Of a stretch of 64,000 nt of DNA, positions 1-64,000 are shown in pieces (the first letter of the stretch is position 1; the number at the start of each line of letters is the position of its first letter). The stretch is taken from contig DASVMX010000143.1 of NCBI GenBank assembly GCA_036384215.1, positions 21 to 64,020 on the forward strand, written 5' to 3'. This DNA is from Ktedonobacteraceae bacterium (GTDB taxonomy: Bacteria; Chloroflexota; Ktedonobacteria; Ktedonobacterales; Ktedonobacteraceae). The translations under genes were made by a program, and so were the position numbers. Under the pieces are notes generated by a model. It did no database searches. It was not told the origin of the DNA and saw nothing but the letters and a program-made list of their open reading frames with translations.

Positions 1-1590
1 TGGCACGCGTCCCTGTCCACGAATGTAGTTAAAGTAAGCAAAGATCATGCCAATAGTCGCGACAGTGCCTCCAAAGCCTGTCGCCAGGGGCTTTGAGACC
101 AGGCTAATCAGCCAGGCCAGTATGACCAGCAGTGTGGTCCCGATACCTAACCAGTAATCAAATCGCTGCCAGAGACCACGCAGGTGTCGCCCAGGAGAGA
201 CAGCGCTTGTCCGGGTGATCTGGCCCTGCTCTTCCTCTACTGGCAGCAAAACCCTGCCATTTTCCTGCGGAACATAATGTTCTAAGAGAATAGATGGATC
301 TTGCGGAGCATAGTTCTGCAACAGAAGATTATTCGCCAACCCATCCTGCGAAACTTGAGGAAGGGAACTCTTGCCATGCTGCTGCTGTGTGCCGCTCTGA
401 GTAGAACCCCTGGATGCTCGCTCCAGACGATGGTCACGCGCGCGCAGAATATCCAGGCCCAGGCAGGTGACACTAAATGCTCCCAGGAGCCCGAAGGCGT
501 ACATATCACCCAGGACATCAATTGCGCCATTCACGAAAATCAACACTGCAATGGGAATGCCTGTCGCCAGAAGGATAGACCAGTGAGGCGTATTGCGGAA
601 TTTGTTGCGTTTGAGAATAAATCTGGGCAAAAATTCCATGCGGGAGAGGGCCATAAAGACGTGATAGGCTCCAATTACTGCCGTATTACTCGCGAAAGCA
701 AGAATCAGGCTGGCACTGATGGCTACCTCTGTTTGGAGTATGGTGTTGCCCCAGTGCCCCCCCAACAACGAGATAAGCTGGGTTGAAATGACGGGATCGG
801 CTGCCTCCTTTTGCTGTAACAGCGTAGAGAGGATGGTGAGCAGCGGGCTGGTGGCGCCAATGGTAATGACCACCAGGAGCAACGCCAGGCTGATGACCTT
901 CTTGCGTGGCGATTTCATTACAGGTGAAAGCTGGGAAATGCTCTCCAATCCCGAAAACGCCAGGAATGCGCTGGCGAAGCCGACGAGCAGCGATACAGGC
1001 GTGAGCGAGGCATGGGCGAACATGCTGCCGAAGAGCGCCGGAAAAGAAGCCAGCGGGATGTGGGTAAACACGGTCCAGATGATGGCCAGATCGCTGCCAA
1101 ACGCGATGAGCGCGCCAATCAGGCTGACCTTCGCGCTTTCGCTAATCCCAATCCAGTTCAGAAACCCGAGGAAGACCAGCACCCCTATCGTTATTTCCAG
1201 AATAAAGGGGCCTATCGCAGGGAACACCACACTGAGATACTGAATAGCGGACAAACAACTGATGGCTGCTGTGAGAAAGTAGCTTACCAGAATAAACATG
1301 CCACCAAGCGCGCCCACCCAGGGATTCATGGCCTGGGCTGCAACGGTGACCACACCGCCGCCTTCAGGGAATCGCGCACTGACCTCGGCATATTTGAGGG
1401 CGAGCAGCACAAAAACGGACATGGTCAGCAGAACAAAAAAGCCGGCCAGGTTGCCAACTTTGCCATAGAGAATACCCGGAACATAGTAAATGGATGACCC
1501 AATGTCGGCAAAAACGACGGCCCAGCATAAGAGTGGGCCAAGTTGTCCGCCGTGGTGCGCGCTTTTTTTCGCTTGATGTGATGCTTCCAT
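1..1590 (-). CDS. APC-superfamily amino acid permease (C-terminal end runs off the window)
   Basis: This gene is absent from the ORF track because no stop codon lies in the window. The reverse frame from ATG 1590 is open for all 530 codons down to nt 1. My translation starts MEASHQAKKSAHHGGQLGPLLCWAVVFADIGSSIYYVPG. It shows about a dozen hydrophobic helices with permease-like segments (FPEGGGVVTV, AFSGLESISQ). Confidence 0.8.
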   Translation of the reverse strand, partial: MEASHQAKKSAHHGGQLGPLLCWAVVFADIGSSIYYVPGILYGKVGNLAGFFVLLTMSVFVLLALKYAEVSARFPEGGGVVTVAAQAMNPWVGALGGMFILVSYFLTAAISCLSAIQYLSVVFPAIGPFILEITIGVLVFLGFLNWIGISESAKVSLIGALIAFGSDLAIIWTVFTHIPLASFPALFGSMFAHASLTPVSLLVGFASAFLAFSGLESISQLSPVMKSPRKKVISLALLLVVITIGATSPLLTILSTLLQQKEAADPVISTQLISLLGGHWGNTILQTEVAISASLILAFASNTAVIGAYHVFMALSRMEFLPRFILKRNKFRNTPHWSILLATGIPIAVLIFVNGAIDVLGDMYAFGLLGAFSVTCLGLDILRARDHRLERASRGSTQSGTQQQHGKSSLPQVSQDGLANNLLLQNYAPQDPSILLEHYVPQENGRVLLPVEEEQGQITRTSAVSPGRHLRGLWQRFDYWLGIGTTLLVILAWLISLVSKPLATGFGGTVATIGMIFAYFNYIRGQGRVP

Positions 1591-1599
1591 ACGTGTTTT

Positions 1600-2166
1600 T
1601 CAACTATCTTTCAGCACGGTCGAATCGTGCAACTGGTGGTCGGTCTGACAAGAAAGGGTTTGCCGCCGCAGAACGTGGTGAGGCGAGGCAGCGTGAGGGG
1701 TCTTTCGGCCCAACCACTGAGGCAGCCATGGGAGGGCAGAGAAAACGGTGGGCCGCCCAGGCAATGACACCACATAGAGGGGAATGCCACGCTCTTCCAG
1801 GAGTTGTTTGACTTCGTGGGTGGCGAGCAAAACGCCTGCACCTCCACGCACGGTAAGCACGATCCCGGCACACTCCATCTCTTGCGCGAAGGTGCGGATA
1901 CTCCTGGAAGCCAGTTGGGTATACAGTTCTACCTGCTCCACAGGCACCCCCAGGCGGGTTGCTCGATGAGAGGCAAATGTGAGAAAGTCCCGTGATTGCT
2001 GGATGGCTTCCCATCTGGGACTTTTGCCGGGCTTCTGCGGCTGAGAAATGAGTGAAAGCAACATCAATGTTGCGTTCAGGCGCTGCGCCAAAGCCAGTGC
2101 GGAGGTAATTGCGACTGAATCGATTCCATGCGTGAATGGCAACAACACGCGTACCATGAGCACCAT
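1600..2166 (-). CDS. Universal stress protein (UspA)-like protein
   Basis: The 188-aa ORF has a USP-like alpha/beta pattern (RVLLPFTHGIDSVAITSALALAQRLNATLMLLSLI, GIVLTVRGGAG, IPLYVV). It ends 10 nt before the permease start. The overlapping 204-aa frame (1604-2218) is Arg/Pro-rich and looks like a shadow ORF. Confidence 0.55.
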   Translation of the reverse strand: MVLMVRVLLPFTHGIDSVAITSALALAQRLNATLMLLSLISQPQKPGKSPRWEAIQQSRDFLTFASHRATRLGVPVEQVELYTQLASRSIRTFAQEMECAGIVLTVRGGAGVLLATHEVKQLLEERGIPLYVVSLPGRPTVFSALPWLPQWLGRKTPHAASPHHVLRRQTLSCQTDHQLHDSTVLKDS

Positions 2167-2418
2167 CGCTTCCCAATGTTTGCTTTTCCTCGCAAGAGTC
2201 AGATTTTTTCTCTAGCATGATCGCTTCCCAGTGTGCTACACTAGGATCTCATAAAGACAAGCGTCAGGACCGTTTGTCCAGAGAAGCGGGCAAAGCTCGC
2301 TCTTTTATCCTGATGAGATCAGTATAGGATTTTTCTGTTTCTTTTTGCGTCACTCAAAAGGGTGAATAGCGTTCGCTCTTTGGTGTGAGAGCCATCTTGT
2401 CCGAAAGGAGGAGGTGAA

Positions 2419-3093
2419 ATGGCGATACGGATTGTACTGGTGGATGATCATAGTGTGGTGCGAGAAGGGTTACGAATGTTCCTGGGACGCGATCCCGAAC
2501 TGGTGGTGGTGGGTGAAGCCAATGATGGAGCGGAAGCGCTGGATGTGGTACGTCAACTGCGTCCCGATGTCGTGCTCATGGACCTGTTAATGCCTGTACT
2601 GGATGGGATTACAGCGACCACCCTGATTCGCCAGCAATACCCGGAAACGGAGGTGATAGCGATGACCAGCGTGTTGGAAAGCGCAACAGTGGTCAACGCG
2701 ATCAAAGCGGGAGCGATTGGCTATTTGCTCAAGGATACGCAGGCGGGGGAACTGCAACGCATGATCAAGGCAGCAGCAGCGGGACAGGTGCAGCTTTCAC
2801 CCCAGGCGTCGGCGTATTTGATGCGGGCGATGCGCATGGACGAGGCCCATGGAGAGCAAAAGAAAGAGGCGCTGACCGCGCGAGAGACCGATGTGCTTCG
2901 TTTACTGGCGCAAGGGCACCCGAACAAAGAAATCGCGCGGCAGTTGCAACTGGTCGAAGATACCATCAAAACGCATGTCCGGCATATTCTGGCCAAACTG
3001 GGCGTGCAGAGCCGCACGCAGGCTGTCCTCTGTGCACTCGACCTGGGTCTGGTTTCTGCTGAATCAGCAAAGAAAACTACCATCGACTCATAG
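2419..3093 (+). CDS. Two-component response regulator, NarL/LuxR family (REC + LuxR HTH)
   Basis: The REC domain shows IRIVLVDDH and DVVLMDLLMP. The C-terminal LuxR HTH shows LTARETDVLRLLAQGHPNKEIARQLQLVEDTIKTHVRHILAKLGV. A strong SD (AGGAGGAGG) lies upstream. Confidence 0.9.
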   Translation: MAIRIVLVDDHSVVREGLRMFLGRDPELVVVGEANDGAEALDVVRQLRPDVVLMDLLMPVLDGITATTLIRQQYPETEVIAMTSVLESATVVNAIKAGAIGYLLKDTQAGELQRMIKAAAAGQVQLSPQASAYLMRAMRMDEAHGEQKKEALTARETDVLRLLAQGHPNKEIARQLQLVEDTIKTHVRHILAKLGVQSRTQAVLCALDLGLVSAESAKKTTIDS

Positions 3094-3174
3094 TTCTCAG
3101 CCAACTGCACAGCGCTGGCTCATCTTCTAACAAAGGATTGGCTGTTTTAAAAGAAAGCATGAGAGGAGCAATCG

Positions 3175-4314
3175 ATGAAGTGTCTCCCTCGCCTGCGCTT
3201 TCCTCTGCTCACATGGCTTGCAACAGTCCGCTGGAAACGCCTGGGCCAGGATAGCGTGTTCGCGCTGAGCGGTGTCGCTCTTGTTACCGGGACCATTGCT
3301 GGGATTCACCTGTTTCCGCGTATCCAGACAATTTCCCTGGTGTATCTGATAGTAATCCTGGCACTGGCAAGCACGCGAGGACTCTATGCGGCTATTCTGG
3401 CTTCATTGCTCGCCTCACTCTCAGTGGATTTTTTCTTTGTTCCCCCATCCTACACGCTGGCGGTCTTCCAGGTGGAAGATTTGCTGACCTTATTCGTCTT
3501 TCTGATAGCAGCTATTCTGACCAGCCAGCTTGCCTCAGCGCTGCGCCGACGTGTAGAACAAGCGAATGTACGTGAACGAGAGCTTCGCCTGCTCTACGAA
3601 CAGGCCAGCGTGCGCGAACGAGAATTGCGTTTGCTCTATGAACAGGCACAAGAACTGGCTGCGTTGCAAGAGCGACAACACCTGGCTCGCGAACTGCATG
3701 ATTCGGTATCACAAGTGCTCTACAGCATGAGCCTGGGTGCACATACGGTTCTGGATGCGTTAGAGAGCAAAGAGCTTGAACAGGCGCGCATTTCGGCACA
3801 CTATGTGATTTCGTTGGTTGAGGCAGGGCTGACAGAGATGCGAGCCCTGATCTTTGAACTTCGTCCCGAATCGCTTGAAACAGAAGGCCTGGTCGCTGCT
3901 TTCAACCGGCAAGTCGCAGTCCTACGCACGCGTCATAAACTTGCTGTGCAGTTTGACCTGGAAAAGGAACCCGATCTGCCACTAGAGAAAAAAGAAGCGC
4001 TCTACCGCATCGCGCAAGAAGCCTTACATAATATTGTCAAGCATGCCCGTGCCAGCACTGTGGTCCTTCAATTGATTGCTCAGCAAGATGAGATCGTTCT
4101 CGAAATACGCGATAACGGCAGAGGATTTGATCCTACAGAACTTTTCCTCGGGCATCTCGGTTTGCACTCTATGCGGGAACGCGCGACAAAGGTCGGTGGA
4201 ACGCTCATCATCAAGAGCACACCGGGAAAAGAGACGATGATCCGTGCATGCATCCCTTTGGCTGTGGAAGACGAAGAATCTGCATTTTCTTCTCAAGACG
4301 CTTCAACCTGCTAG
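3175..4314 (+). CDS. Sensor histidine kinase, HisKA_3 (NarX/DesK) type with DUF4118-like membrane domain
   Basis: The N-terminal membrane segment resembles DUF4118 (LALASTRGLYAAILASLLASLSVDFFFVPP). The H-box is LARELHDSVSQVLYSM. The HATPase region shows NIVKHARAS and IRDNGRGFD. The gene lies directly downstream of the response regulator. Confidence 0.9.
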   Translation: MKCLPRLRFPLLTWLATVRWKRLGQDSVFALSGVALVTGTIAGIHLFPRIQTISLVYLIVILALASTRGLYAAILASLLASLSVDFFFVPPSYTLAVFQVEDLLTLFVFLIAAILTSQLASALRRRVEQANVRERELRLLYEQASVRERELRLLYEQAQELAALQERQHLARELHDSVSQVLYSMSLGAHTVLDALESKELEQARISAHYVISLVEAGLTEMRALIFELRPESLETEGLVAAFNRQVAVLRTRHKLAVQFDLEKEPDLPLEKKEALYRIAQEALHNIVKHARASTVVLQLIAQQDEIVLEIRDNGRGFDPTELFLGHLGLHSMRERATKVGGTLIIKSTPGKETMIRACIPLAVEDEESAFSSQDASTC

Positions 4315-4526
4315 TCAGTAGTGACACTGGCGAGCGCCAATTCAGTATCATCCTGAAGACGGCGTAAGCCTGGAGAAGGGCCAGAGTCCTCGGTGCGAAA
4401 TGAAAAGCCCATCGATTTATACTAAAATGGGCCTTCAAGCGGCTTCTAGAGCCATTTCGCACCGCATAATAGTTCTAGTCTGGAAGGTACTCTGGCTTCT
4501 ACTCTATTGTTTGCCAGGCAAGAGCG

Positions 4527-6398
4527 CTACTGAATCAGTCGCCGGATCTTGCCGCATGCCATGTACGAGCCCCCATTCGCGGTCTCGATCACCTGGTCTA
4601 CCACGTACAGGACACCCTCTTCACGAATGTCGCGTGGGAACCGCATATTATAGTTCGGGTCGTAGCCATCGGAGACGACGCGTGCGCGCAGTTTACTGCC
4701 CTCGCGGATACACTGGACAAGCACACCGTCATCTGCGTTGATCGTCGTCTCGAGGTCCGCCGCGGTGCGGGCGGACACTTTCGAGGCTTGCGGTGGGCCA
4801 TTGCGTCCGGCTGATGGAGCCCCAAACCTGCTGGTGCCTTTGTAGCGGTGCTCCTGTCCAGGCAAGGCGAGACGGCGGATGTTGCCGACGGCGCGGTAGA
4901 AGGTTCCGTTGGCCGACAGTTGCAGTACATCTACGACATAATGAACACCCTCTTCACGAATATTGCGTGGAAACTGGACGTTCACGTTCTGGTCGTAGCC
5001 TTCGGAAGCGACACGCATACGCAGCTTGCCACCCTCGCGGGAGCACGCCAGTTCCACCCCTCCATTGACGGCGGCTGTCGTATCCAGATCAGCCGCCGAA
5101 CCGCCGGCTGTGCCGCGCAGCGACAAGTCGGCGCGACTCCGCATCTGTGCCTGATACGACTGATCGCGCATCTCCTTGCGGCTGGTGCTGTCAAACCGGT
5201 GATGTTCAAGCCGCTCGGCGAAGTGCTCCAGTTGTGCGATCTCTTCGGCTATCTCGAATTGCTCATCCAGACCTTGTTGACGCAGGTCGGCGCTGATCTG
5301 GCGCAACGTCTGGGCCGCCCTGGTAACGTCACCGCTGTCAGCCAGTTCAATTGCCGTATCTTTCGCCTTCGCAATTCGGATTCGGCTGATTTGCAAGACG
5401 ACATCGGTGGCAGGTGCAGCCGCAATCGCCTCCTCGATGGTGACAACGGGCACGGATACTATGAGCGGCGCGGTGCCCGAAAAGGATTGGATGGCGCCGT
5501 CGGCGACCGCCTCGTACCGATAGGAGATAGCCAGCAGAGGGATGCCGGGGCTTGTATCCGTCTGGGCGGGGATCGTGAGTTCAAGGGCCAGGAGTTTATC
5601 TTCGTTCTCGTAGAGGTCGCCCATGCTCAGCGTCATGGCACTCTGCTGCGTCTCTGTGCGGTAATTGCTATACAGGTTACGGATCTGGACGCCACTGTCT
5701 GACACCGGCGCGATCGTCAGCGCAAGGTTTTGTGCCACAACCGATGCCAGGCTCTCGACCTCAATCCGAAAGACCTCCTCAGCATCATCAGGCGTCTGGA
5801 TGAAGTAGAAGTTTCCGCCCGCGGCCTGCGCCATACCAATCAAGAGATCTTCGTTGAAGTTTGCTCCGAAGCCGAGTGTGGTCGTGACCACGCCATCGTC
5901 AGCCTTGTGGCGCGCAGTGGCGATCAGCACCTTTGGATCGACGACTCCTACGTTGGCCTGGCCATCGGTCAGCAGCAACACTCGATGGATCATGTCGGCG
6001 CCGCGCCGGGCGAGGACGTGCTCGCACCCTTTGAGCCACCCTCCGCTCAGATTGGTCGTCCCTCCCGCCCGAACCCTGCGAATTATTTCGCGAATCGCCT
6101 GTTTGTCGAAAACATTGCCTGGCGGCAAGATGGTTTCGACCGTATCGTCGTAGACAACCAGCGACAACAGATCGTCTGGTCCGAGTTGCTCGACCAGTGT
6201 CTCCGCCGCGTTGAGCGCCTGCTTGAGCGAGCGCCCCGCCATCGAGCCAGAGCGATCGATCACCAGACTGAGATTGAACGGCCGGCGCGTGGCGCGTGGT
6301 TCAGTGGATGGTTGGGGGCGGAGAGTGATGAGGAGATCGACAGTAGTAGGATGTTCGACCGGGAGAGCGGATGGGCTGAGTGCGAAGTGGGTCTGCAT
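4527..6398 (-). CDS. von Willebrand factor A (vWA) domain protein with two C-terminal repeat modules
   Basis: The MIDAS motif is LVIDRSGSMAG, with TNLSGG and LLTDGQAN also present. The C-terminus carries two tandem modules of about 65 aa (about 4870-5068 and 4530-4735). Confidence 0.85.
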   Translation of the reverse strand: MQTHFALSPSALPVEHPTTVDLLITLRPQPSTEPRATRRPFNLSLVIDRSGSMAGRSLKQALNAAETLVEQLGPDDLLSLVVYDDTVETILPPGNVFDKQAIREIIRRVRAGGTTNLSGGWLKGCEHVLARRGADMIHRVLLLTDGQANVGVVDPKVLIATARHKADDGVVTTTLGFGANFNEDLLIGMAQAAGGNFYFIQTPDDAEEVFRIEVESLASVVAQNLALTIAPVSDSGVQIRNLYSNYRTETQQSAMTLSMGDLYENEDKLLALELTIPAQTDTSPGIPLLAISYRYEAVADGAIQSFSGTAPLIVSVPVVTIEEAIAAAPATDVVLQISRIRIAKAKDTAIELADSGDVTRAAQTLRQISADLRQQGLDEQFEIAEEIAQLEHFAERLEHHRFDSTSRKEMRDQSYQAQMRSRADLSLRGTAGGSAADLDTTAAVNGGVELACSREGGKLRMRVASEGYDQNVNVQFPRNIREEGVHYVVDVLQLSANGTFYRAVGNIRRLALPGQEHRYKGTSRFGAPSAGRNGPPQASKVSARTAADLETTINADDGVLVQCIREGSKLRARVVSDGYDPNYNMRFPRDIREEGVLYVVDQVIETANGGSYMACGKIRRLIQ

Positions 6399-6609
6399 AA
6401 TAGCTTCCTTCCTGTAAATGTTGTAATTGTTAGACTTCGATCAGTTCTTTGGCGGTGTAACTCCGTTTCATCCGGCGTTAAATTGTTCGATCAATAGTGG
6501 TCATTGTCATACTTCCTTGCCACATTATCTGTATATTTTTATCTCTCAATGTTGTATACTGCCGCTAAGATAGCTTAGCAGCCCCAAACAGCGCAAGAAC
6601 CCAGGACTT

Positions 6610-6768
6610 TCATCTACTAAATTCGTCAAGAATCATCGTCTTTTCATCTGTTAACGCCAGTAGGATAGACGCTGCACTATGCCGCAAGTCATGAATACGC
6701 ATATGCGGCAAACTCAGACCACGAAGTATTTTACCAAAAGCCCGCAGCAGGTAACTCGGATTAAAGCA
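6610..6768 (-). pseudogene. Tyrosine recombinase / phage-integrase fragment (C-terminal box II region only)
   Basis: Reverse-strand translation gives PSYLLRAFGKILRGLSLPHMRIHDLRHSAASILLAL followed by unrelated residues and a stop. HDLRHSAAS is the integrase box II signature. The fragment has no start codon, has a stop immediately upstream, and lies inside an AT-rich gap. Confidence 0.55.
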
Positions 6769-6847
6769 CTAGACTGAAGTAGAGGAAAATTGTGCTGCTG
6801 GCTATAAGCCTTCTTCAGATAACTCAACCGTCATGGCCTATGTAAAA

Positions 6848-6877
6848 TTGACAAAACACACAAAACATGTGTAAAAT
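6848..6877 (+). promoter_or_regulatory. Candidate sigma-70 promoter upstream of the regulator gene
   Basis: TTGACA (6848-6853), an 18-nt spacer, then TAAAAT (6872-6877). It lies about 155 nt upstream of the preferred start at 7033. Confidence 0.35.
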
Positions 6878-7032
6878 CTGAGGTGTGTTGCGAAAAATGG
6901 CCTCGTGTCCCGCCCTTTGCGCAAGGATAGAGGCTCTTTTTGAATAGTACGCGACACGGGTGCTCAAACAACGTCCCGTTGCTCCCTTTTCCGCTTCCAC
7001 CGGCGGCTGTATCTCTGCAAAGAGGTTATCTG

Positions 7033-10000
7033 ATGGCAGATTTGTTGACATTGAGTAAAATCACCGCGCCATTGTTACCTCCAACCACCCTTTACCGGGC
7101 TTCCCTGATCCAGAAACTTAACAAGGTCGCCGACAAGCCACCCGGGGAGGCGTTTTCTTATAAGCTGATCCTCCTCTGCGCGCCTGCCGGCTATGGGAAA
7201 ACGCTCTTGCTGGCAGACTTCGCCCGCCACACCAGTATCCCCTGTTGCTGGTACTTTCTGGATCAGAATGATGGCGACCGTGCCTGCTTTCTCACGACTC
7301 TGCTGGCCAGCATCCGCCAGCGTTTTCCCACATTCGGGCCGGTGCTCGATGGCTTGCTGGCCAGTACGGTCCCGACGATGACCAGTTTGACCCGGCAGCC
7401 CTATTCTTTTGAGGAGATGATGGATGCCTTGCTGGCAACGATGAAAGCAGAGATCACAGAGCGGTTCGCGCTTTTTTTCTGTAATTATCATGAGATCAGC
7501 CAGAATAAGAGCATCAATGCCCTGATAAATCATTTTCTGGCCCATCTGCCGACGCAATGTATTGTCGTGATTGAGAGCCGCACGATTCCTCCGCTGGAGT
7601 TCGCTCCATTGATTACTCAGCGCAAGATCCTGAGCCTCGGCAGGGCTATTCTGCGCTTCACTCCCCAGGAAATTCGGGATCTCGCGCTCCTGCAAGGCAA
7701 TGCTCCTCTGAGCGAGGCGGAAGCCGGCCACATCGCAGACTCCTTCGATGGATGGATCGCGGGCATCTTGCTGAGCACTCGCCTGGGAGAGATCCAGTTC
7801 CTGGACCCCGCGGCCTCCACTGACTCTGACTCTCCCCTGTCCCTGATCCAGGGGAGTCGCAAGGAACTGCTCGCCTATTTTCTCACCGAGGTATTCGGGC
7901 GCGATCTCGCCACGTATGCGTTTTTGAAAGATGCGAGCATCCTTCAATATATGCTTCCATCGATCTGCAACCGCCTGCTCCAGATCGATGACGCTGGCGA
8001 ACGGCTCCGTTACCTGGCGCAACAAGGGCTGTTTGTGGTGCGCAGTGGAGAAGAACCCGAGGTCTTCTATACCTGCCATCCCTTTGTGCGCGAGCTCCTG
8101 TCCGACGAGTTGCGCCGCCAGGAGCCGGAGCACTTCGCCCGGCTTCACCGGCGAGCCGCGGAACTCTTTCACGCGGCGGGCGATCATAACCAGGCGCTGT
8201 ACCATGCCTTTCAAACCGATCGCTGGCATATCGCCGAGTCGATTATCATCGAGGTGAAAGATACGATGCTGGCGCGGGGCCAGGTCGAAACCCTCGCGCG
8301 CTGGCTCGACGATCTCCTGGTCAGGGCTTCTTCCCTTCATTCCGTCCTGCTCCTGGTGCGCGCCAGAATCCACCTGATCTTCGGAGAGGATGGCCAGGCA
8401 TTATCGCTGCTGGAGACTGCCGCCAGAGCCATCGATGGCCGACAGCCTCTACCTGGCGTGGACAATGTCTCCATTTTGCAGGCAGAGGTGGCGCTGCTGC
8501 GCAGCAAAGTGCTCTTTCAGAAGCGGGAGTATGCTCAGGCGCAGGCGCTGTGTCGCAATGTCCTGAACACCGTTTCCGTTGAAGAGATTGACCTGCGCGC
8601 CGATGCCTATGCGTGCCTGGCCATTGGCGAAAATCTGATCGGAGATTTTCATACAGGCATCGCCTATTTGCAAAAAGCTCTACATCTCTGGGGGCGGGAT
8701 GCCCAAACCAGGCAGACAGCCGATCTGCATAGCGCGCTGGCCAGCACCTATGGCCTGATTGGCAATTTTGCCCTGGCCGAACATCATCTGGCACGCGCTT
8801 TTACCTGCTGGAAATATTTGCACAACGACTGGGGTAAGATCGATAATCTCATCCGTGCAGGCCTGATCAAGCACTACCAGGGAGATCTCGGCGAGGCGGA
8901 GGTCTGCTTTACGCGAGCATTGGCACTGAGCCGGGGGCCGATTCACTTTCGCCGCGAGGAGGCCTACACGCTGGTAAGCCTGGGAGAACTGCACCAGAAT
9001 CAGGGGCTCTCGAACCATGCTCTGGCCTGCCTCGACGACGGCCTGGCCCTGGCTCTACAGATGGAAGATGGATATCTGACCAACTACGCCTACCGGACAC
9101 TGGCCCTGACACACCTGTTGATAGGCGATGCCAGCACAGCCCTGCTGCTGGTCTCGAAAATTGACCTGCACAGCGAACAGACAACCTCGATCAGCTACGA
9201 ACGAACCCTGCGCGAACTGGTCTATGGAACCATCCTCCTGCATCAAAAATACGCTGCCGAAGCATGTACTTGCCTGATCGCCCTTGAAAAACCCCTCAGC
9301 CAGATGGGTCTCAAGCGCGAGCAGGTTCAGTTGACGCTCCGCCTTGCGGCCTGTCAGCTCGCGCTGGGCAACCGGGTGGAAGTCATCAAACGCCTCGAGG
9401 CGCTGGCAACGACAGCCTGGCGGGACAATCTGGAATATTTCATTACTACCGAGTTGCACTCACTTCCCGATCTCGAATATTTTGTGAAGACGCAGCAGGC
9501 GATGGTGCAGATACGCACATATCTGCGCCAGGCAAGCGATATACCCGATGAGCCATTTTTCCCCGAAATACCCCGAGGGAGAACGCCAGGGCCAACTGTC
9601 GTTACCGTCAGTTCCCGGCGACCTGTCCTGGCGATCCAGGGGCTGGGAGAGCCGGCAATCACCCTGGACGGCGTCCCGGTCACGAACTGGCATCTCGCAC
9701 GCGCCATGGAACTGGCCTTCTTTCTACTGGAAAAAAATCATCCGGTGCACAAAGATCAGATCCTGGAGGCACTCTGGCCAGAAATGTTGGGCCAGGTGGA
9801 GCAGACGCTGCGGACCAACGTCTATTATGCCCGCAAAGCCCTGGGCAGCAAGGCCATTCTCTACCAGAGCGGCGCCTATGAGCTCAAGCTCGCCCCGCTC
9901 TATAAGGTGGTCTACGATGTAGCAAGCTTTCAGGAGCACGCACGGCAGGCCTGCGAGGCGCTAGAAGTCGGAAAAAACGAACTGGGCAGAGATCACTTTC

Positions 10001-10368
10001 TCAAGATGGTCGATCTTTACAGAGGGGATTATGTCCGGTCGTTTTATAGCGACTGGTGTAGTTTTCGCCGCGACGAATTGCGCCAGGCCTATCTCGACGC
10101 CCGGCGTTCGCTGGCACAAATGGCCTGGAGCCAGGAACTCTTCGACGAAAGCCTCAGCCACTGGAAACATATGCTCATCGTGGACGGCTGCCTGGAAGAA
10201 GCTCATTACGGGCTGATGCGCTGTTACCTGCGCCAGGGCAAAAGAAGCCTGGTCCTGCGCCAGTATCAGCGCTGCGCGGAAACGCTGAAGAGCGAGCTTG
10301 GCATCAAGCCGGGTCCAGCTTTGCAAAACCTGTATCAGCAGATCATCGCTTCTCCAGAAGCCCGTTAG
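7033..10368 (+). CDS. Large transcriptional regulator: MalT-type STAND ATPase + TPR + C-terminal OmpR-type wHTH and BTAD (SARP module)
   Basis: The N-terminus matches the MalT/LAL pattern (SKITAPLLPPTTLYRASLIQKL) and has an intact Walker A (CAPAGYGKTLLL). The centre is TPR-like. The C-terminus is SARP-like (ILEALWPE..VYYARKALG; LMRCYLRQGKRSLVLRQYQRCAETLKSELGIKPGPALQNLYQQI). I moved the start from 6940 to ATG 7033, which has an AGAGG SD. Confidence 0.85.
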   Translation: MADLLTLSKITAPLLPPTTLYRASLIQKLNKVADKPPGEAFSYKLILLCAPAGYGKTLLLADFARHTSIPCCWYFLDQNDGDRACFLTTLLASIRQRFPTFGPVLDGLLASTVPTMTSLTRQPYSFEEMMDALLATMKAEITERFALFFCNYHEISQNKSINALINHFLAHLPTQCIVVIESRTIPPLEFAPLITQRKILSLGRAILRFTPQEIRDLALLQGNAPLSEAEAGHIADSFDGWIAGILLSTRLGEIQFLDPAASTDSDSPLSLIQGSRKELLAYFLTEVFGRDLATYAFLKDASILQYMLPSICNRLLQIDDAGERLRYLAQQGLFVVRSGEEPEVFYTCHPFVRELLSDELRRQEPEHFARLHRRAAELFHAAGDHNQALYHAFQTDRWHIAESIIIEVKDTMLARGQVETLARWLDDLLVRASSLHSVLLLVRARIHLIFGEDGQALSLLETAARAIDGRQPLPGVDNVSILQAEVALLRSKVLFQKREYAQAQALCRNVLNTVSVEEIDLRADAYACLAIGENLIGDFHTGIAYLQKALHLWGRDAQTRQTADLHSALASTYGLIGNFALAEHHLARAFTCWKYLHNDWGKIDNLIRAGLIKHYQGDLGEAEVCFTRALALSRGPIHFRREEAYTLVSLGELHQNQGLSNHALACLDDGLALALQMEDGYLTNYAYRTLALTHLLIGDASTALLLVSKIDLHSEQTTSISYERTLRELVYGTILLHQKYAAEACTCLIALEKPLSQMGLKREQVQLTLRLAACQLALGNRVEVIKRLEALATTAWRDNLEYFITTELHSLPDLEYFVKTQQAMVQIRTYLRQASDIPDEPFFPEIPRGRTPGPTVVTVSSRRPVLAIQGLGEPAITLDGVPVTNWHLARAMELAFFLLEKNHPVHKDQILEALWPEMLGQVEQTLRTNVYYARKALGSKAILYQSGAYELKLAPLYKVVYDVASFQEHARQACEALEVGKNELGRDHFLKMVDLYRGDYVRSFYSDWCSFRRDELRQAYLDARRSLAQMAWSQELFDESLSHWKHMLIVDGCLEEAHYGLMRCYLRQGKRSLVLRQYQRCAETLKSELGIKPGPALQNLYQQIIASPEAR

Positions 10369-10447
10369 CCCCTCATCTCCGGCCCGCTCGCTCATAAGCA
10401 TGGCCAGATCCCACCAGCCACCAGCGAGGCGGGCAGCGCGCCTTCGC

Positions 10448-10708
10448 TCAGGCCAGGGGACCCGACCAGGGATCTTCACGCGGAGAGGCCTGGTCAGTTG
10501 CTTTCTCTGGAGCAAGCCTGGCGCTCACGAGCCGGCTAAATTCACAGAGCGTCGACGCGCTGACCTGCTCGATGACCTCGCTCTCGCTCTGGGTGAGCTG
10601 AAAGCCTTGCTGCTGGATAGCACTCAGCGGATGGAGAAGCAGAGCCTGGCAAAAATCGTCGTCAAGGGTTGCCAGGCCTAAAATCTGGTTGATGGTATCC
10701 CAGGACAT
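10448..10708 (-). CDS. Small helical protein resembling Os1348/LigA-type NHLP-clan RiPP leader proteins (candidate precursor)
   Basis: The sequence MSWDTINQILGLATLDDDFCQALLLHPLSAIQQQGFQLTQSESEVIEQVSASTLCEFSRLV follows the pattern I recall for NHLP-clan / LigA-like leaders (D-x-x-F-x-x-x-L-L-x-x-P, then G-[FL]-x-L-[TS]-x-x-E). It is the last gene of the minus operon, after pmbA. An alternative start lies at 10735. Confidence 0.5.
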   Translation of the reverse strand: MSWDTINQILGLATLDDDFCQALLLHPLSAIQQQGFQLTQSESEVIEQVSASTLCEFSRLVSARLAPEKATDQASPREDPWSGPLA

Positions 10709-10837
10709 GGCTTTTCTTGCTTTCTCTAACCTCAACAGTACACAGCTTTATATCTATCAGTAACGGGCTGCTGCAACCGCGCTCCCGGGAGTTGTGAGCA
10801 CAGGTCGCAGCTTACCCTCGCGACGCACGTTGGCGAC

Positions 10838-12175
10838 TTACCCGACCTGGACGCGGGCGATGAGCAGGCTGGGTGCGCCGGCTCCATCGGCCAGGGGCGA
10901 GAACTGCAAATCGGAGCCACAGGCGCGCACATTCCGCAGCAGCTCGAAGATGTTGGCAGAAATGGGCACACCGCTGACGGGATAACGCGGCTGCCCCTGC
11001 TCAATCCACCAGCCCTGCACAACCAGGGTAAATTTGCCAGTGGTGCCCTGGATACGCCCGGGGCGCAGGACGCTGGTGACGATGATCCCGTGCTGGAGTT
11101 GCTGGCGCAATTCATCCGGCGTGGCGTTGCCAGCCTGAAGATAGACGTTCGAGGGCGCCGCCCGCGGCTGCTGCCAGAGCGATGGTTTCAACGCATTGCC
11201 TCCGGGCGTCGCGTTCAGCAGGTCCGCGCTGCGCAGGGTGTGCAGAAAGGCACGCAGCCGGCCCTGCTCCACCAGGGTGGTCGCACTCACAGGCGTCCCT
11301 TCATCGTCAAACGGGCGACTCTTGAGACCGGTGTGCAAGGCGCCATCGTCGATCAGCGACACCGCGGGCGAGGCAATGGGATGGTCGATGCTTTTGAGCA
11401 ATGGCTTGAGATCCTGGAGCACATTTTCGGCGGTCAGCAGCACGCCGAGGGAGCGCGCGATATCGGCGGCAGCGAGCGGCGGCAGGAGAACCTCGCAGGG
11501 ACCAGCGGGCGCCTGCCTCGAAGGCTCGTGCAAGAACACGAGATGATCGCTCACGTGCTGGCCGAGCGCCTCCAGGTCCAGGCCAGCAAAGCACTGGCTG
11601 GAGGCCGCCGTCGTGAGATGCCCGAACGCTCCCTCGGCCCAGATCCAGATGCGATAGTTGCTCGTCTGGCAAACCGCTCGCAGGCCGCGAGAGTTGACCA
11701 GCCCTGTAAATGAAGTTGACTCCGCGTAACAGGCGTGTACAATCAGCCCGGTCGCCGGCTGCTTGCTGCTGATTGTGGCCATGACCTCCTCGATCATGGC
11801 CCGTTTGCGCGCCTGGGCGAGCAACGGCTCCTGGGCGAGAGCAAATGGCGAGCAACTCCGCTCGCTGTTCAGCCATGCAGGCGAGGAGATGCCGCGCTGG
11901 CGCGCCTCCAGCACCGCCTGGCGAGCAATAGTGGCCAGGCCAGCAGCGGACAAATCATTGGTCGAGAGCAGAGCCAGCCGATCATCACACCACACGCGCA
12001 GCGCCAGCCCGCTCTGCCAGCCGCTGCTCTCGTTGCAGTGGTCTTGCTGGAGGGTGATACGCGTGGCCGGTCCCTGGCGCAGGTAGACATCAGCCTCGTC
12101 GGCGCCAGCATCCAGAGCCATATCCAGCAGTTGCGTGGCTCTCTGTAGAACCTCTGTGACCTCAGACATTGGCAT
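10838..12175 (-). CDS. pmbA: PmbA/TldE-family peptidase U62 subunit (non-catalytic partner)
   Basis: The N-terminus is typical of the family (LDMALDAGADEADVYLRQG..ITLQQ). No HExxxH motif is present. Its ATG overlaps the tldD stop by 1 nt (TAATG). Confidence 0.85.
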   Translation of the reverse strand: MPMSEVTEVLQRATQLLDMALDAGADEADVYLRQGPATRITLQQDHCNESSGWQSGLALRVWCDDRLALLSTNDLSAAGLATIARQAVLEARQRGISSPAWLNSERSCSPFALAQEPLLAQARKRAMIEEVMATISSKQPATGLIVHACYAESTSFTGLVNSRGLRAVCQTSNYRIWIWAEGAFGHLTTAASSQCFAGLDLEALGQHVSDHLVFLHEPSRQAPAGPCEVLLPPLAAADIARSLGVLLTAENVLQDLKPLLKSIDHPIASPAVSLIDDGALHTGLKSRPFDDEGTPVSATTLVEQGRLRAFLHTLRSADLLNATPGGNALKPSLWQQPRAAPSNVYLQAGNATPDELRQQLQHGIIVTSVLRPGRIQGTTGKFTLVVQGWWIEQGQPRYPVSGVPISANIFELLRNVRACGSDLQFSPLADGAGAPSLLIARVQVG

Positions 12176-13530
12176 TAGCCTCCCCAGACAAGCAATTGAG
12201 GAACGCGCAGAGCTGGCTGACCGACCGAGACAACCAGGGGAAACTGGTCAAGTTTGTTGCACAGATAGCAGTAGTTGAGAAACTGGCAATCCGTGCTGAC
12301 CCGGTCGATGGCGTGCAGCACCTTCGGCCCATGCCCGGAAAGCATCGTCCCCAGGATGGGAGCAGTGATGCGTCCATTTTCCACCAGATAGCCCTCATCC
12401 ACGCGCAAGTTGAAGCGGCCGGAACCCATATCGGTATCGCCGCCAGAGATGGACTGAACCAGGATGCCCTGCTTTGTCCCGGCGACGATCTCCTCGAAGC
12501 TGGACTCGCCCGGCGCGACATAAGTGGTGCTCATGCGCGGAAGTGGCTGATAGGCATAGCTCAGACGGCGACCGTGGCCATTGGAGGCCCGGCCCGCGCC
12601 GGCGCTCCGCCGATCGTAGAGATAGTTGCGCAGAATACCCTGCTCGATCAGAACAGTTGGTCTGGCCGGTTCGCCCTCGTCGTCAAAGTGATAGAGAGCA
12701 GCACTCTCGGACGGTGCCGGATCATCGATAACGGTGATGATAGGCGCCGCGACCTGCCGGCCCAGGCAGCCCGCGTACGCCGAACTGGCCTGGCGGGCGA
12801 TGTCTGCCTCGAGCGCGTGACCACAGGCTTCGTGCAGGAGCACGGCCGGACCACCTGGCCCCAGGATCACGGTCATCTCGCCGGAGGGTGCCTCGACCGC
12901 CTCCACGCGGAGCAGCGCCGCCTCCATAGCCTGGCGAGCAATCGCCAGATGGCTATCATCCTGGCACAGGCCGGCGAGATGGGTTGCGCCGACCGAGCGT
13001 CGGCTTTTACGCACCTTGCGCTCGTGACGCAGGACGACCTCAACGTGGATCGCGGCGTGGTCTCGCTGATCCCTCACAATGCGACCATCGGAGCGACCAA
13101 CCAGGACCGTCTGCCATGTCGCGACGACACGTGTTGTGATATGGGTTGTGAAGCGGGGGCTGCTATGGCGCCGCGCCTCGGCCAGCGCGGCCTCGGCCAG
13201 GCGCAGCATCTCGGCCAGCAGCCGCTCAGCGCCAGGCGTCTGGCACGTGGCAAACGCTGGCGCCGTCGGTCGGACCTCGTCGCGCAGGCAGGGAACGAGC
13301 GCCCTGACGCCCGCCTCCGACAGGTCCGGGGTATGGACGTACTGGCTGGTCCCATCGCGCACTCGCCGGAGGCCCACTCCCTGCTCGGTGCGCACGCGAG
13401 CGTTGCGCAGTTCGCCATCTGTCAACTCGTACACCGCGTTGGTGATACGCTCAGCAAAGAGATCGGCGAACGTATCACCAGAGCGCAGAACGTCCGCAAG
13501 TGCTGCGTGAACCACATCGTGATCAAGCAT
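12175..13530 (-). CDS. tldD: TldD-family zinc metalloprotease (peptidase U62)
   Basis: The catalytic motif is LLHEACGHALEAD. The TldD-like N-terminus reads FADLFAERITNAVYELTDGEL. An AGGAGG SD lies upstream. Confidence 0.9.
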   Translation of the reverse strand: MLDHDVVHAALADVLRSGDTFADLFAERITNAVYELTDGELRNARVRTEQGVGLRRVRDGTSQYVHTPDLSEAGVRALVPCLRDEVRPTAPAFATCQTPGAERLLAEMLRLAEAALAEARRHSSPRFTTHITTRVVATWQTVLVGRSDGRIVRDQRDHAAIHVEVVLRHERKVRKSRRSVGATHLAGLCQDDSHLAIARQAMEAALLRVEAVEAPSGEMTVILGPGGPAVLLHEACGHALEADIARQASSAYAGCLGRQVAAPIITVIDDPAPSESAALYHFDDEGEPARPTVLIEQGILRNYLYDRRSAGAGRASNGHGRRLSYAYQPLPRMSTTYVAPGESSFEEIVAGTKQGILVQSISGGDTDMGSGRFNLRVDEGYLVENGRITAPILGTMLSGHGPKVLHAIDRVSTDCQFLNYCYLCNKLDQFPLVVSVGQPALRVPQLLVWGG

Positions 13531-13753
13531 ACATCAACTCCTCCTGTCCAGAGAGGCAATAAGGGCAGTTTTACCAACAATCGAGAGAAGAATGCATCAC
13601 CACTGCGCCAGGGCATCAGGAAGGCCATCTTCCCAATCCCCAGACGCCCGTCGGTACAGCCCCGGCATTGCTGACTCGCCTTGCGTCTGCCTCCTGTAGT
13701 AGCGATGCTGGCCATCGCCATGGCCCGATCTACCAGGAAACCCATCGCCGCCG

Positions 13754-15244
13754 CTACCCCTGATGCGGCCGGGAAGCCGGCGCCCTGGAGAGCAAGCTTG
13801 TGGGAAATGCCACAGGGTTGCGCGTGGCCAGGATGATGTTGATGCTCGATGCATCGTAACAGTGCAGCGCCATAAGCCCGGCTCCGGCCAGGAGATCGGC
13901 ATATTCGTTCAGGGAAAGCAGATCGCCCTGCGAGGAGATAAATTCTTTGACCGCGAAGTAGAGCGAATTGAGTGGTCCGTCGCGTCGCTCATTGAGGACC
14001 GAATCAGCAATGAGCAGGACGCCATCTGGACGGAGCGCGCGTGCCAGACGCGCAAAGAGAGGCGGCAGATCCTGCGGGTGCTGGGTATGGCATACCTGCC
14101 CCAGAATAATCGCATCAAACGCATTTTCTCCATAATCGACGTGCAGGAGATCACCAGTCCAGAAACGGGCCTGGGCGGTCAGGTTGAGCCGCTCGATATT
14201 GCGCTGAGCCTGGGGCAACACCTGGGGTTGGTCCAGGAAGGTGACAATCGCGGTCGGCTCGGTGCGAGCGACCCCGACACCCCAGACGCCGGAGCCGGCG
14301 CCGACATCCAGCACGGCAGCGTGAGCGAGCGAGCGCCCCCGCGCCAGGGTCATAGCAACGGTGCTGGTAAGCTGCAAATACGAGGGGAAGATGAGCGTAT
14401 TGTATCTGGCCAGGGCCAGGTAGAAACTATTACTCTGTTCCGGGTCCTGCAAATCTAGAATGTGCCGATTGTGCAGAATAGTCTCGTCAAGCTGGCCCAG
14501 CGCCTCCCAGTACAGGCCCGTGAGGTGGCATCCCTGGCCATAAAAGAGCACGTTCCGCCGATTCAGCACACGCTGCGCCTCTGCACAGTAGCGATAATTC
14601 TCTCCATCTGCCTCCAATATTCCCAGTTGTACGAGGAGGGTAAGTAACATGTTCAGCCCGGCGGGATGCGCCTGGCAGGTCTCGGCCACCTGACTCAAGG
14701 AATACGTGCTCTCGCTAAAGAGGTGGAACAGATCCATTTCGGAGGCGCAGATCAGAGCCTGGGTTCGCAAGAACTGGCGAGCTACGCGGTCGAAGAGCTT
14801 TTCAGCTTCGTCCGGCACATCAGACGGAACATCCTTGACGGAGAACAGGCGGGTGTAGTGCTCTAGCAAATCCCAATTACAGCCGTCGTGCCGCACCGGG
14901 GCTCCAGTACGCACGGCTGCGGGCAGCTTGCGCGCCGGCTGCCACCAACGGCTGGCCTGGCTCAGGCGCCCGGTGAAAGAGCGGTCGTGGAGCGGACCGG
15001 CCAGCGCGGGGCTGAGCGCCAGACTGCCACCCTCATCCGCAGTCAGCACGCCGCTACCGACCAGCATCTCCGTCACGACACGTGTGCCCCGTAGCGAGGT
15101 CCCCAGGCGCCGTGCCAGTTGATCTACCCGCATTGTGTCCTGGCCGAGGGCGTCAAACAGCTTCAGGCGCAAGGCCGTATGCAGCACAGCCGAATCGACG
15201 CAGGCATATTTGGTTAAAAATTCCAGATCGTGAGCAAGATCCAT
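13754..15244 (-). CDS. Class I SAM-dependent (O-)methyltransferase with two N-terminal winged-helix/dimerisation-like segments
   Basis: The SAM motif I is VLDVGAGSGVWG, with a post-I FLDQP and LRPDGVLLIAD. The N-terminus has two OMT-dimerisation-like segments (SAVLHTALRLKLFDAL..VDQLARRLG and ICASEMDLFHLFSE..LSQVAETC). I moved the start from 15775 to ATG 15244 (SD GGAGAGGAGAGAG), because the track ORF otherwise overlaps the upstream gene by more than 350 nt. Confidence 0.85.
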   Translation of the reverse strand: MDLAHDLEFLTKYACVDSAVLHTALRLKLFDALGQDTMRVDQLARRLGTSLRGTRVVTEMLVGSGVLTADEGGSLALSPALAGPLHDRSFTGRLSQASRWWQPARKLPAAVRTGAPVRHDGCNWDLLEHYTRLFSVKDVPSDVPDEAEKLFDRVARQFLRTQALICASEMDLFHLFSESTYSLSQVAETCQAHPAGLNMLLTLLVQLGILEADGENYRYCAEAQRVLNRRNVLFYGQGCHLTGLYWEALGQLDETILHNRHILDLQDPEQSNSFYLALARYNTLIFPSYLQLTSTVAMTLARGRSLAHAAVLDVGAGSGVWGVGVARTEPTAIVTFLDQPQVLPQAQRNIERLNLTAQARFWTGDLLHVDYGENAFDAIILGQVCHTQHPQDLPPLFARLARALRPDGVLLIADSVLNERRDGPLNSLYFAVKEFISSQGDLLSLNEYADLLAGAGLMALHCYDASSINIILATRNPVAFPTSLLSRAPASRPHQG

Positions 15245-15417
15245 ATGCTCTCTCCTCTCCTGGTCCTTGAAAAGATCCTCGCACCCTATCCAGGCAGGAT
15301 TCTCCCGGCTCGCCCCTCCCTCGGGTGAGGGAGGTGGCGTCTCGTCTGTATGAGCGGGACGGCCGCCCCGGTGTTCGTCTGCCTGCTCAGCTGGAGTTCC
15401 CGTGCGAAGAGCTGAAT

Positions 15418-17565
15418 TCAGGAGGCCGTTTTCTCCGGGTAGAGATTCATCAGATAGAATGGTTTGTTGAGCTTCGTGCCCGGAGCCACCAGCGAGCTCT
15501 GTTCCCACGCGGCCACAGCCTCCGGCGTCGGATGTTCCAGGCATGCACGGGCCTGCTCGACGGTACCGAGCAAATCCTCGCAGAGTTCGATGCACAGGCG
15601 CCGTGCTCGCCGCAGGAGATTCCCGGACTCCTCTCCCTCCTGCAACTGATAAGCGCAGAGAGCGCGGGCGAGCAGGGATTCGGGCAGGTGATCGTAATCT
15701 CCAAGCTTTTCGCGCAACTCCACGCTGCGTCCATACCACTGATGAGCCTGGCGAAACTCGGCCAGGCGATAGCACAGGTAGCCGCAGGCTCGGGCGATGA
15801 TCTCGCTGTGAAAGCTATCCTCGCCAGCCACGGCTTGCTCATAGCTTTGCTTATAGCACTCCAGAGCAGGCGCCAGAGCCCCGGCCTTCATGCGCAAGCC
15901 GCCTTCGCGGAACAAATAGTGTTTGGCAAAGATTTCGTTCGCAACGCTCAGGAAGCTGCGAAAAAAGGTCCAGGTGGACAGCGCCTGCTCTAGCCGGCCG
16001 GTATCTTCGAGGAGCACGGAGATATTGGAGACCAAATTGACCTTGAGATGGGTCGCCTCTTTCTGATGCAGGGGCTTCATGAGCGAGAGCGCGTTCTGCA
16101 CCATGGTCATGCCATCGCGGTAGTGTCCCTGCTGGTAATTCATCAGGGCACTGACGTTGAGCAGCCAGCCGTGCTCCAGCACTGCCTCGGGAGTGGACAG
16201 CCCATTGATCGCCTGGAATCCCTGGAGCAGGTATGTTCGCGCCTGCTCGATACGGTGCAGGCGTTTGCCAGTGATCAGGCCCAGGTACATACAGAGCTGG
16301 GCGCGCATCTCCGGCGCGGTCGCCAGCTCCAGGGCCAGTTGATAGCAGCTTGACGCCGCCTCGTGATGTTCAAGAAAAGTCTGGGCCAGCGCAATGGCTT
16401 TCCAGGTCGCGATCAGAATATCGCGCCTCTGGTGGATTTCCGCCACGGAGAATTCGAGTGCGACATAGAGATCATGGGCGGTCAGCGGCTTCCAGATAGC
16501 TTTAAAGCGCTCGACATCAAATTGCTCATCGCTGAGTACACCGAGCAAGACGATAATCTGCCGCCCCAGGAAAAGCACGGTCTCCATGTTGAGGACGAAC
16601 AGGGCCAGGCGCGTAGCCTGAAGCGCATAGGCACATCCCTCTTCGATCTGTCCCTGCGTGAAATGAGACAGGGCCAGTTGGGTTGCCTGCGCTTCATCGC
16701 ATGGTCCTCCAGAGACAGGGTCAACGACAGCAGAAACGGCCGCCATGGTATCAGCATCAGAACCGATGTCTGGCAGCGCGATTTCCTCTCCAAGCAACTG
16801 GCTCCGCACTCGCTCTAACAGCCGGGCATGTTCCCTCCGCCAGTCGAGGAAGCCCGCGATCTCCGCTGGCAGCGAGTGCTCTTCAGCAGAGGTTCCAACA
16901 ACAGCGGACTCGCGCAGCACACCCACCAGCACCAGGGGGATATGGGCCTGATTAATCCAGCGATTGAGCCGGCGGAAGGTCAGCAGAGTCAGGCGGTCGG
17001 CTGCCTGTAGCTCATCCCACCAGAGCACCAGAGGTCCCCGGGCTAGCGTCGGACTGGCCTGACGGGCCTCGATCACAAACTGGCAGAGGCCATTGATCAT
17101 GCGGAAAGCCTGCTCGGACTCGCGGTGAGAGCGGCGCTCGGATGGCGTCAGAGCAATCTGGGAAAGCGAGAGCGCCGGCTGGAAGCCCAGGCGGTCCATC
17201 AGCTGGGGATGGAGCGCGCTCAACTCCGCCGCGTAGCGCTGGATGATCTCCGGCGTCTCCTCGGCCACCAGCGGTAGCAACTGCTCCAGGAGTTGGCGGA
17301 CCGGCCAGAACGAGATCATCCCAGGCTGGAGACAACATACATGCAGCATGGTGCCACCTCGCTCGCTGACGAAGTGGCGATACTCCTGGCGGTGATCCTC
17401 AAGAGCAGCACCCGCACCCTGCGCCACGATCAGCAGGCTGCGAACGGTGGTTGGATCGCAGTCCGCGGCCTGGCGATAGAGGGTCTGGAGGCGCTGCTCT
17501 ATCCGCGCTTCCTGCTGCTGATGTAAAGGCTCCGCCTGGACGACGGGTCTAGAAGTGGAACTCAT
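15418..17565 (-). CDS. STAND-like/TPR repeat protein, paralog 1 (degenerate P-loop)
   Basis: Paralogous to 22038-24344 and 41291-43285. Shared blocks are SERRSHRESEQAFRMING, LVLWWDELQAADRLTLL (Walker-B-like) and HLKVNLVSNISVLLEDTG..FFRSFL. The C-terminal half is TPR-like. QGAGAALED sits where the P-loop should be. The preferred start is ATG 17565 (SD AAGGAG). Confidence 0.75.
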   Translation of the reverse strand: MSSTSRPVVQAEPLHQQQEARIEQRLQTLYRQAADCDPTTVRSLLIVAQGAGAALEDHRQEYRHFVSERGGTMLHVCCLQPGMISFWPVRQLLEQLLPLVAEETPEIIQRYAAELSALHPQLMDRLGFQPALSLSQIALTPSERRSHRESEQAFRMINGLCQFVIEARQASPTLARGPLVLWWDELQAADRLTLLTFRRLNRWINQAHIPLVLVGVLRESAVVGTSAEEHSLPAEIAGFLDWRREHARLLERVRSQLLGEEIALPDIGSDADTMAAVSAVVDPVSGGPCDEAQATQLALSHFTQGQIEEGCAYALQATRLALFVLNMETVLFLGRQIIVLLGVLSDEQFDVERFKAIWKPLTAHDLYVALEFSVAEIHQRRDILIATWKAIALAQTFLEHHEAASSCYQLALELATAPEMRAQLCMYLGLITGKRLHRIEQARTYLLQGFQAINGLSTPEAVLEHGWLLNVSALMNYQQGHYRDGMTMVQNALSLMKPLHQKEATHLKVNLVSNISVLLEDTGRLEQALSTWTFFRSFLSVANEIFAKHYLFREGGLRMKAGALAPALECYKQSYEQAVAGEDSFHSEIIARACGYLCYRLAEFRQAHQWYGRSVELREKLGDYDHLPESLLARALCAYQLQEGEESGNLLRRARRLCIELCEDLLGTVEQARACLEHPTPEAVAAWEQSSLVAPGTKLNKPFYLMNLYPEKTAS

Positions 17566-17854
17566 CGCAACCTTTCTCCTTTTTTGCAGAGAGAGAACCG
17601 GGGCACGAGGCACGAAGGGGCAGGCAAGCTGTCCCTCTGCCTGCGGGTTGACCGCAAGAAAACCGAAGCACGAAGAGACAGGCAAGCGGCGGGACAACTT
17701 CTCGCGGCGCGAGAAGTCGCCGATGACCTGGCGTCATTGACCTTGCCGACGCAGCCTATCTGCGTTGGGCCCCCTGCAAACACATGAACCGCACCCTCTC
17801 TTCCCCCTGCCCTCTCAGCCTCTCATCTCTCAGGAGGGAGTTCGGGGAATGATC

Positions 17855-18111
17855 GGGGGAACGGGTTCGCTTGTAGTGTAGCCAGAGAGTTGGCGCCTTG
17901 CCAGAGACACCAGTACGCACCGAAAGAGTATCTTTGTACTCTCACCCATATTGTTTCCGCAAAACTGCGAGCACGACCGGGTGAGCCATCTCGCTGACAA
18001 GTATCATAATACTTCTTGCGCCGGGACATATGTCCCCCTGGCAGTGTATCGATGAACCTAGACAGGAGAAAAGACGCTGGCTACACTACAAGCGGACCCC
18101 TTCCCCTGACC
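17855..18111. repeat. Inverted-repeat-bounded element, copy 1 (arms about 17855-17885 and 18077-18111)
   Basis: The left arm is GGGGGAACGGGTTCGCTTGTAGTGTAGCCAG. The reverse complement of the right arm is GGTCAGGGGAAGGGGTCCGCTTGTAGTGTAGCCAG. The arms are homologous to those at 37831-38178. Confidence 0.6.
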
Positions 18112-18299
18112 ACCCTGCTGGCTTCCTCCTGCCTTCAGGAGGCTGAGAGGGCATGGCAACCCCCGGCTACAACGGGTGCCAGAACCAGCAAGCAAGGCAG
18201 TAGCTTTGCGTTGAGGGAGGGTATGGTAGGGGAAAAGGGATCTTCTATAGGACAATCGTTGTCTTTTGGAATGTCTCTTCATCCTTTTCGGAGGTTTTT

Positions 18300-18734
18300 A
18301 TGGAAAAGCCCGTTACTTCGACGACTCCATCCCATGCTCAGCAAGCGCCAGAGCCTGCCGCGAGCGCCCCTGCGCAGCAGCCGGCACCTGTCGCGCAGTC
18401 TGGCGCTGTCCCGACGGCGCTCGTGGCCCCTGGCGTCGTGCCCGCAACCGGGGAGCAGAGCACCGCAGCGGCTGCACAGCCCACTGCGACGCCCACGACT
18501 CCTGCTACACCTGCCGCGGGACAGACGGCTCCGGCGCCCGCGACGCAGGCTCCCGCCGCGCCCGCCGCGCCCGCCGCGCCTGGCACTCCCGCTGCGGGAC
18601 AGGGCAGCCCGGGAAACCCCGCGCCCGCGGCACAGGAGCAGGTTGTCTTCGATGAACTGGAAGAGATTGAGTTTCTCCTGGATGAGATTGAGGACCAGAT
18701 TGCTCCGCTCGCGCTCCAGGCTCCCCTGCGGTGA
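18300..18734 (+). CDS. Pro/Ala/Thr-rich small protein with acidic C-terminal helix (candidate scaffold/precursor peptide)
   Basis: GGAGG lies 5 nt upstream of the ATG. It is the first gene of the plus operon. Codon usage looks natural in this frame, whereas the overlapping frames are Arg-rich. The C-terminus is QEQVVFDELEEIEFLLDEIEDQIAPLALQAPLR. Confidence 0.6.
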   Translation: MEKPVTSTTPSHAQQAPEPAASAPAQQPAPVAQSGAVPTALVAPGVVPATGEQSTAAAAQPTATPTTPATPAAGQTAPAPATQAPAAPAAPAAPGTPAAGQGSPGNPAPAAQEQVVFDELEEIEFLLDEIEDQIAPLALQAPLR

Positions 18735-18903
18735 GCTGACCCCTGCTGGCCTGGCCCCCCCGGAGCTGGTCTCGTCGCCCGGGGCTGCTCTGTGGGTAAG
18801 GCGAGCAGGCCAGGGCACCAGAACCAAAGAGCGTGGTGCCACTCGCGCTGTCCCGGCCCGTTCCAATGCCGGGGCGGGCTGGTCTCCCGCCTCCGCGCCT
18901 CTA

Positions 18904-18936
18904 CCGATCATCCGGGCGCGGGAAACGGATGATCGG
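18904..18936 (+). other. Stem-loop between the candidate precursor gene and the flavin reductase gene
   Basis: CCGATCATCC, a 13-nt loop, then GGATGATCGG. No U-tract follows, so it is not a classical terminator. It could act as an attenuator or processing site. Confidence 0.3.
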
Positions 18937-18962
18937 GAAAATCACGAAAGGAAAAGTATTCG

Positions 18963-19517
18963 ATGCATCTAGTGCAAAACCAATCCACTCCACCGCAGCA
19001 ATTGCCTCTCTACCGCTATTTTGCCAGCACAGTGGCGCTAATCACCTCGCAAAGCGAGGGCCAGCAGCGGAACGTTATGGCCTGCGAGTGGACGATGAAC
19101 GTCTGCCGGCATCCCCTGAAGATTATGACGCTGATCAATAAGGACGACCTGACCCACGAGCTGATTATGGCCAGCGGTGAGTTCGGGGTAAATCTGTGTT
19201 CGGAGGAACAGAGTTCCCTTTCGCACTTTGCCGGCAGCAACACCGGACGCGAGGAAGATAAGCTCCACAATACGATCTTTAACGGCCTGCTATATACCGC
19301 GACGCGCATCCAGGCTCCGATGATTCGGGGGTGTGTGCTCAATGCCGAGTGTGTGGTCGAGCAGGCCATCGACATGGGCAAGCACACGGCCTTTATCGGG
19401 CGGGCTCTGGCCGCCCGGCTTAATCCCAACCTGCGCCCTTTGCTGTACCACCAGGGCTGCTATCTGCGCTGTGGCGAGGTGATTCCCAAGCCCGAACACT
19501 CCGCGCAGGAGGTCTGA
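18963..19517 (+). CDS. Flavin reductase-like FMN-binding domain protein
   Basis: The sequence follows the PF01613-like pattern: FASTVALITSQSEGQQRNVMACEWTMNVCRHPLKIMTLI..GEFGVNLCSEEQSSLSHFAG..DKL..HTAFIGRAL. Confidence 0.8.
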   Translation: MHLVQNQSTPPQQLPLYRYFASTVALITSQSEGQQRNVMACEWTMNVCRHPLKIMTLINKDDLTHELIMASGEFGVNLCSEEQSSLSHFAGSNTGREEDKLHNTIFNGLLYTATRIQAPMIRGCVLNAECVVEQAIDMGKHTAFIGRALAARLNPNLRPLLYHQGCYLRCGEVIPKPEHSAQEV

Positions 19518-19567
19518 GCACCCGGTCGGTGAGAAAGTCGTGCAATGAACGAGAGGAAAGAGGGACG

Positions 19568-22057
19568 ATGGTGTTTACCGACGAATATACGTGGCAATTC
19601 CTGCCACATTATGTCATTCGCAGCACGGGCTTTCCTTTCCAATGGTTGGAAAGTCTCTCATTCCCGGAAACGACGGTTCTGATCGAGCGAGTGCTAGAGG
19701 CGGAACACGCGTTACAGGAGTGGGAAGCCCGCCTGGGTCGTTTGTGGGAAGCCGACACAGAACTCGCCTGGCCAAGAAAGGTGAAGCAGCAACTGCGCAA
19801 ATGGATAGTCAGGCGCGAAGGCGGTATTTGCCAGCGACTCCCTCTTTTACCTGAGTCTCTCAGGAGCGTAGCGGAGGAATGGGCGGCCGGGTGGGATGCT
19901 CGTGTCACCGCGTATTATGCCAGTCTGGAAGCACACAATCAGGCGTTTGAACGGGAGTTGCCGACGAAACGAGCACAACTTCGCCGGCTTGTGGCAGATC
20001 CCCGCTACCAGGAGGCCATCTTTTTGTCCAGCCCCGATATGTATCACCATCACATCCACAAATACCTCGACCAGCAAGATGGTTCCAGGCGCACTTCAGA
20101 ACTCAAGCGGGTAGAAAAGCGCTTCTTTAAATACCTGCAGCGGCTGTGTGGCAAGAATGAAACCTCCAGCTTTTTTGGACCACTCAACTACGGACGCATC
20201 GATCCTGCCCGAAAGCATTTCCTGGACGAACGCCGCTCGGCTGGTCCTCTGATCCAATATCGCCAGGTTTTTCTGGCCTTCTGGATGGTCAAGGCCCTGG
20301 CGGAGGCGATCAGGCGCGATGAGCGTTTGCAGGATGAGCTTCCTGTGAGCCTGCACCCGATGGTCGAGATCAGGGACGGCGGGAGCCTGTATCTCCATTC
20401 CGGCGACCGCGTATTCGCCGTGGGACAGTCCCTGGCGCGGATATTGCAGGCGCTGGATGGCAGCCAGAGCCTGCCGCAGTTTCTGGCATCGCTGCCAGCC
20501 GAGGAACAACCGCGGGCTGAACGCTTACTCCAGGCGCTATTGCAAGCGGGCATCGTGCGCAGGGGCTTCGTGGTACCATCGACGGTTGCCCGACCCATGG
20601 AGCATGTCGTCGCACAGTTGCACCGGCTCCCGGACTCGCCGGCTCGCCAGGAGTGGGAGCAGAGGCTCGCGATGTGGAACCACTGGTGCGAGGAGATGAC
20701 GGCCGCCGATCTGCCGACACGCATCCGCCTGCTGGAGCAGGGTGAGGCTCGTTTCACCGAGCAAACCGGAGAGCCCGCTCAACGGGGCAGCGGAAACCTG
20801 TACGCGGACCGCTATATCTTTTACGAAGAGGCCCGCGGCCACGTCGAGCAGTTTGTCATGGGTCGAGCCTTCTACGAGAAAATGCGGCGGGATCTGCGCG
20901 GGGCGCTGGAATTGAGCGCGTTCCAGGGACATCACGAGTGGAAACATCTCCAGAAGCTGGGCCACGAGCTCTTTCGCGAGCTCTCTCCTGCCGGGCATCC
21001 TGTCCCGTTTTTCCGCTTTCTCAATGCCCTGCGCGAGCGCTATCCAGCCTTCCCGGATATCCCGCCCCTGCCGGAACAGGAGGAGATCAGGAGCCTGATT
21101 GCAGGCAAAGTAGAACAGGGCGAAATCCACCGCGTGTCCCTGTCCTCACAAGAACTGCCCATCATTGAGCAGAAGACCGCCTGTTACAGCCTGCCGGATC
21201 TGTTCTTTGCCTCCACCAGCATCGAGGCCATGCAACGGGGCGAGTTTCAGATCGTGCTGGGCAAACTGCACCATCATCTCCTGGTTCCCAACTGGATGAC
21301 CTGCTTCTACGGTGACAAAGCGGGCCTGGCCGCCGACTTGCGCTCATATCTGGAACATGTCCCGGCCTTCCAGCAACTGGTCTGCCCTGAAGTTATTCGG
21401 CGCAACAAGGGTTTTTACGATTTTCCCGGTCGGATGGTGGAATTCTCCGAACGCTCGCTGAAGTCGAGAGAAGAGGTTGTCCCACTGTACGATATTCAGG
21501 TGGTGGAGCAGGCAGATGGCACGCTCGGCCTGGAACGCATCTCCAGCGGAGAACCAATGATCTTCTATATCTCGCTGGCCGACCAGGTGCGCTATTTGCC
21601 GTTTGCCCTGTTCGCGCTGCCAGCGCTGTCGCAGGTGTCCTTCTCCCTGGGCACACATACGCCAAGGATCGAGATCGATGGCGCGGTATACCAGCGCGAA
21701 CGCTGGGAGGTGCCCTCCAATGAATGGATGGGTTTACTCAACGGGGATGAACTGGAGAACTTCACCAGCCTGCACCGCCTGAAACAGACTTACGAACTTC
21801 CCGACCTGGTCTACGTGCGCGGGTCCTCCGAGCGCAAACCGTATGTGCTGGACTTCCGCAACTTCTTCTGCCTGGAGCTTCTGCACTCGATCATGGAGAA
21901 AAACGACTCTTTGCTGATCGAAGAGATGCTTCCAGCGCCAGATCAACTCTGGCTCAAAAACAGTCAGGGACGATATTCCTGTGAATTTCGCATGAATGTG
22001 TTTAAAATCAGAAACCATGCTGAAAGAGAGACAGACAATGATCATCGATCACATTGA
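19568..22057 (+). CDS. LanB N-terminal (glutamylation) domain-only protein, small LanB / PEARL-like, paralog 1
   Basis: Motifs are YVIRSTGFPFQWL, PRYQEAIFLSSPDMY and RVEKRFFKYLQRLCGKNETSSFFGPLNYG, the last being the counterpart of the LanB RxxxRxTPFGLF segment. Also LYADRYIFYEE, HTPRIEIDGAVYQRERWEV and KPYVLDFRNFF. I set the start to ATG 19568 (SD GAGGAAAGAGGG) by alignment with the paralogs. Confidence 0.8.
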   Translation: MVFTDEYTWQFLPHYVIRSTGFPFQWLESLSFPETTVLIERVLEAEHALQEWEARLGRLWEADTELAWPRKVKQQLRKWIVRREGGICQRLPLLPESLRSVAEEWAAGWDARVTAYYASLEAHNQAFERELPTKRAQLRRLVADPRYQEAIFLSSPDMYHHHIHKYLDQQDGSRRTSELKRVEKRFFKYLQRLCGKNETSSFFGPLNYGRIDPARKHFLDERRSAGPLIQYRQVFLAFWMVKALAEAIRRDERLQDELPVSLHPMVEIRDGGSLYLHSGDRVFAVGQSLARILQALDGSQSLPQFLASLPAEEQPRAERLLQALLQAGIVRRGFVVPSTVARPMEHVVAQLHRLPDSPARQEWEQRLAMWNHWCEEMTAADLPTRIRLLEQGEARFTEQTGEPAQRGSGNLYADRYIFYEEARGHVEQFVMGRAFYEKMRRDLRGALELSAFQGHHEWKHLQKLGHELFRELSPAGHPVPFFRFLNALRERYPAFPDIPPLPEQEEIRSLIAGKVEQGEIHRVSLSSQELPIIEQKTACYSLPDLFFASTSIEAMQRGEFQIVLGKLHHHLLVPNWMTCFYGDKAGLAADLRSYLEHVPAFQQLVCPEVIRRNKGFYDFPGRMVEFSERSLKSREEVVPLYDIQVVEQADGTLGLERISSGEPMIFYISLADQVRYLPFALFALPALSQVSFSLGTHTPRIEIDGAVYQRERWEVPSNEWMGLLNGDELENFTSLHRLKQTYELPDLVYVRGSSERKPYVLDFRNFFCLELLHSIMEKNDSLLIEEMLPAPDQLWLKNSQGRYSCEFRMNVFKIRNHAERETDNDHRSH

Positions 22058-24344
22058 AAACAGGAAGACCTCCGCTCACAGCGCCGAGCTGACCTTCCCG
22101 GCGTTCGAGGAGCGGCGCTCGCCCGTTCTGTGGCTGGTCGGGGAGGAGATTGCTGGCGCGGGCGACGCGATGGACGCGGCCGCGCACGAGGCCGAACAGC
22201 ATGGTCATCTGTCGGCCCACCTGCGACTGCGGGGGCGGCGCTCGCATTCTTTCCTGGGATTGAAACAACTGCTGGCCCACCTGGGGCCTATCCTGCGCGC
22301 CGAGGCTCCCGACCTGCTGCGAACCTGCGACACCGAGTGGGTCACGCTCTTCCCCGAGGCACGCGCAGATCTTTTCTTTCAACAGACCCGGCCGCTCGAC
22401 GAAATCGCGCTGCCCTCCTCTGAACGCCGCCTATCTCGGGAGTCTGAGCAGGTCTTTCGCCTGATTAACCGGGGCATTACCCTGATCCTGACAGCCCTTG
22501 ACCAGTGCCCATCTCTGCGAGAGCGGGTCCTGTGGGTCTGGGTCCATAACCTGGACTTTGGTGATCGCCTGACCATCCACGCCCTCCACCATCTGTGCCG
22601 CCGCTCACATCCACGCGTGCGCCTGGTCGCGTCTCTGCAACAGATGCCAGAGCGGACCAGCGACGCTCGGGAGGCGGCGCCGGAGGGCGATCTCATCAGG
22701 CGCCTGCTGAACGATCAAGCAACGTTTGCGCGCTTCCTGGCGCATGTCGCCGACGATATCGCGCCCGACCTCATCTTCCTGTATCCCTGGAGCCGGGAGG
22801 GGGTCCAGCGCCATGTGCTCACGCAGCACCCGGAGCGGGCAGAGCAGATCGACGAGATCAGCGCCTGGAGCAATGGATCTCCCGTGCTGGTTCAGGCGCT
22901 GCTGGAGCATGGCGAGTACCTGGCCGATCCGTCCCATGGCTGGCAGGAGGCAGAGCGCGAATACCTGCGCCACTACCGGGCTACCTACGCGACAGAGGTC
23001 GTCTTCAGTGCCGCCGGGATCTGTCCTCCTACCCGCCCACGTTTCCTGTTGATGGAACGCGTGATCGCACCGATGAAGATCGAGCCGGAGGAGATGCGCC
23101 GCTACCATCGGCTGCTCTGCGAGCGTCTGGTTGCCAGCGGACGACCAGCAGACTGGTCGGAGGAGGAATATCAGAGCCACCTCTGCTACCATGCCTTCCA
23201 GGGCGGCCTGTATGCTGAAGGGCTCGACCACCTGGGCAAAGCCGTCACCCCATCGATCCACTGGGGCAATTACGAGAATGTGCTGGCTCTGCTCAAGCAA
23301 GCGCTGCGGGCCGGGCAACAGACCAGCTTCGCACAGGCAGAGCTCGTGGGTCTGTGGAAATGGTGCGGTCTGGTCCAGGCATACATCGGCAATTTCGCCG
23401 GAGCCATGGAAGCATATCAGCAGGCGCTGGAGATAGCTACCGCGCCCGCGACCAGAGCACAGCTCTACGCCTATCTCTCCCTCCTGGCAACCAAACGGCT
23501 GGCGGATTTCAGCCAGGCTGAACAACTCCTGGATGCAGGCCTGGCCGAAATCGCAGGCCGCGACGACGATGAGAGCACCGTCGAGCGGGCCTGGCTGTCC
23601 AATATTCGGGCGCTTTCCCTCTTTTCCCAGAAGCAGCACGCTCAAGCCTTCGCGTTGTGCAAAAGCGCGTACGACGTGATTCGCTCCACCCACATCGATG
23701 GCGTACTGCATCTGAAAGTCAATCTGATCTCCAATATGAGCGTTGTAATGGAGGAGATGGGCAATATCGCTGGCGCCCTCAAGGCCTGGCATTTCTTCCG
23801 GCCCTTTTTGCAGGGAGACAATCAGCTCTTCCAGAAGACCTACTACTATCGCGAGGCGGGCCTGCTACTCAAGCAGGGAGAAACCGAACAGGCGATCGAG
23901 CTGTTTCGCACCTCGTATCGACAAGCCGAGGCCACGCATGACGCCTTCCACATGGATTTCATTGCCCGAGACATCGGCGCCCTGTACTATCACAGGCAGC
24001 GTTGGGACGATGCGCGAGAATGGTTTGCGCGCAGCGGAGAAGCCGCGATACAGGCGGGCAATGTCTCACGGGCACAGGGAGCTTGTGCTGCCCGGGCGCT
24101 GGTGGCCTGGCACGCAGGCCAGCAGGCGGAGGCCTGCGCTCTCCTGCGCGACCTGCTGGCAGGACCGGCGCTCGTCCCGGCGCGTCGCTCACGGTGCGAG
24201 GCCCTGCTGGGAGAATGGCAGGGCGCGGATTCCGGCAACGGACCCCAGGAAGTCGAGCGCAAAGAAATCGGCTGGCCTCGCACCAAGCTGGGTCAGCCAT
24301 TTTACCTGATCCATATTCCGGCCGGACATGTTATTAAGGAATGA
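22038..24344 (+). CDS. STAND-like/TPR repeat protein, paralog 2 (degenerate P-loop)
   Basis: Shared blocks with paralogs 1 and 3 are SERRLSRESEQVFRLINRG, VLWVWVHNLDFGDRLTIHAL and HLKVNLISNMSVVMEEMG..FFRPFL. The C-terminal half is TPR-like. The start is uncertain (21996, 22017 or 22038). Every option overlaps the end of the upstream LanB-like gene. Confidence 0.75.
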   Translation: MIIDHIENRKTSAHSAELTFPAFEERRSPVLWLVGEEIAGAGDAMDAAAHEAEQHGHLSAHLRLRGRRSHSFLGLKQLLAHLGPILRAEAPDLLRTCDTEWVTLFPEARADLFFQQTRPLDEIALPSSERRLSRESEQVFRLINRGITLILTALDQCPSLRERVLWVWVHNLDFGDRLTIHALHHLCRRSHPRVRLVASLQQMPERTSDAREAAPEGDLIRRLLNDQATFARFLAHVADDIAPDLIFLYPWSREGVQRHVLTQHPERAEQIDEISAWSNGSPVLVQALLEHGEYLADPSHGWQEAEREYLRHYRATYATEVVFSAAGICPPTRPRFLLMERVIAPMKIEPEEMRRYHRLLCERLVASGRPADWSEEEYQSHLCYHAFQGGLYAEGLDHLGKAVTPSIHWGNYENVLALLKQALRAGQQTSFAQAELVGLWKWCGLVQAYIGNFAGAMEAYQQALEIATAPATRAQLYAYLSLLATKRLADFSQAEQLLDAGLAEIAGRDDDESTVERAWLSNIRALSLFSQKQHAQAFALCKSAYDVIRSTHIDGVLHLKVNLISNMSVVMEEMGNIAGALKAWHFFRPFLQGDNQLFQKTYYYREAGLLLKQGETEQAIELFRTSYRQAEATHDAFHMDFIARDIGALYYHRQRWDDAREWFARSGEAAIQAGNVSRAQGACAARALVAWHAGQQAEACALLRDLLAGPALVPARRSRCEALLGEWQGADSGNGPQEVERKEIGWPRTKLGQPFYLIHIPAGHVIKE

Positions 24345-24400
24345 AGAGGCGTCGTATGCTGTCGCAAGATGCAAACAGGAAGAAGACAGGTAAAAAACCG

Positions 24401-26881
24401 ATGAACAAAGCATGGACACTCGCTCCTGATTTCATCCTGAGAAGTACCGGCTTCCCACTGTCCTGGATCGAGCCCCTGCGCTTCACTGGAACGGTGGAAG
24501 CCATTCACCGCCTGCTCGCGGAAGAGCAGACGCTGGCCCGCCTGCGAACTGACTCGCAGGAGAAGCCACAGGCCGACTGGATTCACGACCGCGATGCCGC
24601 GCTGCGCTGGAAGAAGCTGAAAAAGAGCCTGGCCAGAGGAAACGCTATCCCAGAAGAAGAGATCCGCTGGGTGCAGCACCTGGAAGGGCCGGCGGCGGAA
24701 CTGACGCAACTCAACACAATGCTTGAACGCTGCCTGCAACTTGAGCAGGCAGCCAGGCAAACCTTTGAGGCCGAGATGGAGGAAAAACGCCGGGTTCTGC
24801 GCGAGATCGTGGCAGATCCGCGCTTCCAGGAAGCCATCTTCCTCTCCAGTCCCCATATGTTCTTCCAGGGACTATTGCCGTATATTCGCACAGAACAGAA
24901 AAAGCGCAATACGGAGAGCAAAAGGCTGGAGAGGCAGTTGATCGCGTATCTACAACGTCTGGTCGGGAAGAACGAAACGACCAGCTTTTTTGGTCCGATC
25001 AACTACGGCAGCTTTGACCGGGAAATCAGTGAAGAGGGCGCCGAGCAGGATAAATGCTTATCAGTGCGCTATACCTATCAGAGCGCGCTCCAGCACCGTG
25101 AAACGTTTATGGCCTACTGGGCGGTACAGGCTCTGGCTGACGCTTTTACCGCTCAACCTGCGGTGTATCCCTATCTGACGCCGATACGCAGTTTTCTCTT
25201 CCAGTTGCTCGATAGCCAGCAAGTGCAATCTGGCCTGTCCCAGAAGCGCCAGACCCTGGCTCCAATCGAGTACCAGGTCCTCCTGCTGGCCGATGGTCGC
25301 CACACGATTGCGCAACTGGAGCAGGAGATGCAGCGAGAGCGCGAGGAACTGCGAACTATCCTGCAACGCCTGGCGGATCAGCAGCTCCTGCGCCTGGCCT
25401 GGGAGGTTCCGGTAACGGAGACGCGCTGCCTGGAGTGGCTGGTCATGGCCACGGAAGAGGTGCGCGAGGAGACGCCCGAGATCGAACGCTGGCAGCAGGG
25501 GCTGAGACGCCTGCGCCAGATCAAAGACACTTTCTCACCTGCCGCGCTGGAGGAAAAAGCCGGGCTCCTGCACGAGGCCGAGGAAGTCTTCCAGGAGCTG
25601 ACCGGGCAGGAGGCCGCCCGGCGCGGCGGGCAGATGTATGCCGACCGCCTGCTCTTTTACGAAGAATGCAAGGGCCATCTGGCCGATCTGCGCCTGGAGC
25701 CACAGGCGCAGAAGGATTGGGAAAAACGCCTGGCCGGCATCCTGCACATGAGCGCGCTGCACTCTCTGGAGATGAAAAAGCAGCAGCGGCGCTTTGCCCT
25801 CGATGTCTACCGGGAGCTCTATGGTGACTCCGAGCGGCCAGTGCCCTACCTGCGTTTCCTGGCCGATGTAATGCACCACGCGAACCGGGAGCGCTGGCAG
25901 CAGGAATTCGCGCAGATCCAGAGCGCCATCGCCAGCGCGGTCACCCGGCAGATCCAGGCGCTGGCGCTGGCTGGCCAGGGCAAGCAGGTTACGCTGACCT
26001 CCGAGGATCTCATCGGCCTCTGCGCATCGCCCGAGCTGGCAGGGGACGATCCCCTGTTCTGCTCGCCCGACCTGATGTTCGTACCCGCGACAGGCCAGCT
26101 TGTCGTGGGCGAAGTGCACGACACGGTCATGCTCTGGAGCTGGGCACTGTCCTTTCACTCCCAGGCCGAGCGAGTGCAGCAAAGCATGTGGCACCTGCTT
26201 GAGGAAACCGTAGATTGCCAGACAATCAATATCCTCTCGTCGAAGCGGCTCAAAATCGCGCCATTCGAGTATCCTGGCGCCTCCGTTCAGGTGAAAGCCC
26301 GCTCGGTCAGTCAACGCCATGAGAAGCGAGCCGCGGCAGATCTCTCCGTACGCCCTGGAGCTGGCAGGCTTGAGCTCCTGCTGGCAGGCAACGAGGAACC
26401 GGCACAGGTCTATAATGGGGAACTCCACACGATGACGCACGACTGGTTTGCCTTGCCCGGCGTCACCACCTTTCGCATCCACACAGGCCAGCACACACCT
26501 CGCGTGGTTATCGAAGACGTGATCTATCAGCGCGAGCAGTGGCACCTGACACGCGCCGACCTCCTCCAGCCCAAATATACCGGCACCTCCTTCGAGCTCT
26601 TTTACGATCTGCTGAAAATGCAGCAGGCGTGGGAAATGCCTGACTACATCTTTGTCAGGATCAGCGGCGAGCCAAAGCCCCTCATGATCGATTTTCACAA
26701 TTTCTTCCTCCTGGAAATGTGGGAGGCCTTTCTGAAGGAAGGGCGCACAATGGTGGTCAGCGAAATGGTGCCCGCCCCCAATCAGCTCTGGCTGACCGAC
26801 CGGGAGGGCCAGACCTACGCCGCGGAATTTCGCACATCGGCGTTTTTCCGTCCGGTGCAGCGGGAAGGAGCAGGCGCTTGA
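24401..26881 (+). CDS. LanB N-terminal domain-only protein, small LanB / PEARL-like, paralog 2
   Basis: Motifs are FILRSTGFPLSWI, PRFQEAIFLSSPHMF, RLERQLIAYLQRLVGKNETTSFFGPINYG, MYADRLLFYEECKG, HTPRVVIEDVIYQREQWHL and KPLMIDFHNFF. I chose ATG 24401 by alignment with the paralogs. The track start is 24341. Confidence 0.8.
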   Translation: MNKAWTLAPDFILRSTGFPLSWIEPLRFTGTVEAIHRLLAEEQTLARLRTDSQEKPQADWIHDRDAALRWKKLKKSLARGNAIPEEEIRWVQHLEGPAAELTQLNTMLERCLQLEQAARQTFEAEMEEKRRVLREIVADPRFQEAIFLSSPHMFFQGLLPYIRTEQKKRNTESKRLERQLIAYLQRLVGKNETTSFFGPINYGSFDREISEEGAEQDKCLSVRYTYQSALQHRETFMAYWAVQALADAFTAQPAVYPYLTPIRSFLFQLLDSQQVQSGLSQKRQTLAPIEYQVLLLADGRHTIAQLEQEMQREREELRTILQRLADQQLLRLAWEVPVTETRCLEWLVMATEEVREETPEIERWQQGLRRLRQIKDTFSPAALEEKAGLLHEAEEVFQELTGQEAARRGGQMYADRLLFYEECKGHLADLRLEPQAQKDWEKRLAGILHMSALHSLEMKKQQRRFALDVYRELYGDSERPVPYLRFLADVMHHANRERWQQEFAQIQSAIASAVTRQIQALALAGQGKQVTLTSEDLIGLCASPELAGDDPLFCSPDLMFVPATGQLVVGEVHDTVMLWSWALSFHSQAERVQQSMWHLLEETVDCQTINILSSKRLKIAPFEYPGASVQVKARSVSQRHEKRAAADLSVRPGAGRLELLLAGNEEPAQVYNGELHTMTHDWFALPGVTTFRIHTGQHTPRVVIEDVIYQREQWHLTRADLLQPKYTGTSFELFYDLLKMQQAWEMPDYIFVRISGEPKPLMIDFHNFFLLEMWEAFLKEGRTMVVSEMVPAPNQLWLTDREGQTYAAEFRTSAFFRPVQREGAGA

Positions 26882-28011
26882 AAACCACGAGCGACGTGAT
26901 TATCGTCGGCGCGGGGATCGTCGGTTGTATGCTGGCCTACTGGCTGCGCAAAAGCGGACGCAGCGTGCTGCTTTTCGAGCGCGGCCAGCCCGGCCAGGAG
27001 GCATCTGGCGCCTATGCCGGTCTGCTCTCGCCCGCCGCCGAGGGGCACGTGGAGGGACCGTACGCGAGCCTCTCCCGGCAGGGGCTGGCCGCGCTGCGGG
27101 AGACTGTGGCGATCCTCCAGGACGAGACCGGCCTTGATGCCGGGCTGGCCTGCGCCCCTCTTTTTCGCGTCGCTACCAGTAAGCAGGAGGGCGAGGTGCT
27201 GTACCAGTACTGGCAGAAGCAACGTACCCTGGGCGGTTCGGCGACATGGCTGGAGGCAAGCGAGGTGCTGGCCGCAGAGCCTGCCTTCTCGCCGCGGATC
27301 ATCGGGGCCATGCGCAGCCCGGAGGAATATCACCTGATGCCCCGCTGCCTGCTGCCGGCAGTAGTCGCTGCCGGCCAGTTGCGCGGCGTGCGGATGCTTG
27401 CGGGAACCGCGGTCAGCCGCCTGCTCACCCGCGGACAGCGCGTCATCGGCGTAGAGGCCGGGGGAACAATCTACCAGACGGAGCAGGTTGTGCTGGCCAG
27501 CGGCGCGTGGTCGCCCGCCCTGCTGCAACCACTCGGACTGGAACTGGCGGTCGCGCCCAAACGCGGGCAGATGCTGACGATTGTCTGTCCTGATTTTCCG
27601 CTCGCTTTCATCGTCAACACAGCCTGGGGCTATCTCGTACCCAAGTCCGACAGGAGCATTGTCGTTGGGGCAACGCAAGAAGACGCGGGCTTTGTCAAGG
27701 CCGTGACCATGTCGGGAATAGCCCAGCTCCTGCGCGTGCTCTCGGTCCTGCCTCCCCTGATGCACGCCACCCTCCAGCAGACCTTCACTGGCCTCAGACC
27801 GATGTCCGCGGATGGGATGCCCCTCCTGGGGCCAGTGCCCGGTTGGGAGGGGCTCTGTGTCGCCACCGGGCACTCCCAGCATGGGATTTTGCTCTCCGAT
27901 ATCACCGCTCGTATGGTCACCGCTCACCTCAATGGAGAAAATCCGGGCGAGCATTGGGCAGACTTTCAGGTCGCCCGCGCCCTCACCCCAGGAAAGGACC
28001 ACGTTCTATGA
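26878..28011 (+). CDS. FAD-dependent oxidoreductase, glycine oxidase (ThiO)/DAO family
   Basis: The dinucleotide fold is DVIIVGAGIVGCMLAYWL. Other ThiO-like segments are VVLASGAWS, KRGQML, GLRPMSADGMPLLG and VATGHSQHGILLS. The TTG start at 26878 (SD GGAAGGAG) overlaps the upstream stop (TTGA). The stop overlaps the next ATG (ATGA). Confidence 0.85.
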   Translation: MKTTSDVIIVGAGIVGCMLAYWLRKSGRSVLLFERGQPGQEASGAYAGLLSPAAEGHVEGPYASLSRQGLAALRETVAILQDETGLDAGLACAPLFRVATSKQEGEVLYQYWQKQRTLGGSATWLEASEVLAAEPAFSPRIIGAMRSPEEYHLMPRCLLPAVVAAGQLRGVRMLAGTAVSRLLTRGQRVIGVEAGGTIYQTEQVVLASGAWSPALLQPLGLELAVAPKRGQMLTIVCPDFPLAFIVNTAWGYLVPKSDRSIVVGATQEDAGFVKAVTMSGIAQLLRVLSVLPPLMHATLQQTFTGLRPMSADGMPLLGPVPGWEGLCVATGHSQHGILLSDITARMVTAHLNGENPGEHWADFQVARALTPGKDHVL

Positions 28012-30083
28012 AGCAGATCCAGCGCTGGCAGATCGTCTTTCCGCCCCAGGTTGACCCTGGCTATCTTCCCTACCGGGCAGCCTCCCTGGCAAAGAGGTTA
28101 CGGCTGGCCGGCCACATAGTCCAACTGGTTGACGATAACCTGAACGCCTACGACTATTTCCTCACCCCCCGGAGCATCGCCGCCGCCGTCCAGCAGGCGG
28201 AGCAGGCGCTGCGGGAAAGCAGCGAGATTGGCCCCGGCGAGACAGAACTGCGCTACTATCGGGCAGTCAAAACGGCCCTGTGCGGACCCGCCTTCGCCGA
28301 GCGGGTAGCGCGGGCCTGGCAGAAGTACCTTGACGCGGATGCCTCGCTGGCCGCGCAGGCCCGGGCGAAGCGGATCGTGCAGCAAGGACTGGAAGCCGCC
28401 AGCCTGGCCACTACGCCCACGCTGATCAGCCTGCACGATCTCAACCTGCGCTACTCAACACAGTCCACCCGGGAGATCATAGCCGCGGCCTCTGATCCTG
28501 CGGAAAATCCCTACCGGGCCTTTTTTCAGGCCCGCCTGAGCCAGGTGCTCCAGGACCAGCCAGAGTCTCTGCTGCTGTGGATCGAATTCGACCAGCAGTT
28601 GATCCCGGCGTTCACCCTGGCACGCTTGCTCAAAGACGCACACAGCCCCACGCGCATCATCCTGGGAGGACCGTTCCTACAGCCGTTCGCGCCCACCTGG
28701 CAGAGCGATGGTCCCTGGCGAACGTTGATCGACGAGGTAATCAGCGGGAACGATGCTCTGGAAGCATTGATCGCCGGTGGGAAAGGGCCAGCAGTGAAGG
28801 AGAACACAACTGGTCCGAATAGAGAGGAGGAGACAGGCGCAGACAAGCTCTGGTCCGTCGATGGCCTGCCCCTGGCACGCTATCCTGGCCAGCCTGCCAC
28901 GGTCGTTCTGACGCTGGACGAGACCGAATTTCTCCCAGGAGAGACGGTACAGACAAGCGCAAAGGTCGCGGACCTGTTCCGGCGCATGCAGACGCTGGCC
29001 CGCGAGGCTACTGGTCTGCGCTTCCACATCGCCACGCCCCTGGAGGTTCCACGGCTGCTCGAACTGGCCGCGCTGATCGAAGCGAACGGCTGCGCTGTAG
29101 CCTGGGGGAGCTTCATTGCATTCGGGGCCGCGCTCACCTCCGAGCAGGCGCGCGCGCTGGCCAGAGCTGGCTGCCACTATCTGCACTTTGAGATCAAGGG
29201 ATACCTTGGCTATCCTGACCCGGCAACGGCTCGCTCGACGATGGTCGCCACCTGGCAGCATACGCGGCAGGCCGGCATGTTCGTGTTATGGACGATTGTG
29301 TATGGCCATCCGCTCGACGACCCCGCGCAGTTTCCCGATGCCGTCGCCTTTCTGGCCGAACACCTCCACCTGGCCGATCGCCTGGTGCGCTTCAAGGTCT
29401 TTCGCCTCTATAGGGGAAGTCGCTTCTGGCGGGACCCGAAAGCCTATGGTATTCGCCTGCTTGCAGCAGAGACGAACAGGGATCTCCAGCGACATTTCGC
29501 TTTTGTCTCCCGCTACGGAATGGAGAGCGAACACCTGCACACTCGGGCCAGGGGCTTTATCGCGACTCTGCAGAAGCGCCTCCAGGATTTTCCCCAGCCG
29601 CCGCTGGCGATGGACGATCGGGCCTTCTCTCGTCCTACCTGGGTGCAAGCCGAGGCCGGGGCAGCCGCGACTATCTCGCTGGACGAACAGGGCCTGCTGA
29701 TGACATCGCCATCGCTCACCATCTGTCGCCTGCACTGTTCGTTCAGCGAGCTGGATCGGCGCTGGAGTGGCTTCCTGCCAGGCTTCTCGCCGCTACCGGC
29801 GGAGGGGACGCTGGCACAGTCGCCCTCGGTAGTAGCGTACGAGGCCGAACATCATCGGCTGCTGGTGGTCAACGGGGCGGTGCTCGCCCTGCTCGAACTA
29901 TGCCGCGAGCCTGTTCGCCAGGAAGTGCTCTTTCAGCGCTTTCCAGCGAAACAGCACGCGGCCCTGCGTTCGGTCCTGGAGAAGCTGATCAGGGATGGGC
30001 TGATTCTGTCACGGGACGGCGAGCCTGTTCGCCCACAACCACCACGCGAAACTCACACGAGCGCCGCCCGTCCTGCTCTGTGA
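28008..30083 (+). CDS. B12-binding/radical-SAM-like protein lacking the CxxxCxxC cluster motif, with C-terminal PqqD/RRE-like domain
   Basis: The N-terminus resembles class B rSAM enzymes (IVFPPQVDPGYLPYRAASLAKRLRLAGHIVQLVDDN..RIILGGPF). The barrel-like segment is ARAGCHYLHFEIKG. GQPATVVLTLDETEFLPGE sits where the Cys triad is expected. The C-terminus LLVVNGAVLALLELCREPVRQEVLFQRFPAKQHAALRSVLEKLIRDGLIL fits a PqqD-like RRE pattern. Confidence 0.6.
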   Translation: MKQIQRWQIVFPPQVDPGYLPYRAASLAKRLRLAGHIVQLVDDNLNAYDYFLTPRSIAAAVQQAEQALRESSEIGPGETELRYYRAVKTALCGPAFAERVARAWQKYLDADASLAAQARAKRIVQQGLEAASLATTPTLISLHDLNLRYSTQSTREIIAAASDPAENPYRAFFQARLSQVLQDQPESLLLWIEFDQQLIPAFTLARLLKDAHSPTRIILGGPFLQPFAPTWQSDGPWRTLIDEVISGNDALEALIAGGKGPAVKENTTGPNREEETGADKLWSVDGLPLARYPGQPATVVLTLDETEFLPGETVQTSAKVADLFRRMQTLAREATGLRFHIATPLEVPRLLELAALIEANGCAVAWGSFIAFGAALTSEQARALARAGCHYLHFEIKGYLGYPDPATARSTMVATWQHTRQAGMFVLWTIVYGHPLDDPAQFPDAVAFLAEHLHLADRLVRFKVFRLYRGSRFWRDPKAYGIRLLAAETNRDLQRHFAFVSRYGMESEHLHTRARGFIATLQKRLQDFPQPPLAMDDRAFSRPTWVQAEAGAAATISLDEQGLLMTSPSLTICRLHCSFSELDRRWSGFLPGFSPLPAEGTLAQSPSVVAYEAEHHRLLVVNGAVLALLELCREPVRQEVLFQRFPAKQHAALRSVLEKLIRDGLILSRDGEPVRPQPPRETHTSAARPAL

Positions 30084-32475
30084 GCCAGAGCTGTCGGGTG
30101 TTCGGGAGCATTTCGGTGATAATCAGGTGGCTGCTCTGCCGCGCAATCTGATCGAGGATCTCGACCAGGAAGTAGCTGGACAGATCGAGATAGAACGGTT
30201 TGGGTTCCTGGGGAGCCCGCACGAACACCTCGTCGGGGAGGTTCTGGCGGGCTTTCCAGCGCCAGATTCCCAGCAAACGGGCAAAGTCCTTTGCCTCGGG
30301 TGCGCAGAGCTGGCCACCTGGCAGTACCCAGCGCTCCCGCTGGTAGACGAGATCATCGATCTCGATCCGCGGGGTATGTTCGCCCAGTTCGATGAACGGC
30401 GGCTGCACGGCGGGAAACGCGAAGGGGGCAATCGGATCAAGTCCCTCACTGCTCTGCTTCAGGGGAGTATAAAGCCTTAACATTCGGTCTTCAGCACTGA
30501 GACGCAACTGCCCCTGCCACTCGCGGATCTCCACGCTCGCCGCGGGGATCGCCCGGCAGTCGGGATACCGGGAGCGCAATTCGAGCGTCGCCCCGGGCAG
30601 CGGATAAGGATAGATTTTGCTCTTGCGGGTATAGGCGATCTGCGCCGCTGCTTCGCCACCTGGCTGCCCCTGGAGCTTTGCCCGCAGGGCTTCCGCAAAG
30701 GCCTGGCCATTGTCGCCCAGGAAAAACGCCGTGGGAAAGACCCACACCAGCGGATAGGGATGGACCTCGCCGAGCACAAGTTGAAAATCGCCTTCCTGTA
30801 GTGCCTCCTGGCTCGCGGCGGCGATCATTATGTCAAGTGAGCTATAGTTGCAGGCGTCGGCTTCAGGTAGCAGAGATAGGCCAGGCAGTTCGTCGCCGCG
30901 CAGGCGCGAGCAGTGCCCGCCGCTGTGTGACCGGACCAGCTCGCGAAGTTCGTGGAGAAAGGCGTCCAGTTCGTCTGGCCCGGTGACAGAAGCGGGCGAT
31001 TTCTGCTGCTGGAGCGCCTGCAGATAGGCCAGGAATGGCACGCCAGTGCCGGATTCCGGCAGCAGGCGCTGCCAGAGCGCCCGGGCCGCGCGCTGCTGTC
31101 GCTGTAGCATAAGCTGGCCGTTGACCTGCGACAGGCGCAGCAGCGGCTGCATCTTCTCCTCGATGGCCCGGGCGAGATCTCCCCCGAGCGTGCATTGCGC
31201 CAGGTTCCCCAGGCACTCCTCGAAGAGGAGCAAGCGATCGCTGTACATCTTGCCCGCCCCGCGCCGCGTCGATTTACCGCAGATGCCTGTGACATATGCC
31301 TCCAGTTCAGCCAGAACCTCTACGCGCGCGGGAAAATCGCTGCTGGCGAAGGCGTGGACGAGACGCTCGATCTCATCCAGCACCCCGATCCAGGTAGCTC
31401 GGGCCGACAGATCTTCCGGCAGGCCGGTCAGCCACTCGCGCAGCACAGCCAGCGGCTGGCTGCTATCGCCAGGCAGGATTATCTCCAGGGTCAGGGCGCC
31501 GGGCTTCTGGAGCCGTCTGCCCCGCTCCCAGGTGGCCGTCCAGTCCTCGTCGAGCAGCGCGGCCAGCTCTTGCAGCGTGCGCTGGCCGTCGGCCAGTTGA
31601 AAGAGCCGCACTGACCGCTCGTCGAGCACGAGGGAAATCCCCGCAGCAGGAAACACAAGGCGCTCATCGGCCTCCAGGCGACAGAAGGTGCCGCGCCGGG
31701 GCCTGAGATACGGCTGGATACCCGGATCGGCGCTCACGGCGGCGGCCAGCGTCTCGGCCAGCCACTGGCCGGGAAAAGCTACCCGCTGACGGATAGCGGC
31801 CTGGGCCTGGCGCATCTGTAACTTGCAGGAGGCATCCAGATCGAACTGGCCATAGTTGATCGGGCCAAAGAAGCTCTGGGTCTCGTTCTTGGCGCAGAAG
31901 CGCTGGAGGTAGAAGACCAGCCGTCGCTCCAGTTTGCGGATGGCGCTGGTGCGCGTGCTATCGCCGTCGCTGCTGAGATAGCGTTGCAGAGCCGCAAACA
32001 TGTCGGGATTGGAGAGGAAAATGGCTTCCTGCACGCGAGGATCGGCAACGATCCGGCGCAGTTCCCGCCGTCTCTCAGCAAGCTCGCGCTGCCAGGTCGC
32101 CTGACCATCCGCCAGCAGGGCCGTGTGCTCCGCCAGCAGGATATTCCAGCGCGCCAGGAGTTCCCGGTGCTCGCCGTAGAAGGACGCAAGCGGGAGCACC
32201 TCCAGGTTCTCGACGCAGCGTCGATGGCCCACGGACCGCCGCGAGGAGGAAAGGCTGGAGAGGAGCGAGCTCTGCTGCTCCTCTCGCGCCTGCCTGACCA
32301 CCACGGGAAAGCTCTCCTCCAGCAACAGGCGCTGTAACCCGGCGATATCCGCCTCGCAGCGCAGGATCTCACGTATCTTGCTCGTTGTGCAGGGAAATTT
32401 CAGCCGTTCAAGCAATTCTATGGGGAAGCCAGTCGTCCTGACGGCAAACGGTGAGAGAATGGTCCACGTTTCCAT
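29989..32475 (-). CDS. LanB N-terminal domain-only protein, small LanB / PEARL-like, paralog 3
   Basis: Motifs are FAVRTTGFPIELL, PRVQEAIFLSNPDMF, KLERRLVFYLQRFCAKNETQSFFGPINYG, MYSDRLLLFEECLG, HTPRIEIDDLVYQRERWVL and KPFYLDLSSYF. The start is ATG 32475 (SD GAGGAGGG), 4 nt after the stop of paralog 4. Confidence 0.8.
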   Translation of the reverse strand: METWTILSPFAVRTTGFPIELLERLKFPCTTSKIREILRCEADIAGLQRLLLEESFPVVVRQAREEQQSSLLSSLSSSRRSVGHRRCVENLEVLPLASFYGEHRELLARWNILLAEHTALLADGQATWQRELAERRRELRRIVADPRVQEAIFLSNPDMFAALQRYLSSDGDSTRTSAIRKLERRLVFYLQRFCAKNETQSFFGPINYGQFDLDASCKLQMRQAQAAIRQRVAFPGQWLAETLAAAVSADPGIQPYLRPRRGTFCRLEADERLVFPAAGISLVLDERSVRLFQLADGQRTLQELAALLDEDWTATWERGRRLQKPGALTLEIILPGDSSQPLAVLREWLTGLPEDLSARATWIGVLDEIERLVHAFASSDFPARVEVLAELEAYVTGICGKSTRRGAGKMYSDRLLLFEECLGNLAQCTLGGDLARAIEEKMQPLLRLSQVNGQLMLQRQQRAARALWQRLLPESGTGVPFLAYLQALQQQKSPASVTGPDELDAFLHELRELVRSHSGGHCSRLRGDELPGLSLLPEADACNYSSLDIMIAAASQEALQEGDFQLVLGEVHPYPLVWVFPTAFFLGDNGQAFAEALRAKLQGQPGGEAAAQIAYTRKSKIYPYPLPGATLELRSRYPDCRAIPAASVEIREWQGQLRLSAEDRMLRLYTPLKQSSEGLDPIAPFAFPAVQPPFIELGEHTPRIEIDDLVYQRERWVLPGGQLCAPEAKDFARLLGIWRWKARQNLPDEVFVRAPQEPKPFYLDLSSYFLVEILDQIARQSSHLIITEMLPNTRQLWLTEQDGRRSCEFRVVVVGEQARRPVTESAHP

Positions 32476-32479
32476 AGCG

Positions 32480-34978
32480 TTATCCCTCCTCGCTTTCCGC
32501 CAGGGAAAAGGGCCAGCCATTGCCAGGCGCGCTGCTCAAAACGGTTCGCAGTTCGCAGCAATAACGTCCGGTGGCCTTGTCGCCAAGCCAGAGGTGCTCG
32601 GGATCGGGCCACATTTCCACGAAGGTGATGGTCTCCGTCTGACCGACCAGGTGGGCCAGCAGTTCCAGGGCAAAGTAGTTGTGGAAGTCGATATAGATGG
32701 GTTTTGGTTCTGTAGGCATGGAGATAAAGACGTGGTCGGGCAGGCCCAGGCGCTGCTGAAATTCCAGCATGTCGATGAAAAGCTGGAACGACGTTCCCTG
32801 GGCGTGTCCACCGGGAATGGCGGAGGACGGTACCTCCCAGCGCTCCCGCTGATAGACCACGCCCTGGATCTCGATGCGAGGCGTGTGCTCTCCCAGGCGT
32901 ACGGGCACCTGGCGCACCAGGGGATAGGAGAAACAGGCGAACGGCGCGTAGAGCGGCTCAGGCACGGAGTAGGACGGCGGATAGAAGCAGAGGGCGCGCG
33001 GATCGCCGGGCCGGCGCAGCAGTAATTCTTCGCCCTGGCGCTCAACCACGAGCTGGCTCAACTCGGGCTGGCCAGGCCGGGTGGAGACGGATGATACCTG
33101 CAGGCTCTGGCCGGCAAACTCGGGTGGGGCTGTCTTCATATGCCTGCCAAAGAGAAGATTCGTCGGCATGAGGGCGTCGGTCGGGGCAGGCAGACAGCGG
33201 GCAATCTCGCTCTCCCAGGCTCCGGGATTATCGACAAAGGTCAGCATCCAACCGACTGGCTGCACGCCATGGTGGATCTCGCCGAGTACGACCTGGTAGC
33301 GGCCCTGATCCACCGCCTCACCATCAGAGGCCGCCAGGAGAACGTCGGGCGAGAGGACCACTGGCTGCGCAAGGGGCTGGCAGAGGGGAGCCAGGTCCGC
33401 CGCCGAGAGAGCGCAGGTGTGTGCTGTGCTGCGCCAGGCCACCAGGTCGGCAAAGCGCTGCTGGAGTTGCTCCGCGGCAGGTGAAGGGGCTGGCTCGGAA
33501 TAGCGCCGCCTCCAGGCCGAGAGAAAACGAATAAAAGGGATGGAACGGCCATCCGCGCTGCATTCGTCGAAGAGCCTGTTCGCCCGGGCGTGCAGATCGG
33601 CGAGCGCGAGCTGACTATAAGTCGCGCCGAGTGCGGCAATCGGCGTGAGGGCCTCGCTCATCTTCTGGTGATGCTGCTCGCTCAGCCGCAACTCCACGAG
33701 ATTGCCCAGACACTCCTCGTATAGAAGGATGCGGTCCTGGAACATCTTGCCCTGGCCACGGCGCGCTTCGCTCTCCGTCAGCTCGGTATAACGCGCCTCC
33801 AGGTCCGCCAGGATGGCCTGGCGCTGCGAGAGATCGGCCTCGGAGAAGCGCTGGCAGGAGTGCTGGAACCAGGTCAGAATGACCAGCCAGCGCCGCTGAG
33901 CCTCACAATCGGCTGGCAGGGTCCCAAGTTGCTGGATCAGATAGTCCAGGGGATCGAGAATGGCGGCAGGGATCGGCAGATCGAGGCGTAGATAGCCTGC
34001 GGCCACCAGGCGCTCCACCGCCGCGAGTGTCTCCGCGAGCGACAGACCCAGGAGGCCGGCCAGTTCCACGACCCTGCGACTCCCATCGCAGAGCGCGTAC
34101 AGATCCTGGTCCTCGACCGGGCGCGGGCGCAGAAAGACGTGCCCTGGACACAGGTAGGGGCGCAACTCGGGCTCTCTGGCAACGCTCCTGGCCAGCTCGA
34201 CGATGGCCCAGTAGGCAAAGAACACGTGGCGCTGGCGGATACGATCCGCAGATCGGCACGAGCGAAAACCCGTTTCGCCCTCAAAGACGCCATAGTTGAG
34301 CGGCCCGAAGAAGCTGGTGGTGTCATTTTTCGCGCAGAAACGCTGTAAATAGGTATAGAAGCGCCGTTCGAGATGCTTGATCTTGAACGGGCGATGGTGC
34401 GGGTCCCAGTGGCGGCGATAGTAATGCCATCCGACCTCGTAGATTGAGGGATTGGAGAGCCAGAGAGCTTCCTGAGTACTCGCGGCTCCAACCAGATCGT
34501 AGAGGGTCCGGCGTCGTTCCTCGAGCTCGCCCTGAAAGGTCCTTTCGCCCTCCTCCTGGAGCTGGCTCAATTCCAGGCAGGTACTTTGCCAGCCGACCAG
34601 CCAGTCAGCGAGCAATGGCCGGCCATGGTCCTCGCGCACGGCGGCGATTACGGCCGGATCAGGCGGCTGGCCGCGCCGGATAGTGCGCGCCAGTTTGTAC
34701 CAGAAGCGAAAGGCCTCTTTGTCCCGCCCGGCCTCCGTCTCTTCCGCGCACAGAGTCGGAAAGAGCTCTTCCTCAAAGCGCTGCTGGAGTTGCTTCTGGT
34801 GGGCCTGAGTGTGGAGAAATTGCCGGGCGATGACGACGCTGGCGGAGAAGCGCAGCGAGGTCAACCAGTCAAAGGGAAAACCGGTGCCACGCAGCACAAA
34901 ATACTTCATCAGATGCCAGGAATGCGCCCGCTCTCCACTATCCTGAGTTGCTTGCAGATCGATCAAATGCTGGTTCAT
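32480..34978 (-). CDS. LanB N-terminal domain-only protein, small LanB / PEARL-like, paralog 4
   Basis: Motifs are FVLRGTGFPFDWL, STQEALWLSNPSIY, HLERRFYTYLQRFCAKNDTTSFFGPLNYG, MFQDRILLYEECLG, HTPRIEIQGVVYQRERWEV and KPIYIDFHNYF. Confidence 0.8.
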   Translation of the reverse strand: MNQHLIDLQATQDSGERAHSWHLMKYFVLRGTGFPFDWLTSLRFSASVVIARQFLHTQAHQKQLQQRFEEELFPTLCAEETEAGRDKEAFRFWYKLARTIRRGQPPDPAVIAAVREDHGRPLLADWLVGWQSTCLELSQLQEEGERTFQGELEERRRTLYDLVGAASTQEALWLSNPSIYEVGWHYYRRHWDPHHRPFKIKHLERRFYTYLQRFCAKNDTTSFFGPLNYGVFEGETGFRSCRSADRIRQRHVFFAYWAIVELARSVAREPELRPYLCPGHVFLRPRPVEDQDLYALCDGSRRVVELAGLLGLSLAETLAAVERLVAAGYLRLDLPIPAAILDPLDYLIQQLGTLPADCEAQRRWLVILTWFQHSCQRFSEADLSQRQAILADLEARYTELTESEARRGQGKMFQDRILLYEECLGNLVELRLSEQHHQKMSEALTPIAALGATYSQLALADLHARANRLFDECSADGRSIPFIRFLSAWRRRYSEPAPSPAAEQLQQRFADLVAWRSTAHTCALSAADLAPLCQPLAQPVVLSPDVLLAASDGEAVDQGRYQVVLGEIHHGVQPVGWMLTFVDNPGAWESEIARCLPAPTDALMPTNLLFGRHMKTAPPEFAGQSLQVSSVSTRPGQPELSQLVVERQGEELLLRRPGDPRALCFYPPSYSVPEPLYAPFACFSYPLVRQVPVRLGEHTPRIEIQGVVYQRERWEVPSSAIPGGHAQGTSFQLFIDMLEFQQRLGLPDHVFISMPTEPKPIYIDFHNYFALELLAHLVGQTETITFVEMWPDPEHLWLGDKATGRYCCELRTVLSSAPGNGWPFSLAESEEG

Positions 34979-35039
34979 ACGCAGGGAAACCTTCTCTTTC
35001 TTCTGTCACGCGCTGGTCGCGCCTGTTTGTAAGACCGGA

Positions 35040-37508
35040 CTATTGATAGACCATGGTCATTCTCCACTCACAGCTATGGGTCCCCCCGACCTTTTTCAGC
35101 CACCATTGATCTGCCTCCGGCAGGCATTCTGTTAGCTCAAGCGTCGCGTTATCGCGGATCATGGTAAAGAGGAGTTCCAGGCTAAACAGGCTGGCGAAAT
35201 CCACGTAGAAGGGCTTTCGCTCCGAGGGGACACGGGCAAAACACCGCTCGGGTAGGCCATGGCGCTGCCGGAATGCGCTGGCGTGCAGCATGAGTTCGCT
35301 GCCGCTCATCTGCGCGTGTGGTGGCGTCAGTTCGTCGGTCGCGAGCTTCCAATGCGCCCGTTGCATAACAACGTCCTGGATCGTGCAGCGCGGCGTGTAT
35401 GTCCCGAGGCTGATTACTGGCGGGATGACCGGGGGCGTGCCGAAAATCCAGTTGGAGACGCTGCGTGGATCGCCCGGATAGAGATCAATGATCTCGTTCA
35501 GAGAGCGGGAGTGCAGAGCCAGCCCGTCGTCGGTCAGGACAACGTCCAGATCCATAGCCGGCAGAACCTGGTCGCGCTCTTTGACCGAGCGCCCCAGCAT
35601 CTCGATGCTCATGCCTGGCAGTTCCAGGTAGAAAGTCTTGCCCTGCTGGCGGCGGTGAACCAGCGCGGCGCGCATGGGAGTTCCACCCGGCTGTACCAGG
35701 CATGTGGCGAGGGCACTGGCTAGTTCGTCCTGCCTGGGACTGAAGGTCAGGAAATGGCACCAGACCTGCGCCCCATAGTGTATCTCGCCCACCACCAGCT
35801 GGTAGTCGCCAGCCCTGATCGCAGCCACGTCGTGTGCCGCCAGGAAAAGATCGGGGGAGACCATCGTGCCAGGCTGGATGGGCTGCATGTACGGCCGCAG
35901 GTCGCTCGCGCTCAAGCGAATGTGCTCTCCTTGCTGGCGCTCGCGGGCCAGCCCGGCCAGCCCCTGTAGAAAGTCCTGCACAGTCGTATCTGCCACGCAC
36001 TCTTCCAGGCGCACCTGCCGCTCCAGTTGATAGACAAAGGCCAGGTATGGCTGTGGTTCACCCCCACCCATGGCCAGGAAGACCTCGCGGGCCCGCTTCA
36101 TACACACTCGCTGCAAAACCACGCTATAGCTGGCACAGAGATCAAGAGCAGGCCGCAGACTCGCCAGCAGACGATCATGCAGGGCTCGACCAATCGTGCA
36201 GTCTGCGATATCGCCGTGAGCCTCGTCATAGATTAGCAAACGGTCGGCGTATGTTTCTCCTTCGCTCCGCCGCGCCGGTTTTTTTGCCAACCCGCTGAAG
36301 TCACTCTCGAGCCGCTCAAGGAGCGCAAGCTTCTCTTCTATCGGCGCGGCGGCGAAGGTGGTGATGCCCTGGTGGAACTGATCCAGGCGCTGGAGCCAGG
36401 CGGCGCGAGCCTCACACGTGCCTGGCAGTTGAGCCACGCGAGCGCGCAGCCACTCCAGCGGATTGAAGACGGCAGTGGGAATCTCAATACGCAGCACAAT
36501 CAGCCCTCGCGCACAGGCAGAGTGCAGCATTGGCCATTGCTCGCCTCCAAGCGCCTGCCAGAGATCGCTGATGCTGCGCTGGCCGTCGATGGCACCCAGC
36601 AACGCGGCCAGTTCCCGGGGGAGGCGTACGGTCTGCCCATGGGTGACCACAGAGAGTTCGCCAGAGGGCAGCAGCGTGCAGCCGCTCTGGAGCCTGGGCA
36701 CCAGGTACGGCTGCACGCTCTGGTCCCCGGCGATGACATCGGCCAGTGCCTGGGTGGCCCAGTAGGTCATGCGGGTAAGCCGTTGAGCCAGGCGCCCATC
36801 CGGCACCCGGGTCAGCGCCAGCGGCTCAGACGCGGCTGGATCATAGCGTCCATAGTCAATGGGACCAAAGAAGCTTGTGGTGTCGTTCTTGGCGCAGAAG
36901 CGCTGCAAATAGGTATAGAGGCGGCGTTCCAGGTGCCGAACCTTCGCCGGGCGCTGATATGCCGCATAATGGTGCAGGTATGAGGGCAGGGCAACGGAAT
37001 ACATATTGGGGGTGGAGAGCAGCAACGCCTCCTGGAAGAGCTGATCCCGGGCAATCTCGTGCAGGCGCTCCCGGGTGGAGCGGAGTTCGCTGGCAAAGGC
37101 CTGCTCAAATTCCTCCTGGCTCGCAGCCAGAGCCTCCAGGGCGGTGTTCCAGCCCTCGATCCAGGCACCTATGGCGGGACAGCGCCCTACCAGGAAGCTT
37201 TTCAATTCGGGTGGGCAGACTTTGCGTTTATAAACACAACGATTGAGCTGATACCAGCGCTCAAATGTGGGGGAATCTGCACACCTCTCCTGCTCCTGAT
37301 CCAGGATGCCGGGAAAGACCTGCTCGTTGAACGAGCGGTGCAATCGGTCAAGCTGCGTGCCGAATTCCAGCACACGCAGGCTCCGTGCCTGGCTCAGCGG
37401 CATGCGAAGTTCGTCGAGTTGTTCAAAAGGGAAACCAGTACTCCTGAGTAAAAAGCAGGGGAGCAGCGTCCAGGGATTGCGCGCCTGGTCGGGGTTTTGA
37501 GAGATCAT
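35040..37508 (-). CDS. LanB N-terminal domain-only protein, small LanB / PEARL-like, paralog 5
   Basis: Motifs are FLLRSTGFPFEQL, QLFQEALLLSTPNMY, HLERRLYTYLQRFCAKNDTTSFFGPIDYG, TYADRLLIYDEAHG, YTPRCTIQDVVMQRAHWKL and KPFYVDFASLF. I chose ATG 37508 (SD GAGGAA) by alignment with the paralogs. The track start is 37592. Confidence 0.8.
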   Translation of the reverse strand: MISQNPDQARNPWTLLPCFLLRSTGFPFEQLDELRMPLSQARSLRVLEFGTQLDRLHRSFNEQVFPGILDQEQERCADSPTFERWYQLNRCVYKRKVCPPELKSFLVGRCPAIGAWIEGWNTALEALAASQEEFEQAFASELRSTRERLHEIARDQLFQEALLLSTPNMYSVALPSYLHHYAAYQRPAKVRHLERRLYTYLQRFCAKNDTTSFFGPIDYGRYDPAASEPLALTRVPDGRLAQRLTRMTYWATQALADVIAGDQSVQPYLVPRLQSGCTLLPSGELSVVTHGQTVRLPRELAALLGAIDGQRSISDLWQALGGEQWPMLHSACARGLIVLRIEIPTAVFNPLEWLRARVAQLPGTCEARAAWLQRLDQFHQGITTFAAAPIEEKLALLERLESDFSGLAKKPARRSEGETYADRLLIYDEAHGDIADCTIGRALHDRLLASLRPALDLCASYSVVLQRVCMKRAREVFLAMGGGEPQPYLAFVYQLERQVRLEECVADTTVQDFLQGLAGLARERQQGEHIRLSASDLRPYMQPIQPGTMVSPDLFLAAHDVAAIRAGDYQLVVGEIHYGAQVWCHFLTFSPRQDELASALATCLVQPGGTPMRAALVHRRQQGKTFYLELPGMSIEMLGRSVKERDQVLPAMDLDVVLTDDGLALHSRSLNEIIDLYPGDPRSVSNWIFGTPPVIPPVISLGTYTPRCTIQDVVMQRAHWKLATDELTPPHAQMSGSELMLHASAFRQRHGLPERCFARVPSERKPFYVDFASLFSLELLFTMIRDNATLELTECLPEADQWWLKKVGGTHSCEWRMTMVYQ

Positions 37509-37830
37509 ACAGCAGTTTCCTCGCAACCTTTCTCTTTGCCAGCCCTGTTCGTCCTCGGGAGAAAAGCCAGGCTGGACACGAATGTACTGCACTGACGCTC
37601 ACGGCGGCGTTGAAACGCGGGTGGGTCAGGGACCGCTGTCTGTGTGGGGATTGCTGGTCGACAGGGACGGCATCCGCAAGCCAACCAGATCATGCTTCTC
37701 CTCCGGCAGGCAGCATGATTTGATTGGGCGCTGAGACCATGAAGCGAGTCGGGGCACGTCTCATTGCCAACACCCCTCTCCCCCGCTGCGCGCTGCCCGT
37801 TCCACTTCTCGTCAGTGGACGCAACGCGAG

Positions 37831-38178
37831 GGTCAGGGGAACGGGTCCGCATGAAGTGTAGCGGGGGCAAGAGACGCTGTACAGGTTCACCAGTACGCTC
37901 CCTGGTAAGGACTGAGATCCAGGCCCGGGAGTATTAGCGTACACTGCTTCTCTTCTTTTTCCTCCCGAGCACTACGCGATAAACTCTTGCACGAAGGGTC
38001 GCAGTTCGTCCAGATCGCGAGCATTGGGAAACCGAGGGATCAATTCCTGCACGGCAGCCTGCTCTCGAAGTACCCCAATAATCTTTCTCGACAGGACACA
38101 TGTACCTCCGGCTGTGTACTGGCAAACCTGTACAGCGTCTCTCGCCCCCGCTACACTCCTTGCGGACCCATTCTCCCG
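37831..38178. repeat. Inverted-repeat-bounded element, copy 2 (arms about 37831-37896 and 38116-38178)
   Basis: The left arm is GGTCAGGGGAACGGGTCCGCATGAAGTGTAGCGGGGGCAAGAGACGCTGTACAGGTTCACCAGTAC. The reverse complement of the right arm is GGGAGAATGGGTCCGCAAGGAGTGTAGCGGGGGCGAGAGACGCTGTACAGGTTTGCCAGTAC. The arms are homologous to copy 1. Confidence 0.65.
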
Positions 38179-38281
38179 GCAGGTGTGCTGGCCGTGGAGA
38201 GAGGTTGCGAGACAGGCGCGTGAGAAGTCGTTCCAGCTCGCTTCTCGCTGCTGAGTCCATGAGCAAAGGATCAGAATACCC

Positions 38282-39874
38282 ATGGAAAACACTCAGGCTA
38301 CGCTTTTGCGTATTGCTGTGGCAGGCTGGCCCCTGACCCTGGCACCACAGAAGTCTTCACTCACCAATGAATTGCCGGTTTTGACGCTGAACTACGAGGG
38401 TCTGACGCGTATCGATAAAGACCTCCGCACGGTCCCGGCTGCGGCGGAGAGATGGCAGTATAACAGCGATTCGACCAGCATATCGTTCACCCTGCGCTCC
38501 GGGCTGACCTACAGCGACGGATCTCCGCTTCGGGCACGCGACTTCGTCCAGGCCGTCTACCGCGTGCTCGATCCGCGCAGTCCGGGGAACTATCAAACCC
38601 TGCTCGCAATGATCGCCGGGGCAGAGGCCATCATCGACGCCGGGCCAGAGGTGGACGAGGCGCGACTGCGCGATCTGTGCGGACAACTGGCGGTCTCGGC
38701 CCCGGACGACCGCACCATCGACTTCGCGTTGACCCGGCCTACACCTTATTTTCACACCCTGGCCAGCACCTGGGTGCTGTATCCGGCGAAACAGGAGCGC
38801 ATCGACAGAGGCGGAGCGCGCTGGGGCGCAGACGCGGCCAATCATCTCGGCAACGGACCCTTCCAGATGACGACCATCGATCCGCGGGCCAATCTGATCG
38901 CGTTCAAGGCCAATGAGTATTACTGGCATGGCCGCCCCAAACTGGATGGCGTGCACCTGCTATACATTGATGACAAAGCCGCGGCCTTCCAGAGCTATTT
39001 GCGGGGCGAGGTGGATATCCTGGCGCCCGATCCACGCGATGTTCCACGCATCAAGGCCGACGCAACACTCAGCCAGGAATTCAAGGAATATCCCGGAGCC
39101 TGTACGATGGTCCTCGAATTCGCTCTGGTGAAGGCTCCGTTCAACAACAAGCTGGTGCGCGAGGCATTTACCTATGCCTTTGACCGCGGCTCGTATATTC
39201 GCGATGTCCTTCACGAGACCGAGGTCAAGACCCTGACCTGGATTCCCCCTGGCTATCCAGGCCACGATCCCTGCGAGAGGCGCTATGACTTCGATCCGGT
39301 GCAGGCACGCCATTGCCTGACAGCGGCTGGCTTTCCGGGCGGACAGGGTCTGCCGGAGATCCGCTTCTCCTACAGCCAGAATCCCATCAACCAGGCGCGG
39401 GTCGATTACATCATCCAGATGTATCAGCGGATTCTTGGGGTTGCCATCACGCCCAATCCAGTAAGCGACGCTGGCCTGGCGGAGATGAGAAGGTCAGTCG
39501 AGACCTTTCCGCAGATAGTAATCGGTGGCGGCTGGTGCGCCGACTATCCCGATCCGCAAAACTGGCTGAGCGTCTACTGGCACTCGCGCACCAACATCGC
39601 CCGCAGCGTTGGCTATAAAAACGAGGAGGCCGACCGGCTGATGGACCTGGCTGATGTCGAGACCGAGCCAGAGAAGCGCATCGAGTTGTACAGGCAGGCA
39701 CAGGAACTGATCGTGGGCGACGTGGCCCAACTGGCCCACGGCCACACCAAAAACGGCTACCTGATCAAGCCCTGGATCAAAGGCCTGGACCTGACCGCGC
39801 AGGACTGGGTATTTCCAGGGCAGGTCACCAGCCTGCTCACGACGGTTATCGAGAAGGAACCACCAGGGCGGTAA
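38282..39874 (+). CDS. Family-5 (peptide/nickel type) solute-binding-protein homolog lacking a signal peptide
   Basis: The SBP_bac_5 pattern is LRIAVAGWPLTL..LNYEGLTRIDKDL..PAAAERWQYNSD..ISFTLRSGLTYSDGSPLRARDF. An in-frame stop at 38252-38254 leaves no room for a signal or lipobox extension. No ABC permease or ATPase genes lie nearby. Confidence 0.85.
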   Translation: MENTQATLLRIAVAGWPLTLAPQKSSLTNELPVLTLNYEGLTRIDKDLRTVPAAAERWQYNSDSTSISFTLRSGLTYSDGSPLRARDFVQAVYRVLDPRSPGNYQTLLAMIAGAEAIIDAGPEVDEARLRDLCGQLAVSAPDDRTIDFALTRPTPYFHTLASTWVLYPAKQERIDRGGARWGADAANHLGNGPFQMTTIDPRANLIAFKANEYYWHGRPKLDGVHLLYIDDKAAAFQSYLRGEVDILAPDPRDVPRIKADATLSQEFKEYPGACTMVLEFALVKAPFNNKLVREAFTYAFDRGSYIRDVLHETEVKTLTWIPPGYPGHDPCERRYDFDPVQARHCLTAAGFPGGQGLPEIRFSYSQNPINQARVDYIIQMYQRILGVAITPNPVSDAGLAEMRRSVETFPQIVIGGGWCADYPDPQNWLSVYWHSRTNIARSVGYKNEEADRLMDLADVETEPEKRIELYRQAQELIVGDVAQLAHGHTKNGYLIKPWIKGLDLTAQDWVFPGQVTSLLTTVIEKEPPGR

Positions 39875-39955
39875 CGCCTGGTACGAGAGCCAATCATCCG
39901 CTGTTATGAGAAGATCTCTCGCGCAAGCGACAGCAGGAGAGAAAGCAGAAAGACG

Positions 39956-41191
39956 ATGATGAAAATCACCCTGTTTCGATCACTGACACAACGTTCGTTT
40001 GCCTTCCTCTGGAGCGGGCAGGCCATTTCAGCGCTGGGAGATAGCCTCTACCGCGTGGCCCTGGCCTGGTGGGTGCTGGAGAAAACCGGCTCCGCGACAA
40101 TTATGGGCATTGTGCTGATCTTCTCCTTCATCCCGATGCTCCTGTTCCTGCTCATCGGGGGCGTGGCCGTAGACCGCTTTTCTCGTCTACAGGTGATGCT
40201 AATCTCGGACACCCTGCGCGGGGTGATCGTGCTGACCATGGCGTTGCTCGGCTTTGCTCAGCACCTGGAGGTCTGGCATGTCTATATCGCCAGTGTGCTC
40301 TTTGGCCTGGTCGATGCGTTTTTCCAGCCCGCGTACGCGGCGGTCATTCCAGAGATTATGCCCCAGGATCTGCTGCCCAGCGCTAATTCGCTCACGGTGC
40401 TGAGTCGACAGACCTTCAGCGTCGTAGGTCCAGCTCTGGGGGCGCTCATCATCGCTTTGGGCAACACATCAGCCGCGTTTGTCTGCGATGGCCTGACCTT
40501 TGTCTTCTCCGCCTGCTGCCTGCTGATGATCCGCCAGATACCCGCGCCGGACGCTCGCGGTAAATCCGAGGCTCCCGGACGTGAGCCAGGGATTATCGCC
40601 GATCTACGCGAAGGCATCGGCACGGTGATAGCCTCGCCGTGGATCTGGATCACGATTGTGGTCTCTGCCCTGGCGAATATTACGCAATCCGCCCCTTTCA
40701 GTGTCTCGCTGCCATTTCTCGTCACCAGAACCTGGCACGCCAATGTCCAGGTCCTGGGAACGCTCTACTCGGTCTATTTCCTGGGCTCGGTGCTTGGGGC
40801 AATCTGGCTCGGCCACGCGAAGAAATTACGGCGGCGTGGCCCGCTGGCCTACTTTTTCGTGATCCTCAGCGGGCTGATGACGCTCTCCCTCGGCCTGCCG
40901 CTCCCGGTAGGCGGGATGTTTGTGACGGCACTCATTCGCGGGCTCTCGTTTACCGCGTTCGAGCTCGTCTGGGTGAATACGCTACAGGAGCTTGTGCCCG
41001 GCAAATTGCTGGGGCGCGTGGCCAGCATCGATTATCTCGGCTCATTTGCCCTGCTGCCGCTTGGCTACGCCATCGCCGGGCGGGTCACCGACCTCGTCGG
41101 CCCGCCAGCGGTATTTTTGATCGGCGGCCTCATCACGATTAGCGTCGCTATGCTCGGGATCACCCACCCGGTTGTCAGGCGCGTGGATTGA
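39956..41191 (+). CDS. MFS transporter (EntS/MFS_3-like exporter)
   Basis: About 12 hydrophobic helices are visible. The N-terminus is typical of the family (FAFLWSGQAISALGDSLYRVALAWWVL..GGVAVDRFSR). Confidence 0.85.
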   Translation: MMKITLFRSLTQRSFAFLWSGQAISALGDSLYRVALAWWVLEKTGSATIMGIVLIFSFIPMLLFLLIGGVAVDRFSRLQVMLISDTLRGVIVLTMALLGFAQHLEVWHVYIASVLFGLVDAFFQPAYAAVIPEIMPQDLLPSANSLTVLSRQTFSVVGPALGALIIALGNTSAAFVCDGLTFVFSACCLLMIRQIPAPDARGKSEAPGREPGIIADLREGIGTVIASPWIWITIVVSALANITQSAPFSVSLPFLVTRTWHANVQVLGTLYSVYFLGSVLGAIWLGHAKKLRRRGPLAYFFVILSGLMTLSLGLPLPVGGMFVTALIRGLSFTAFELVWVNTLQELVPGKLLGRVASIDYLGSFALLPLGYAIAGRVTDLVGPPAVFLIGGLITISVAMLGITHPVVRRVD

Positions 41192-41290
41192 CGTGCCTGC
41201 GCAGCCAGACAGGCGCTCCGGGGCAACGATTAGAACCCAGGCACAACAGGCATGAGATGGGCGATTACAGACCGAAAGGGAACCATAGCA

Positions 41291-43285
41291 ATGGAGAACA
41301 ACACGTTTGAACTTATGACAAGCAACCGAAAGGGTCTTGCCCAGAAAGAGCGAGATGAGCGTCTCCAGGCCGGCGCGTTGCCGCACGCCTGGCTCCAGCC
41401 CTTCGCGGCCCTGGAGACAGCGGCGGCAGCGGAGCCGCTGATCTGGCTGCATGCTCCTCACGAGCTGACCGCCGAGCTTCTGCCCCTGCTCCGGGCGCAT
41501 CTGGACGCCGGGCACAACCGTTGTTTCCTCGCGGGATATCCCACCGCCGAGCACTCCTCCTTCGCCCCACTTCGTCCCCTGCTGCGCCAACTCCTGCCGC
41601 TGGTCAAGGATGGCGTCGCGGAGATCCTGTACGCGTGCGCTCCAGAGCTGGTAGCGCTGCTCCCCGACCTGGCCTCATCGCTGCTTACGGAGACTTCCGA
41701 GCTCGCCACGCTGGTGCACATGCCCCTCCACTCCGACCGCACCCTGCCGCTCGATTCCGACTACGTCTACCGTATTGCGATGCGCGCCGGCTGGTTTCTC
41801 GAAAACGCGGGCCGGCACTACACTGCAGCCTCCCAGCGCCGGCCCGTCTTCGTCTTCCCCTGTGTCGAAAAGTTCGACCGGCCAACCCTGCAAACGCTCT
41901 ATCACCTCTGCTGGCGAGCGCGCACTGGAGCATTCCGGCTAGTGATCATCAGCGCCTGTGCCCCGGACACCGGACCCATCGACGAGTCACTCGGACTCTT
42001 TGACCTCCAGCACGTACAGCAGACCTTCCTCTCAAAGCTCTATGAAAGACTAAAGCCAGCACTCGTGCGTCTGCCTGCCACAGTTCCCAACCAGCCATCC
42101 CTGGCACCTCTGCCCGCTGGCGATGACAGCGAGGCCTGCGCGTACCGATTGGCTGTCACAGCCTTGGGTACGGCTCCGCTGGAGGAGGCACAGCTGGCAT
42201 TTTTCCATGCCGTCGAGGTGAGTACGCAATATCTGAACGCGCAGCCAGTGTTGAGCCTGGCCGCGGAGGCGCTGGCGCGAGAAGATCTGGAGATCGACGG
42301 CGAGTTCGTGGCGTCCATCTGGCACACGGCGGGCATGGCTCACGCCTCGCATGGCGACTATACGCGGGCAACCGACTGCTTTCGCCGGGGCTTCGCTCGC
42401 ACACACCAGCCAGTGATGCGCGCCCGCCTGGCCATGTTCCTCTCCCTCGTCCTGGCTAAACGCATGGGCCAGTTCGAGGAGGCCGAACACTTCCTGGCCA
42501 CAGGCTATAGCGCGATCGAAAGCGCCGAGACCCCAGAAGCGACCCTGGAGCATGGCTGGCTGAACAATGTGAAGGCCCTGATCGCCTACCGCAATCGCGA
42601 CTATGGCCAGGCGCTACGCCTGACGCAGAGCGCGCTGGAGTTTATGAAACCCTATCGCACCCCTGCCAGCATCAGCCTGAACACCAACCTCGTGGCCAAT
42701 GCCAGTGTGGTCTTCGAGACCACGGGAAAATGCGAGCGGGCGCTGGGCATCTGGGGCATCTTCCGCACTTTCCTGGATGAGGCCGGGGATGTCTTTGGCA
42801 AATATTACTATCTCCGCGAGGCAGGCCTCCAGCTCAAAGCAGGCCTGATCGCAGAGGCGACCAGGGGGTATCAACAGGCCTTCGCTATGGCCAAACGCGT
42901 TGGCGACCTCGTGACCATGGAGGCCGCGGCCCGCGCCAGCAGCCAGATCGCGGGCCGCGCCGGCGACTATGCCAGCGCGCTGACCTGGGCCGAACGCCTC
43001 CCCGCGCTGCTTGAGCAGATCGGCGATCAGCAGCAACTGTACCAGAGCTGGCTCGCCATCGCCGCCTGCCACGCCCTGCAGACCCACCCGCGAGAGGCAG
43101 AAGCCGCCCTGTGCAACGCCCGGCTCCTCCTGGAACGCGACAACCGGCTCCAGGAATGCCCGGACCTCCTGGACGCGCTCACCCGGCTCCAGGCTGGCCA
43201 GGCCGACGCGATTGACTGGCAGCGCTGGCTCCCGGCCCTCCCCCACACCATGCTTCGCGGCCCCTCGCACCTGTTCCAGCCATGA
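41291..43285 (+). CDS. STAND-like/TPR repeat protein, paralog 3 (most degenerate NTPase region)
   Basis: Shares RPVFVFPCVEKFDRPTLQTLYHLCWRA and SLNTNLVANASVVFETTG..IFRTFL..YYYLREAGLQLKAG with paralogs 1 and 2. The C-terminal half is TPR-like. The preferred start is ATG 41291; the track start is 41252. Confidence 0.7.
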   Translation: MENNTFELMTSNRKGLAQKERDERLQAGALPHAWLQPFAALETAAAAEPLIWLHAPHELTAELLPLLRAHLDAGHNRCFLAGYPTAEHSSFAPLRPLLRQLLPLVKDGVAEILYACAPELVALLPDLASSLLTETSELATLVHMPLHSDRTLPLDSDYVYRIAMRAGWFLENAGRHYTAASQRRPVFVFPCVEKFDRPTLQTLYHLCWRARTGAFRLVIISACAPDTGPIDESLGLFDLQHVQQTFLSKLYERLKPALVRLPATVPNQPSLAPLPAGDDSEACAYRLAVTALGTAPLEEAQLAFFHAVEVSTQYLNAQPVLSLAAEALAREDLEIDGEFVASIWHTAGMAHASHGDYTRATDCFRRGFARTHQPVMRARLAMFLSLVLAKRMGQFEEAEHFLATGYSAIESAETPEATLEHGWLNNVKALIAYRNRDYGQALRLTQSALEFMKPYRTPASISLNTNLVANASVVFETTGKCERALGIWGIFRTFLDEAGDVFGKYYYLREAGLQLKAGLIAEATRGYQQAFAMAKRVGDLVTMEAAARASSQIAGRAGDYASALTWAERLPALLEQIGDQQQLYQSWLAIAACHALQTHPREAEAALCNARLLLERDNRLQECPDLLDALTRLQAGQADAIDWQRWLPALPHTMLRGPSHLFQP

Positions 43286-43396
43286 GAGAGCAGAAAGTGT
43301 TCTATCTTGCAAGCAAGCTGATGGCGAAAGGAGCTGGGGGCGCAGATCCATGAGGGATATTATATGCGTCTCATGCCTCCTTATAGCAGGTCGATA

Positions 43397-44572
43397 CTAT
43401 TTTTTAGTCTTGTCAAATTTTGGTAGCGGTAAAGCCAGCAGCAGAGCGGCAACGATCCCCAGAGCGCCGCAGAGGAGCCAGAGGCCGGTCGCGCTCCAGG
43501 CGAAGATCAGGGTACCGAGCAGCGGGGCGAAGGTGAGGCCGCTGCCCCAGGTCAGCCCCCAGATGCCCTGGTAGCGACCGCGCTGGGGCAGGGGCGCCAG
43601 GTTGGCAACGTAGGCCGCCGAGACGGGCGAGTGGATCATCTCGCCCAGCGTCCAGACGCCGACGGTCACGGCAAGCAGGGGAAGCGTGGAGGCGAAGGCG
43701 AGCAAGCCAAAGCCCAGACCGATGAGCGACAGCCCGCTGGCGATAACGGTACGCATGGGCAGGCGCTGTGTCACCAGGCTGATAGGTAGTTCGAGAAAGA
43801 TGATGAGCAGGCCGTTCAAGGAGATGAGCGTCCCATACAGCGCATCCGACAGGCCCAGCGCGTGGACCTGGAGCGCGAAGGTGGACTGATTCTGGAAGTA
43901 GACAAAGGAGATCAGCAACGAGGCCAGCAAAAAGAGCAGGAAACGATAGTCGCCGCGCAGGTTCTGCCAGAGTCCATTCCGCTCACGCTGGAGCTGTGCG
44001 TGGCCAATGGAATCTACAGGCAACGCGCACAGGACCAGGAGGCCGAAGGCAAATGAGGTCAGCGCATCGCCGACGAAGATGAGCAAGAACGAGCGGTTGG
44101 CGAGAAAGCCGGCAACCGCCGGTCCCGCCGCGAAGCCCAGGTTGATGCAGAAGCGATAGAGAGCATAGGCTCGAATGCGCCGCGCTGGTGGCACGAGGTC
44201 GGCGATCAGCGCGCTGGCAGCCGGTCGATAGAGTTCACCCGTCACCCCGGCGAGACCGACCAGCGGGATCAGCAAGCGCAGATCCGCCACCTGGGAGAGC
44301 AGAAGCATCGTCGCGGCTGATGAGAACATCGAGAAAAGCAGCGTATTGCGTCGCCCCAAATGATCGGTGCAATACCCCCCCAGCACCGACGCGCCCAGGC
44401 TACCGATACCATAGACACTAACAGCCACCCCCGCCTGGGTCGGCGTATATCCTCGGGAAATCATATACAGAATGAGAAAAACGCTCACAAAGCTCCCAAA
44501 GCGATTGACGAACACACCGGCAAAGAGTATCCAGAGGGCGCGCGGAAATGGTGTACTCTCCATCTTTTCCAT
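43397..44572 (-). CDS. MFS transporter
   Basis: 12 predicted helices are visible. The MFS loop motif is GGYCTDHLGRRNTLL. Confidence 0.85.
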   Translation of the reverse strand: MEKMESTPFPRALWILFAGVFVNRFGSFVSVFLILYMISRGYTPTQAGVAVSVYGIGSLGASVLGGYCTDHLGRRNTLLFSMFSSAATMLLLSQVADLRLLIPLVGLAGVTGELYRPAASALIADLVPPARRIRAYALYRFCINLGFAAGPAVAGFLANRSFLLIFVGDALTSFAFGLLVLCALPVDSIGHAQLQRERNGLWQNLRGDYRFLLFLLASLLISFVYFQNQSTFALQVHALGLSDALYGTLISLNGLLIIFLELPISLVTQRLPMRTVIASGLSLIGLGFGLLAFASTLPLLAVTVGVWTLGEMIHSPVSAAYVANLAPLPQRGRYQGIWGLTWGSGLTFAPLLGTLIFAWSATGLWLLCGALGIVAALLLALPLPKFDKTKK

Positions 44573-44629
44573 AAGGCCGGTACTCCCTTCTCGCAGAAAT
44601 AAAAACGGATTCGCATATCACAGGCCTTT

Positions 44630-45313
44630 TTATTTGACGGACGAAACGCTCTGTTCGGGCGGTTCGGCCACAGGATACCATCTTCCACCGATATTGTGCT
44701 CTCTGGCCCAGACGATGGCTTCGGCCCGCGAGTGTACATCCAGCTCCAGGTAGAGACTGCTGACATAATTGCGCACGGTCTGCTCGGCCAGATTGAGTTC
44801 AGCGGCGATGCGGGCGTTTTCCCAGCCACGCGCTATCATCTCCAGCAATTGTTGTTTGCTTTTACTGAGCAGGGGTTCCGCTGCCTGGACCTGCTCACGG
44901 CACACCAGCTTCTCCATCACGGGTCGGCTGAACCAGGTGCCCCCGTGCATGACCGTGCGAATAGCATAAATCACGGCCTCCGTGGTCTCGCTGTGGAGCA
45001 CATAGCCCGCCACGCCACGGCCCACCAGTTCGTACAGGGAAGCGACATCGACCGTAAACGCCAGGATCAGCAGCCGGACCTCGGGACAATGGTCGCGCAG
45101 GGCACCAGCCACTTCACACGCGTCCATATCAGGGAGCCTGATGTCCAGCAGGAGGATATCCGGCCTGAGCTCCTCGCAGAGCTGCCAGGCTTCATGGCCA
45201 CTGGTCGCCTCGCCCACCAGGCTCAGGTCGTGACTATCATCCAGCGTCGCACGCAGGCCAGCGCGTACCAGCGGATGACTATCCGCCACCAGCACTCGAA
45301 GCTTCTCCTTCAT
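44630..45313 (-). CDS. Orphan response regulator, NarL/LuxR family
   Basis: The REC domain shows LRVLVADSHPLVRAGL and DILLLDIRLPDMD. The LuxR HTH shows QLLEMIARGWENARIAAELNLAEQTVRNYVSSLY. No cognate kinase gene is adjacent. Confidence 0.9.
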   Translation of the reverse strand: MKEKLRVLVADSHPLVRAGLRATLDDSHDLSLVGEATSGHEAWQLCEELRPDILLLDIRLPDMDACEVAGALRDHCPEVRLLILAFTVDVASLYELVGRGVAGYVLHSETTEAVIYAIRTVMHGGTWFSRPVMEKLVCREQVQAAEPLLSKSKQQLLEMIARGWENARIAAELNLAEQTVRNYVSSLYLELDVHSRAEAIVWAREHNIGGRWYPVAEPPEQSVSSVK

Positions 45314-45565
45314 AACTTTCCTTCTTCTCGCTCACTCTGGCCTACTGCCATGCTGTCCGCCATGTTTGTGAACAGCATGGCTCTCACCCGGCAGAAAGCG
45401 GTTTCCCCACGCAGCCCACCCGGACCTAAGCGCCGAGAGGACCGTCAGGTCTCTCAATGCATTTCCCCTGGTCTTCGCAGCATCCCGGTGGTACTCTCTC
45501 CTGGCGCGCACGCGCAAAGCTGCCCCGCTGCAACAGAACTGCAACGTCTTGAGGCCAACTGAAGA

Positions 45566-46567
45566 TCAGATATATTCGCGCAACCCTGCCTGATGGCCGG
45601 ACCGACGCAGTCTCAGGAGCGCCTGGTATTCGATCTGCCGCACGCGCTCCCGCGAGATTCCCAGTTCTTTGCCTACTTCCTCCAGCGAGCAGCCCGAACC
45701 GTCGGCCAGACCATAGCGCAGCGCGATCACAAGGCGCTGGCGTGGTGTCAGGATCGCCAGGGCGGTATGCAGTTCTTCACGCAGGAACTTGTGGGCAACG
45801 ATCTCGTCGGACGAAGGGGCAGCGCTGTCCTCCAGGCTGTCTTCCAGGGAATAGTGGGCCTGGTCGTCATGGCTCGCTTCGAGGGAAACTGGCTGTTCGT
45901 TGAGATCGAGGAGGTTGATCAGCACAGCCTCCTCGATGCCACAGGCGGCCGCAATCTGCTCTGACTGAGGATCATGGCCGTGCTCCTGCGAGAGCCGCGC
46001 GCTGACTCGCCGGGCCTGGCAGAGCCACTTGATCACCTGCTCGGGCAGATGGATAAAGCGCGATTGATCGGTTACTGCCCGCTGAATGGCCTGGCGAATC
46101 CACCAGACCGCGTAGGTGCTGAAACGATAGCCGCGGCGATAGTCAAATTTCTCAGCGGCGCGGATCAGGCCCAGATTGCCTTCCTGGACGAGGTCGAGGA
46201 GAGGCACGCCCAGGCCGCTGGAGCGCCGGGCAATGGCAATTACCAGGCGCAGGTTGGACTCGACCAGCTTCTGCCTCGCCAGCGTATCGCCAGCGGCGGC
46301 CCGCTGCGCCAGCTCGATCTCTTCGGCCTGGGTCAGCAGATGAAATTGACGAATATCCGCAAGATAACACTGTAAAGCATCTTCAGCACCCGTGGTTCTG
46401 GGAAAATAGGTGCTCTGAGCCTGGTGGGACAGAGTGGAAAAATCCTCCCATCTCCCCGAATCCTTCTCTCCTTCCGCTCTCCCCGCTTCGCTCATGATGA
46501 TCGCATCTAGTGAAACGTCATCGCTGGCTCCCACCTCAGCGACGCGTTCCAGGGTGGATTTGAGCAA
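45566..46567 (-). CDS. RNA polymerase sigma-70 family factor (RpoD-like group)
   Basis: Region 2 reads [15 protein letters not shown] and [37 protein letters not shown]. Region 4 reads [27 protein letters not shown]. The TTG start is preceded by GGAGGA. Confidence 0.9.
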
Positions 46568-46714
46568 GAGAATCCTCCATGCTTTTCCTCACTTCTGATC
46601 CGTTCCAGAAGAATAATCCGTTAACTTTTGCTACAAGCATACATTAACGCTGTTTAGTGTGGATTGTCTGACTGTTCAACGGTGCGGTAAACAGCTAGTA
46701 AACAGATCATCAGC

Positions 46715-46761
46715 AATTCCTCGGTTTTCGGGCAGGGGTGCTGCGCGAAAACCGAGGAATT
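46715..46761. other. 16-bp inverted repeat between greA and the sigma-factor gene
   Basis: AATTCCTCGGTTTTCG, a 15-nt loop, then CGAAAACCGAGGAATT. No U-tract follows on the minus-strand transcript. Function is unknown; it could be an attenuator or an operator. Confidence 0.3.
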
Positions 46762-46853
46762 AAGAAGCACGCAGGCGCCGCGGTGCTGATCTGCGTCAGT
46801 ACGATGAATGTCTTCGCAGGCAGCCTCACCACGGCGAGAGCAAGAGGAATAGT

Positions 46854-47318
46854 TCAGGCGATATGAAGAATCGTATAGACTTTTACCCCGCCTGGAGTAG
46901 AGACTGTCACCACATCGCCCACTTTACGGCCCAGCAAGGCTCTCCCCACAGGTGATTCATTAGAAATTAAGCCCTCGGCTGGCTTTGCCTCGTAGGCTCC
47001 AACCAGGGTATACTGGTGCTCACCGCTCCCCGCCGCGCTTACCTGAACTACGGACCCGAGAGAGATCTCCTGTGTAGAGCCGCCGCTAATTGGTTGTGCG
47101 GTGGCCAGCATTTGCTCCAGTTCCAGAATACGGCTTTCTAACCTGGCCTGGGCGTTTTTGGCATCATCATAGGCGGCGTTGTCGATCACGTCTCCTGCTT
47201 CCTTGGCCTCCTGGAGATATTGCTCAACCTCGGCACGTTTGACCGTTCTTAAAAACTCCAGTTGCTTGAGCGCGCGCTGCCGCCCATCCTCAGTAAGAAA
47301 AACATTCGGCGTTATCAT
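46854..47318 (-). CDS. greA: Transcription elongation factor GreA
   Basis: The sequence reads FLTEDGRQRALKQLEFL..AAYDDAKNAQARLESRILELEQML..ISNESPVGRALLGRKVGDVVTV. I moved the start to ATG 47318 (SD GGGAGAAGAGAG). The track start at 47435 would add 39 atypical residues. Confidence 0.9.
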   Translation of the reverse strand: MITPNVFLTEDGRQRALKQLEFLRTVKRAEVEQYLQEAKEAGDVIDNAAYDDAKNAQARLESRILELEQMLATAQPISGGSTQEISLGSVVQVSAAGSGEHQYTLVGAYEAKPAEGLISNESPVGRALLGRKVGDVVTVSTPGGVKVYTILHIA

Positions 47319-47703
47319 CTCTCTTCTCCCTTTACATTTGTATTCTTTCCCGGCAAAGGCCTCTTTCAACAACGAAAGCGCCTGCTCATCCGGGAAAAGG
47401 CTCGACCTTTTTATCAAAACGATGGAATAGAGCATTTCTTTTTCTATAGCCTGCCCGCGTCAATTTGAAGTGAGCGATAGCCATGCACGTGGTCACTGCC
47501 ACATTCTCTCATTCCACCTGACCAGGTTATTTTCATGAAGTATAGCACATATGTTCTATTATTACAACAAACAAACACTTTCCGCTCGGAGCCGGTCTCC
47601 GTTGGGATCGCTGTGCAAAAAAGGTATCGCAGCGTGTTAAATAAGGATCATGAGTCCTTCTCCTCCATTCACTCTAAAATGACGATGAAAGCCTCCTGCT
47701 GAT

Positions 47704-47773
47704 AAAAAAACCGCGGTAATTGTGCAGGACGCCTCGGCACCCGCGAGTGCCGAGGCGTCCTGCACAATTACCG
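47704..47773 (-). terminator. Rho-independent terminator of the lipoprotein gene
   Basis: A perfect 27-bp stem (CGGTAATTGTGCAGGACGCCTCGGCAC / GTGCCGAGGCGTCCTGCACAATTACCG) is followed on the minus strand by a U7 tract (A-run 47704-47710). Confidence 0.85.
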
Positions 47774-47810
47774 TTAGCAAAGCCGAGAAAGGTAAAACGA
47801 GCGATTGTTT

Positions 47811-48494
47811 TCAACCGAGGAAGGTAAATGTCCGCAGCATTGGCGCAAAATAGGTTGAACTGGCCTGGCTGAACGATTGCTTTACCCCCATGTAGATCAG
47901 GACAACTCCTCTGGTGCCTGCCGTATGAGGAGGATGGTTGGTGGCCAGGATAATCACTTCTCTCTCAACCTGGACCCCGTTGGAAAGGGTTGTACCACTC
48001 ACAGCCCGCTGGCTCCAGGTAGCTCCGGCCAGGGTAACTGTAGGTGAGACAGTCACACTTTGGGGACTGGTAAGAACCGCTTTGACGCTGGCTACATTCG
48101 CCTCGGCAAGCTGGTTGGCGCTCAGCTTGCCATTCGCATTGGGCTGGAGATTGACCGTCAGGTTATACGTCCCCGAAGCATCGGAGATACTTACAACCGT
48201 CCCGGCTGAACGTGTCACCCAGCCCTGAGGATATTGTAGGGAAAAAACGCTGCCGCTATACAACTGGAAAGTCACTGTCGCTACAGGTGGAGGTGTGGAA
48301 AGCACAGCCTGAGGGGATGAAGGAATAACCGTTGGAGCCGAGGCGCTTGCTTGATCGTCACAAGCCGCCAGGCTGAAAACCACCAGCGCGAGGAAACAGA
48401 ACATGAGCACACCTCTCCAACCCTCGCGGACCCTAAACTGGCTCGTCTTTGACGCACCATATTCATGATCGGTGAAACGATGCAATCCGTGCAT
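47811..48494 (-). CDS. Hypothetical secreted lipoprotein
   Basis: The signal/lipobox is VLMFCFLALVVFSLAAC-DDQ. The mature part is Ser/Thr/Val-rich. The start is uncertain (48494 or 48530). Confidence 0.6.
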   Translation of the reverse strand: MHGLHRFTDHEYGASKTSQFRVREGWRGVLMFCFLALVVFSLAACDDQASASAPTVIPSSPQAVLSTPPPVATVTFQLYSGSVFSLQYPQGWVTRSAGTVVSISDASGTYNLTVNLQPNANGKLSANQLAEANVASVKAVLTSPQSVTVSPTVTLAGATWSQRAVSGTTLSNGVQVEREVIILATNHPPHTAGTRGVVLIYMGVKQSFSQASSTYFAPMLRTFTFLG

Positions 48495-48587
48495 ACATTC
48501 GCTCCTTATGCGTAAGTGAAACAATAACACTTTGCAGCGAGTATATGCCAGTGCGATCTATATGTCAAGATGTCTATACCACCTGAC

Positions 48588-48619
48588 TTATCAGCCGTTG
48601 GAATTATCAGCCGTTGGAA
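48588..48619. repeat. Perfect 16-nt tandem duplication
   Basis: TTATCAGCCGTTGGAA occurs twice (48588-48603 and 48604-48619). It is intergenic, between the transglutaminase-gene terminator and the lipoprotein gene. Confidence 0.9.
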
Positions 48620-48625
48620 ATTACG

Positions 48626-48675
48626 AAAAACCGTGGATATAGCGACGCAGGCAAGCGGCGTCGCTATATCCACGG
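48626..48675 (-). terminator. Rho-independent terminator of the MoxR-DUF58-transglutaminase operon
   Basis: An 18-bp stem (CCGTGGATATAGCGACGC / GCGTCGCTATATCCACGG) with a 9-nt loop is followed on the minus strand by UUUUU. Confidence 0.7.
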
Positions 48676-48700
48676 AGGCAGGCAAATCATCAAACGTGTA

Positions 48701-51187
48701 TTAATCAATACGCTCTTCGATCACCACGGTAGAAGCGCTTGGCCGCGCGCGTCGGGCGAAGGGTCGGCGCAGCCAGGTACCCAGTTGGGATGGCCAGGTG
48801 CGCAAGAAGTGTGGGTGACGCAGCACATAGACCATCATGTGCGGCTGTAGCGTTTTCCAGAGACCTGGCACTTCTCCTGTCTCGCCTGTTCTGGTGGGAT
48901 GATCCGGGCTATCCCGGTCGGCCCAACGTTCACGCGCGTAAATGTCGCCGAGGCGTTCAAAGGTCACTGCGTCCTCAGGATCTGCCGCGGCGAGCGAGAG
49001 CATATACTCGCGCGGCGTCTGCCAGCGCCGGTTTGCGATTCCAGCCCAGCTGGCCAGCACTCCCAGACGACCATAAGCCTCCGCTGGTGGGCTGAGCCCG
49101 CGGAAGAGGCGGCGCCACCAGAACTGGAAGTAGAGCAGGCCACCCACAATAAAGATGGCCAGAACCAGCAGCACAATACCTACATCCTGGCGGATCTGGG
49201 CCGTGATTGAAGATCCGTCGCCATTCGGGTTTCCAGCGCCCTGGCTCAAGCCTTGCGGCTCATCCGGCCTGTTGTGGGGCTTGAGACCTGTTACCGGAGA
49301 ACCTGACGGATTCACCGAAACGCCTGGTGTGCCCGAGGGTTTGGTCGGGCGAGTAAACTGCGAGAAAGTCGCGGAGGGCTCGAAGTTAATCCAGCCGTAC
49401 CCGGCAAAGTAGATCTGCGTCCAGGCGTGAGCATCGGTACCACTGATGTCTTGCTCGTTGCGAGCAGCATTGTATTTCCCGTTAGTATAGCCGGCAGCTA
49501 CCCGAGCAGGAATCCCCAGTTCGCGTGCCATCAGAGTCATGGCGGTCGCGAAGTAGTTACAAAAACCACGTTTCGATTTGAACAGGAACCAGGAAGCGGC
49601 TTCTTCTCCAGGAGGAGGTGGGGCAATGGTCGCGTCGTAGGTATAATGGTCGCGCAGGTAGTTTTCTATAGCGGTCACTTTATCATACATCGTCGATGCA
49701 TTGGCCGTGATCTGGAGAGCCAGCCTGCGAATCTCCGAGTCCAGGCCCGTCGGCAATTTGGTATAGACCGTGAGAATATTAGGATCAAAGTATGTCACAG
49801 GCTCCGGCCCATCATATGCGGATGGCGCCTGCGTAGCCAGGTCCGCCATGGATATGCTCTCCAAAGACTGAATGTCAGCGCTTGAAACATAGGAGACCAC
49901 CGTATAGGCATCCCCTGCGCTCAGTTTCCCGTTATTCCGCAGCCAGGCAATCACTTCGCCATCCGATTTGTTTCTGACAAGCTGGGTATCTTGATCGGCG
50001 GCCACAATCTGCGACGCGCCAAAAAGATACGCATATTGCTCGCCGGGTGGATTCACCACAGTCACCGTCTGATCCACTTCTCGGAGAAGCTGAGATCCAT
50101 CAGAGGAGACAATCTTTGCCTTTTGCGGCGAGGCATCCTGTGAGCCATTGGACCAGTTTCGCACACCGTCGTATTGATCGTAACTTGAATAGATCAAGTA
50201 CTGCGTACCATCGCTGGTCTTGAGATGGAAAACAGGGGTATTGGTCAGGTTCGGGTTGCCACCCAGAGTCAGTGTGTTGGTAAAGTTCCCATGATTGGGA
50301 GCAATGTTTCCCCCGTTGAACGACAGCCAATGATTCCAGGCATTCTGTGCCTGAACCCAGGGATTAGAATCGGCACTCCAGATCTGCGAGGCCTGCTGAC
50401 TGGTATACCCCCAGGGCAACAACCAGGCCAGAACCAGGATGGCCAGCGAGATTAACGAACCGGCCTGCATGAATTCCCAGCCCAGATCATCCGAACAGCG
50501 CAACCCCTGGCGCTTCCAGCGAGCCGAAGATTCGTAGAGATTAAAACGCAGCAACAAGAGTAGCGCGGCTACCAGAAACATTATCAGGAAGACAACATAG
50601 CCAGCGGGTATTGCGCTCAGGTTAATCAAAAGCACAACAGCGTTGGCGAGCAGCATCAACCAGGGACTCCGTGTCCGGTAGACCAGCCAGGCGCTGGTAT
50701 ATGCCAGCAAAAAGCCCAGCAACAGAATAAAAAAGAGGAAGATCGATTCGTTATTACTGGTGCCCCCGTTCAAAATGAGGACAAACCAGGCGCGCATCTG
50801 ATCCCAGAAAACAAGCAACTGGCCACCCCAGTCAGCACTGCTGGTCTGCCAGAAGGCGAACAACAGACTGATCACCACCGCTAAAAGATGAATCAGTACC
50901 CTTGGCACGCGCTGTTGTTTGGACGCGATCACGCCCAAAACCAGACCAAGCCCGGTCAGCGGGGTCAGCAGGTTGATATGCTCAACCCAGCCCATAATCT
51001 GAATGCACCAGATGGTACTGTACACCACCAGGGCCAGCAGAAAAAAGGTGAACCAGCCCTCCGCCAGACGGAGATGGGCAAAGATACTCCTGACCTGGCG
51101 CTGCGCCCTCTGGTTCCTGCCTGGATCTTCCCCCTGGCGTTGATCCGCTATCAATTTCGCAAGGCGATCAACGGTTGCGTCTTGCAT
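48701..51187 (-). CDS. Transglutaminase-like membrane protein (TgpA/DUF3488-type)
   Basis: Multiple N-terminal transmembrane helices are present. The Cys-His-Asp core is GFCNYFATAMTLMARELGIPARV..DAHAWTQIYFAGYGWINFEPS. One more transmembrane helix lies C-terminal to the core. Confidence 0.85.
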   Translation of the reverse strand: MQDATVDRLAKLIADQRQGEDPGRNQRAQRQVRSIFAHLRLAEGWFTFFLLALVVYSTIWCIQIMGWVEHINLLTPLTGLGLVLGVIASKQQRVPRVLIHLLAVVISLLFAFWQTSSADWGGQLLVFWDQMRAWFVLILNGGTSNNESIFLFFILLLGFLLAYTSAWLVYRTRSPWLMLLANAVVLLINLSAIPAGYVVFLIMFLVAALLLLLRFNLYESSARWKRQGLRCSDDLGWEFMQAGSLISLAILVLAWLLPWGYTSQQASQIWSADSNPWVQAQNAWNHWLSFNGGNIAPNHGNFTNTLTLGGNPNLTNTPVFHLKTSDGTQYLIYSSYDQYDGVRNWSNGSQDASPQKAKIVSSDGSQLLREVDQTVTVVNPPGEQYAYLFGASQIVAADQDTQLVRNKSDGEVIAWLRNNGKLSAGDAYTVVSYVSSADIQSLESISMADLATQAPSAYDGPEPVTYFDPNILTVYTKLPTGLDSEIRRLALQITANASTMYDKVTAIENYLRDHYTYDATIAPPPPGEEAASWFLFKSKRGFCNYFATAMTLMARELGIPARVAAGYTNGKYNAARNEQDISGTDAHAWTQIYFAGYGWINFEPSATFSQFTRPTKPSGTPGVSVNPSGSPVTGLKPHNRPDEPQGLSQGAGNPNGDGSSITAQIRQDVGIVLLVLAIFIVGGLLYFQFWWRRLFRGLSPPAEAYGRLGVLASWAGIANRRWQTPREYMLSLAAADPEDAVTFERLGDIYARERWADRDSPDHPTRTGETGEVPGLWKTLQPHMMVYVLRHPHFLRTWPSQLGTWLRRPFARRARPSASTVVIEERID

Positions 51188-51190
51188 GGC

Positions 51191-52402
51191 CTACCTCCAT
51201 TGTGCGTAGCGCGCCTCAGGCTCACGTTCGAGCGCTTCGCCCAAATCGTCCTGACTCTTCACGCGCAGCACTGGCACCCCTGCTCCTTCTAAGAGAGCCA
51301 GGGTATCTTCGTCCGCGGGTCGCTGGTCAAACGAAGTCGCGTTTAAACCAACCACGGCGACCTGGACACCCCGGCGTTGCAAATGGCGCACCCCGTCGTG
51401 CCAGTCCCGCGAACTTGAGGGAGTAATCAGAATTGCGACGGTATTTCGTCCGAAATGGAAAGCATCGAGCGCCAGCGCCTCTTTGAGGTCTGGTCCATTC
51501 CCCGCTTTGACCACCGCCAGCAGTTCCAGCACACGCTCAAGCTGGCGCTCGCCACGGTCGAGCGAGAGAAATTCACGCTGCTCACCAGTGACAATCATTC
51601 CTAGAGAGAGATCCTGGCGCAACAGATACGCGGCAACCGTCGCGGCAATCGTCACACCATACTCCTCGGTCGAGTGCTCGCCCTCGCCAGCCTGAACCGC
51701 GTGGTGCAGGTCCAGGAAAATCCAGGCGTCGAGCGCTGGATCAAGGTCAAATTCTTTGACCATCAGCTTATTAAAGTGTGCGCTGGAACGCCAGTGAATG
51801 CTTCTCAGCGAATCCCCATTGACGTAATCACGCACTGTCGTGGCGTTGGTCGTTGTCTGCAGGGCCCGGCGCGAACTGCGCCCTCTGCCCGGCAGGCCGC
51901 CGGTAAAGAGCGTAAAGGAGCTGATCGGCAACACGCGTGGTAAGACCAGCAGGTCGCGCGGGGCCGTCAACGTTACGCGACGGCGAAACATCCCAAAGGG
52001 ATCGCCGCTGGTCGCCGTGACCGGGCCGAGTTGAAAGCGACCTCGCTGCTTACAAAGCGTGCGGGCGCGCCAGGTCGCGCGTTTGCGCCCGCCCATGCTG
52101 GCCACATAACCGGCTCGATGGCCGGGCAAAGTCGAGCCATCGGCGATCTGTACCCAGAGCTTGGGCAGGACGCTGACATTATCCAGCATCAGGCGCTCGT
52201 CGAAAAGCTCGCCAACCTGGACACGCGCCGCAACCGAGGCCCGGCGAAAGATCATATTATGCAGGCTATAACGTGCCCAGAACCACGAAAGCGCGAACAA
52301 CAGGAACATCACATAGGTCAGTACATAGAGTACATGCCATCCGCTGCTAATCGCGAAGAAGGCCAGAATGACCACCAGAAAGAGTGCTTGCCAGGGACGC
52401 AT
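51191..52402 (-). CDS. DUF58 family protein (vWA-like, MoxR-associated)
   Basis: The DUF58 signature is VRDYVNGDSLRSIHWRSSAHFNKLMVKEFD. Two N-terminal transmembrane helices are present. It lies between the MoxR and transglutaminase genes. Confidence 0.8.
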   Translation of the reverse strand: MRPWQALFLVVILAFFAISSGWHVLYVLTYVMFLLFALSWFWARYSLHNMIFRRASVAARVQVGELFDERLMLDNVSVLPKLWVQIADGSTLPGHRAGYVASMGGRKRATWRARTLCKQRGRFQLGPVTATSGDPFGMFRRRVTLTAPRDLLVLPRVLPISSFTLFTGGLPGRGRSSRRALQTTTNATTVRDYVNGDSLRSIHWRSSAHFNKLMVKEFDLDPALDAWIFLDLHHAVQAGEGEHSTEEYGVTIAATVAAYLLRQDLSLGMIVTGEQREFLSLDRGERQLERVLELLAVVKAGNGPDLKEALALDAFHFGRNTVAILITPSSSRDWHDGVRHLQRRGVQVAVVGLNATSFDQRPADEDTLALLEGAGVPVLRVKSQDDLGEALEREPEARYAQWR

Positions 52403-52405
52403 AAC

Positions 52406-53377
52406 TTAGCGCCCCTTTCCACCCGCCACCCACGCGCCCGGCACCGGCACTGTCTGGAGAATCTCATCCAGAATAGCCGCTGAGGTAATACCTCGGACAC
52501 GCGCAGCAGGTGTAACAATGATTCGGTGCGCCAGCGTTGCTTTACTCAACAACTTCACATCATCGGGAATCACGTAGCCGCGCCCGCGCATGGCCGCCAG
52601 CGCCTGTGAAGCCCGAAATAACGCCAGAGAACCGCGCGGGCTGGCTCCCAGGTAGATATTGTTGTGTGAACGCGTCGCACTGGCCAGCGCGACAATATAT
52701 TCACGAATCGATGGGTCCACATGCACAGAGCGCACCTGCTGCTGAATCTGCACCAGTTCCTCGGCGCGCATAATCTGCTCCAGGTCGTCCAGAGGATGAT
52801 GAAATTGATGCGAATCCAGGATATTCACCTCGTCCTGCTGTCGTGGATAGCCCAGAGTAATATTCATCATAAAGCGGTCAAGCTGCGCTTCGGGCAAAGG
52901 GAAAGTACCTTCATATTCAATTGGGTTCTGCGTGGCCATGACCATAAAGGGATCTGGCAGTTTATAAGTCGAGCCATCAACGGTCAACTGCGCCTCTTCC
53001 ATCGCCTCAAGAAGTGCGGATTGCGTTTTAGGAGTTGCGCGGTTAATCTCGTCCGCCAGCACGATCTGAGCCATCACAGGGCCAGGTCTGAATTCAAAAT
53101 TTCCTGTCTTCTGGTTATAAATGGAGACGCCAGTGACATCACTCGGCAAAAGGTCGGGGGTAAACTGGATGCGCTTAAATGTGCAACCAATCGAGCGCGC
53201 AATGGCCTTGGTCAACACTGTCTTGCCCACGCCGGGCACATCCTCAATTAACACATGCCCGTGGCAGATCACAGCAATGAGACTAAAAGCCACCGATTCC
53301 GCTTTGCCAACAATAACTTTCTCAACGTTATTAATTACTCGTTGAACCGCAGTAGCTAAATCCTGTACAGACTGCAT
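52406..53377 (-). CDS. MoxR-family AAA+ ATPase
   Basis: Walker A is [16 protein letters not shown]. The sequence [17 protein letters not shown] and the Walker [23 protein letters not shown] are typical of MoxR. Confidence 0.9.
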
Positions 53378-53649
53378 GCTTTTCTCCCCAGAAATCCTGA
53401 TCTGATATTACAACTCCTGAAACAGTGTGGAACAATTTGGCAACTTGCAATGGCTATCCTCTAGTTTATCACGCGACAGCAAGGTCACAAAGAGATTTTT
53501 TGCCAGAGTTCCAATTGTTTATCGTTGTGTATATTACTACGCCGTCAGGAGACGATTTGTCGCAGGGTTGTCGATAATCTAGCCCAGAAACCTGAATCTG
53601 GCCTGAGAGGCACTGGTGAGAATGGTCCAACTATGATATCATAGGCTCC

Positions 53650-53949
53650 ATGGAAAACCAGAATACAAGTAATCAGGCACAAGAACTTCACGCTGTTGTG
53701 CATGGCCGGGTTCAGGGAGTTGGTTTTCGCTATTTTGTGGTAGAGAAGGCGCTGGGCCTGGGCTTGCGCGGGTACGCGCGCAATGAAAGCGATGGCAGTG
53801 TGGAGGTGCTGGCTCAGGGGCCGCGCCCGGCCCTGGAAAACTTGCTGGCGCTCCTCTGGCGCGGACCTTCCGCCGCCACTGTCTCTCAGGTAGAGGTGGA
53901 CTGGGGCAAACCGTCAACCCACGTGAGCAGCTTCCACGTTCGCTGGTAA
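53650..53949 (+). CDS. acyP: Acylphosphatase
   Basis: The signature is VHGRVQGVGFRYF..GYARNESDGSVEV. The size is 99 aa. Confidence 0.85.
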   Translation: MENQNTSNQAQELHAVVHGRVQGVGFRYFVVEKALGLGLRGYARNESDGSVEVLAQGPRPALENLLALLWRGPSAATVSQVEVDWGKPSTHVSSFHVRW

Positions 53950-54139
53950 ACGTTGGTGTGCACCTGTTCTCATTAGTTATGAACGCCAGGTTTCTGCTGG
54001 ATATACCATACCAGGCAAGCAAACAAGCAACTCGCGAATATGGCGTGCGCGGTGACGCTCTTGACGCGCCGTCTCGGCTCGCACATATTCCGGCCCGCCG
54101 GACAGGCAGGATAGATCATTTGTCGCAAAGGGGTTTTTT

Positions 54140-54430
54140 ATGATTGATCGCAAAACCGTCATGCATATCGCAAAGCTCGCCCGTCTGGGTTTAAAAGAAG
54201 AAGAGATCGATGTGCTGGGGCAGCAGCTCTCGGTGATTCTGGAAAATATCGCGATCCTGCAAGAGGCCGACGTTTCTGGTGTTTCGCCCACCGCGCACGC
54301 ATCGCGCCTGCATAATGTCATGCGCGACGATATCCCGCAGCCCTCGTACGCGCCAGAGGTGCTGCTGGCGAATGCGCCCGCGCAAGAAGATAACTGCTTG
54401 AAAGTCCGCGCGGTGTTGGAGGAAGCATAA
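54140..54430 (+). CDS. gatC: Asp/Glu-tRNA amidotransferase subunit C
   Basis: The sequence reads VMHIAKLARLGLKEEEIDVLGQQLSVILENIAILQEADVSGVSPT. The gene lies immediately upstream of gatA. Confidence 0.9.
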   Translation: MIDRKTVMHIAKLARLGLKEEEIDVLGQQLSVILENIAILQEADVSGVSPTAHASRLHNVMRDDIPQPSYAPEVLLANAPAQEDNCLKVRAVLEEA

Positions 54431-54432
54431 AG

Positions 54433-55893
54433 ATGAGTGAACTCTATAAGCTGACGATTGACGAGGCGGGCAAGCTCCTGCGTGCGGGCAAGCTCTCTGC
54501 GGTGGAACTGACACAGGCTCACCTGGACCGCATTCGCGCAGTTGACGATAAGGTCAAGGCCTTTACGCTGGTTACAGACGACCTGGCGTTGAAACAGGCT
54601 GAAGAAGCTGATCGCCGCCTGCGCAGTGGCCAGGATGTGACCCCGCTGACGGGCATTCCACTGGGCATCAAAGACGTGATCTGCACCAAAGATATCACCA
54701 CCACCTGTGGCTCGCGCATGCTGGAAAACTTCAAGCCGCCCTACGACGCGGCGGTGATGGAGAAGCTGAACGCGGCTGGCGCGGTGATGCTGGGCAAGAC
54801 CAATATGGACGAGTTCGCCATGGGCTCTTCCACTGAGCACTCGGCCTTCTTTCCCACGCACAATCCCTGGGATCTCGAACGTGCGCCGGGCGGCAGTAGC
54901 GGCGGCTCGGCTGCCGCGGTGGCTGCCGGTATGGCAATGGGTACGCTGGGCAGCGATACTGGCGGCTCAATCCGCCAGCCCGCGGCCCTCTGCAACATCG
55001 TTGGCCTGAAACCGACCTATGGCCGTGTCTCGCGCTTTGGCCTGATCGCCTTCGCCTCTTCGCTGGACCAGATCGGACCCTTTACGCGCAGCGCCCGCGA
55101 CGCGGCCCTGATCATGCAGACCATCTCTGGCGCCGATCCCCGCGATGCTACCTGCTCACCCGAGTCGGTAGCCGATTATGCTGCCGCGCTGAACGGCGAT
55201 ATCAAAGGTATACGCATCGGTGTCCCTACGGAATACCGGGTCGAGGGCACACAGACAGGTGTGGAGCAGGCTGTACGCTCCTCAATCGAGAAGTTGCGCG
55301 AACTGGGGGCAGAGGTCGAAGAGGTCTCGCTGCCACACACGCGCTTTGGCGTCCCGGCCTACTATATTATTGCTCCTGCCGAGGCCAGCGCGAACCTCTC
55401 GCGCTACGATGGCGTCAAATATGGCTACTCTTACCGCGATACCGACGATATGTGGGAGGCGCTGGAGAAGACGCGCGAGTTCGGCTTTGGCCAGGAAGTC
55501 AAGCGTCGCATTATGCTGGGCACCTATGCGCTTTCGTCCGGCTACTACGACGCCTACTACAAACAGGCCGAGAAAGTGCGCACATTGATTGCACGCGACT
55601 TCAGCGAGGCCTTCGCCAGGTTCGACGTGCTGGCCAGCGCGACCAGTCCCTCGGTAGCCTTCCGCCTGGGCGAAATCTCTGATCCCTACGAGATGTACTT
55701 GCAGGATGTCTTCACCATTCCAGCCAACCTGGCCGGCATCTGCGGCGTCTCCATCCCAGGTGGCTTTAGCCAGGGTCTGCCCGTCGGACTGCAACTGCTC
55801 GGCAACGTCTTCGCGGAGGACAAAATTCTGCGCGTGGCCGATGCCTTCGAGCGCGTCACCGACTACCATACCCGCTGGCCCGAAAATCTGTAA
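54433..55893 (+). CDS. gatA: Asp/Glu-tRNA amidotransferase subunit A (amidase signature family)
   Basis: The amidase signature is GGSSGGSAAAVAAG. GIPLGIKD and GSDTGGSIRQPAA are also present. The size is 486 aa. Confidence 0.95.
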   Translation: MSELYKLTIDEAGKLLRAGKLSAVELTQAHLDRIRAVDDKVKAFTLVTDDLALKQAEEADRRLRSGQDVTPLTGIPLGIKDVICTKDITTTCGSRMLENFKPPYDAAVMEKLNAAGAVMLGKTNMDEFAMGSSTEHSAFFPTHNPWDLERAPGGSSGGSAAAVAAGMAMGTLGSDTGGSIRQPAALCNIVGLKPTYGRVSRFGLIAFASSLDQIGPFTRSARDAALIMQTISGADPRDATCSPESVADYAAALNGDIKGIRIGVPTEYRVEGTQTGVEQAVRSSIEKLRELGAEVEEVSLPHTRFGVPAYYIIAPAEASANLSRYDGVKYGYSYRDTDDMWEALEKTREFGFGQEVKRRIMLGTYALSSGYYDAYYKQAEKVRTLIARDFSEAFARFDVLASATSPSVAFRLGEISDPYEMYLQDVFTIPANLAGICGVSIPGGFSQGLPVGLQLLGNVFAEDKILRVADAFERVTDYHTRWPENL

Positions 55894-55899
55894 CTGCAT

Positions 55900-55958
55900 T
55901 CTCGTTTGTCCGATACGCGCGTCTGGCCGATATTCCGCCGCGCGCCGGACAAACGAGA
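55900..55958 (+). terminator. Possible terminator hairpin after gatA
   Basis: A 13-bp stem (TCTCGTTTGTCCG / CGGACAAACGAGA) encloses a GC-rich 33-nt loop that can pair internally. The downstream sequence is T-rich. It is not a textbook terminator. Confidence 0.4.
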
Positions 55959-56124
55959 TCTCTGTTCTGAATTTGCTCTTTAGTATTTTATAATACACAT
56001 ATTCACAAAAGGCATAGACATTGGCTATAAGAAAAGGCCGGGGCGCGTAAAGGACATGGCTCGGCTTACCAGGAACTTCTTGTGGCTATGCGGGTCTTTG
56101 CTTTGAAGAATTGAGAAACGACCA

Positions 56125-57138
56125 ATGAATCGACGGAGACTACTTGCTTTTATTCTGCTTGCTCTTGCTATTCTGATTATTATCGGCGCACCCATCTGGT
56201 TCTTTACGCCTCTCAGCAGCGCCTTTGACACTCCGCTGGCCCCCACGGCGGCACCGCTGGATCTTCTGACCGTGACTCCCGTACCCAGAGTTACACCCGT
56301 GGCCATCCTGACTCCACAGGGCAAGCCAGCAACAATCCTGGCCAGCGAAGCCATTCTGGTAGACGCGGACACCAGCACGATCCTCTACGAAAAAAAGGCC
56401 GAAACCCCGGTCCCTATGGCCAGCACAACCAAGATCATGACCGCCCTGATCGCCATCCGGTCCGGCAATCTCGACCAGGTGATTACTGTAGGGCAGGACG
56501 CGGTGAATGAAGATAAAATCGGCAGCAACGCCAACCTCGCGGTTGGCGAGAAACTTTCGCTCAAAGAACTGCTCTACGCCCTGCTGTTGCCCTCCGGTGA
56601 CGATGCCGCCGTGGCCATCGCGGACGGCGTAGCCGGTTCACAGGATGCCTTTACCGCCATTATGAACGTCGAGGCTCAGAAACTCCACCTGTTCCAGACC
56701 CATTTCGATAACCCTACCGGCCTGGATACGGATCTCAACCTGAACCCCTTACCTGGCAACGCGCATTACACCACACCTTATGATTTTGTGCGCCTGGCCC
56801 ACTACGCCATGAGCATTCCGCTCTTCGCGCAAATCGTCAGCATGCCAACCTATCACCTCGCGGCCAGCGCCACTCACGCGAACTTTAACTGGAAAAATAC
56901 TAACACGATGCTAACCACCTACAAAGGAGCGCTGGGCGTCAAAACCGGCTGGACCGGTGCCGCGGGCGGCTGCCTGGTCTTCTCCGCCAAACGCAACGGC
57001 CACAGTCTGATTGGCGTCGTGTTCCATTCCAGCCGCACTAACAGCACCCAGTTACAAGACGAACAGACGCGCGTGGCCGACGCCGAAACTCTGCTCACCT
57101 GGGGCTTTGCCCTGCCCGCCCAGATGCCCAGGGTATAG
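56125..57138 (+). CDS. D-alanyl-D-alanine carboxypeptidase (peptidase S11, PBP5/6-like)
   Basis: An N-terminal membrane anchor is present. The SxxK motif is ASTTKIM, followed by LPSGDDAA and the KTG motif GVKTGWT. Confidence 0.85.
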   Translation: MNRRRLLAFILLALAILIIIGAPIWFFTPLSSAFDTPLAPTAAPLDLLTVTPVPRVTPVAILTPQGKPATILASEAILVDADTSTILYEKKAETPVPMASTTKIMTALIAIRSGNLDQVITVGQDAVNEDKIGSNANLAVGEKLSLKELLYALLLPSGDDAAVAIADGVAGSQDAFTAIMNVEAQKLHLFQTHFDNPTGLDTDLNLNPLPGNAHYTTPYDFVRLAHYAMSIPLFAQIVSMPTYHLAASATHANFNWKNTNTMLTTYKGALGVKTGWTGAAGGCLVFSAKRNGHSLIGVVFHSSRTNSTQLQDEQTRVADAETLLTWGFALPAQMPRV

Positions 57139-57162
57139 CACACAAATTCAAGCCTGACACGC

Positions 57163-58218
57163 TCACTCACCAAAGGCGTTGAAAACCTGGGCATAATCGT
57201 ATGGCTGCTGATCGATGCCGCTACAGCCATGGGGCGCGGTCTGAGAGGTGGTACAGGAGCGGTCGCGCCTGATGCTCCAGAAAGAAACCAGAGCCATCTG
57301 CTGACGCTCGGCAAAGTTATTGACGAGCTGCGCGTCCCGCAGGGTGAAAATCTCGCGGGTATGGTCATTGACCCCGATCATAGGCGTCAGGCCAAGCATA
57401 CCCCAGAGCTGGTCGGCGCTTTTCGCCGGATAGAGTTGCTGCAACTGGCGAAAAACGCTGCCGGCCGCGGTAATAGCGTTCTGCCCCATCTGATCGCCAG
57501 GTGCGTTTTTACTGTAATAGTCCATGATCATCAGATTCACGACATCGACGCGCACCCCGTCCTGGATGGCATTGCGTAAGAGATTCAGACTGCTCTGGCC
57601 CAGGCCCGTCGTCTCGACAGGCAGGGTATAAGAGATGTTAAGCTGCCGGCCAGCCCGCGCCGCATAGCGCTGCAAAGCGGCGATTGCCCGATTGCGCAAG
57701 CGGGTCGCCTGGCTATTTTTTAAGGTCTGCCCTTCAATATCAAAGTCGAGATGGCTCAGACCATAGGCGTCAATGGTCGCCTGGTATTGTGCAAACAGAT
57801 CAGGTAAGGTATTACACACGGTAGCCAGTTCTGAATTGGCTGAGCCGCCAAAGGCCACGCGCACATCGCCGCCGCGCGCACGCAAAGCGGCGATGTTATC
57901 GCGCATCCACGAGCCAATCGGCTGCCTGGTGTTCCAGGTCGCCTGGCAGGTTTTATCCTTGCTTCCCTCAACGAAAGCCAGCGTGAAAAAACGCGCGCCG
58001 CTGGCCCTCGACAGCGCCACCAGGTCGATCTCACTGGACGCGTCGTTACTATACGGCGCGAAATACCGCGTCGGCCAGCGCATTCGCCTCATCTGCTCTA
58101 CTTTCCTCTGTTCATCCCCACGATGCGCAAACGCCAGGCTCCCACTTGCCACCAGCGCGCTCAATCCCAGAAAACACAGCACTATTGACCGCCACACATA
58201 CATTTTTCGTCTGTCCAT
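57163..58218 (-). CDS. Secreted glycoside hydrolase family 18-like protein
   Basis: A signal peptide is present (IVLCFLGLSALVASGSLAFA). The catalytic-type DxDxE motif is HLDFDIEG. Confidence 0.65.
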   Translation of the reverse strand: MDRRKMYVWRSIVLCFLGLSALVASGSLAFAHRGDEQRKVEQMRRMRWPTRYFAPYSNDASSEIDLVALSRASGARFFTLAFVEGSKDKTCQATWNTRQPIGSWMRDNIAALRARGGDVRVAFGGSANSELATVCNTLPDLFAQYQATIDAYGLSHLDFDIEGQTLKNSQATRLRNRAIAALQRYAARAGRQLNISYTLPVETTGLGQSSLNLLRNAIQDGVRVDVVNLMIMDYYSKNAPGDQMGQNAITAAGSVFRQLQQLYPAKSADQLWGMLGLTPMIGVNDHTREIFTLRDAQLVNNFAERQQMALVSFWSIRRDRSCTTSQTAPHGCSGIDQQPYDYAQVFNAFGE

Positions 58219-58361
58219 ACGCTTCCATCCTTTTTCGCTGGCTCACATTCCCCTGGCAAACACGAAAAGCATTCTTTGCAACCAGGAACTATCTATTTAC
58301 ACTATACTGTCGGCAAAAACACCTACCTGCTCTTTCTTGCATAATGAGGTCATAGCATTCT

Positions 58362-58808
58362 TCACATAGTTTCCAGGGCAAAGAACGGGTGGCCAACTAC
58401 CGAGCGCTCAAACTCCTCAAGCGAGGAGGCCGCCGTGACGCCAAAATTGCGGGCGAAGGGGTAGCCGCGTTTGACTTCTTCTCGTAAAACGAGGGCTGCT
58501 TCTTCAGGAGACAGTTCTCTCGCGGTGACGATTTCGGAACGCCGCCCGCGCGTGAGGGTGGCTTCTCCTGCTGCTCGTAGATTGAGCACCCAGTCTCCCG
58601 CTCCAGCGCAGGCTACATAGCGCTTTCCATTGCGCCCAAGAAGCGCGAGAGGGACTGCACGCGGCTGCACGCTTTTGCGCCCGCGCACCGTCAGCAGATA
58701 GATGTGATAACTCTTGAAGCCTATGAGCTTGACGCCTGAGCGCAGCAGGGCCGTCGTCATAACATTTGCCAGACGGACATACAGAGGTGCATGATATGTT
58801 TTTGTCAT
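58362..58808 (-). CDS. DUF385 / deazaflavin-dependent nitroreductase-family (split beta-barrel) protein
   Basis: LLTVRGRKSVQPRAVPLALLGRNGKRYVACAGAGDWVLNLRAAGEATLTRG resembles the F420H2-dependent reductase family pattern. I moved the start to ATG 58808 (SD GAAGGAAA). Confidence 0.6.
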   Translation of the reverse strand: MTKTYHAPLYVRLANVMTTALLRSGVKLIGFKSYHIYLLTVRGRKSVQPRAVPLALLGRNGKRYVACAGAGDWVLNLRAAGEATLTRGRRSEIVTARELSPEEAALVLREEVKRGYPFARNFGVTAASSLEEFERSVVGHPFFALETM

Positions 58809-59093
58809 TGTTTCCTTCTCATTCTCTAAAAAGACTGTATCGTCATGACTATTGCCGATGGTCATCACACAGAAAGAGGGTTGAATGGTCTGATTTGGGA
58901 CAGATACCAGTTTGATATAGGCAAATCAGACTGAAAAGCTGTCCCAAAAAGGACTGCTCGTCCCTCTTTCTTTATGATGATCGAATACAATGATCATGCC
59001 AACAACGTACCTGTTCATCAATAGAGGGAGAAACATAGATGTCAAAAATAGAAAAAACTCCGCTGTTATCCTGGTTAGAAAAGAAGTAGCCCT

Positions 59094-59957
59094 ATGGAAG
59101 AGTCATTTGAAGCCCACCGCTCCTACCTTTTTGCCATTGCCTACCGTATGCTTGGGAGCGCGATGGACGCCGAGGATATGGTACAGGAAACCTATATACG
59201 CTACCAGACCGCGCAGCCTGAGAATATTCACTCACTCAAGGCGTATCTGACCACGATTCTGACGCGCCTGTGTATGGATCAACTCGATTTAGCGCGCAGG
59301 AAGCGAGAAGTATACGTCGGCCCCTGGTTACCGGAGCCGATCCTTACACCAGAGACGCCCGAAACAGCAGATCCAGAGAAGCGCGTCGAGTTGGAGGAAT
59401 CAATCTCGCTGGCGTTCCTGGTCCTGTTGGAACAACTCCAACCGTTCGAGCGAGCTGTCTTTCTGCTGCGCGAAGTCTTTGAGTACGAGTTTGCCGAGAT
59501 AGCCTCCATACTCGGCAAAAGCGAAGCTGCCTGCCGCCGCTCGTTCAGCCGAGCCAGACCCCATCTACGGGAACATCGACCACGCTTCACTGCCTCTCAC
59601 CAGACGCAGCAACAACTGCTGGACAGCTATGTTCAGGCGGTCGAGAATGGTGAGATGCAGAAGTTGATGAGCTTGCTCTCCGAGGATGTCGTTCTGTGGA
59701 CCGATAGTGGCGGAAAACTCAAAACAGCCGCGTTTCGTCCCATTACTGGACGCGATGCAGTGGCACGGTTTAGCGTGGGAACAAAACGCTTCAGGCCACT
59801 GAATTATCGTGTCGAGAAGGCAGAGGTCAATGGCCAGCCAGCCGTGGTGCTGTATTCTGGTGACCGGGTATTCTCCGTCCTGACTATTGATATAGAGGCA
59901 GAGCATATTCAAACCATTCGAATCATTGCCAACCCGGAGAAGCTCGCGCGGATCTGA
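59094..59957 (+). CDS. ECF sigma factor with fused C-terminal SnoaL/NTF2-like domain (ECF41/SigJ type)
   Basis: Region 2 reads YLFAIAYRMLGSAMDAEDMVQETYIRY. Region 4 reads ERAVFLLREVFEYEFAEIASILGKSEAACRRSFSRAR. A C-terminal extension of about 110 aa follows. No anti-sigma gene is adjacent. Confidence 0.85.
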   Translation: MEESFEAHRSYLFAIAYRMLGSAMDAEDMVQETYIRYQTAQPENIHSLKAYLTTILTRLCMDQLDLARRKREVYVGPWLPEPILTPETPETADPEKRVELEESISLAFLVLLEQLQPFERAVFLLREVFEYEFAEIASILGKSEAACRRSFSRARPHLREHRPRFTASHQTQQQLLDSYVQAVENGEMQKLMSLLSEDVVLWTDSGGKLKTAAFRPITGRDAVARFSVGTKRFRPLNYRVEKAEVNGQPAVVLYSGDRVFSVLTIDIEAEHIQTIRIIANPEKLARI

Positions 59958-60074
59958 GGAGAAACAGGCACTGACAAAGTTCCGGTCTGAAAAAGAGCTG
60001 CGAGCCAGAGTTGGTCGCGTCCCTGGCTCGCACACACCACTCATTGTGATATAACCCGACATTACATTCGTACG

Positions 60075-61361
60075 TTACAGTGATGGTAGTTTTGGATAAT
60101 AGTCGGGATTCAAGGAAAAGTCGAAGGCCTCGAAGAAGTCGCCGAGTTGAGGGTTGCCGTCGCGTGGGGGAAACGCCGGACCGGTTGCCCCGCCGTGAGC
60201 CGCATCGTTGTTGGTGCCAGGCGTGGCATGGTCGAACTGGTGATTGATGCTGGCCAGGCTGGGCAGACCGAAGCAGCGCTCGATGAATTTGAGAATCGAG
60301 GAATGTTCGTATAACCGATCAGAGAGGTAGCCGCGGCGCGCGTACGGCGAGACGACCAGGGTGGGTACGCGGTGCCCCAGGCCATAGGCGTCGAGTTGAG
60401 GAGGCGCGACATGATCAAAGAAGCCACCACCCTCGTCATAGGTCAAAAACAGGACCGAGCTCTGCCAGGCACTTGAGGCAATCAACGCGTTGATGATCTC
60501 GGCCATTTTATCCTGTCCGGTGTGAATGTCAGCGGGCGGGTGCTCGCTAATCAGTGATTCGGTGATCAGAAACGAGACCTGGGGCAGCTTACTGTTCTTG
60601 AGATCATTGTAATAATCGTCCTCGTCGGCGGTCAGGCGCGCGTCCTTTTCCCAGCGTTTGAAAAAGGCCAGCGCGTTGAAGTGCTCAAGGTCGTCGAAGG
60701 TACCATTGCCCAGGCCAAGGTTGTAGCATTTCCAGCTCATGTGGTGGGCATCCAGCAGATCAACAATAGTGGGATATTCCAGCACTCCCAGGCTCAATGA
60801 GTCTGTTGTCACGCCCCCCGAGGTTCCTGCCCAGAGCGCCAGGCGATTGGGAACGGTTGGTCCCAGGACAGAGGCGAAAGAGCGCCCGCAGAGCGTAAAA
60901 TGGTCGGCAAGGGCGTAGTAGTACGGCAGATTGGAGCCATCGTAATAGCCCAGAGCTGTCTTCCCATTGGTTGTGTAGAAGCCATCCATTTTTCCGCCAT
61001 CCCACTCGCTATGAATTGATTGCCAGGTATGGGAAGGATCGCCGGAGATCGGCAGAAAAAAATGATGCGGAGCTACCCTGCCGCCATCCCTATCAGGCTG
61101 CGTGTAACCGGCAGGCACCCCAAACGCTCCGGCGCGGGGATAATAGCCAAAATAGGTGTCAAAGCTGCGATTTTCCTGGCACGCGACCACGATATGCTCA
61201 ATTGGAAGCGTAGAAGCATAGGGGCGCGCGCGCGCCGCCGCGGCCTGCTGCATCACCTGATAACTCGCGCCCGCCGCCAGGCCAGCCCCGGCCAGAATAC
61301 TCAAACCGCTCAAGATCTGCCGGCGCGATTGGCGCCTGGAAACGAGGTCTCGAAAGCTCAT
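60075..61361 (-). CDS. Tat-exported phosphoesterase-family protein (phospholipase C / acid phosphatase AcpA type)
   Basis: The twin-arginine signal is [26 protein letters not shown]. The PF04185-type motif is [15 protein letters not shown]. Confidence 0.8.
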
Positions 61362-61654
61362 AAAAGGTTCGTCTCCCTACTCTCAATGATGGTGTTTTCC
61401 CGGCACCCGCCGGCGCAGACACATCATCCAGGCTTGGCCCGGCAGGCCAGTAGTTCTTGCTGGATGATCTACCCGGGGGTACTACGGATGACACATCAAG
61501 ATACATCGATTCGTAACCAAATAAACGGCACGTGTCCGGCTATTTACGCACAGAGTCCGGCTTTCAAAGACTAGCAAGACACGGGCAAACATGATAGAAT
61601 AGCTTTGCCTACGTAATCCACAACTATAATTTTTATTGAGTAGAGTAAACCAAT

Positions 61655-62800
61655 ATGCGTTACGCCATCTTCACTGACATACATGCCAATCTGGAGGCGC
61701 TGGAGACAGTCCTCGCGAAAATCGACGAGATCTCTCAGGAACAGCCCATTGATCAGATCTGGTTCCTTGGCGATCTGGTTGGTTATGGCCCTAATCCCAA
61801 CGAGTGTATTGAGAAATTGCGCGAACGCACCGATGTGATTATCGCGGGCAACCACGACTGGGCCGCTGTCGGTAAGTTAGACCTGGATGATTTCAGCGCG
61901 GCGGCACGTATCTCCGCGGAATGGACGGCCAAAGAGCTGACGCCGGAGCACCGCGAGTTTTTGCGCAATCTGCCAGAGCGCCTGGAGATCGGCGAGTGTA
62001 CACTGGTCCACGGCAGCCCTTACGGGCCCCTGTGGGAATACCTGACCTCCGAGGTGCTGGCTGAACGCAGTTTTCAGTACTTCAATAGCCGCTTCTGCCT
62101 GGTTGGCCACACGCACGTCCCGGTCATCTTTCAGCAGCCCTACACGCTGTCGAATGAGCCCACGGAAAAGCTCAATCCGCTCGATGAAGATACCGCCGAA
62201 ATGAGCGCGGTTGTGCTGACCTCGCAACAGGCGGAGCAGGCTGAAAACGCCCTGCTGGAAGCGGAGCAAGAGGCCAGCGCGCAGGCAGCCCTGGCCACCA
62301 TCGCGCAAAATCTGGCCGCGGAGGCCGACGAGGCTGCTGCGCAAACGCATCTCAATGGCAATGAACAAAACGGCACAGCGGACAAGGCAGATGACGAAGA
62401 GGGAGAGCCGGGCAATCACGAGTTCGTGGCCTATGAAATCGCCGATAAGACGACTCCTGAAAACGATATTCTGCACGCGGAAGACCGCTTGAACGATGAG
62501 ATCGAAGAGTTGTTGGAACTACTCGGTCTGAGTCAGAGCATGGTCCAGGTCACAAACGAAATGTTCACGCCCCCCGAACACCAGTGGACACCCCCGGAAG
62601 ACTACCGGGCAATCATCAACCCCGGTGGAGTCGGTCAGCCTCGCGACGGGGACCCACGCGCGGCCTTTATGGTCTACGATAGCGAGAAAAACACCTTTGA
62701 CTTCTATCGTCTGCCTTATGACTTTGAAAAAACACAGGAGAAGATCATTCTGGCCGGTCTGCCTCAATACCTGGCGGTGCGCCTGGCCTATGGTCGCTAA
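61655..62800 (+). CDS. Calcineurin-like metallophosphoesterase (YfcE/MJ0936-like) with a large acidic insertion
   Basis: The metal-binding motifs are TDIHAN, GDLVGYGPNP, AGNHD, GHTH and NPGGVGQPRDGD. A Glu/Ala/Asp-rich insert of more than 130 aa sits between GHTH and the last motif. Confidence 0.8.
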   Translation: MRYAIFTDIHANLEALETVLAKIDEISQEQPIDQIWFLGDLVGYGPNPNECIEKLRERTDVIIAGNHDWAAVGKLDLDDFSAAARISAEWTAKELTPEHREFLRNLPERLEIGECTLVHGSPYGPLWEYLTSEVLAERSFQYFNSRFCLVGHTHVPVIFQQPYTLSNEPTEKLNPLDEDTAEMSAVVLTSQQAEQAENALLEAEQEASAQAALATIAQNLAAEADEAAAQTHLNGNEQNGTADKADDEEGEPGNHEFVAYEIADKTTPENDILHAEDRLNDEIEELLELLGLSQSMVQVTNEMFTPPEHQWTPPEDYRAIINPGGVGQPRDGDPRAAFMVYDSEKNTFDFYRLPYDFEKTQEKIILAGLPQYLAVRLAYGR

Positions 62801-62811
62801 AACAGAGATTC

Positions 62812-63504
62812 ATGAAACTGATCGTCGGCCTGGGCAATCCAGGCCAGCAATATGAGCACACCCGCCACAATGTTGGCTTCCGCGTGGTGGATAGCCTGGC
62901 CGCGAAATGGGGCTGGAAGTGGTCCGAGCGGCGCGGCAAAACCATCATGGCCAGCGGTACCGTTGGCGTCGAGAAGGTCGTCCTGGTCAAGCCACTCACC
63001 TTTATGAACCTGAGCGGCGAAGCAGTCGGCGAACTGGCCCACTGGTATAAAGTTTCCCCGGAAGATATCCTGGTGGTCTACGATGAACTTGATCTGCCCA
63101 CCGGCAAGGTGCGCCTGCGCGCCAAAGGCAGCGCCGCCGGTCACAACGGCATGCGCGACATCATCGCGAAGCTGCATACCAACGACTTCCCCCGCCTGCG
63201 CGTTGGCATTGGTCACCCGCGCAATAGCCGCGTGGAAGGCCGCGACCACGTGCTCAGCAAAGCCAGTGGCGATGACGGCATCCTCCTGGCCAGCGGCGAA
63301 GAGCGGGCCGTCCAGGCCGTCGAAATGCTGCTCGCGCAAGGCCTTGACGCGACCATGAACGCCGTCAACACTGACCCCGAAGAGGCCGCGCAAAAAGCCG
63401 CAGAACAGGAACGCAAAAAACGCGAACGCGAAGAGCGCGCCCGCCAGAAACGCGAAGAACAGTCACAGCAAGAGAACGGCGAGAACGAACCCGCCGCCAG
63501 CTAA
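62812..63504 (+). CDS. pth: Peptidyl-tRNA hydrolase with Lys/Glu/Arg-rich C-terminal tail
   Basis: The sequence reads MKLIVGLGNPGQQYEHTRHNVGF..HNGMRDI..RLRVGIG. The C-terminal tail of about 45 aa is EEAAQKAAEQERKKREREERARQKREEQSQQENGENEPAAS. Confidence 0.95.
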   Translation: MKLIVGLGNPGQQYEHTRHNVGFRVVDSLAAKWGWKWSERRGKTIMASGTVGVEKVVLVKPLTFMNLSGEAVGELAHWYKVSPEDILVVYDELDLPTGKVRLRAKGSAAGHNGMRDIIAKLHTNDFPRLRVGIGHPRNSRVEGRDHVLSKASGDDGILLASGEERAVQAVEMLLAQGLDATMNAVNTDPEEAAQKAAEQERKKREREERARQKREEQSQQENGENEPAAS

Positions 63505-63565
63505 GGCCCCTTGACAACACTTTCCATCCCAACTATAGTAAGCCGAGCAGCATATGCTGCTCGGT

Positions 63566-63636
63566 GTGGGTATAGTTTAGTGGTAAAGCGCTGCCTTGCC
63601 AGGGCAGAAATGTGAGTTCGATTCCCACTATCGACG
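63566..63636 (+). tRNA. tRNA-Gly(GCC)-like gene with non-canonical acceptor and T stems
   Basis: Hand-folded. The acceptor stem is GTGGGTA/TATCGAC, with a G3-G70 mismatch and a G5-U68 wobble. The D arm is GTTT-AGTGGTA-AAGC and contains GG. The anticodon arm is CTGCC-TTGCCAG-GGCAG, giving anticodon GCC. The T arm is GTGAG-TTCGATT-CCCAC, with an A52-C62 mismatch. The discriminator is G and no CCA is encoded. Confidence 0.55.
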
Positions 63637-63644
63637 CCGTCACA

Positions 63645-63717
63645 GGGGGCGTGGTGCAACGTCAGCATGATGCCAGCACAGGCATATGACATCGGGTTCA
63701 ACTCCCGGTCGCCTCCT
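63645..63717 (+). ncRNA. tRNA-sized tRNA-like element (Ala-type G3:U70 acceptor, aberrant D and anticodon loops); possibly a tRNA pseudogene
   Basis: The acceptor stem is GGGGGCG/CGCCTCC and includes a G3:U70 pair. The T arm is canonical (TCGGG-TTCAACT-CCCGG), but one extra nucleotide precedes the 3' acceptor strand. The D loop lacks GG. The anticodon stem ATGCC/GGCAT encloses only 6 nt (AGCACA). Confidence 0.2.
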
Positions 63718-64000
63718 CTGCTTTTTGCTTTCTCATCTACATATCCCTGTCACCCTCTTCGTCAAACGGCGGCAAAAGTGGTTCGCGCTCCCCAACAGTA
63801 TTCTGGCGATAACACCGGTAAGAGTAACCATAGAGGAAAAACGAGACCGCGAAGTTGGCGAACTCTCCTCGCCACAGAGCATACTCTCACTTGATTTTTC
63901 CCTGGCAGATGCGTTATTATTTCAGTACCTACTGAAATATTGAACTTGTGAGAGTTTGGAAAGGTAAATTTGCTCCATGCAAGAGGCATATAAGGCAATT

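Follow-up and report, generated by a model that had tools for sequence, protein, structure and literature searches.

Gene content of the cluster

The window, by which we mean the whole 64,000-nucleotide stretch analysed here, comes from a contig of a Ktedonobacteraceae MAG, and the cluster described below spans roughly 6.9-44.6 kb of it; the public NCBI annotation of the same contig was used for comparison of gene starts. Five of its genes encode proteins that match the N-terminal domain of lantibiotic dehydratases (Lant_dehydr_N, PF04738) and no other Pfam family. PEARL1 (842 aa, 19529-22057; D557, H581 and E819-x-R821) and PEARL2 (846 aa, 24341-26881, E-value 9e-16; D577, H593 and E829-x-R831) are encoded on the plus strand, and PEARL3 (843 aa, 29989-32520), PEARL4 (832 aa, 32480-34978) and PEARL5 (850 aa, 35040-37592) on the minus strand. 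All five have the D...H...ExR constellation, which bears out the suggestion of an earlier note on this DNA that its LanB-like genes are PEARL-like. The positions of this constellation are 98-99% conserved (128 homologs), Asp and Glu are 252-264 residues apart in the five proteins (252 in PEARL2) and 259 in TglB, and domain searches found no elimination domain anywhere in the window. The amino-acid specificity of PEARLs is not readable from sequence, which counts against the explanation we prefer. In Brevibacillus aydinogluensis (L004) the gene just before the C1a ortholog is an ortholog of PEARL1 (53% identity); PEARL3 groups with an 815-aa PEARL that precedes the TPR and oxidase genes in clusters of Bacillales (32% identity); and three actinobacterial clusters (L005, L006 and L011) have orthologs of PEARL4 (43-46% identity) and, directly downstream of their C1b orthologs, of PEARL5 (38-40% identity).

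The window also encodes two large TPR proteins of the BhaC1/AmmC1 family. C1a (22038-24344, plus strand), with TPR Pfam matches only, is a candidate Trp indole trihydroxylase; its ORF is open from 21996, with the ATG chosen in the annotation at 22038, and it is 45% identical to its Brevibacillus homolog across residues 41-782. C1b (15418-17697, minus strand), a candidate indole hydroxylase paralog, shares 37% identity with C1a in the C-terminal 330 aa and 40-42% full-length identity with proteins of the three actinobacterial clusters, where their genes are placed after a flavin reductase gene and a scaffold gene. The flavin reductase of the window (18963-19517, plus strand; Flavin_Reduct, E-value 6e-34) has orthologs of 47-59% identity that adjoin C1 genes in the same three clusters and in a metagenomic locus (L066), and presumably supplies reduced flavin to the C1 hydroxylases.

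Between C1b and the flavin reductase lies a gene for a 144-aa scaffold (carrier) peptide of the BhaA/AmmA type (18300-18734, plus strand), recovered by a six-frame motif search and by reading the DNA, with a GGAGG Shine-Dalgarno sequence 5 nt upstream. The C-terminus of this peptide (...VVFDELEEIEFLLDEIEDQIAPLALQAPLR, also quoted as ...EIEFLLDEIEDQIAPLALQAPLR) matches those of BhaA (...DIDFDLEEIEDKVAPLAL) and AmmA* (...DIEFDLDEVESKIAPLALA) as printed in PMC9850906, and the scaffold motif adjoins C1 genes in 36 loci from five phyla. The N-terminus is rich in Pro, Ala and Thr, and an unusual five-residue extension, QAPLR, follows APLAL; this extension alters the spacing reportedly required by BhaC1, which is a point against the explanation we prefer. 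The earlier note had missed the scaffold gene. A 318-aa ORF at 18016-18972 was rejected as a wrong-frame overlap of it.

Farther out are a BTAD/TPR (SARP-like) transcriptional activator (6940-10368, plus strand; BTAD, TPR_MalT and Trans_reg_C), probably the cluster regulator, and a TldD/TldE-like metalloprotease pair (10838-12175 and 12175-13530, together 10838-13530, minus strand; PmbA_TldD). The pair is analogous to Amm12/Amm13, whose function has been described (PMC12424672), and its orthologs (44-53% identity) end the three actinobacterial PEARL clusters. An O-methyltransferase fusion protein (13754-15775, minus strand; Dimerisation and Methyltransf_2) has a homolog in one of these (L005), and its longest ORF runs over the end of C1b, which leaves the start uncertain. 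On the other side, Pfam matches identify an SBP_bac_5 protein (38282-39874, plus strand), an MFS protein (39956-41191, plus strand), a third C-family-related TPR protein (41252-43285, plus strand) and a second MFS protein (43397-44572, minus strand), which probably have accessory and export functions. The same four genes precede the scaffold gene in the metagenomic locus, the first three at 40-63% identity and the second MFS gene by Pfam family only.

The oxidase and its neighbors

That PEARL2 and an oxidase form a gene pair is real. The oxidase, an FAD-dependent glycine-oxidase homolog of 377 aa (26878-28011, plus strand; DAO, PF01266, E-value 7e-66), begins at a TTG that overlaps the TGA stop of the PEARL2 ORF (TTGA, 26878-26881) and is preceded by the Shine-Dalgarno sequence GGAAGGAG at 26864-26871, and its own stop overlaps the start of the next ORF (ATGA, 28008-28011). 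Both junctions are as the earlier note had read them, although PEARL2, placed there in a segment of 24401-28011, starts at 24341 and not at 24401. The oxidase motifs it had listed are all found on translation from the TTG (MKTTSDVIIVGAGIVG..., PKRGQML, TGLRPMSADGMPLLG and ATGHSQHGILLS). In the NCBI annotation the oxidase has 377 aa and the downstream protein 691 aa, both with 100% identity and 100% coverage relative to the window ORFs, and therefore the NCBI annotators picked the same starts.

Does this tight coupling denote a specific partnership between PEARL2 and the oxidase, as had been proposed? The remainder of the operon suggests otherwise. The PEARL1 and C1a genes overlap by 20 nt, C1a and PEARL2 share an ATGA at 24341-24344, and the oxidase and the next gene share another, so that 4-nt overlaps are spread along the whole operon and are not peculiar to the PEARL2-oxidase pair. 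What they indicate is that the genes belong to one seven-gene operon, not that two enzymes are specifically paired. In relatives, moreover, the PEARL2 ortholog is usually separated from the oxidase by a TPR gene, another PEARL gene or both. Even so, six of seven relatives (L001, L002, L004, L065, L067 and L070) have a PEARL2 ortholog (33-56% identity) no more than two genes upstream of the oxidase.

Within its own small clade the oxidase is 53-61% identical to other members, whereas its identity to named ThiO proteins is at most 41%, and in our phylogeny this clade is sister to ThiO. This sets it apart from the ThiO of thiamine synthesis, one of the comparisons for which the earlier note had asked. 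In seven distinct contexts the oxidase gene lies among PEARL and TPR genes (six with oxidases of the same clade, the seventh being Pseudovibrio, L070, with an oxidase 33% identical), and no thiamine genes, the neighbors that would have spoken for primary metabolism, were found near it in any of the seven; a control ThiO gene adjoins thiE, thiS, thiG and thiC. The oxidase clade is specific to PEARL clusters. The protein keeps the FAD motif, the carboxylate-binding Arg302 (in GLRP) and Tyr246, but Arg329 is replaced by Gln; this Arg is also replaced in three other lineages of PEARL-linked oxidases and in none of 13 ThiOs.

Directly 3′ of the oxidase in eight of eight contexts, often so close that stop and start codons overlap, is a gene for a protein of 627-691 aa. 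In the window it is the 691-aa protein (28008-30083, plus strand), whose gene PEARL3 converges on with an overlap of 95 nt. It has no Pfam or PDB sequence match at threshold, and its identity as a radical-SAM-derived protein comes from a profile search that reached B12-binding radical SAM proteins. Three parts can be discerned in it: a Rossmann-like (B12-binding-like) domain at the N-terminus, a barrel, and at the C-terminus a winged helix of RRE-like type. The best fold match of its AF2 model (pLDDT 75) is TsrM, albeit at low Foldseek TM-scores (0.34-0.40); the hhalign probability is only 47%. By alignment the CxxxCxxC Fe-S motif is deleted, so a radical SAM [4Fe-4S] site is impossible. The family was found in PEARL clusters only, and the protein probably binds the scaffold peptide through its RRE-like domain.

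A proposed route

We are highly confident that the locus is a bha/amm-type “pearlin” cluster, with a pyrroloiminoquinone-type pathway on a scaffold peptide. In the known pathway family (ammosamide/Bha) a tryptophan derivative with an amino substituent is assembled on a carrier peptide, and the trimming of a PEARL-installed glycyl adduct by a glycine-oxidase homolog, which the earlier note had invoked, is documented chemistry for clusters of this type (PMC11117183). That note had considered the rest of the gene set to differ and had seen no Trp-oxidising FMN enzyme. The window does, however, encode the scaffold, the flavin reductase, the two C1 proteins (22038-24344 and 15418-17697), five PEARLs, TldD/E and a methyltransferase. 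The published descriptions of BhaC1 and AmmC1 are of TPR proteins in which no flavin motif can be recognised, and BhaC1 is not predicted to be a flavoprotein; these Trp-trihydroxylating enzymes are not marked as flavoenzymes by sequence and their homologs are present, and therefore the gene set is that of the known pathway. The absence of a halogenase was correctly noted for the window.

By the published activities of homologs (BhaB5/BhaG, AmmB3/Amm14 and Amm12/13), the route would run as follows. The 144-aa scaffold would be made and its QAPLR extension probably trimmed, possibly by the TldD/E pair, and one PEARL would append Trp from Trp-tRNA, possibly after addition of Ala; this step has been shown for BhaB1/B7 and AmmB2. 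A C1-family TPR flavoprotein with the adjacent flavin reductase would then trihydroxylate the indole, the reaction shown for BhaC1/AmmC1, and the product would oxidise to a hydroxyquinone. A PEARL, most probably PEARL2, would phosphorylate the vinylogous carboxylate and load it with glycine from Gly-tRNA(Gly), forming an N-aryl-glycine adduct, as has been shown for BhaB5/AmmB3, and the oxidase (26878-28011) would take a hydride from the glycyl C-alpha, with hydrolysis yielding glyoxylate and the aminoquinone. Hydride abstraction and glyoxylate release have been shown for BhaG, which by itself converts the glycine adduct in vitro. The other PEARLs, the second C1 paralog, the methyltransferase and TldD/E may elaborate and release the product. 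Taken as a whole, we regard this explanation, a bha/amm-type cluster with amination by a PEARL and the oxidase, as likely, and it is likewise probable that the substrate of the oxidase is an amino-acid adduct installed by a PEARL. PEARL2 is the leading candidate for the supplier of this adduct; that PEARL2 specifically is the Gly-tRNA enzyme is somewhat short of an even bet.

Alternative explanations

The most serious competitor, tentative though it is, keeps the same pathway and changes the partner: the oxidase would act on an adduct made by PEARL1 or PEARL3, or on one from another aminoacyl-tRNA (Leu-tRNA, as for AmmB1), and the PEARL2-oxidase overlap would be mere operon packing. Overlaps at all junctions of the operon fit this, as do the Bacillales clusters, where PEARL3-type and TPR genes separate the oxidase from the PEARL2 ortholog, and the metagenomic locus, where the immediate neighbor of the oxidase is the PEARL1 ortholog and not that of PEARL2; PMC11117183 also describes Amm14 as required for nitrogen incorporation from Gly and Leu alike. 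Against it, no genes accompany the oxidase on its upstream side as regularly as those of the PEARL2 clade (six of seven contexts), and, should bha have the gene order of the Bacillales cluster, the ortholog of PEARL2 would correspond to the fifth PEARL, BhaB5. Less probable, and in our view unlikely, is that the oxidase works together with the radical-SAM-derived protein as a unit of two proteins whose function is not that of BhaG, be it oxidation of another scaffold-bound amine or a modification of the indole that depends on a cofactor (cobalamin?) and for which the RRE-like domain would present the peptide. The invariant order of the two genes, the resemblance of the 691-aa protein to TsrM, a cobalamin-dependent Trp methylase, its RRE-like C-terminus and the loss of Arg329 from the oxidase would all suit such a unit. 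Yet BhaG needs no partner in vitro, the fold and profile scores given above are low, and Paenibacillus (L071) has PEARL2-type and radical-SAM-derived genes, with no oxidase gene found in the 21.9 kb examined, a finding that also weighs against the explanation we prefer.

Two further possibilities seem to us very improbable. Could the oxidase be the host's thiamine-pathway ThiO, lying beside an unrelated cluster by chance? ThiO (TIGR02352) is its best NCBIfam model and glycine oxidases are its best PDB matches, but the score of 243.7 bits is under the equivalog cutoff of 250.8, thi genes are absent from the 64 kb window, the gene overlaps both neighbors, Arg329 is Gln, and the PEARL-cluster context is kept in Chloroflexota, in Bacillales and, for the more distant oxidase, in Alphaproteobacteria. 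Could the LanB-like genes instead be split lanthipeptide or thiopeptide dehydratases acting on Ser/Thr of a precursor? The Pfam label and a weak PDB match to the split LanB TbtB would have it so, but the window contains no elimination-domain protein, cyclase or Cys/Ser/Thr-rich core peptide, the scaffold end (APLAL...) resembles BhaA and AmmA, and the Asp and Arg that according to the literature separate PEARLs from split LanBs are conserved.

Comparison with known systems

The oxidase shares with ThiO of B. subtilis (PDB 1NG3/1RYI) its fold, FAD motif, Arg302 in the GLRP loop and Tyr246, and is 33-41% identical to named ThiOs; besides the differences in score, Arg329 and gene context, its presumed substrate is a peptide-bound N-aryl-glycine as opposed to free glycine. 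Class B (cobalamin-binding) radical SAM enzymes (TsrM and the TIGR03975 RiPP C-methyltransferases) show profile homology to the 691-aa protein in the Rossmann-like domain and barrel and have a similar C-terminal peptide-binding-like domain, but the 691-aa protein differs in its lack of CxxxCxxC and of any Pfam domain at threshold, and in its restriction to PEARL clusters.

With amm of Streptomyces sp. CNR-698 (AmmA, AmmB1-B4, AmmC1, Amm12/13, Amm14, Amm3 and Amm23) the locus shares a scaffold peptide, a C1 hydroxylase, a PEARL and glycine-oxidase homolog for amination, a TldD/E protease for release and a methyltransferase; it differs in having no halogenase (Amm3), Asn-synthase-like Amm20 or M20 dipeptidase. 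The oxidase, moreover, shares no more than 26-33% identity with the PEARL-linked oxidases of actinobacteria and myxobacteria and falls in a separate clade, which tells against our explanation.

The comparison with bha of Halalkalibacterium (Bacillus) halodurans C-125 (BhaA, BhaB1-B7, BhaC1-C4, BhaF, BhaG and BhaH) was made by scaffold sequence, inventory and synteny, and the other Bha proteins were compared by description; from published scaffold sequences, gene inventory and synteny we infer orthology to BhaG, BhaB5, BhaC1, Amm14 and AmmB3. The window has five PEARLs against the seven of bha, no BhaH-type FMN quinone reductase was seen in it, its scaffold differs in length (144 aa), N-terminal composition and QAPLR tail, and half of its genes (C1b, PEARL4/5, the flavin reductase, TldD/E and the O-methyltransferase) are of actinobacterial type. 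The two have in common the scaffold motif ...D/E-I-D/E-F-x-L-E/D-E-I-E-D-K/Q-I/V-APLAL, multiple PEARLs, TPR-type C proteins and a glycine-oxidase homolog proposed to trim PEARL-installed glycine. Clusters of Bacillales (Brevibacillus and Desmospora) carry 40-58% identical orthologs of PEARL1, C1a, PEARL2, the oxidase and the 691-aa protein, and their visible inventory (seven PEARLs, four TPR proteins, the oxidase and one further protein) is the bha list except for BhaH. The locus thus belongs to the already described ammosamide/Bha type, and so represents a new member of that family rather than a new mechanism.

Results

PEARLs and other genes of the cluster

Five LanB-like proteins of ~840 aa are encoded in the window, PEARL1 (19529-22057) and PEARL2 (24341-26881) on the plus strand and PEARL3-5 (29989-32520, 32480-34978 and 35040-37592) on the minus strand. 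All are LanB-N-only proteins that match PF04738, the LanB glutamylation domain, with E-values from 1e-15 to 6e-25, and no ORF of ≥150 aa in the 64-kb window matched the elimination domain (Lant_dehydr_C/SpaB_C), as is characteristic of PEARLs. Each of the five carries an Asp, a His and, toward the C-terminus, a Glu-x-Arg (in PEARL2, D577, H593, E829 and R831), and conservation at these sites is 98-99% across 128 aligned homologs. The Asp-to-Glu spacing, with residues mapped by position only, is 252 residues in PEARL2 versus 259 in TglB, whose Asp542, Glu801 and Arg803 are ATP-site/PEARL-specific residues that are replaced in split LanBs. No sequence rule for PEARL amino-acid specificity has been published.

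The window also encodes two ~770-aa TPR proteins, C1a (22038-24344) and C1b (15418-17697), a flavin reductase, an O-methyltransferase fusion, a BTAD regulator, transporters and a TldD/E pair, the last as two adjoining PmbA/TldD genes with orthologs in related clusters. Domain searches of the 64-kb window detected neither thiamine genes nor a halogenase, the latter as the earlier note had stated. A third TPR protein (41252-43285, 677 aa) is a distant relative of C1a and C1b, and its homologs (36-40% identity) lie at the cluster edges in an actinomycetotal locus (L005) and a metagenomic one (L066). We rejected the tRNA-Gly(GCC) gene at 63566-63638 as a cluster component, as it lies ~19 kb past the last cluster gene and directly after the peptidyl-tRNA hydrolase gene pth (62812-63504); given the proposed use of Gly-tRNA its presence is probably a coincidence, and the gene probably a housekeeping one. 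The minus-strand operon at 48701-53377, encoding a MoxR AAA ATPase, a DUF58 protein and a transglutaminase-like (TgpA) protein, is unrelated to the cluster.

The scaffold peptide

A six-frame search with the published scaffold motif, that is, an acidic peptide with F-x-L-[DE]-E-[IV]-E-x-x-IAPLA(L)(A) at its C-terminus, located a gene for a 144-aa peptide at 18300-18734, preceded by a good ribosome-binding site. The peptide ends in ...VVFDELEEIEFLLDEIEDQIAPLALQAPLR, compared with ...DIDFDLEEIEDKVAPLAL in BhaA of the Bacillus halodurans bha cluster and ...DIEFDLDEVESKIAPLALA in AmmA* of the ammosamide (amm) cluster (PMC9850906), and over the motif it is 50-55% identical to both (tblastn). It is unusually long, with an N-terminal region of ~110 residues rich in Pro/Ala/Thr/Gln. 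A 318-aa Arg/Pro/Ser-rich ORF that runs across the scaffold gene (18016-18972) was dismissed as a high-GC wrong-frame artefact rather than a protein, and it could mislead annotation.

Among 36 scaffolds, the sequence ends in IAPLALA in 16, IAPLA in eight and IAPLAL in five, and five carry an extension. Three of the five extended scaffolds terminate in Arg, including that of the window, whose QAPLR reaches five residues beyond the usual APLAL. The TldD/E pair of the amm cluster, Amm12/13, favors substrates that end in Arg and cleaves off dipeptides (PMC12424672), and the conversion of native AmmA to AmmA* takes two steps. Because of the Arg-ending extension and these preferences of Amm12/13, the window TldD/E may trim the scaffold first.

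Candidate indole hydroxylases

The earlier note had remarked on the lack of a Trp-oxidizing FMN enzyme in this gene set. The indole trihydroxylase BhaC1/AmmC1 has TPR domains and a mass of ~80 kDa, and would not be recognized as a flavoprotein by bioinformatics (PMC11117183, PMC9850906). C1a and C1b, paralogs that are 37% identical, belong to a family of ~600-780 aa that fits this description; no PDB entry exists for BhaC1/AmmC1, and the likeness was judged from the published description. A genome scan with a C1a/C1b profile matched 61 loci in Bacillales, Actinomycetota, Myxococcota, Alphaproteobacteria, Dormibacterota and Ktedonobacterales, a set in which B. halodurans is not represented. A BhaA/AmmA-like scaffold gene is present in 35 of the 61 and in one further metagenomic locus, mostly immediately upstream of the TPR gene, and these 36 scaffold-adjoining loci include Streptomyces and Actinomadura. 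PEARL and TldD/E genes are found nearby, and in many cases a DAO oxidase as well. By published description and genomic context, the window TPR family is taken to be the C1 family, so two candidate hydroxylases are present after all and, on that assignment, the gene set would be essentially the known one.

Gene junctions and operon structure

Reading the DNA, we found that the TGA of the 846-aa ORF at 24341-26881 (PEARL2) overlaps a TTG at 26878, with a Shine-Dalgarno sequence, GGAAGGAG, 6 nt before it. This TTG starts the ThiO-like FAD protein of 377 aa (26878-28011, hereafter the oxidase), in whose translation DVIIVGAGIVG, KRGQML, GLRPMSADGMPLLG and ATGHSQHGILLS were all found, and whose own stop codon, TGA, runs into the ATG at 28008 that begins the next ORF. 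The overlaps and motifs described in the earlier note are thus present. In the public annotation of this contig, which comes from a Ktedonobacteraceae MAG, the starts are identical and the proteins are 377 and 691 aa long, each matching with 100% identity and 100% coverage. It had been suggested that the overlap singled out PEARL2 and the oxidase as a pair, but comparable overlaps exist at the PEARL1/C1a (20 nt), C1a/PEARL2 and oxidase/691-aa junctions, the last two sharing ATGA. The coupling marks a single operon of scaffold, flavin reductase, PEARL1, C1a, PEARL2, oxidase and 691-aa protein. At its end the 691-aa gene and PEARL3 are convergent, their 3′ ends overlapping by 95 nt (29989-30083), and disorder is predicted for the tail of the 691-aa protein that falls in this overlap (residues 671-691).

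The oxidase and its relation to ThiO

Is the oxidase simply the ThiO of thiamine synthesis? It matches DAO, and its best solved relatives are glycine oxidases; against TIGR02352, the ThiO equivalog, it scored 243.7 bits versus a cutoff of 250.8. There is a sharp split among its homologs, 12 of which are 47-61% identical and two 44%, followed by named ThiOs at ≤41%. In a neighbor-joining tree the window oxidase clade is sister to ThiO and apart from two other clades of PEARL-linked oxidases, one of Myxococcus/Streptomyces and one of Actinomadura, to which its pairwise identity is 26-33%. For the Actinomadura type the value is 26-28%, similar to the 26% published for BhaG and Amm14, the oxidases of the bha and amm clusters (PMC11117183).

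A DAO-fold FAD oxidase within a cluster of PEARL, C1-family and scaffold genes is a setting of the BhaG/Amm14 type, and in all seven related contexts examined the oxidase likewise lies amid PEARL and TPR genes. These contexts are Desmospora sp. 8437 (L001), five metagenomic contigs (L065, L066, L067 and the pair L002/L003, which is one context) and Pseudovibrio exalbescens (L070), with a more distant oxidase (33% identity). No thiamine neighbors (thiS/G/E/C) were found in the window or in any of the seven. Two ThiOs served as controls; that of a Dehalococcoidia (P0022) is beside thiE, thiS, thiG and thiC, and the second (P0018) stands alone.

Residue numbering was checked on an alignment to 1NG3. 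Arg302 (in the GLRP loop) and Tyr246, which bind the substrate carboxylate in ThiO, are kept in the window oxidase. Arg329 is not; it is Gln in the window clade (GHSQHG versus GH[FYG]R[NKD]G in 13/13 sampled ThiOs), Gly in both actinobacterial/myxobacterial clades and Ser in Pseudovibrio. The loss of Arg329 in each PEARL-linked lineage would fit a switch from free glycine to a bulky N-aryl-glycine. We rejected His244 as a discriminating residue, as it varies among ThiOs too. By phylogeny, a check proposed in the earlier note, and by gene neighborhood, the window oxidase is not a thiamine ThiO.

In the Actinomadura clade (L057, L059 and L064), the third PEARL-linked one, the oxidase lies at ~19.7-21.0 kb and adjoins both TldD/E and a scaffold gene. 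Over the acidic C-terminal motif the scaffolds of L057 and L059 are 74-80% identical to AmmA*, and that of L064 58%. These oxidases have lost Arg302 as well as Arg329 (GLCS, GLCP or GLSP for GLRP), which may be relevant to the inactivity reported for Amm14 in E. coli.

The 691-aa protein downstream of the oxidase

The 691-aa protein (28008-30083) matched nothing above threshold in Pfam, in NCBIfam or among PDB sequences. In an exhaustive profile search its close relatives formed a very small family; a second group, of ~640-aa proteins, came from Paenibacillus polysaccharolyticus, Pseudovibrio and Rhizobium, and more distant still were hundreds of B12-binding radical SAM proteins. PF04055 does not match the 691-aa protein, and the CxxxCxxC motif, kept by four homologous radical SAM proteins, has been lost from each of the eight aligned family members. 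In an AlphaFold model (pLDDT 75) a Rossmann-like domain and a barrel are followed by a small beta/alpha domain at the C-terminus; the fold that matches best is that of TsrM, the cobalamin-dependent Trp methylase, at low TM-scores (0.34-0.40). The C-terminal domain is RRE-like: over ~60 residues it shows a weak match to the peptide-binding segment of the LanB/PEARL N-domain, with three family members matching positions 140-196 of the Pfam profile and hhalign against PEARL N-terminal halves giving E 1.9e-4 at a probability of 47%.

Proteins of this family (627-691 aa), which derives from B12-binding radical SAM enzymes, were found only in PEARL clusters, namely those of the window, L001 (11143-13158), L065 (5745-7751), L066 (11142-13115), L067 (11155-13038), L070 (10001-11944) and P. 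polysaccharolyticus (L071, 10001-11920). The gene is immediately downstream of the oxidase in 8/8 contexts examined. A strict role as an oxidase adaptor was rejected because in the Paenibacillus cluster the gene follows a PEARL2-type gene in the absence of an oxidase, none being found in the 21.9 kb of L071 examined. In the L071 stretch, which continues from L007, the scaffold is 72% identical to BhaA, and the other genes include those for six PEARLs and several TPR proteins, TldD/E, a methyltransferase and an FMN_red (BhaH-like) protein.

Discussion

The finding is real, and Gly-tRNA-dependent amination, the central idea of the earlier note, remains the best explanation of it. The corollary that the rest of the pathway would differ did not survive, as the gene set, on the C1 assignment above, is essentially of the known type. 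The window cluster belongs to a published pathway family and its mechanism is not new; current understanding is not overturned by our results. Less usual are the oxidase lineage, which stands apart, the repeated loss of Arg329, the mosaic makeup of the cluster and the pseudo-radical-SAM partner. At least three to four independent PEARL-linked lineages of glycine-oxidase homologs can be separated, and the loss of Arg329 in all of them provides a simple marker against thiamine ThiO.

The best orthologs of PEARL1, C1a, PEARL2, the oxidase and the 691-aa protein are in Bacillales-type clusters, and those of C1b, PEARL4, PEARL5, the flavin reductase, TldD/E, the methyltransferase and the third TPR protein are in Actinomycetota (L005, L006 and L011, 36-59% identity), where no oxidase was found within 10 kb. 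Because ortholog sources divide in this way, the cluster (13754-44572) looks like two sub-cluster types fused around one scaffold gene, and a compact, apparently mosaic cluster is gained for study.

What does the 691-aa protein do? It may correspond to BhaF, for which co-expression was tested with no effect at that stage and nothing else has been reported (PMC11117183). We consider it possible, if rather unlikely, that it is a new component of PEARL pathways, given that the Fe-S cysteines are lost but a B12-domain-like fold and the RRE-like domain are kept, either as a non-radical (possibly cobalamin-dependent) catalyst acting on the oxidized indole or as a dedicated scaffold-peptide adaptor; in the latter role it could shuttle reactive quinone intermediates between ligase (PEARL2-type) and oxidase. 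In that event, the functional unit would be a triad of ligase, oxidase and pseudo-radical-SAM protein, not a two-enzyme pair, and we flag this conserved partner for study.

The PEARL tree resolves clear orthogroups. Orthologs of PEARL2 (49-56% identity) are found in Desmospora, Brevibacillus aydinogluensis and two metagenomic contigs, with relatives (33-37%) in L067 and Pseudovibrio. Each ortholog is one or two genes upstream of the oxidase. A TPR gene usually separates the two, at times together with a gene of PEARL3 type; L066 departs from this pattern, a PEARL1 ortholog being the immediate neighbor of its oxidase. PEARL2-clade ligases are thus consistent companions of the oxidase and may help to predict PEARL amino-acid specificity.

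How closely does this arrangement resemble bha? Reconstructed from B. aydinogluensis (L004) and Desmospora (L001), the Bacillales gene order is TldD/E, MFS, PEARL, PEARL (P1), C1, PEARL, PEARL, PEARL (P2), PEARL (P3), TPR, oxidase, 670-aa protein, TPR, PEARL, TPR, a total of seven PEARLs, four TPR proteins, one oxidase and one unknown. This inventory equals the published list of Bha proteins, BhaB1-7, C1-4, F, G and H (PMC11117183 supplement), with the exception of BhaH, not seen in the stretches covered. Should bha have the same gene order, its ortholog of PEARL2 would be BhaB5, which uses Gly-tRNA, and we put the chance that PEARL2 itself is a Gly-PEARL at slightly short of even. The Gly-tRNA-dependent aromatic amination pathway of the bha and amm pearlins is hereby extended to Chloroflexota, in a member of the Ktedonobacteraceae.
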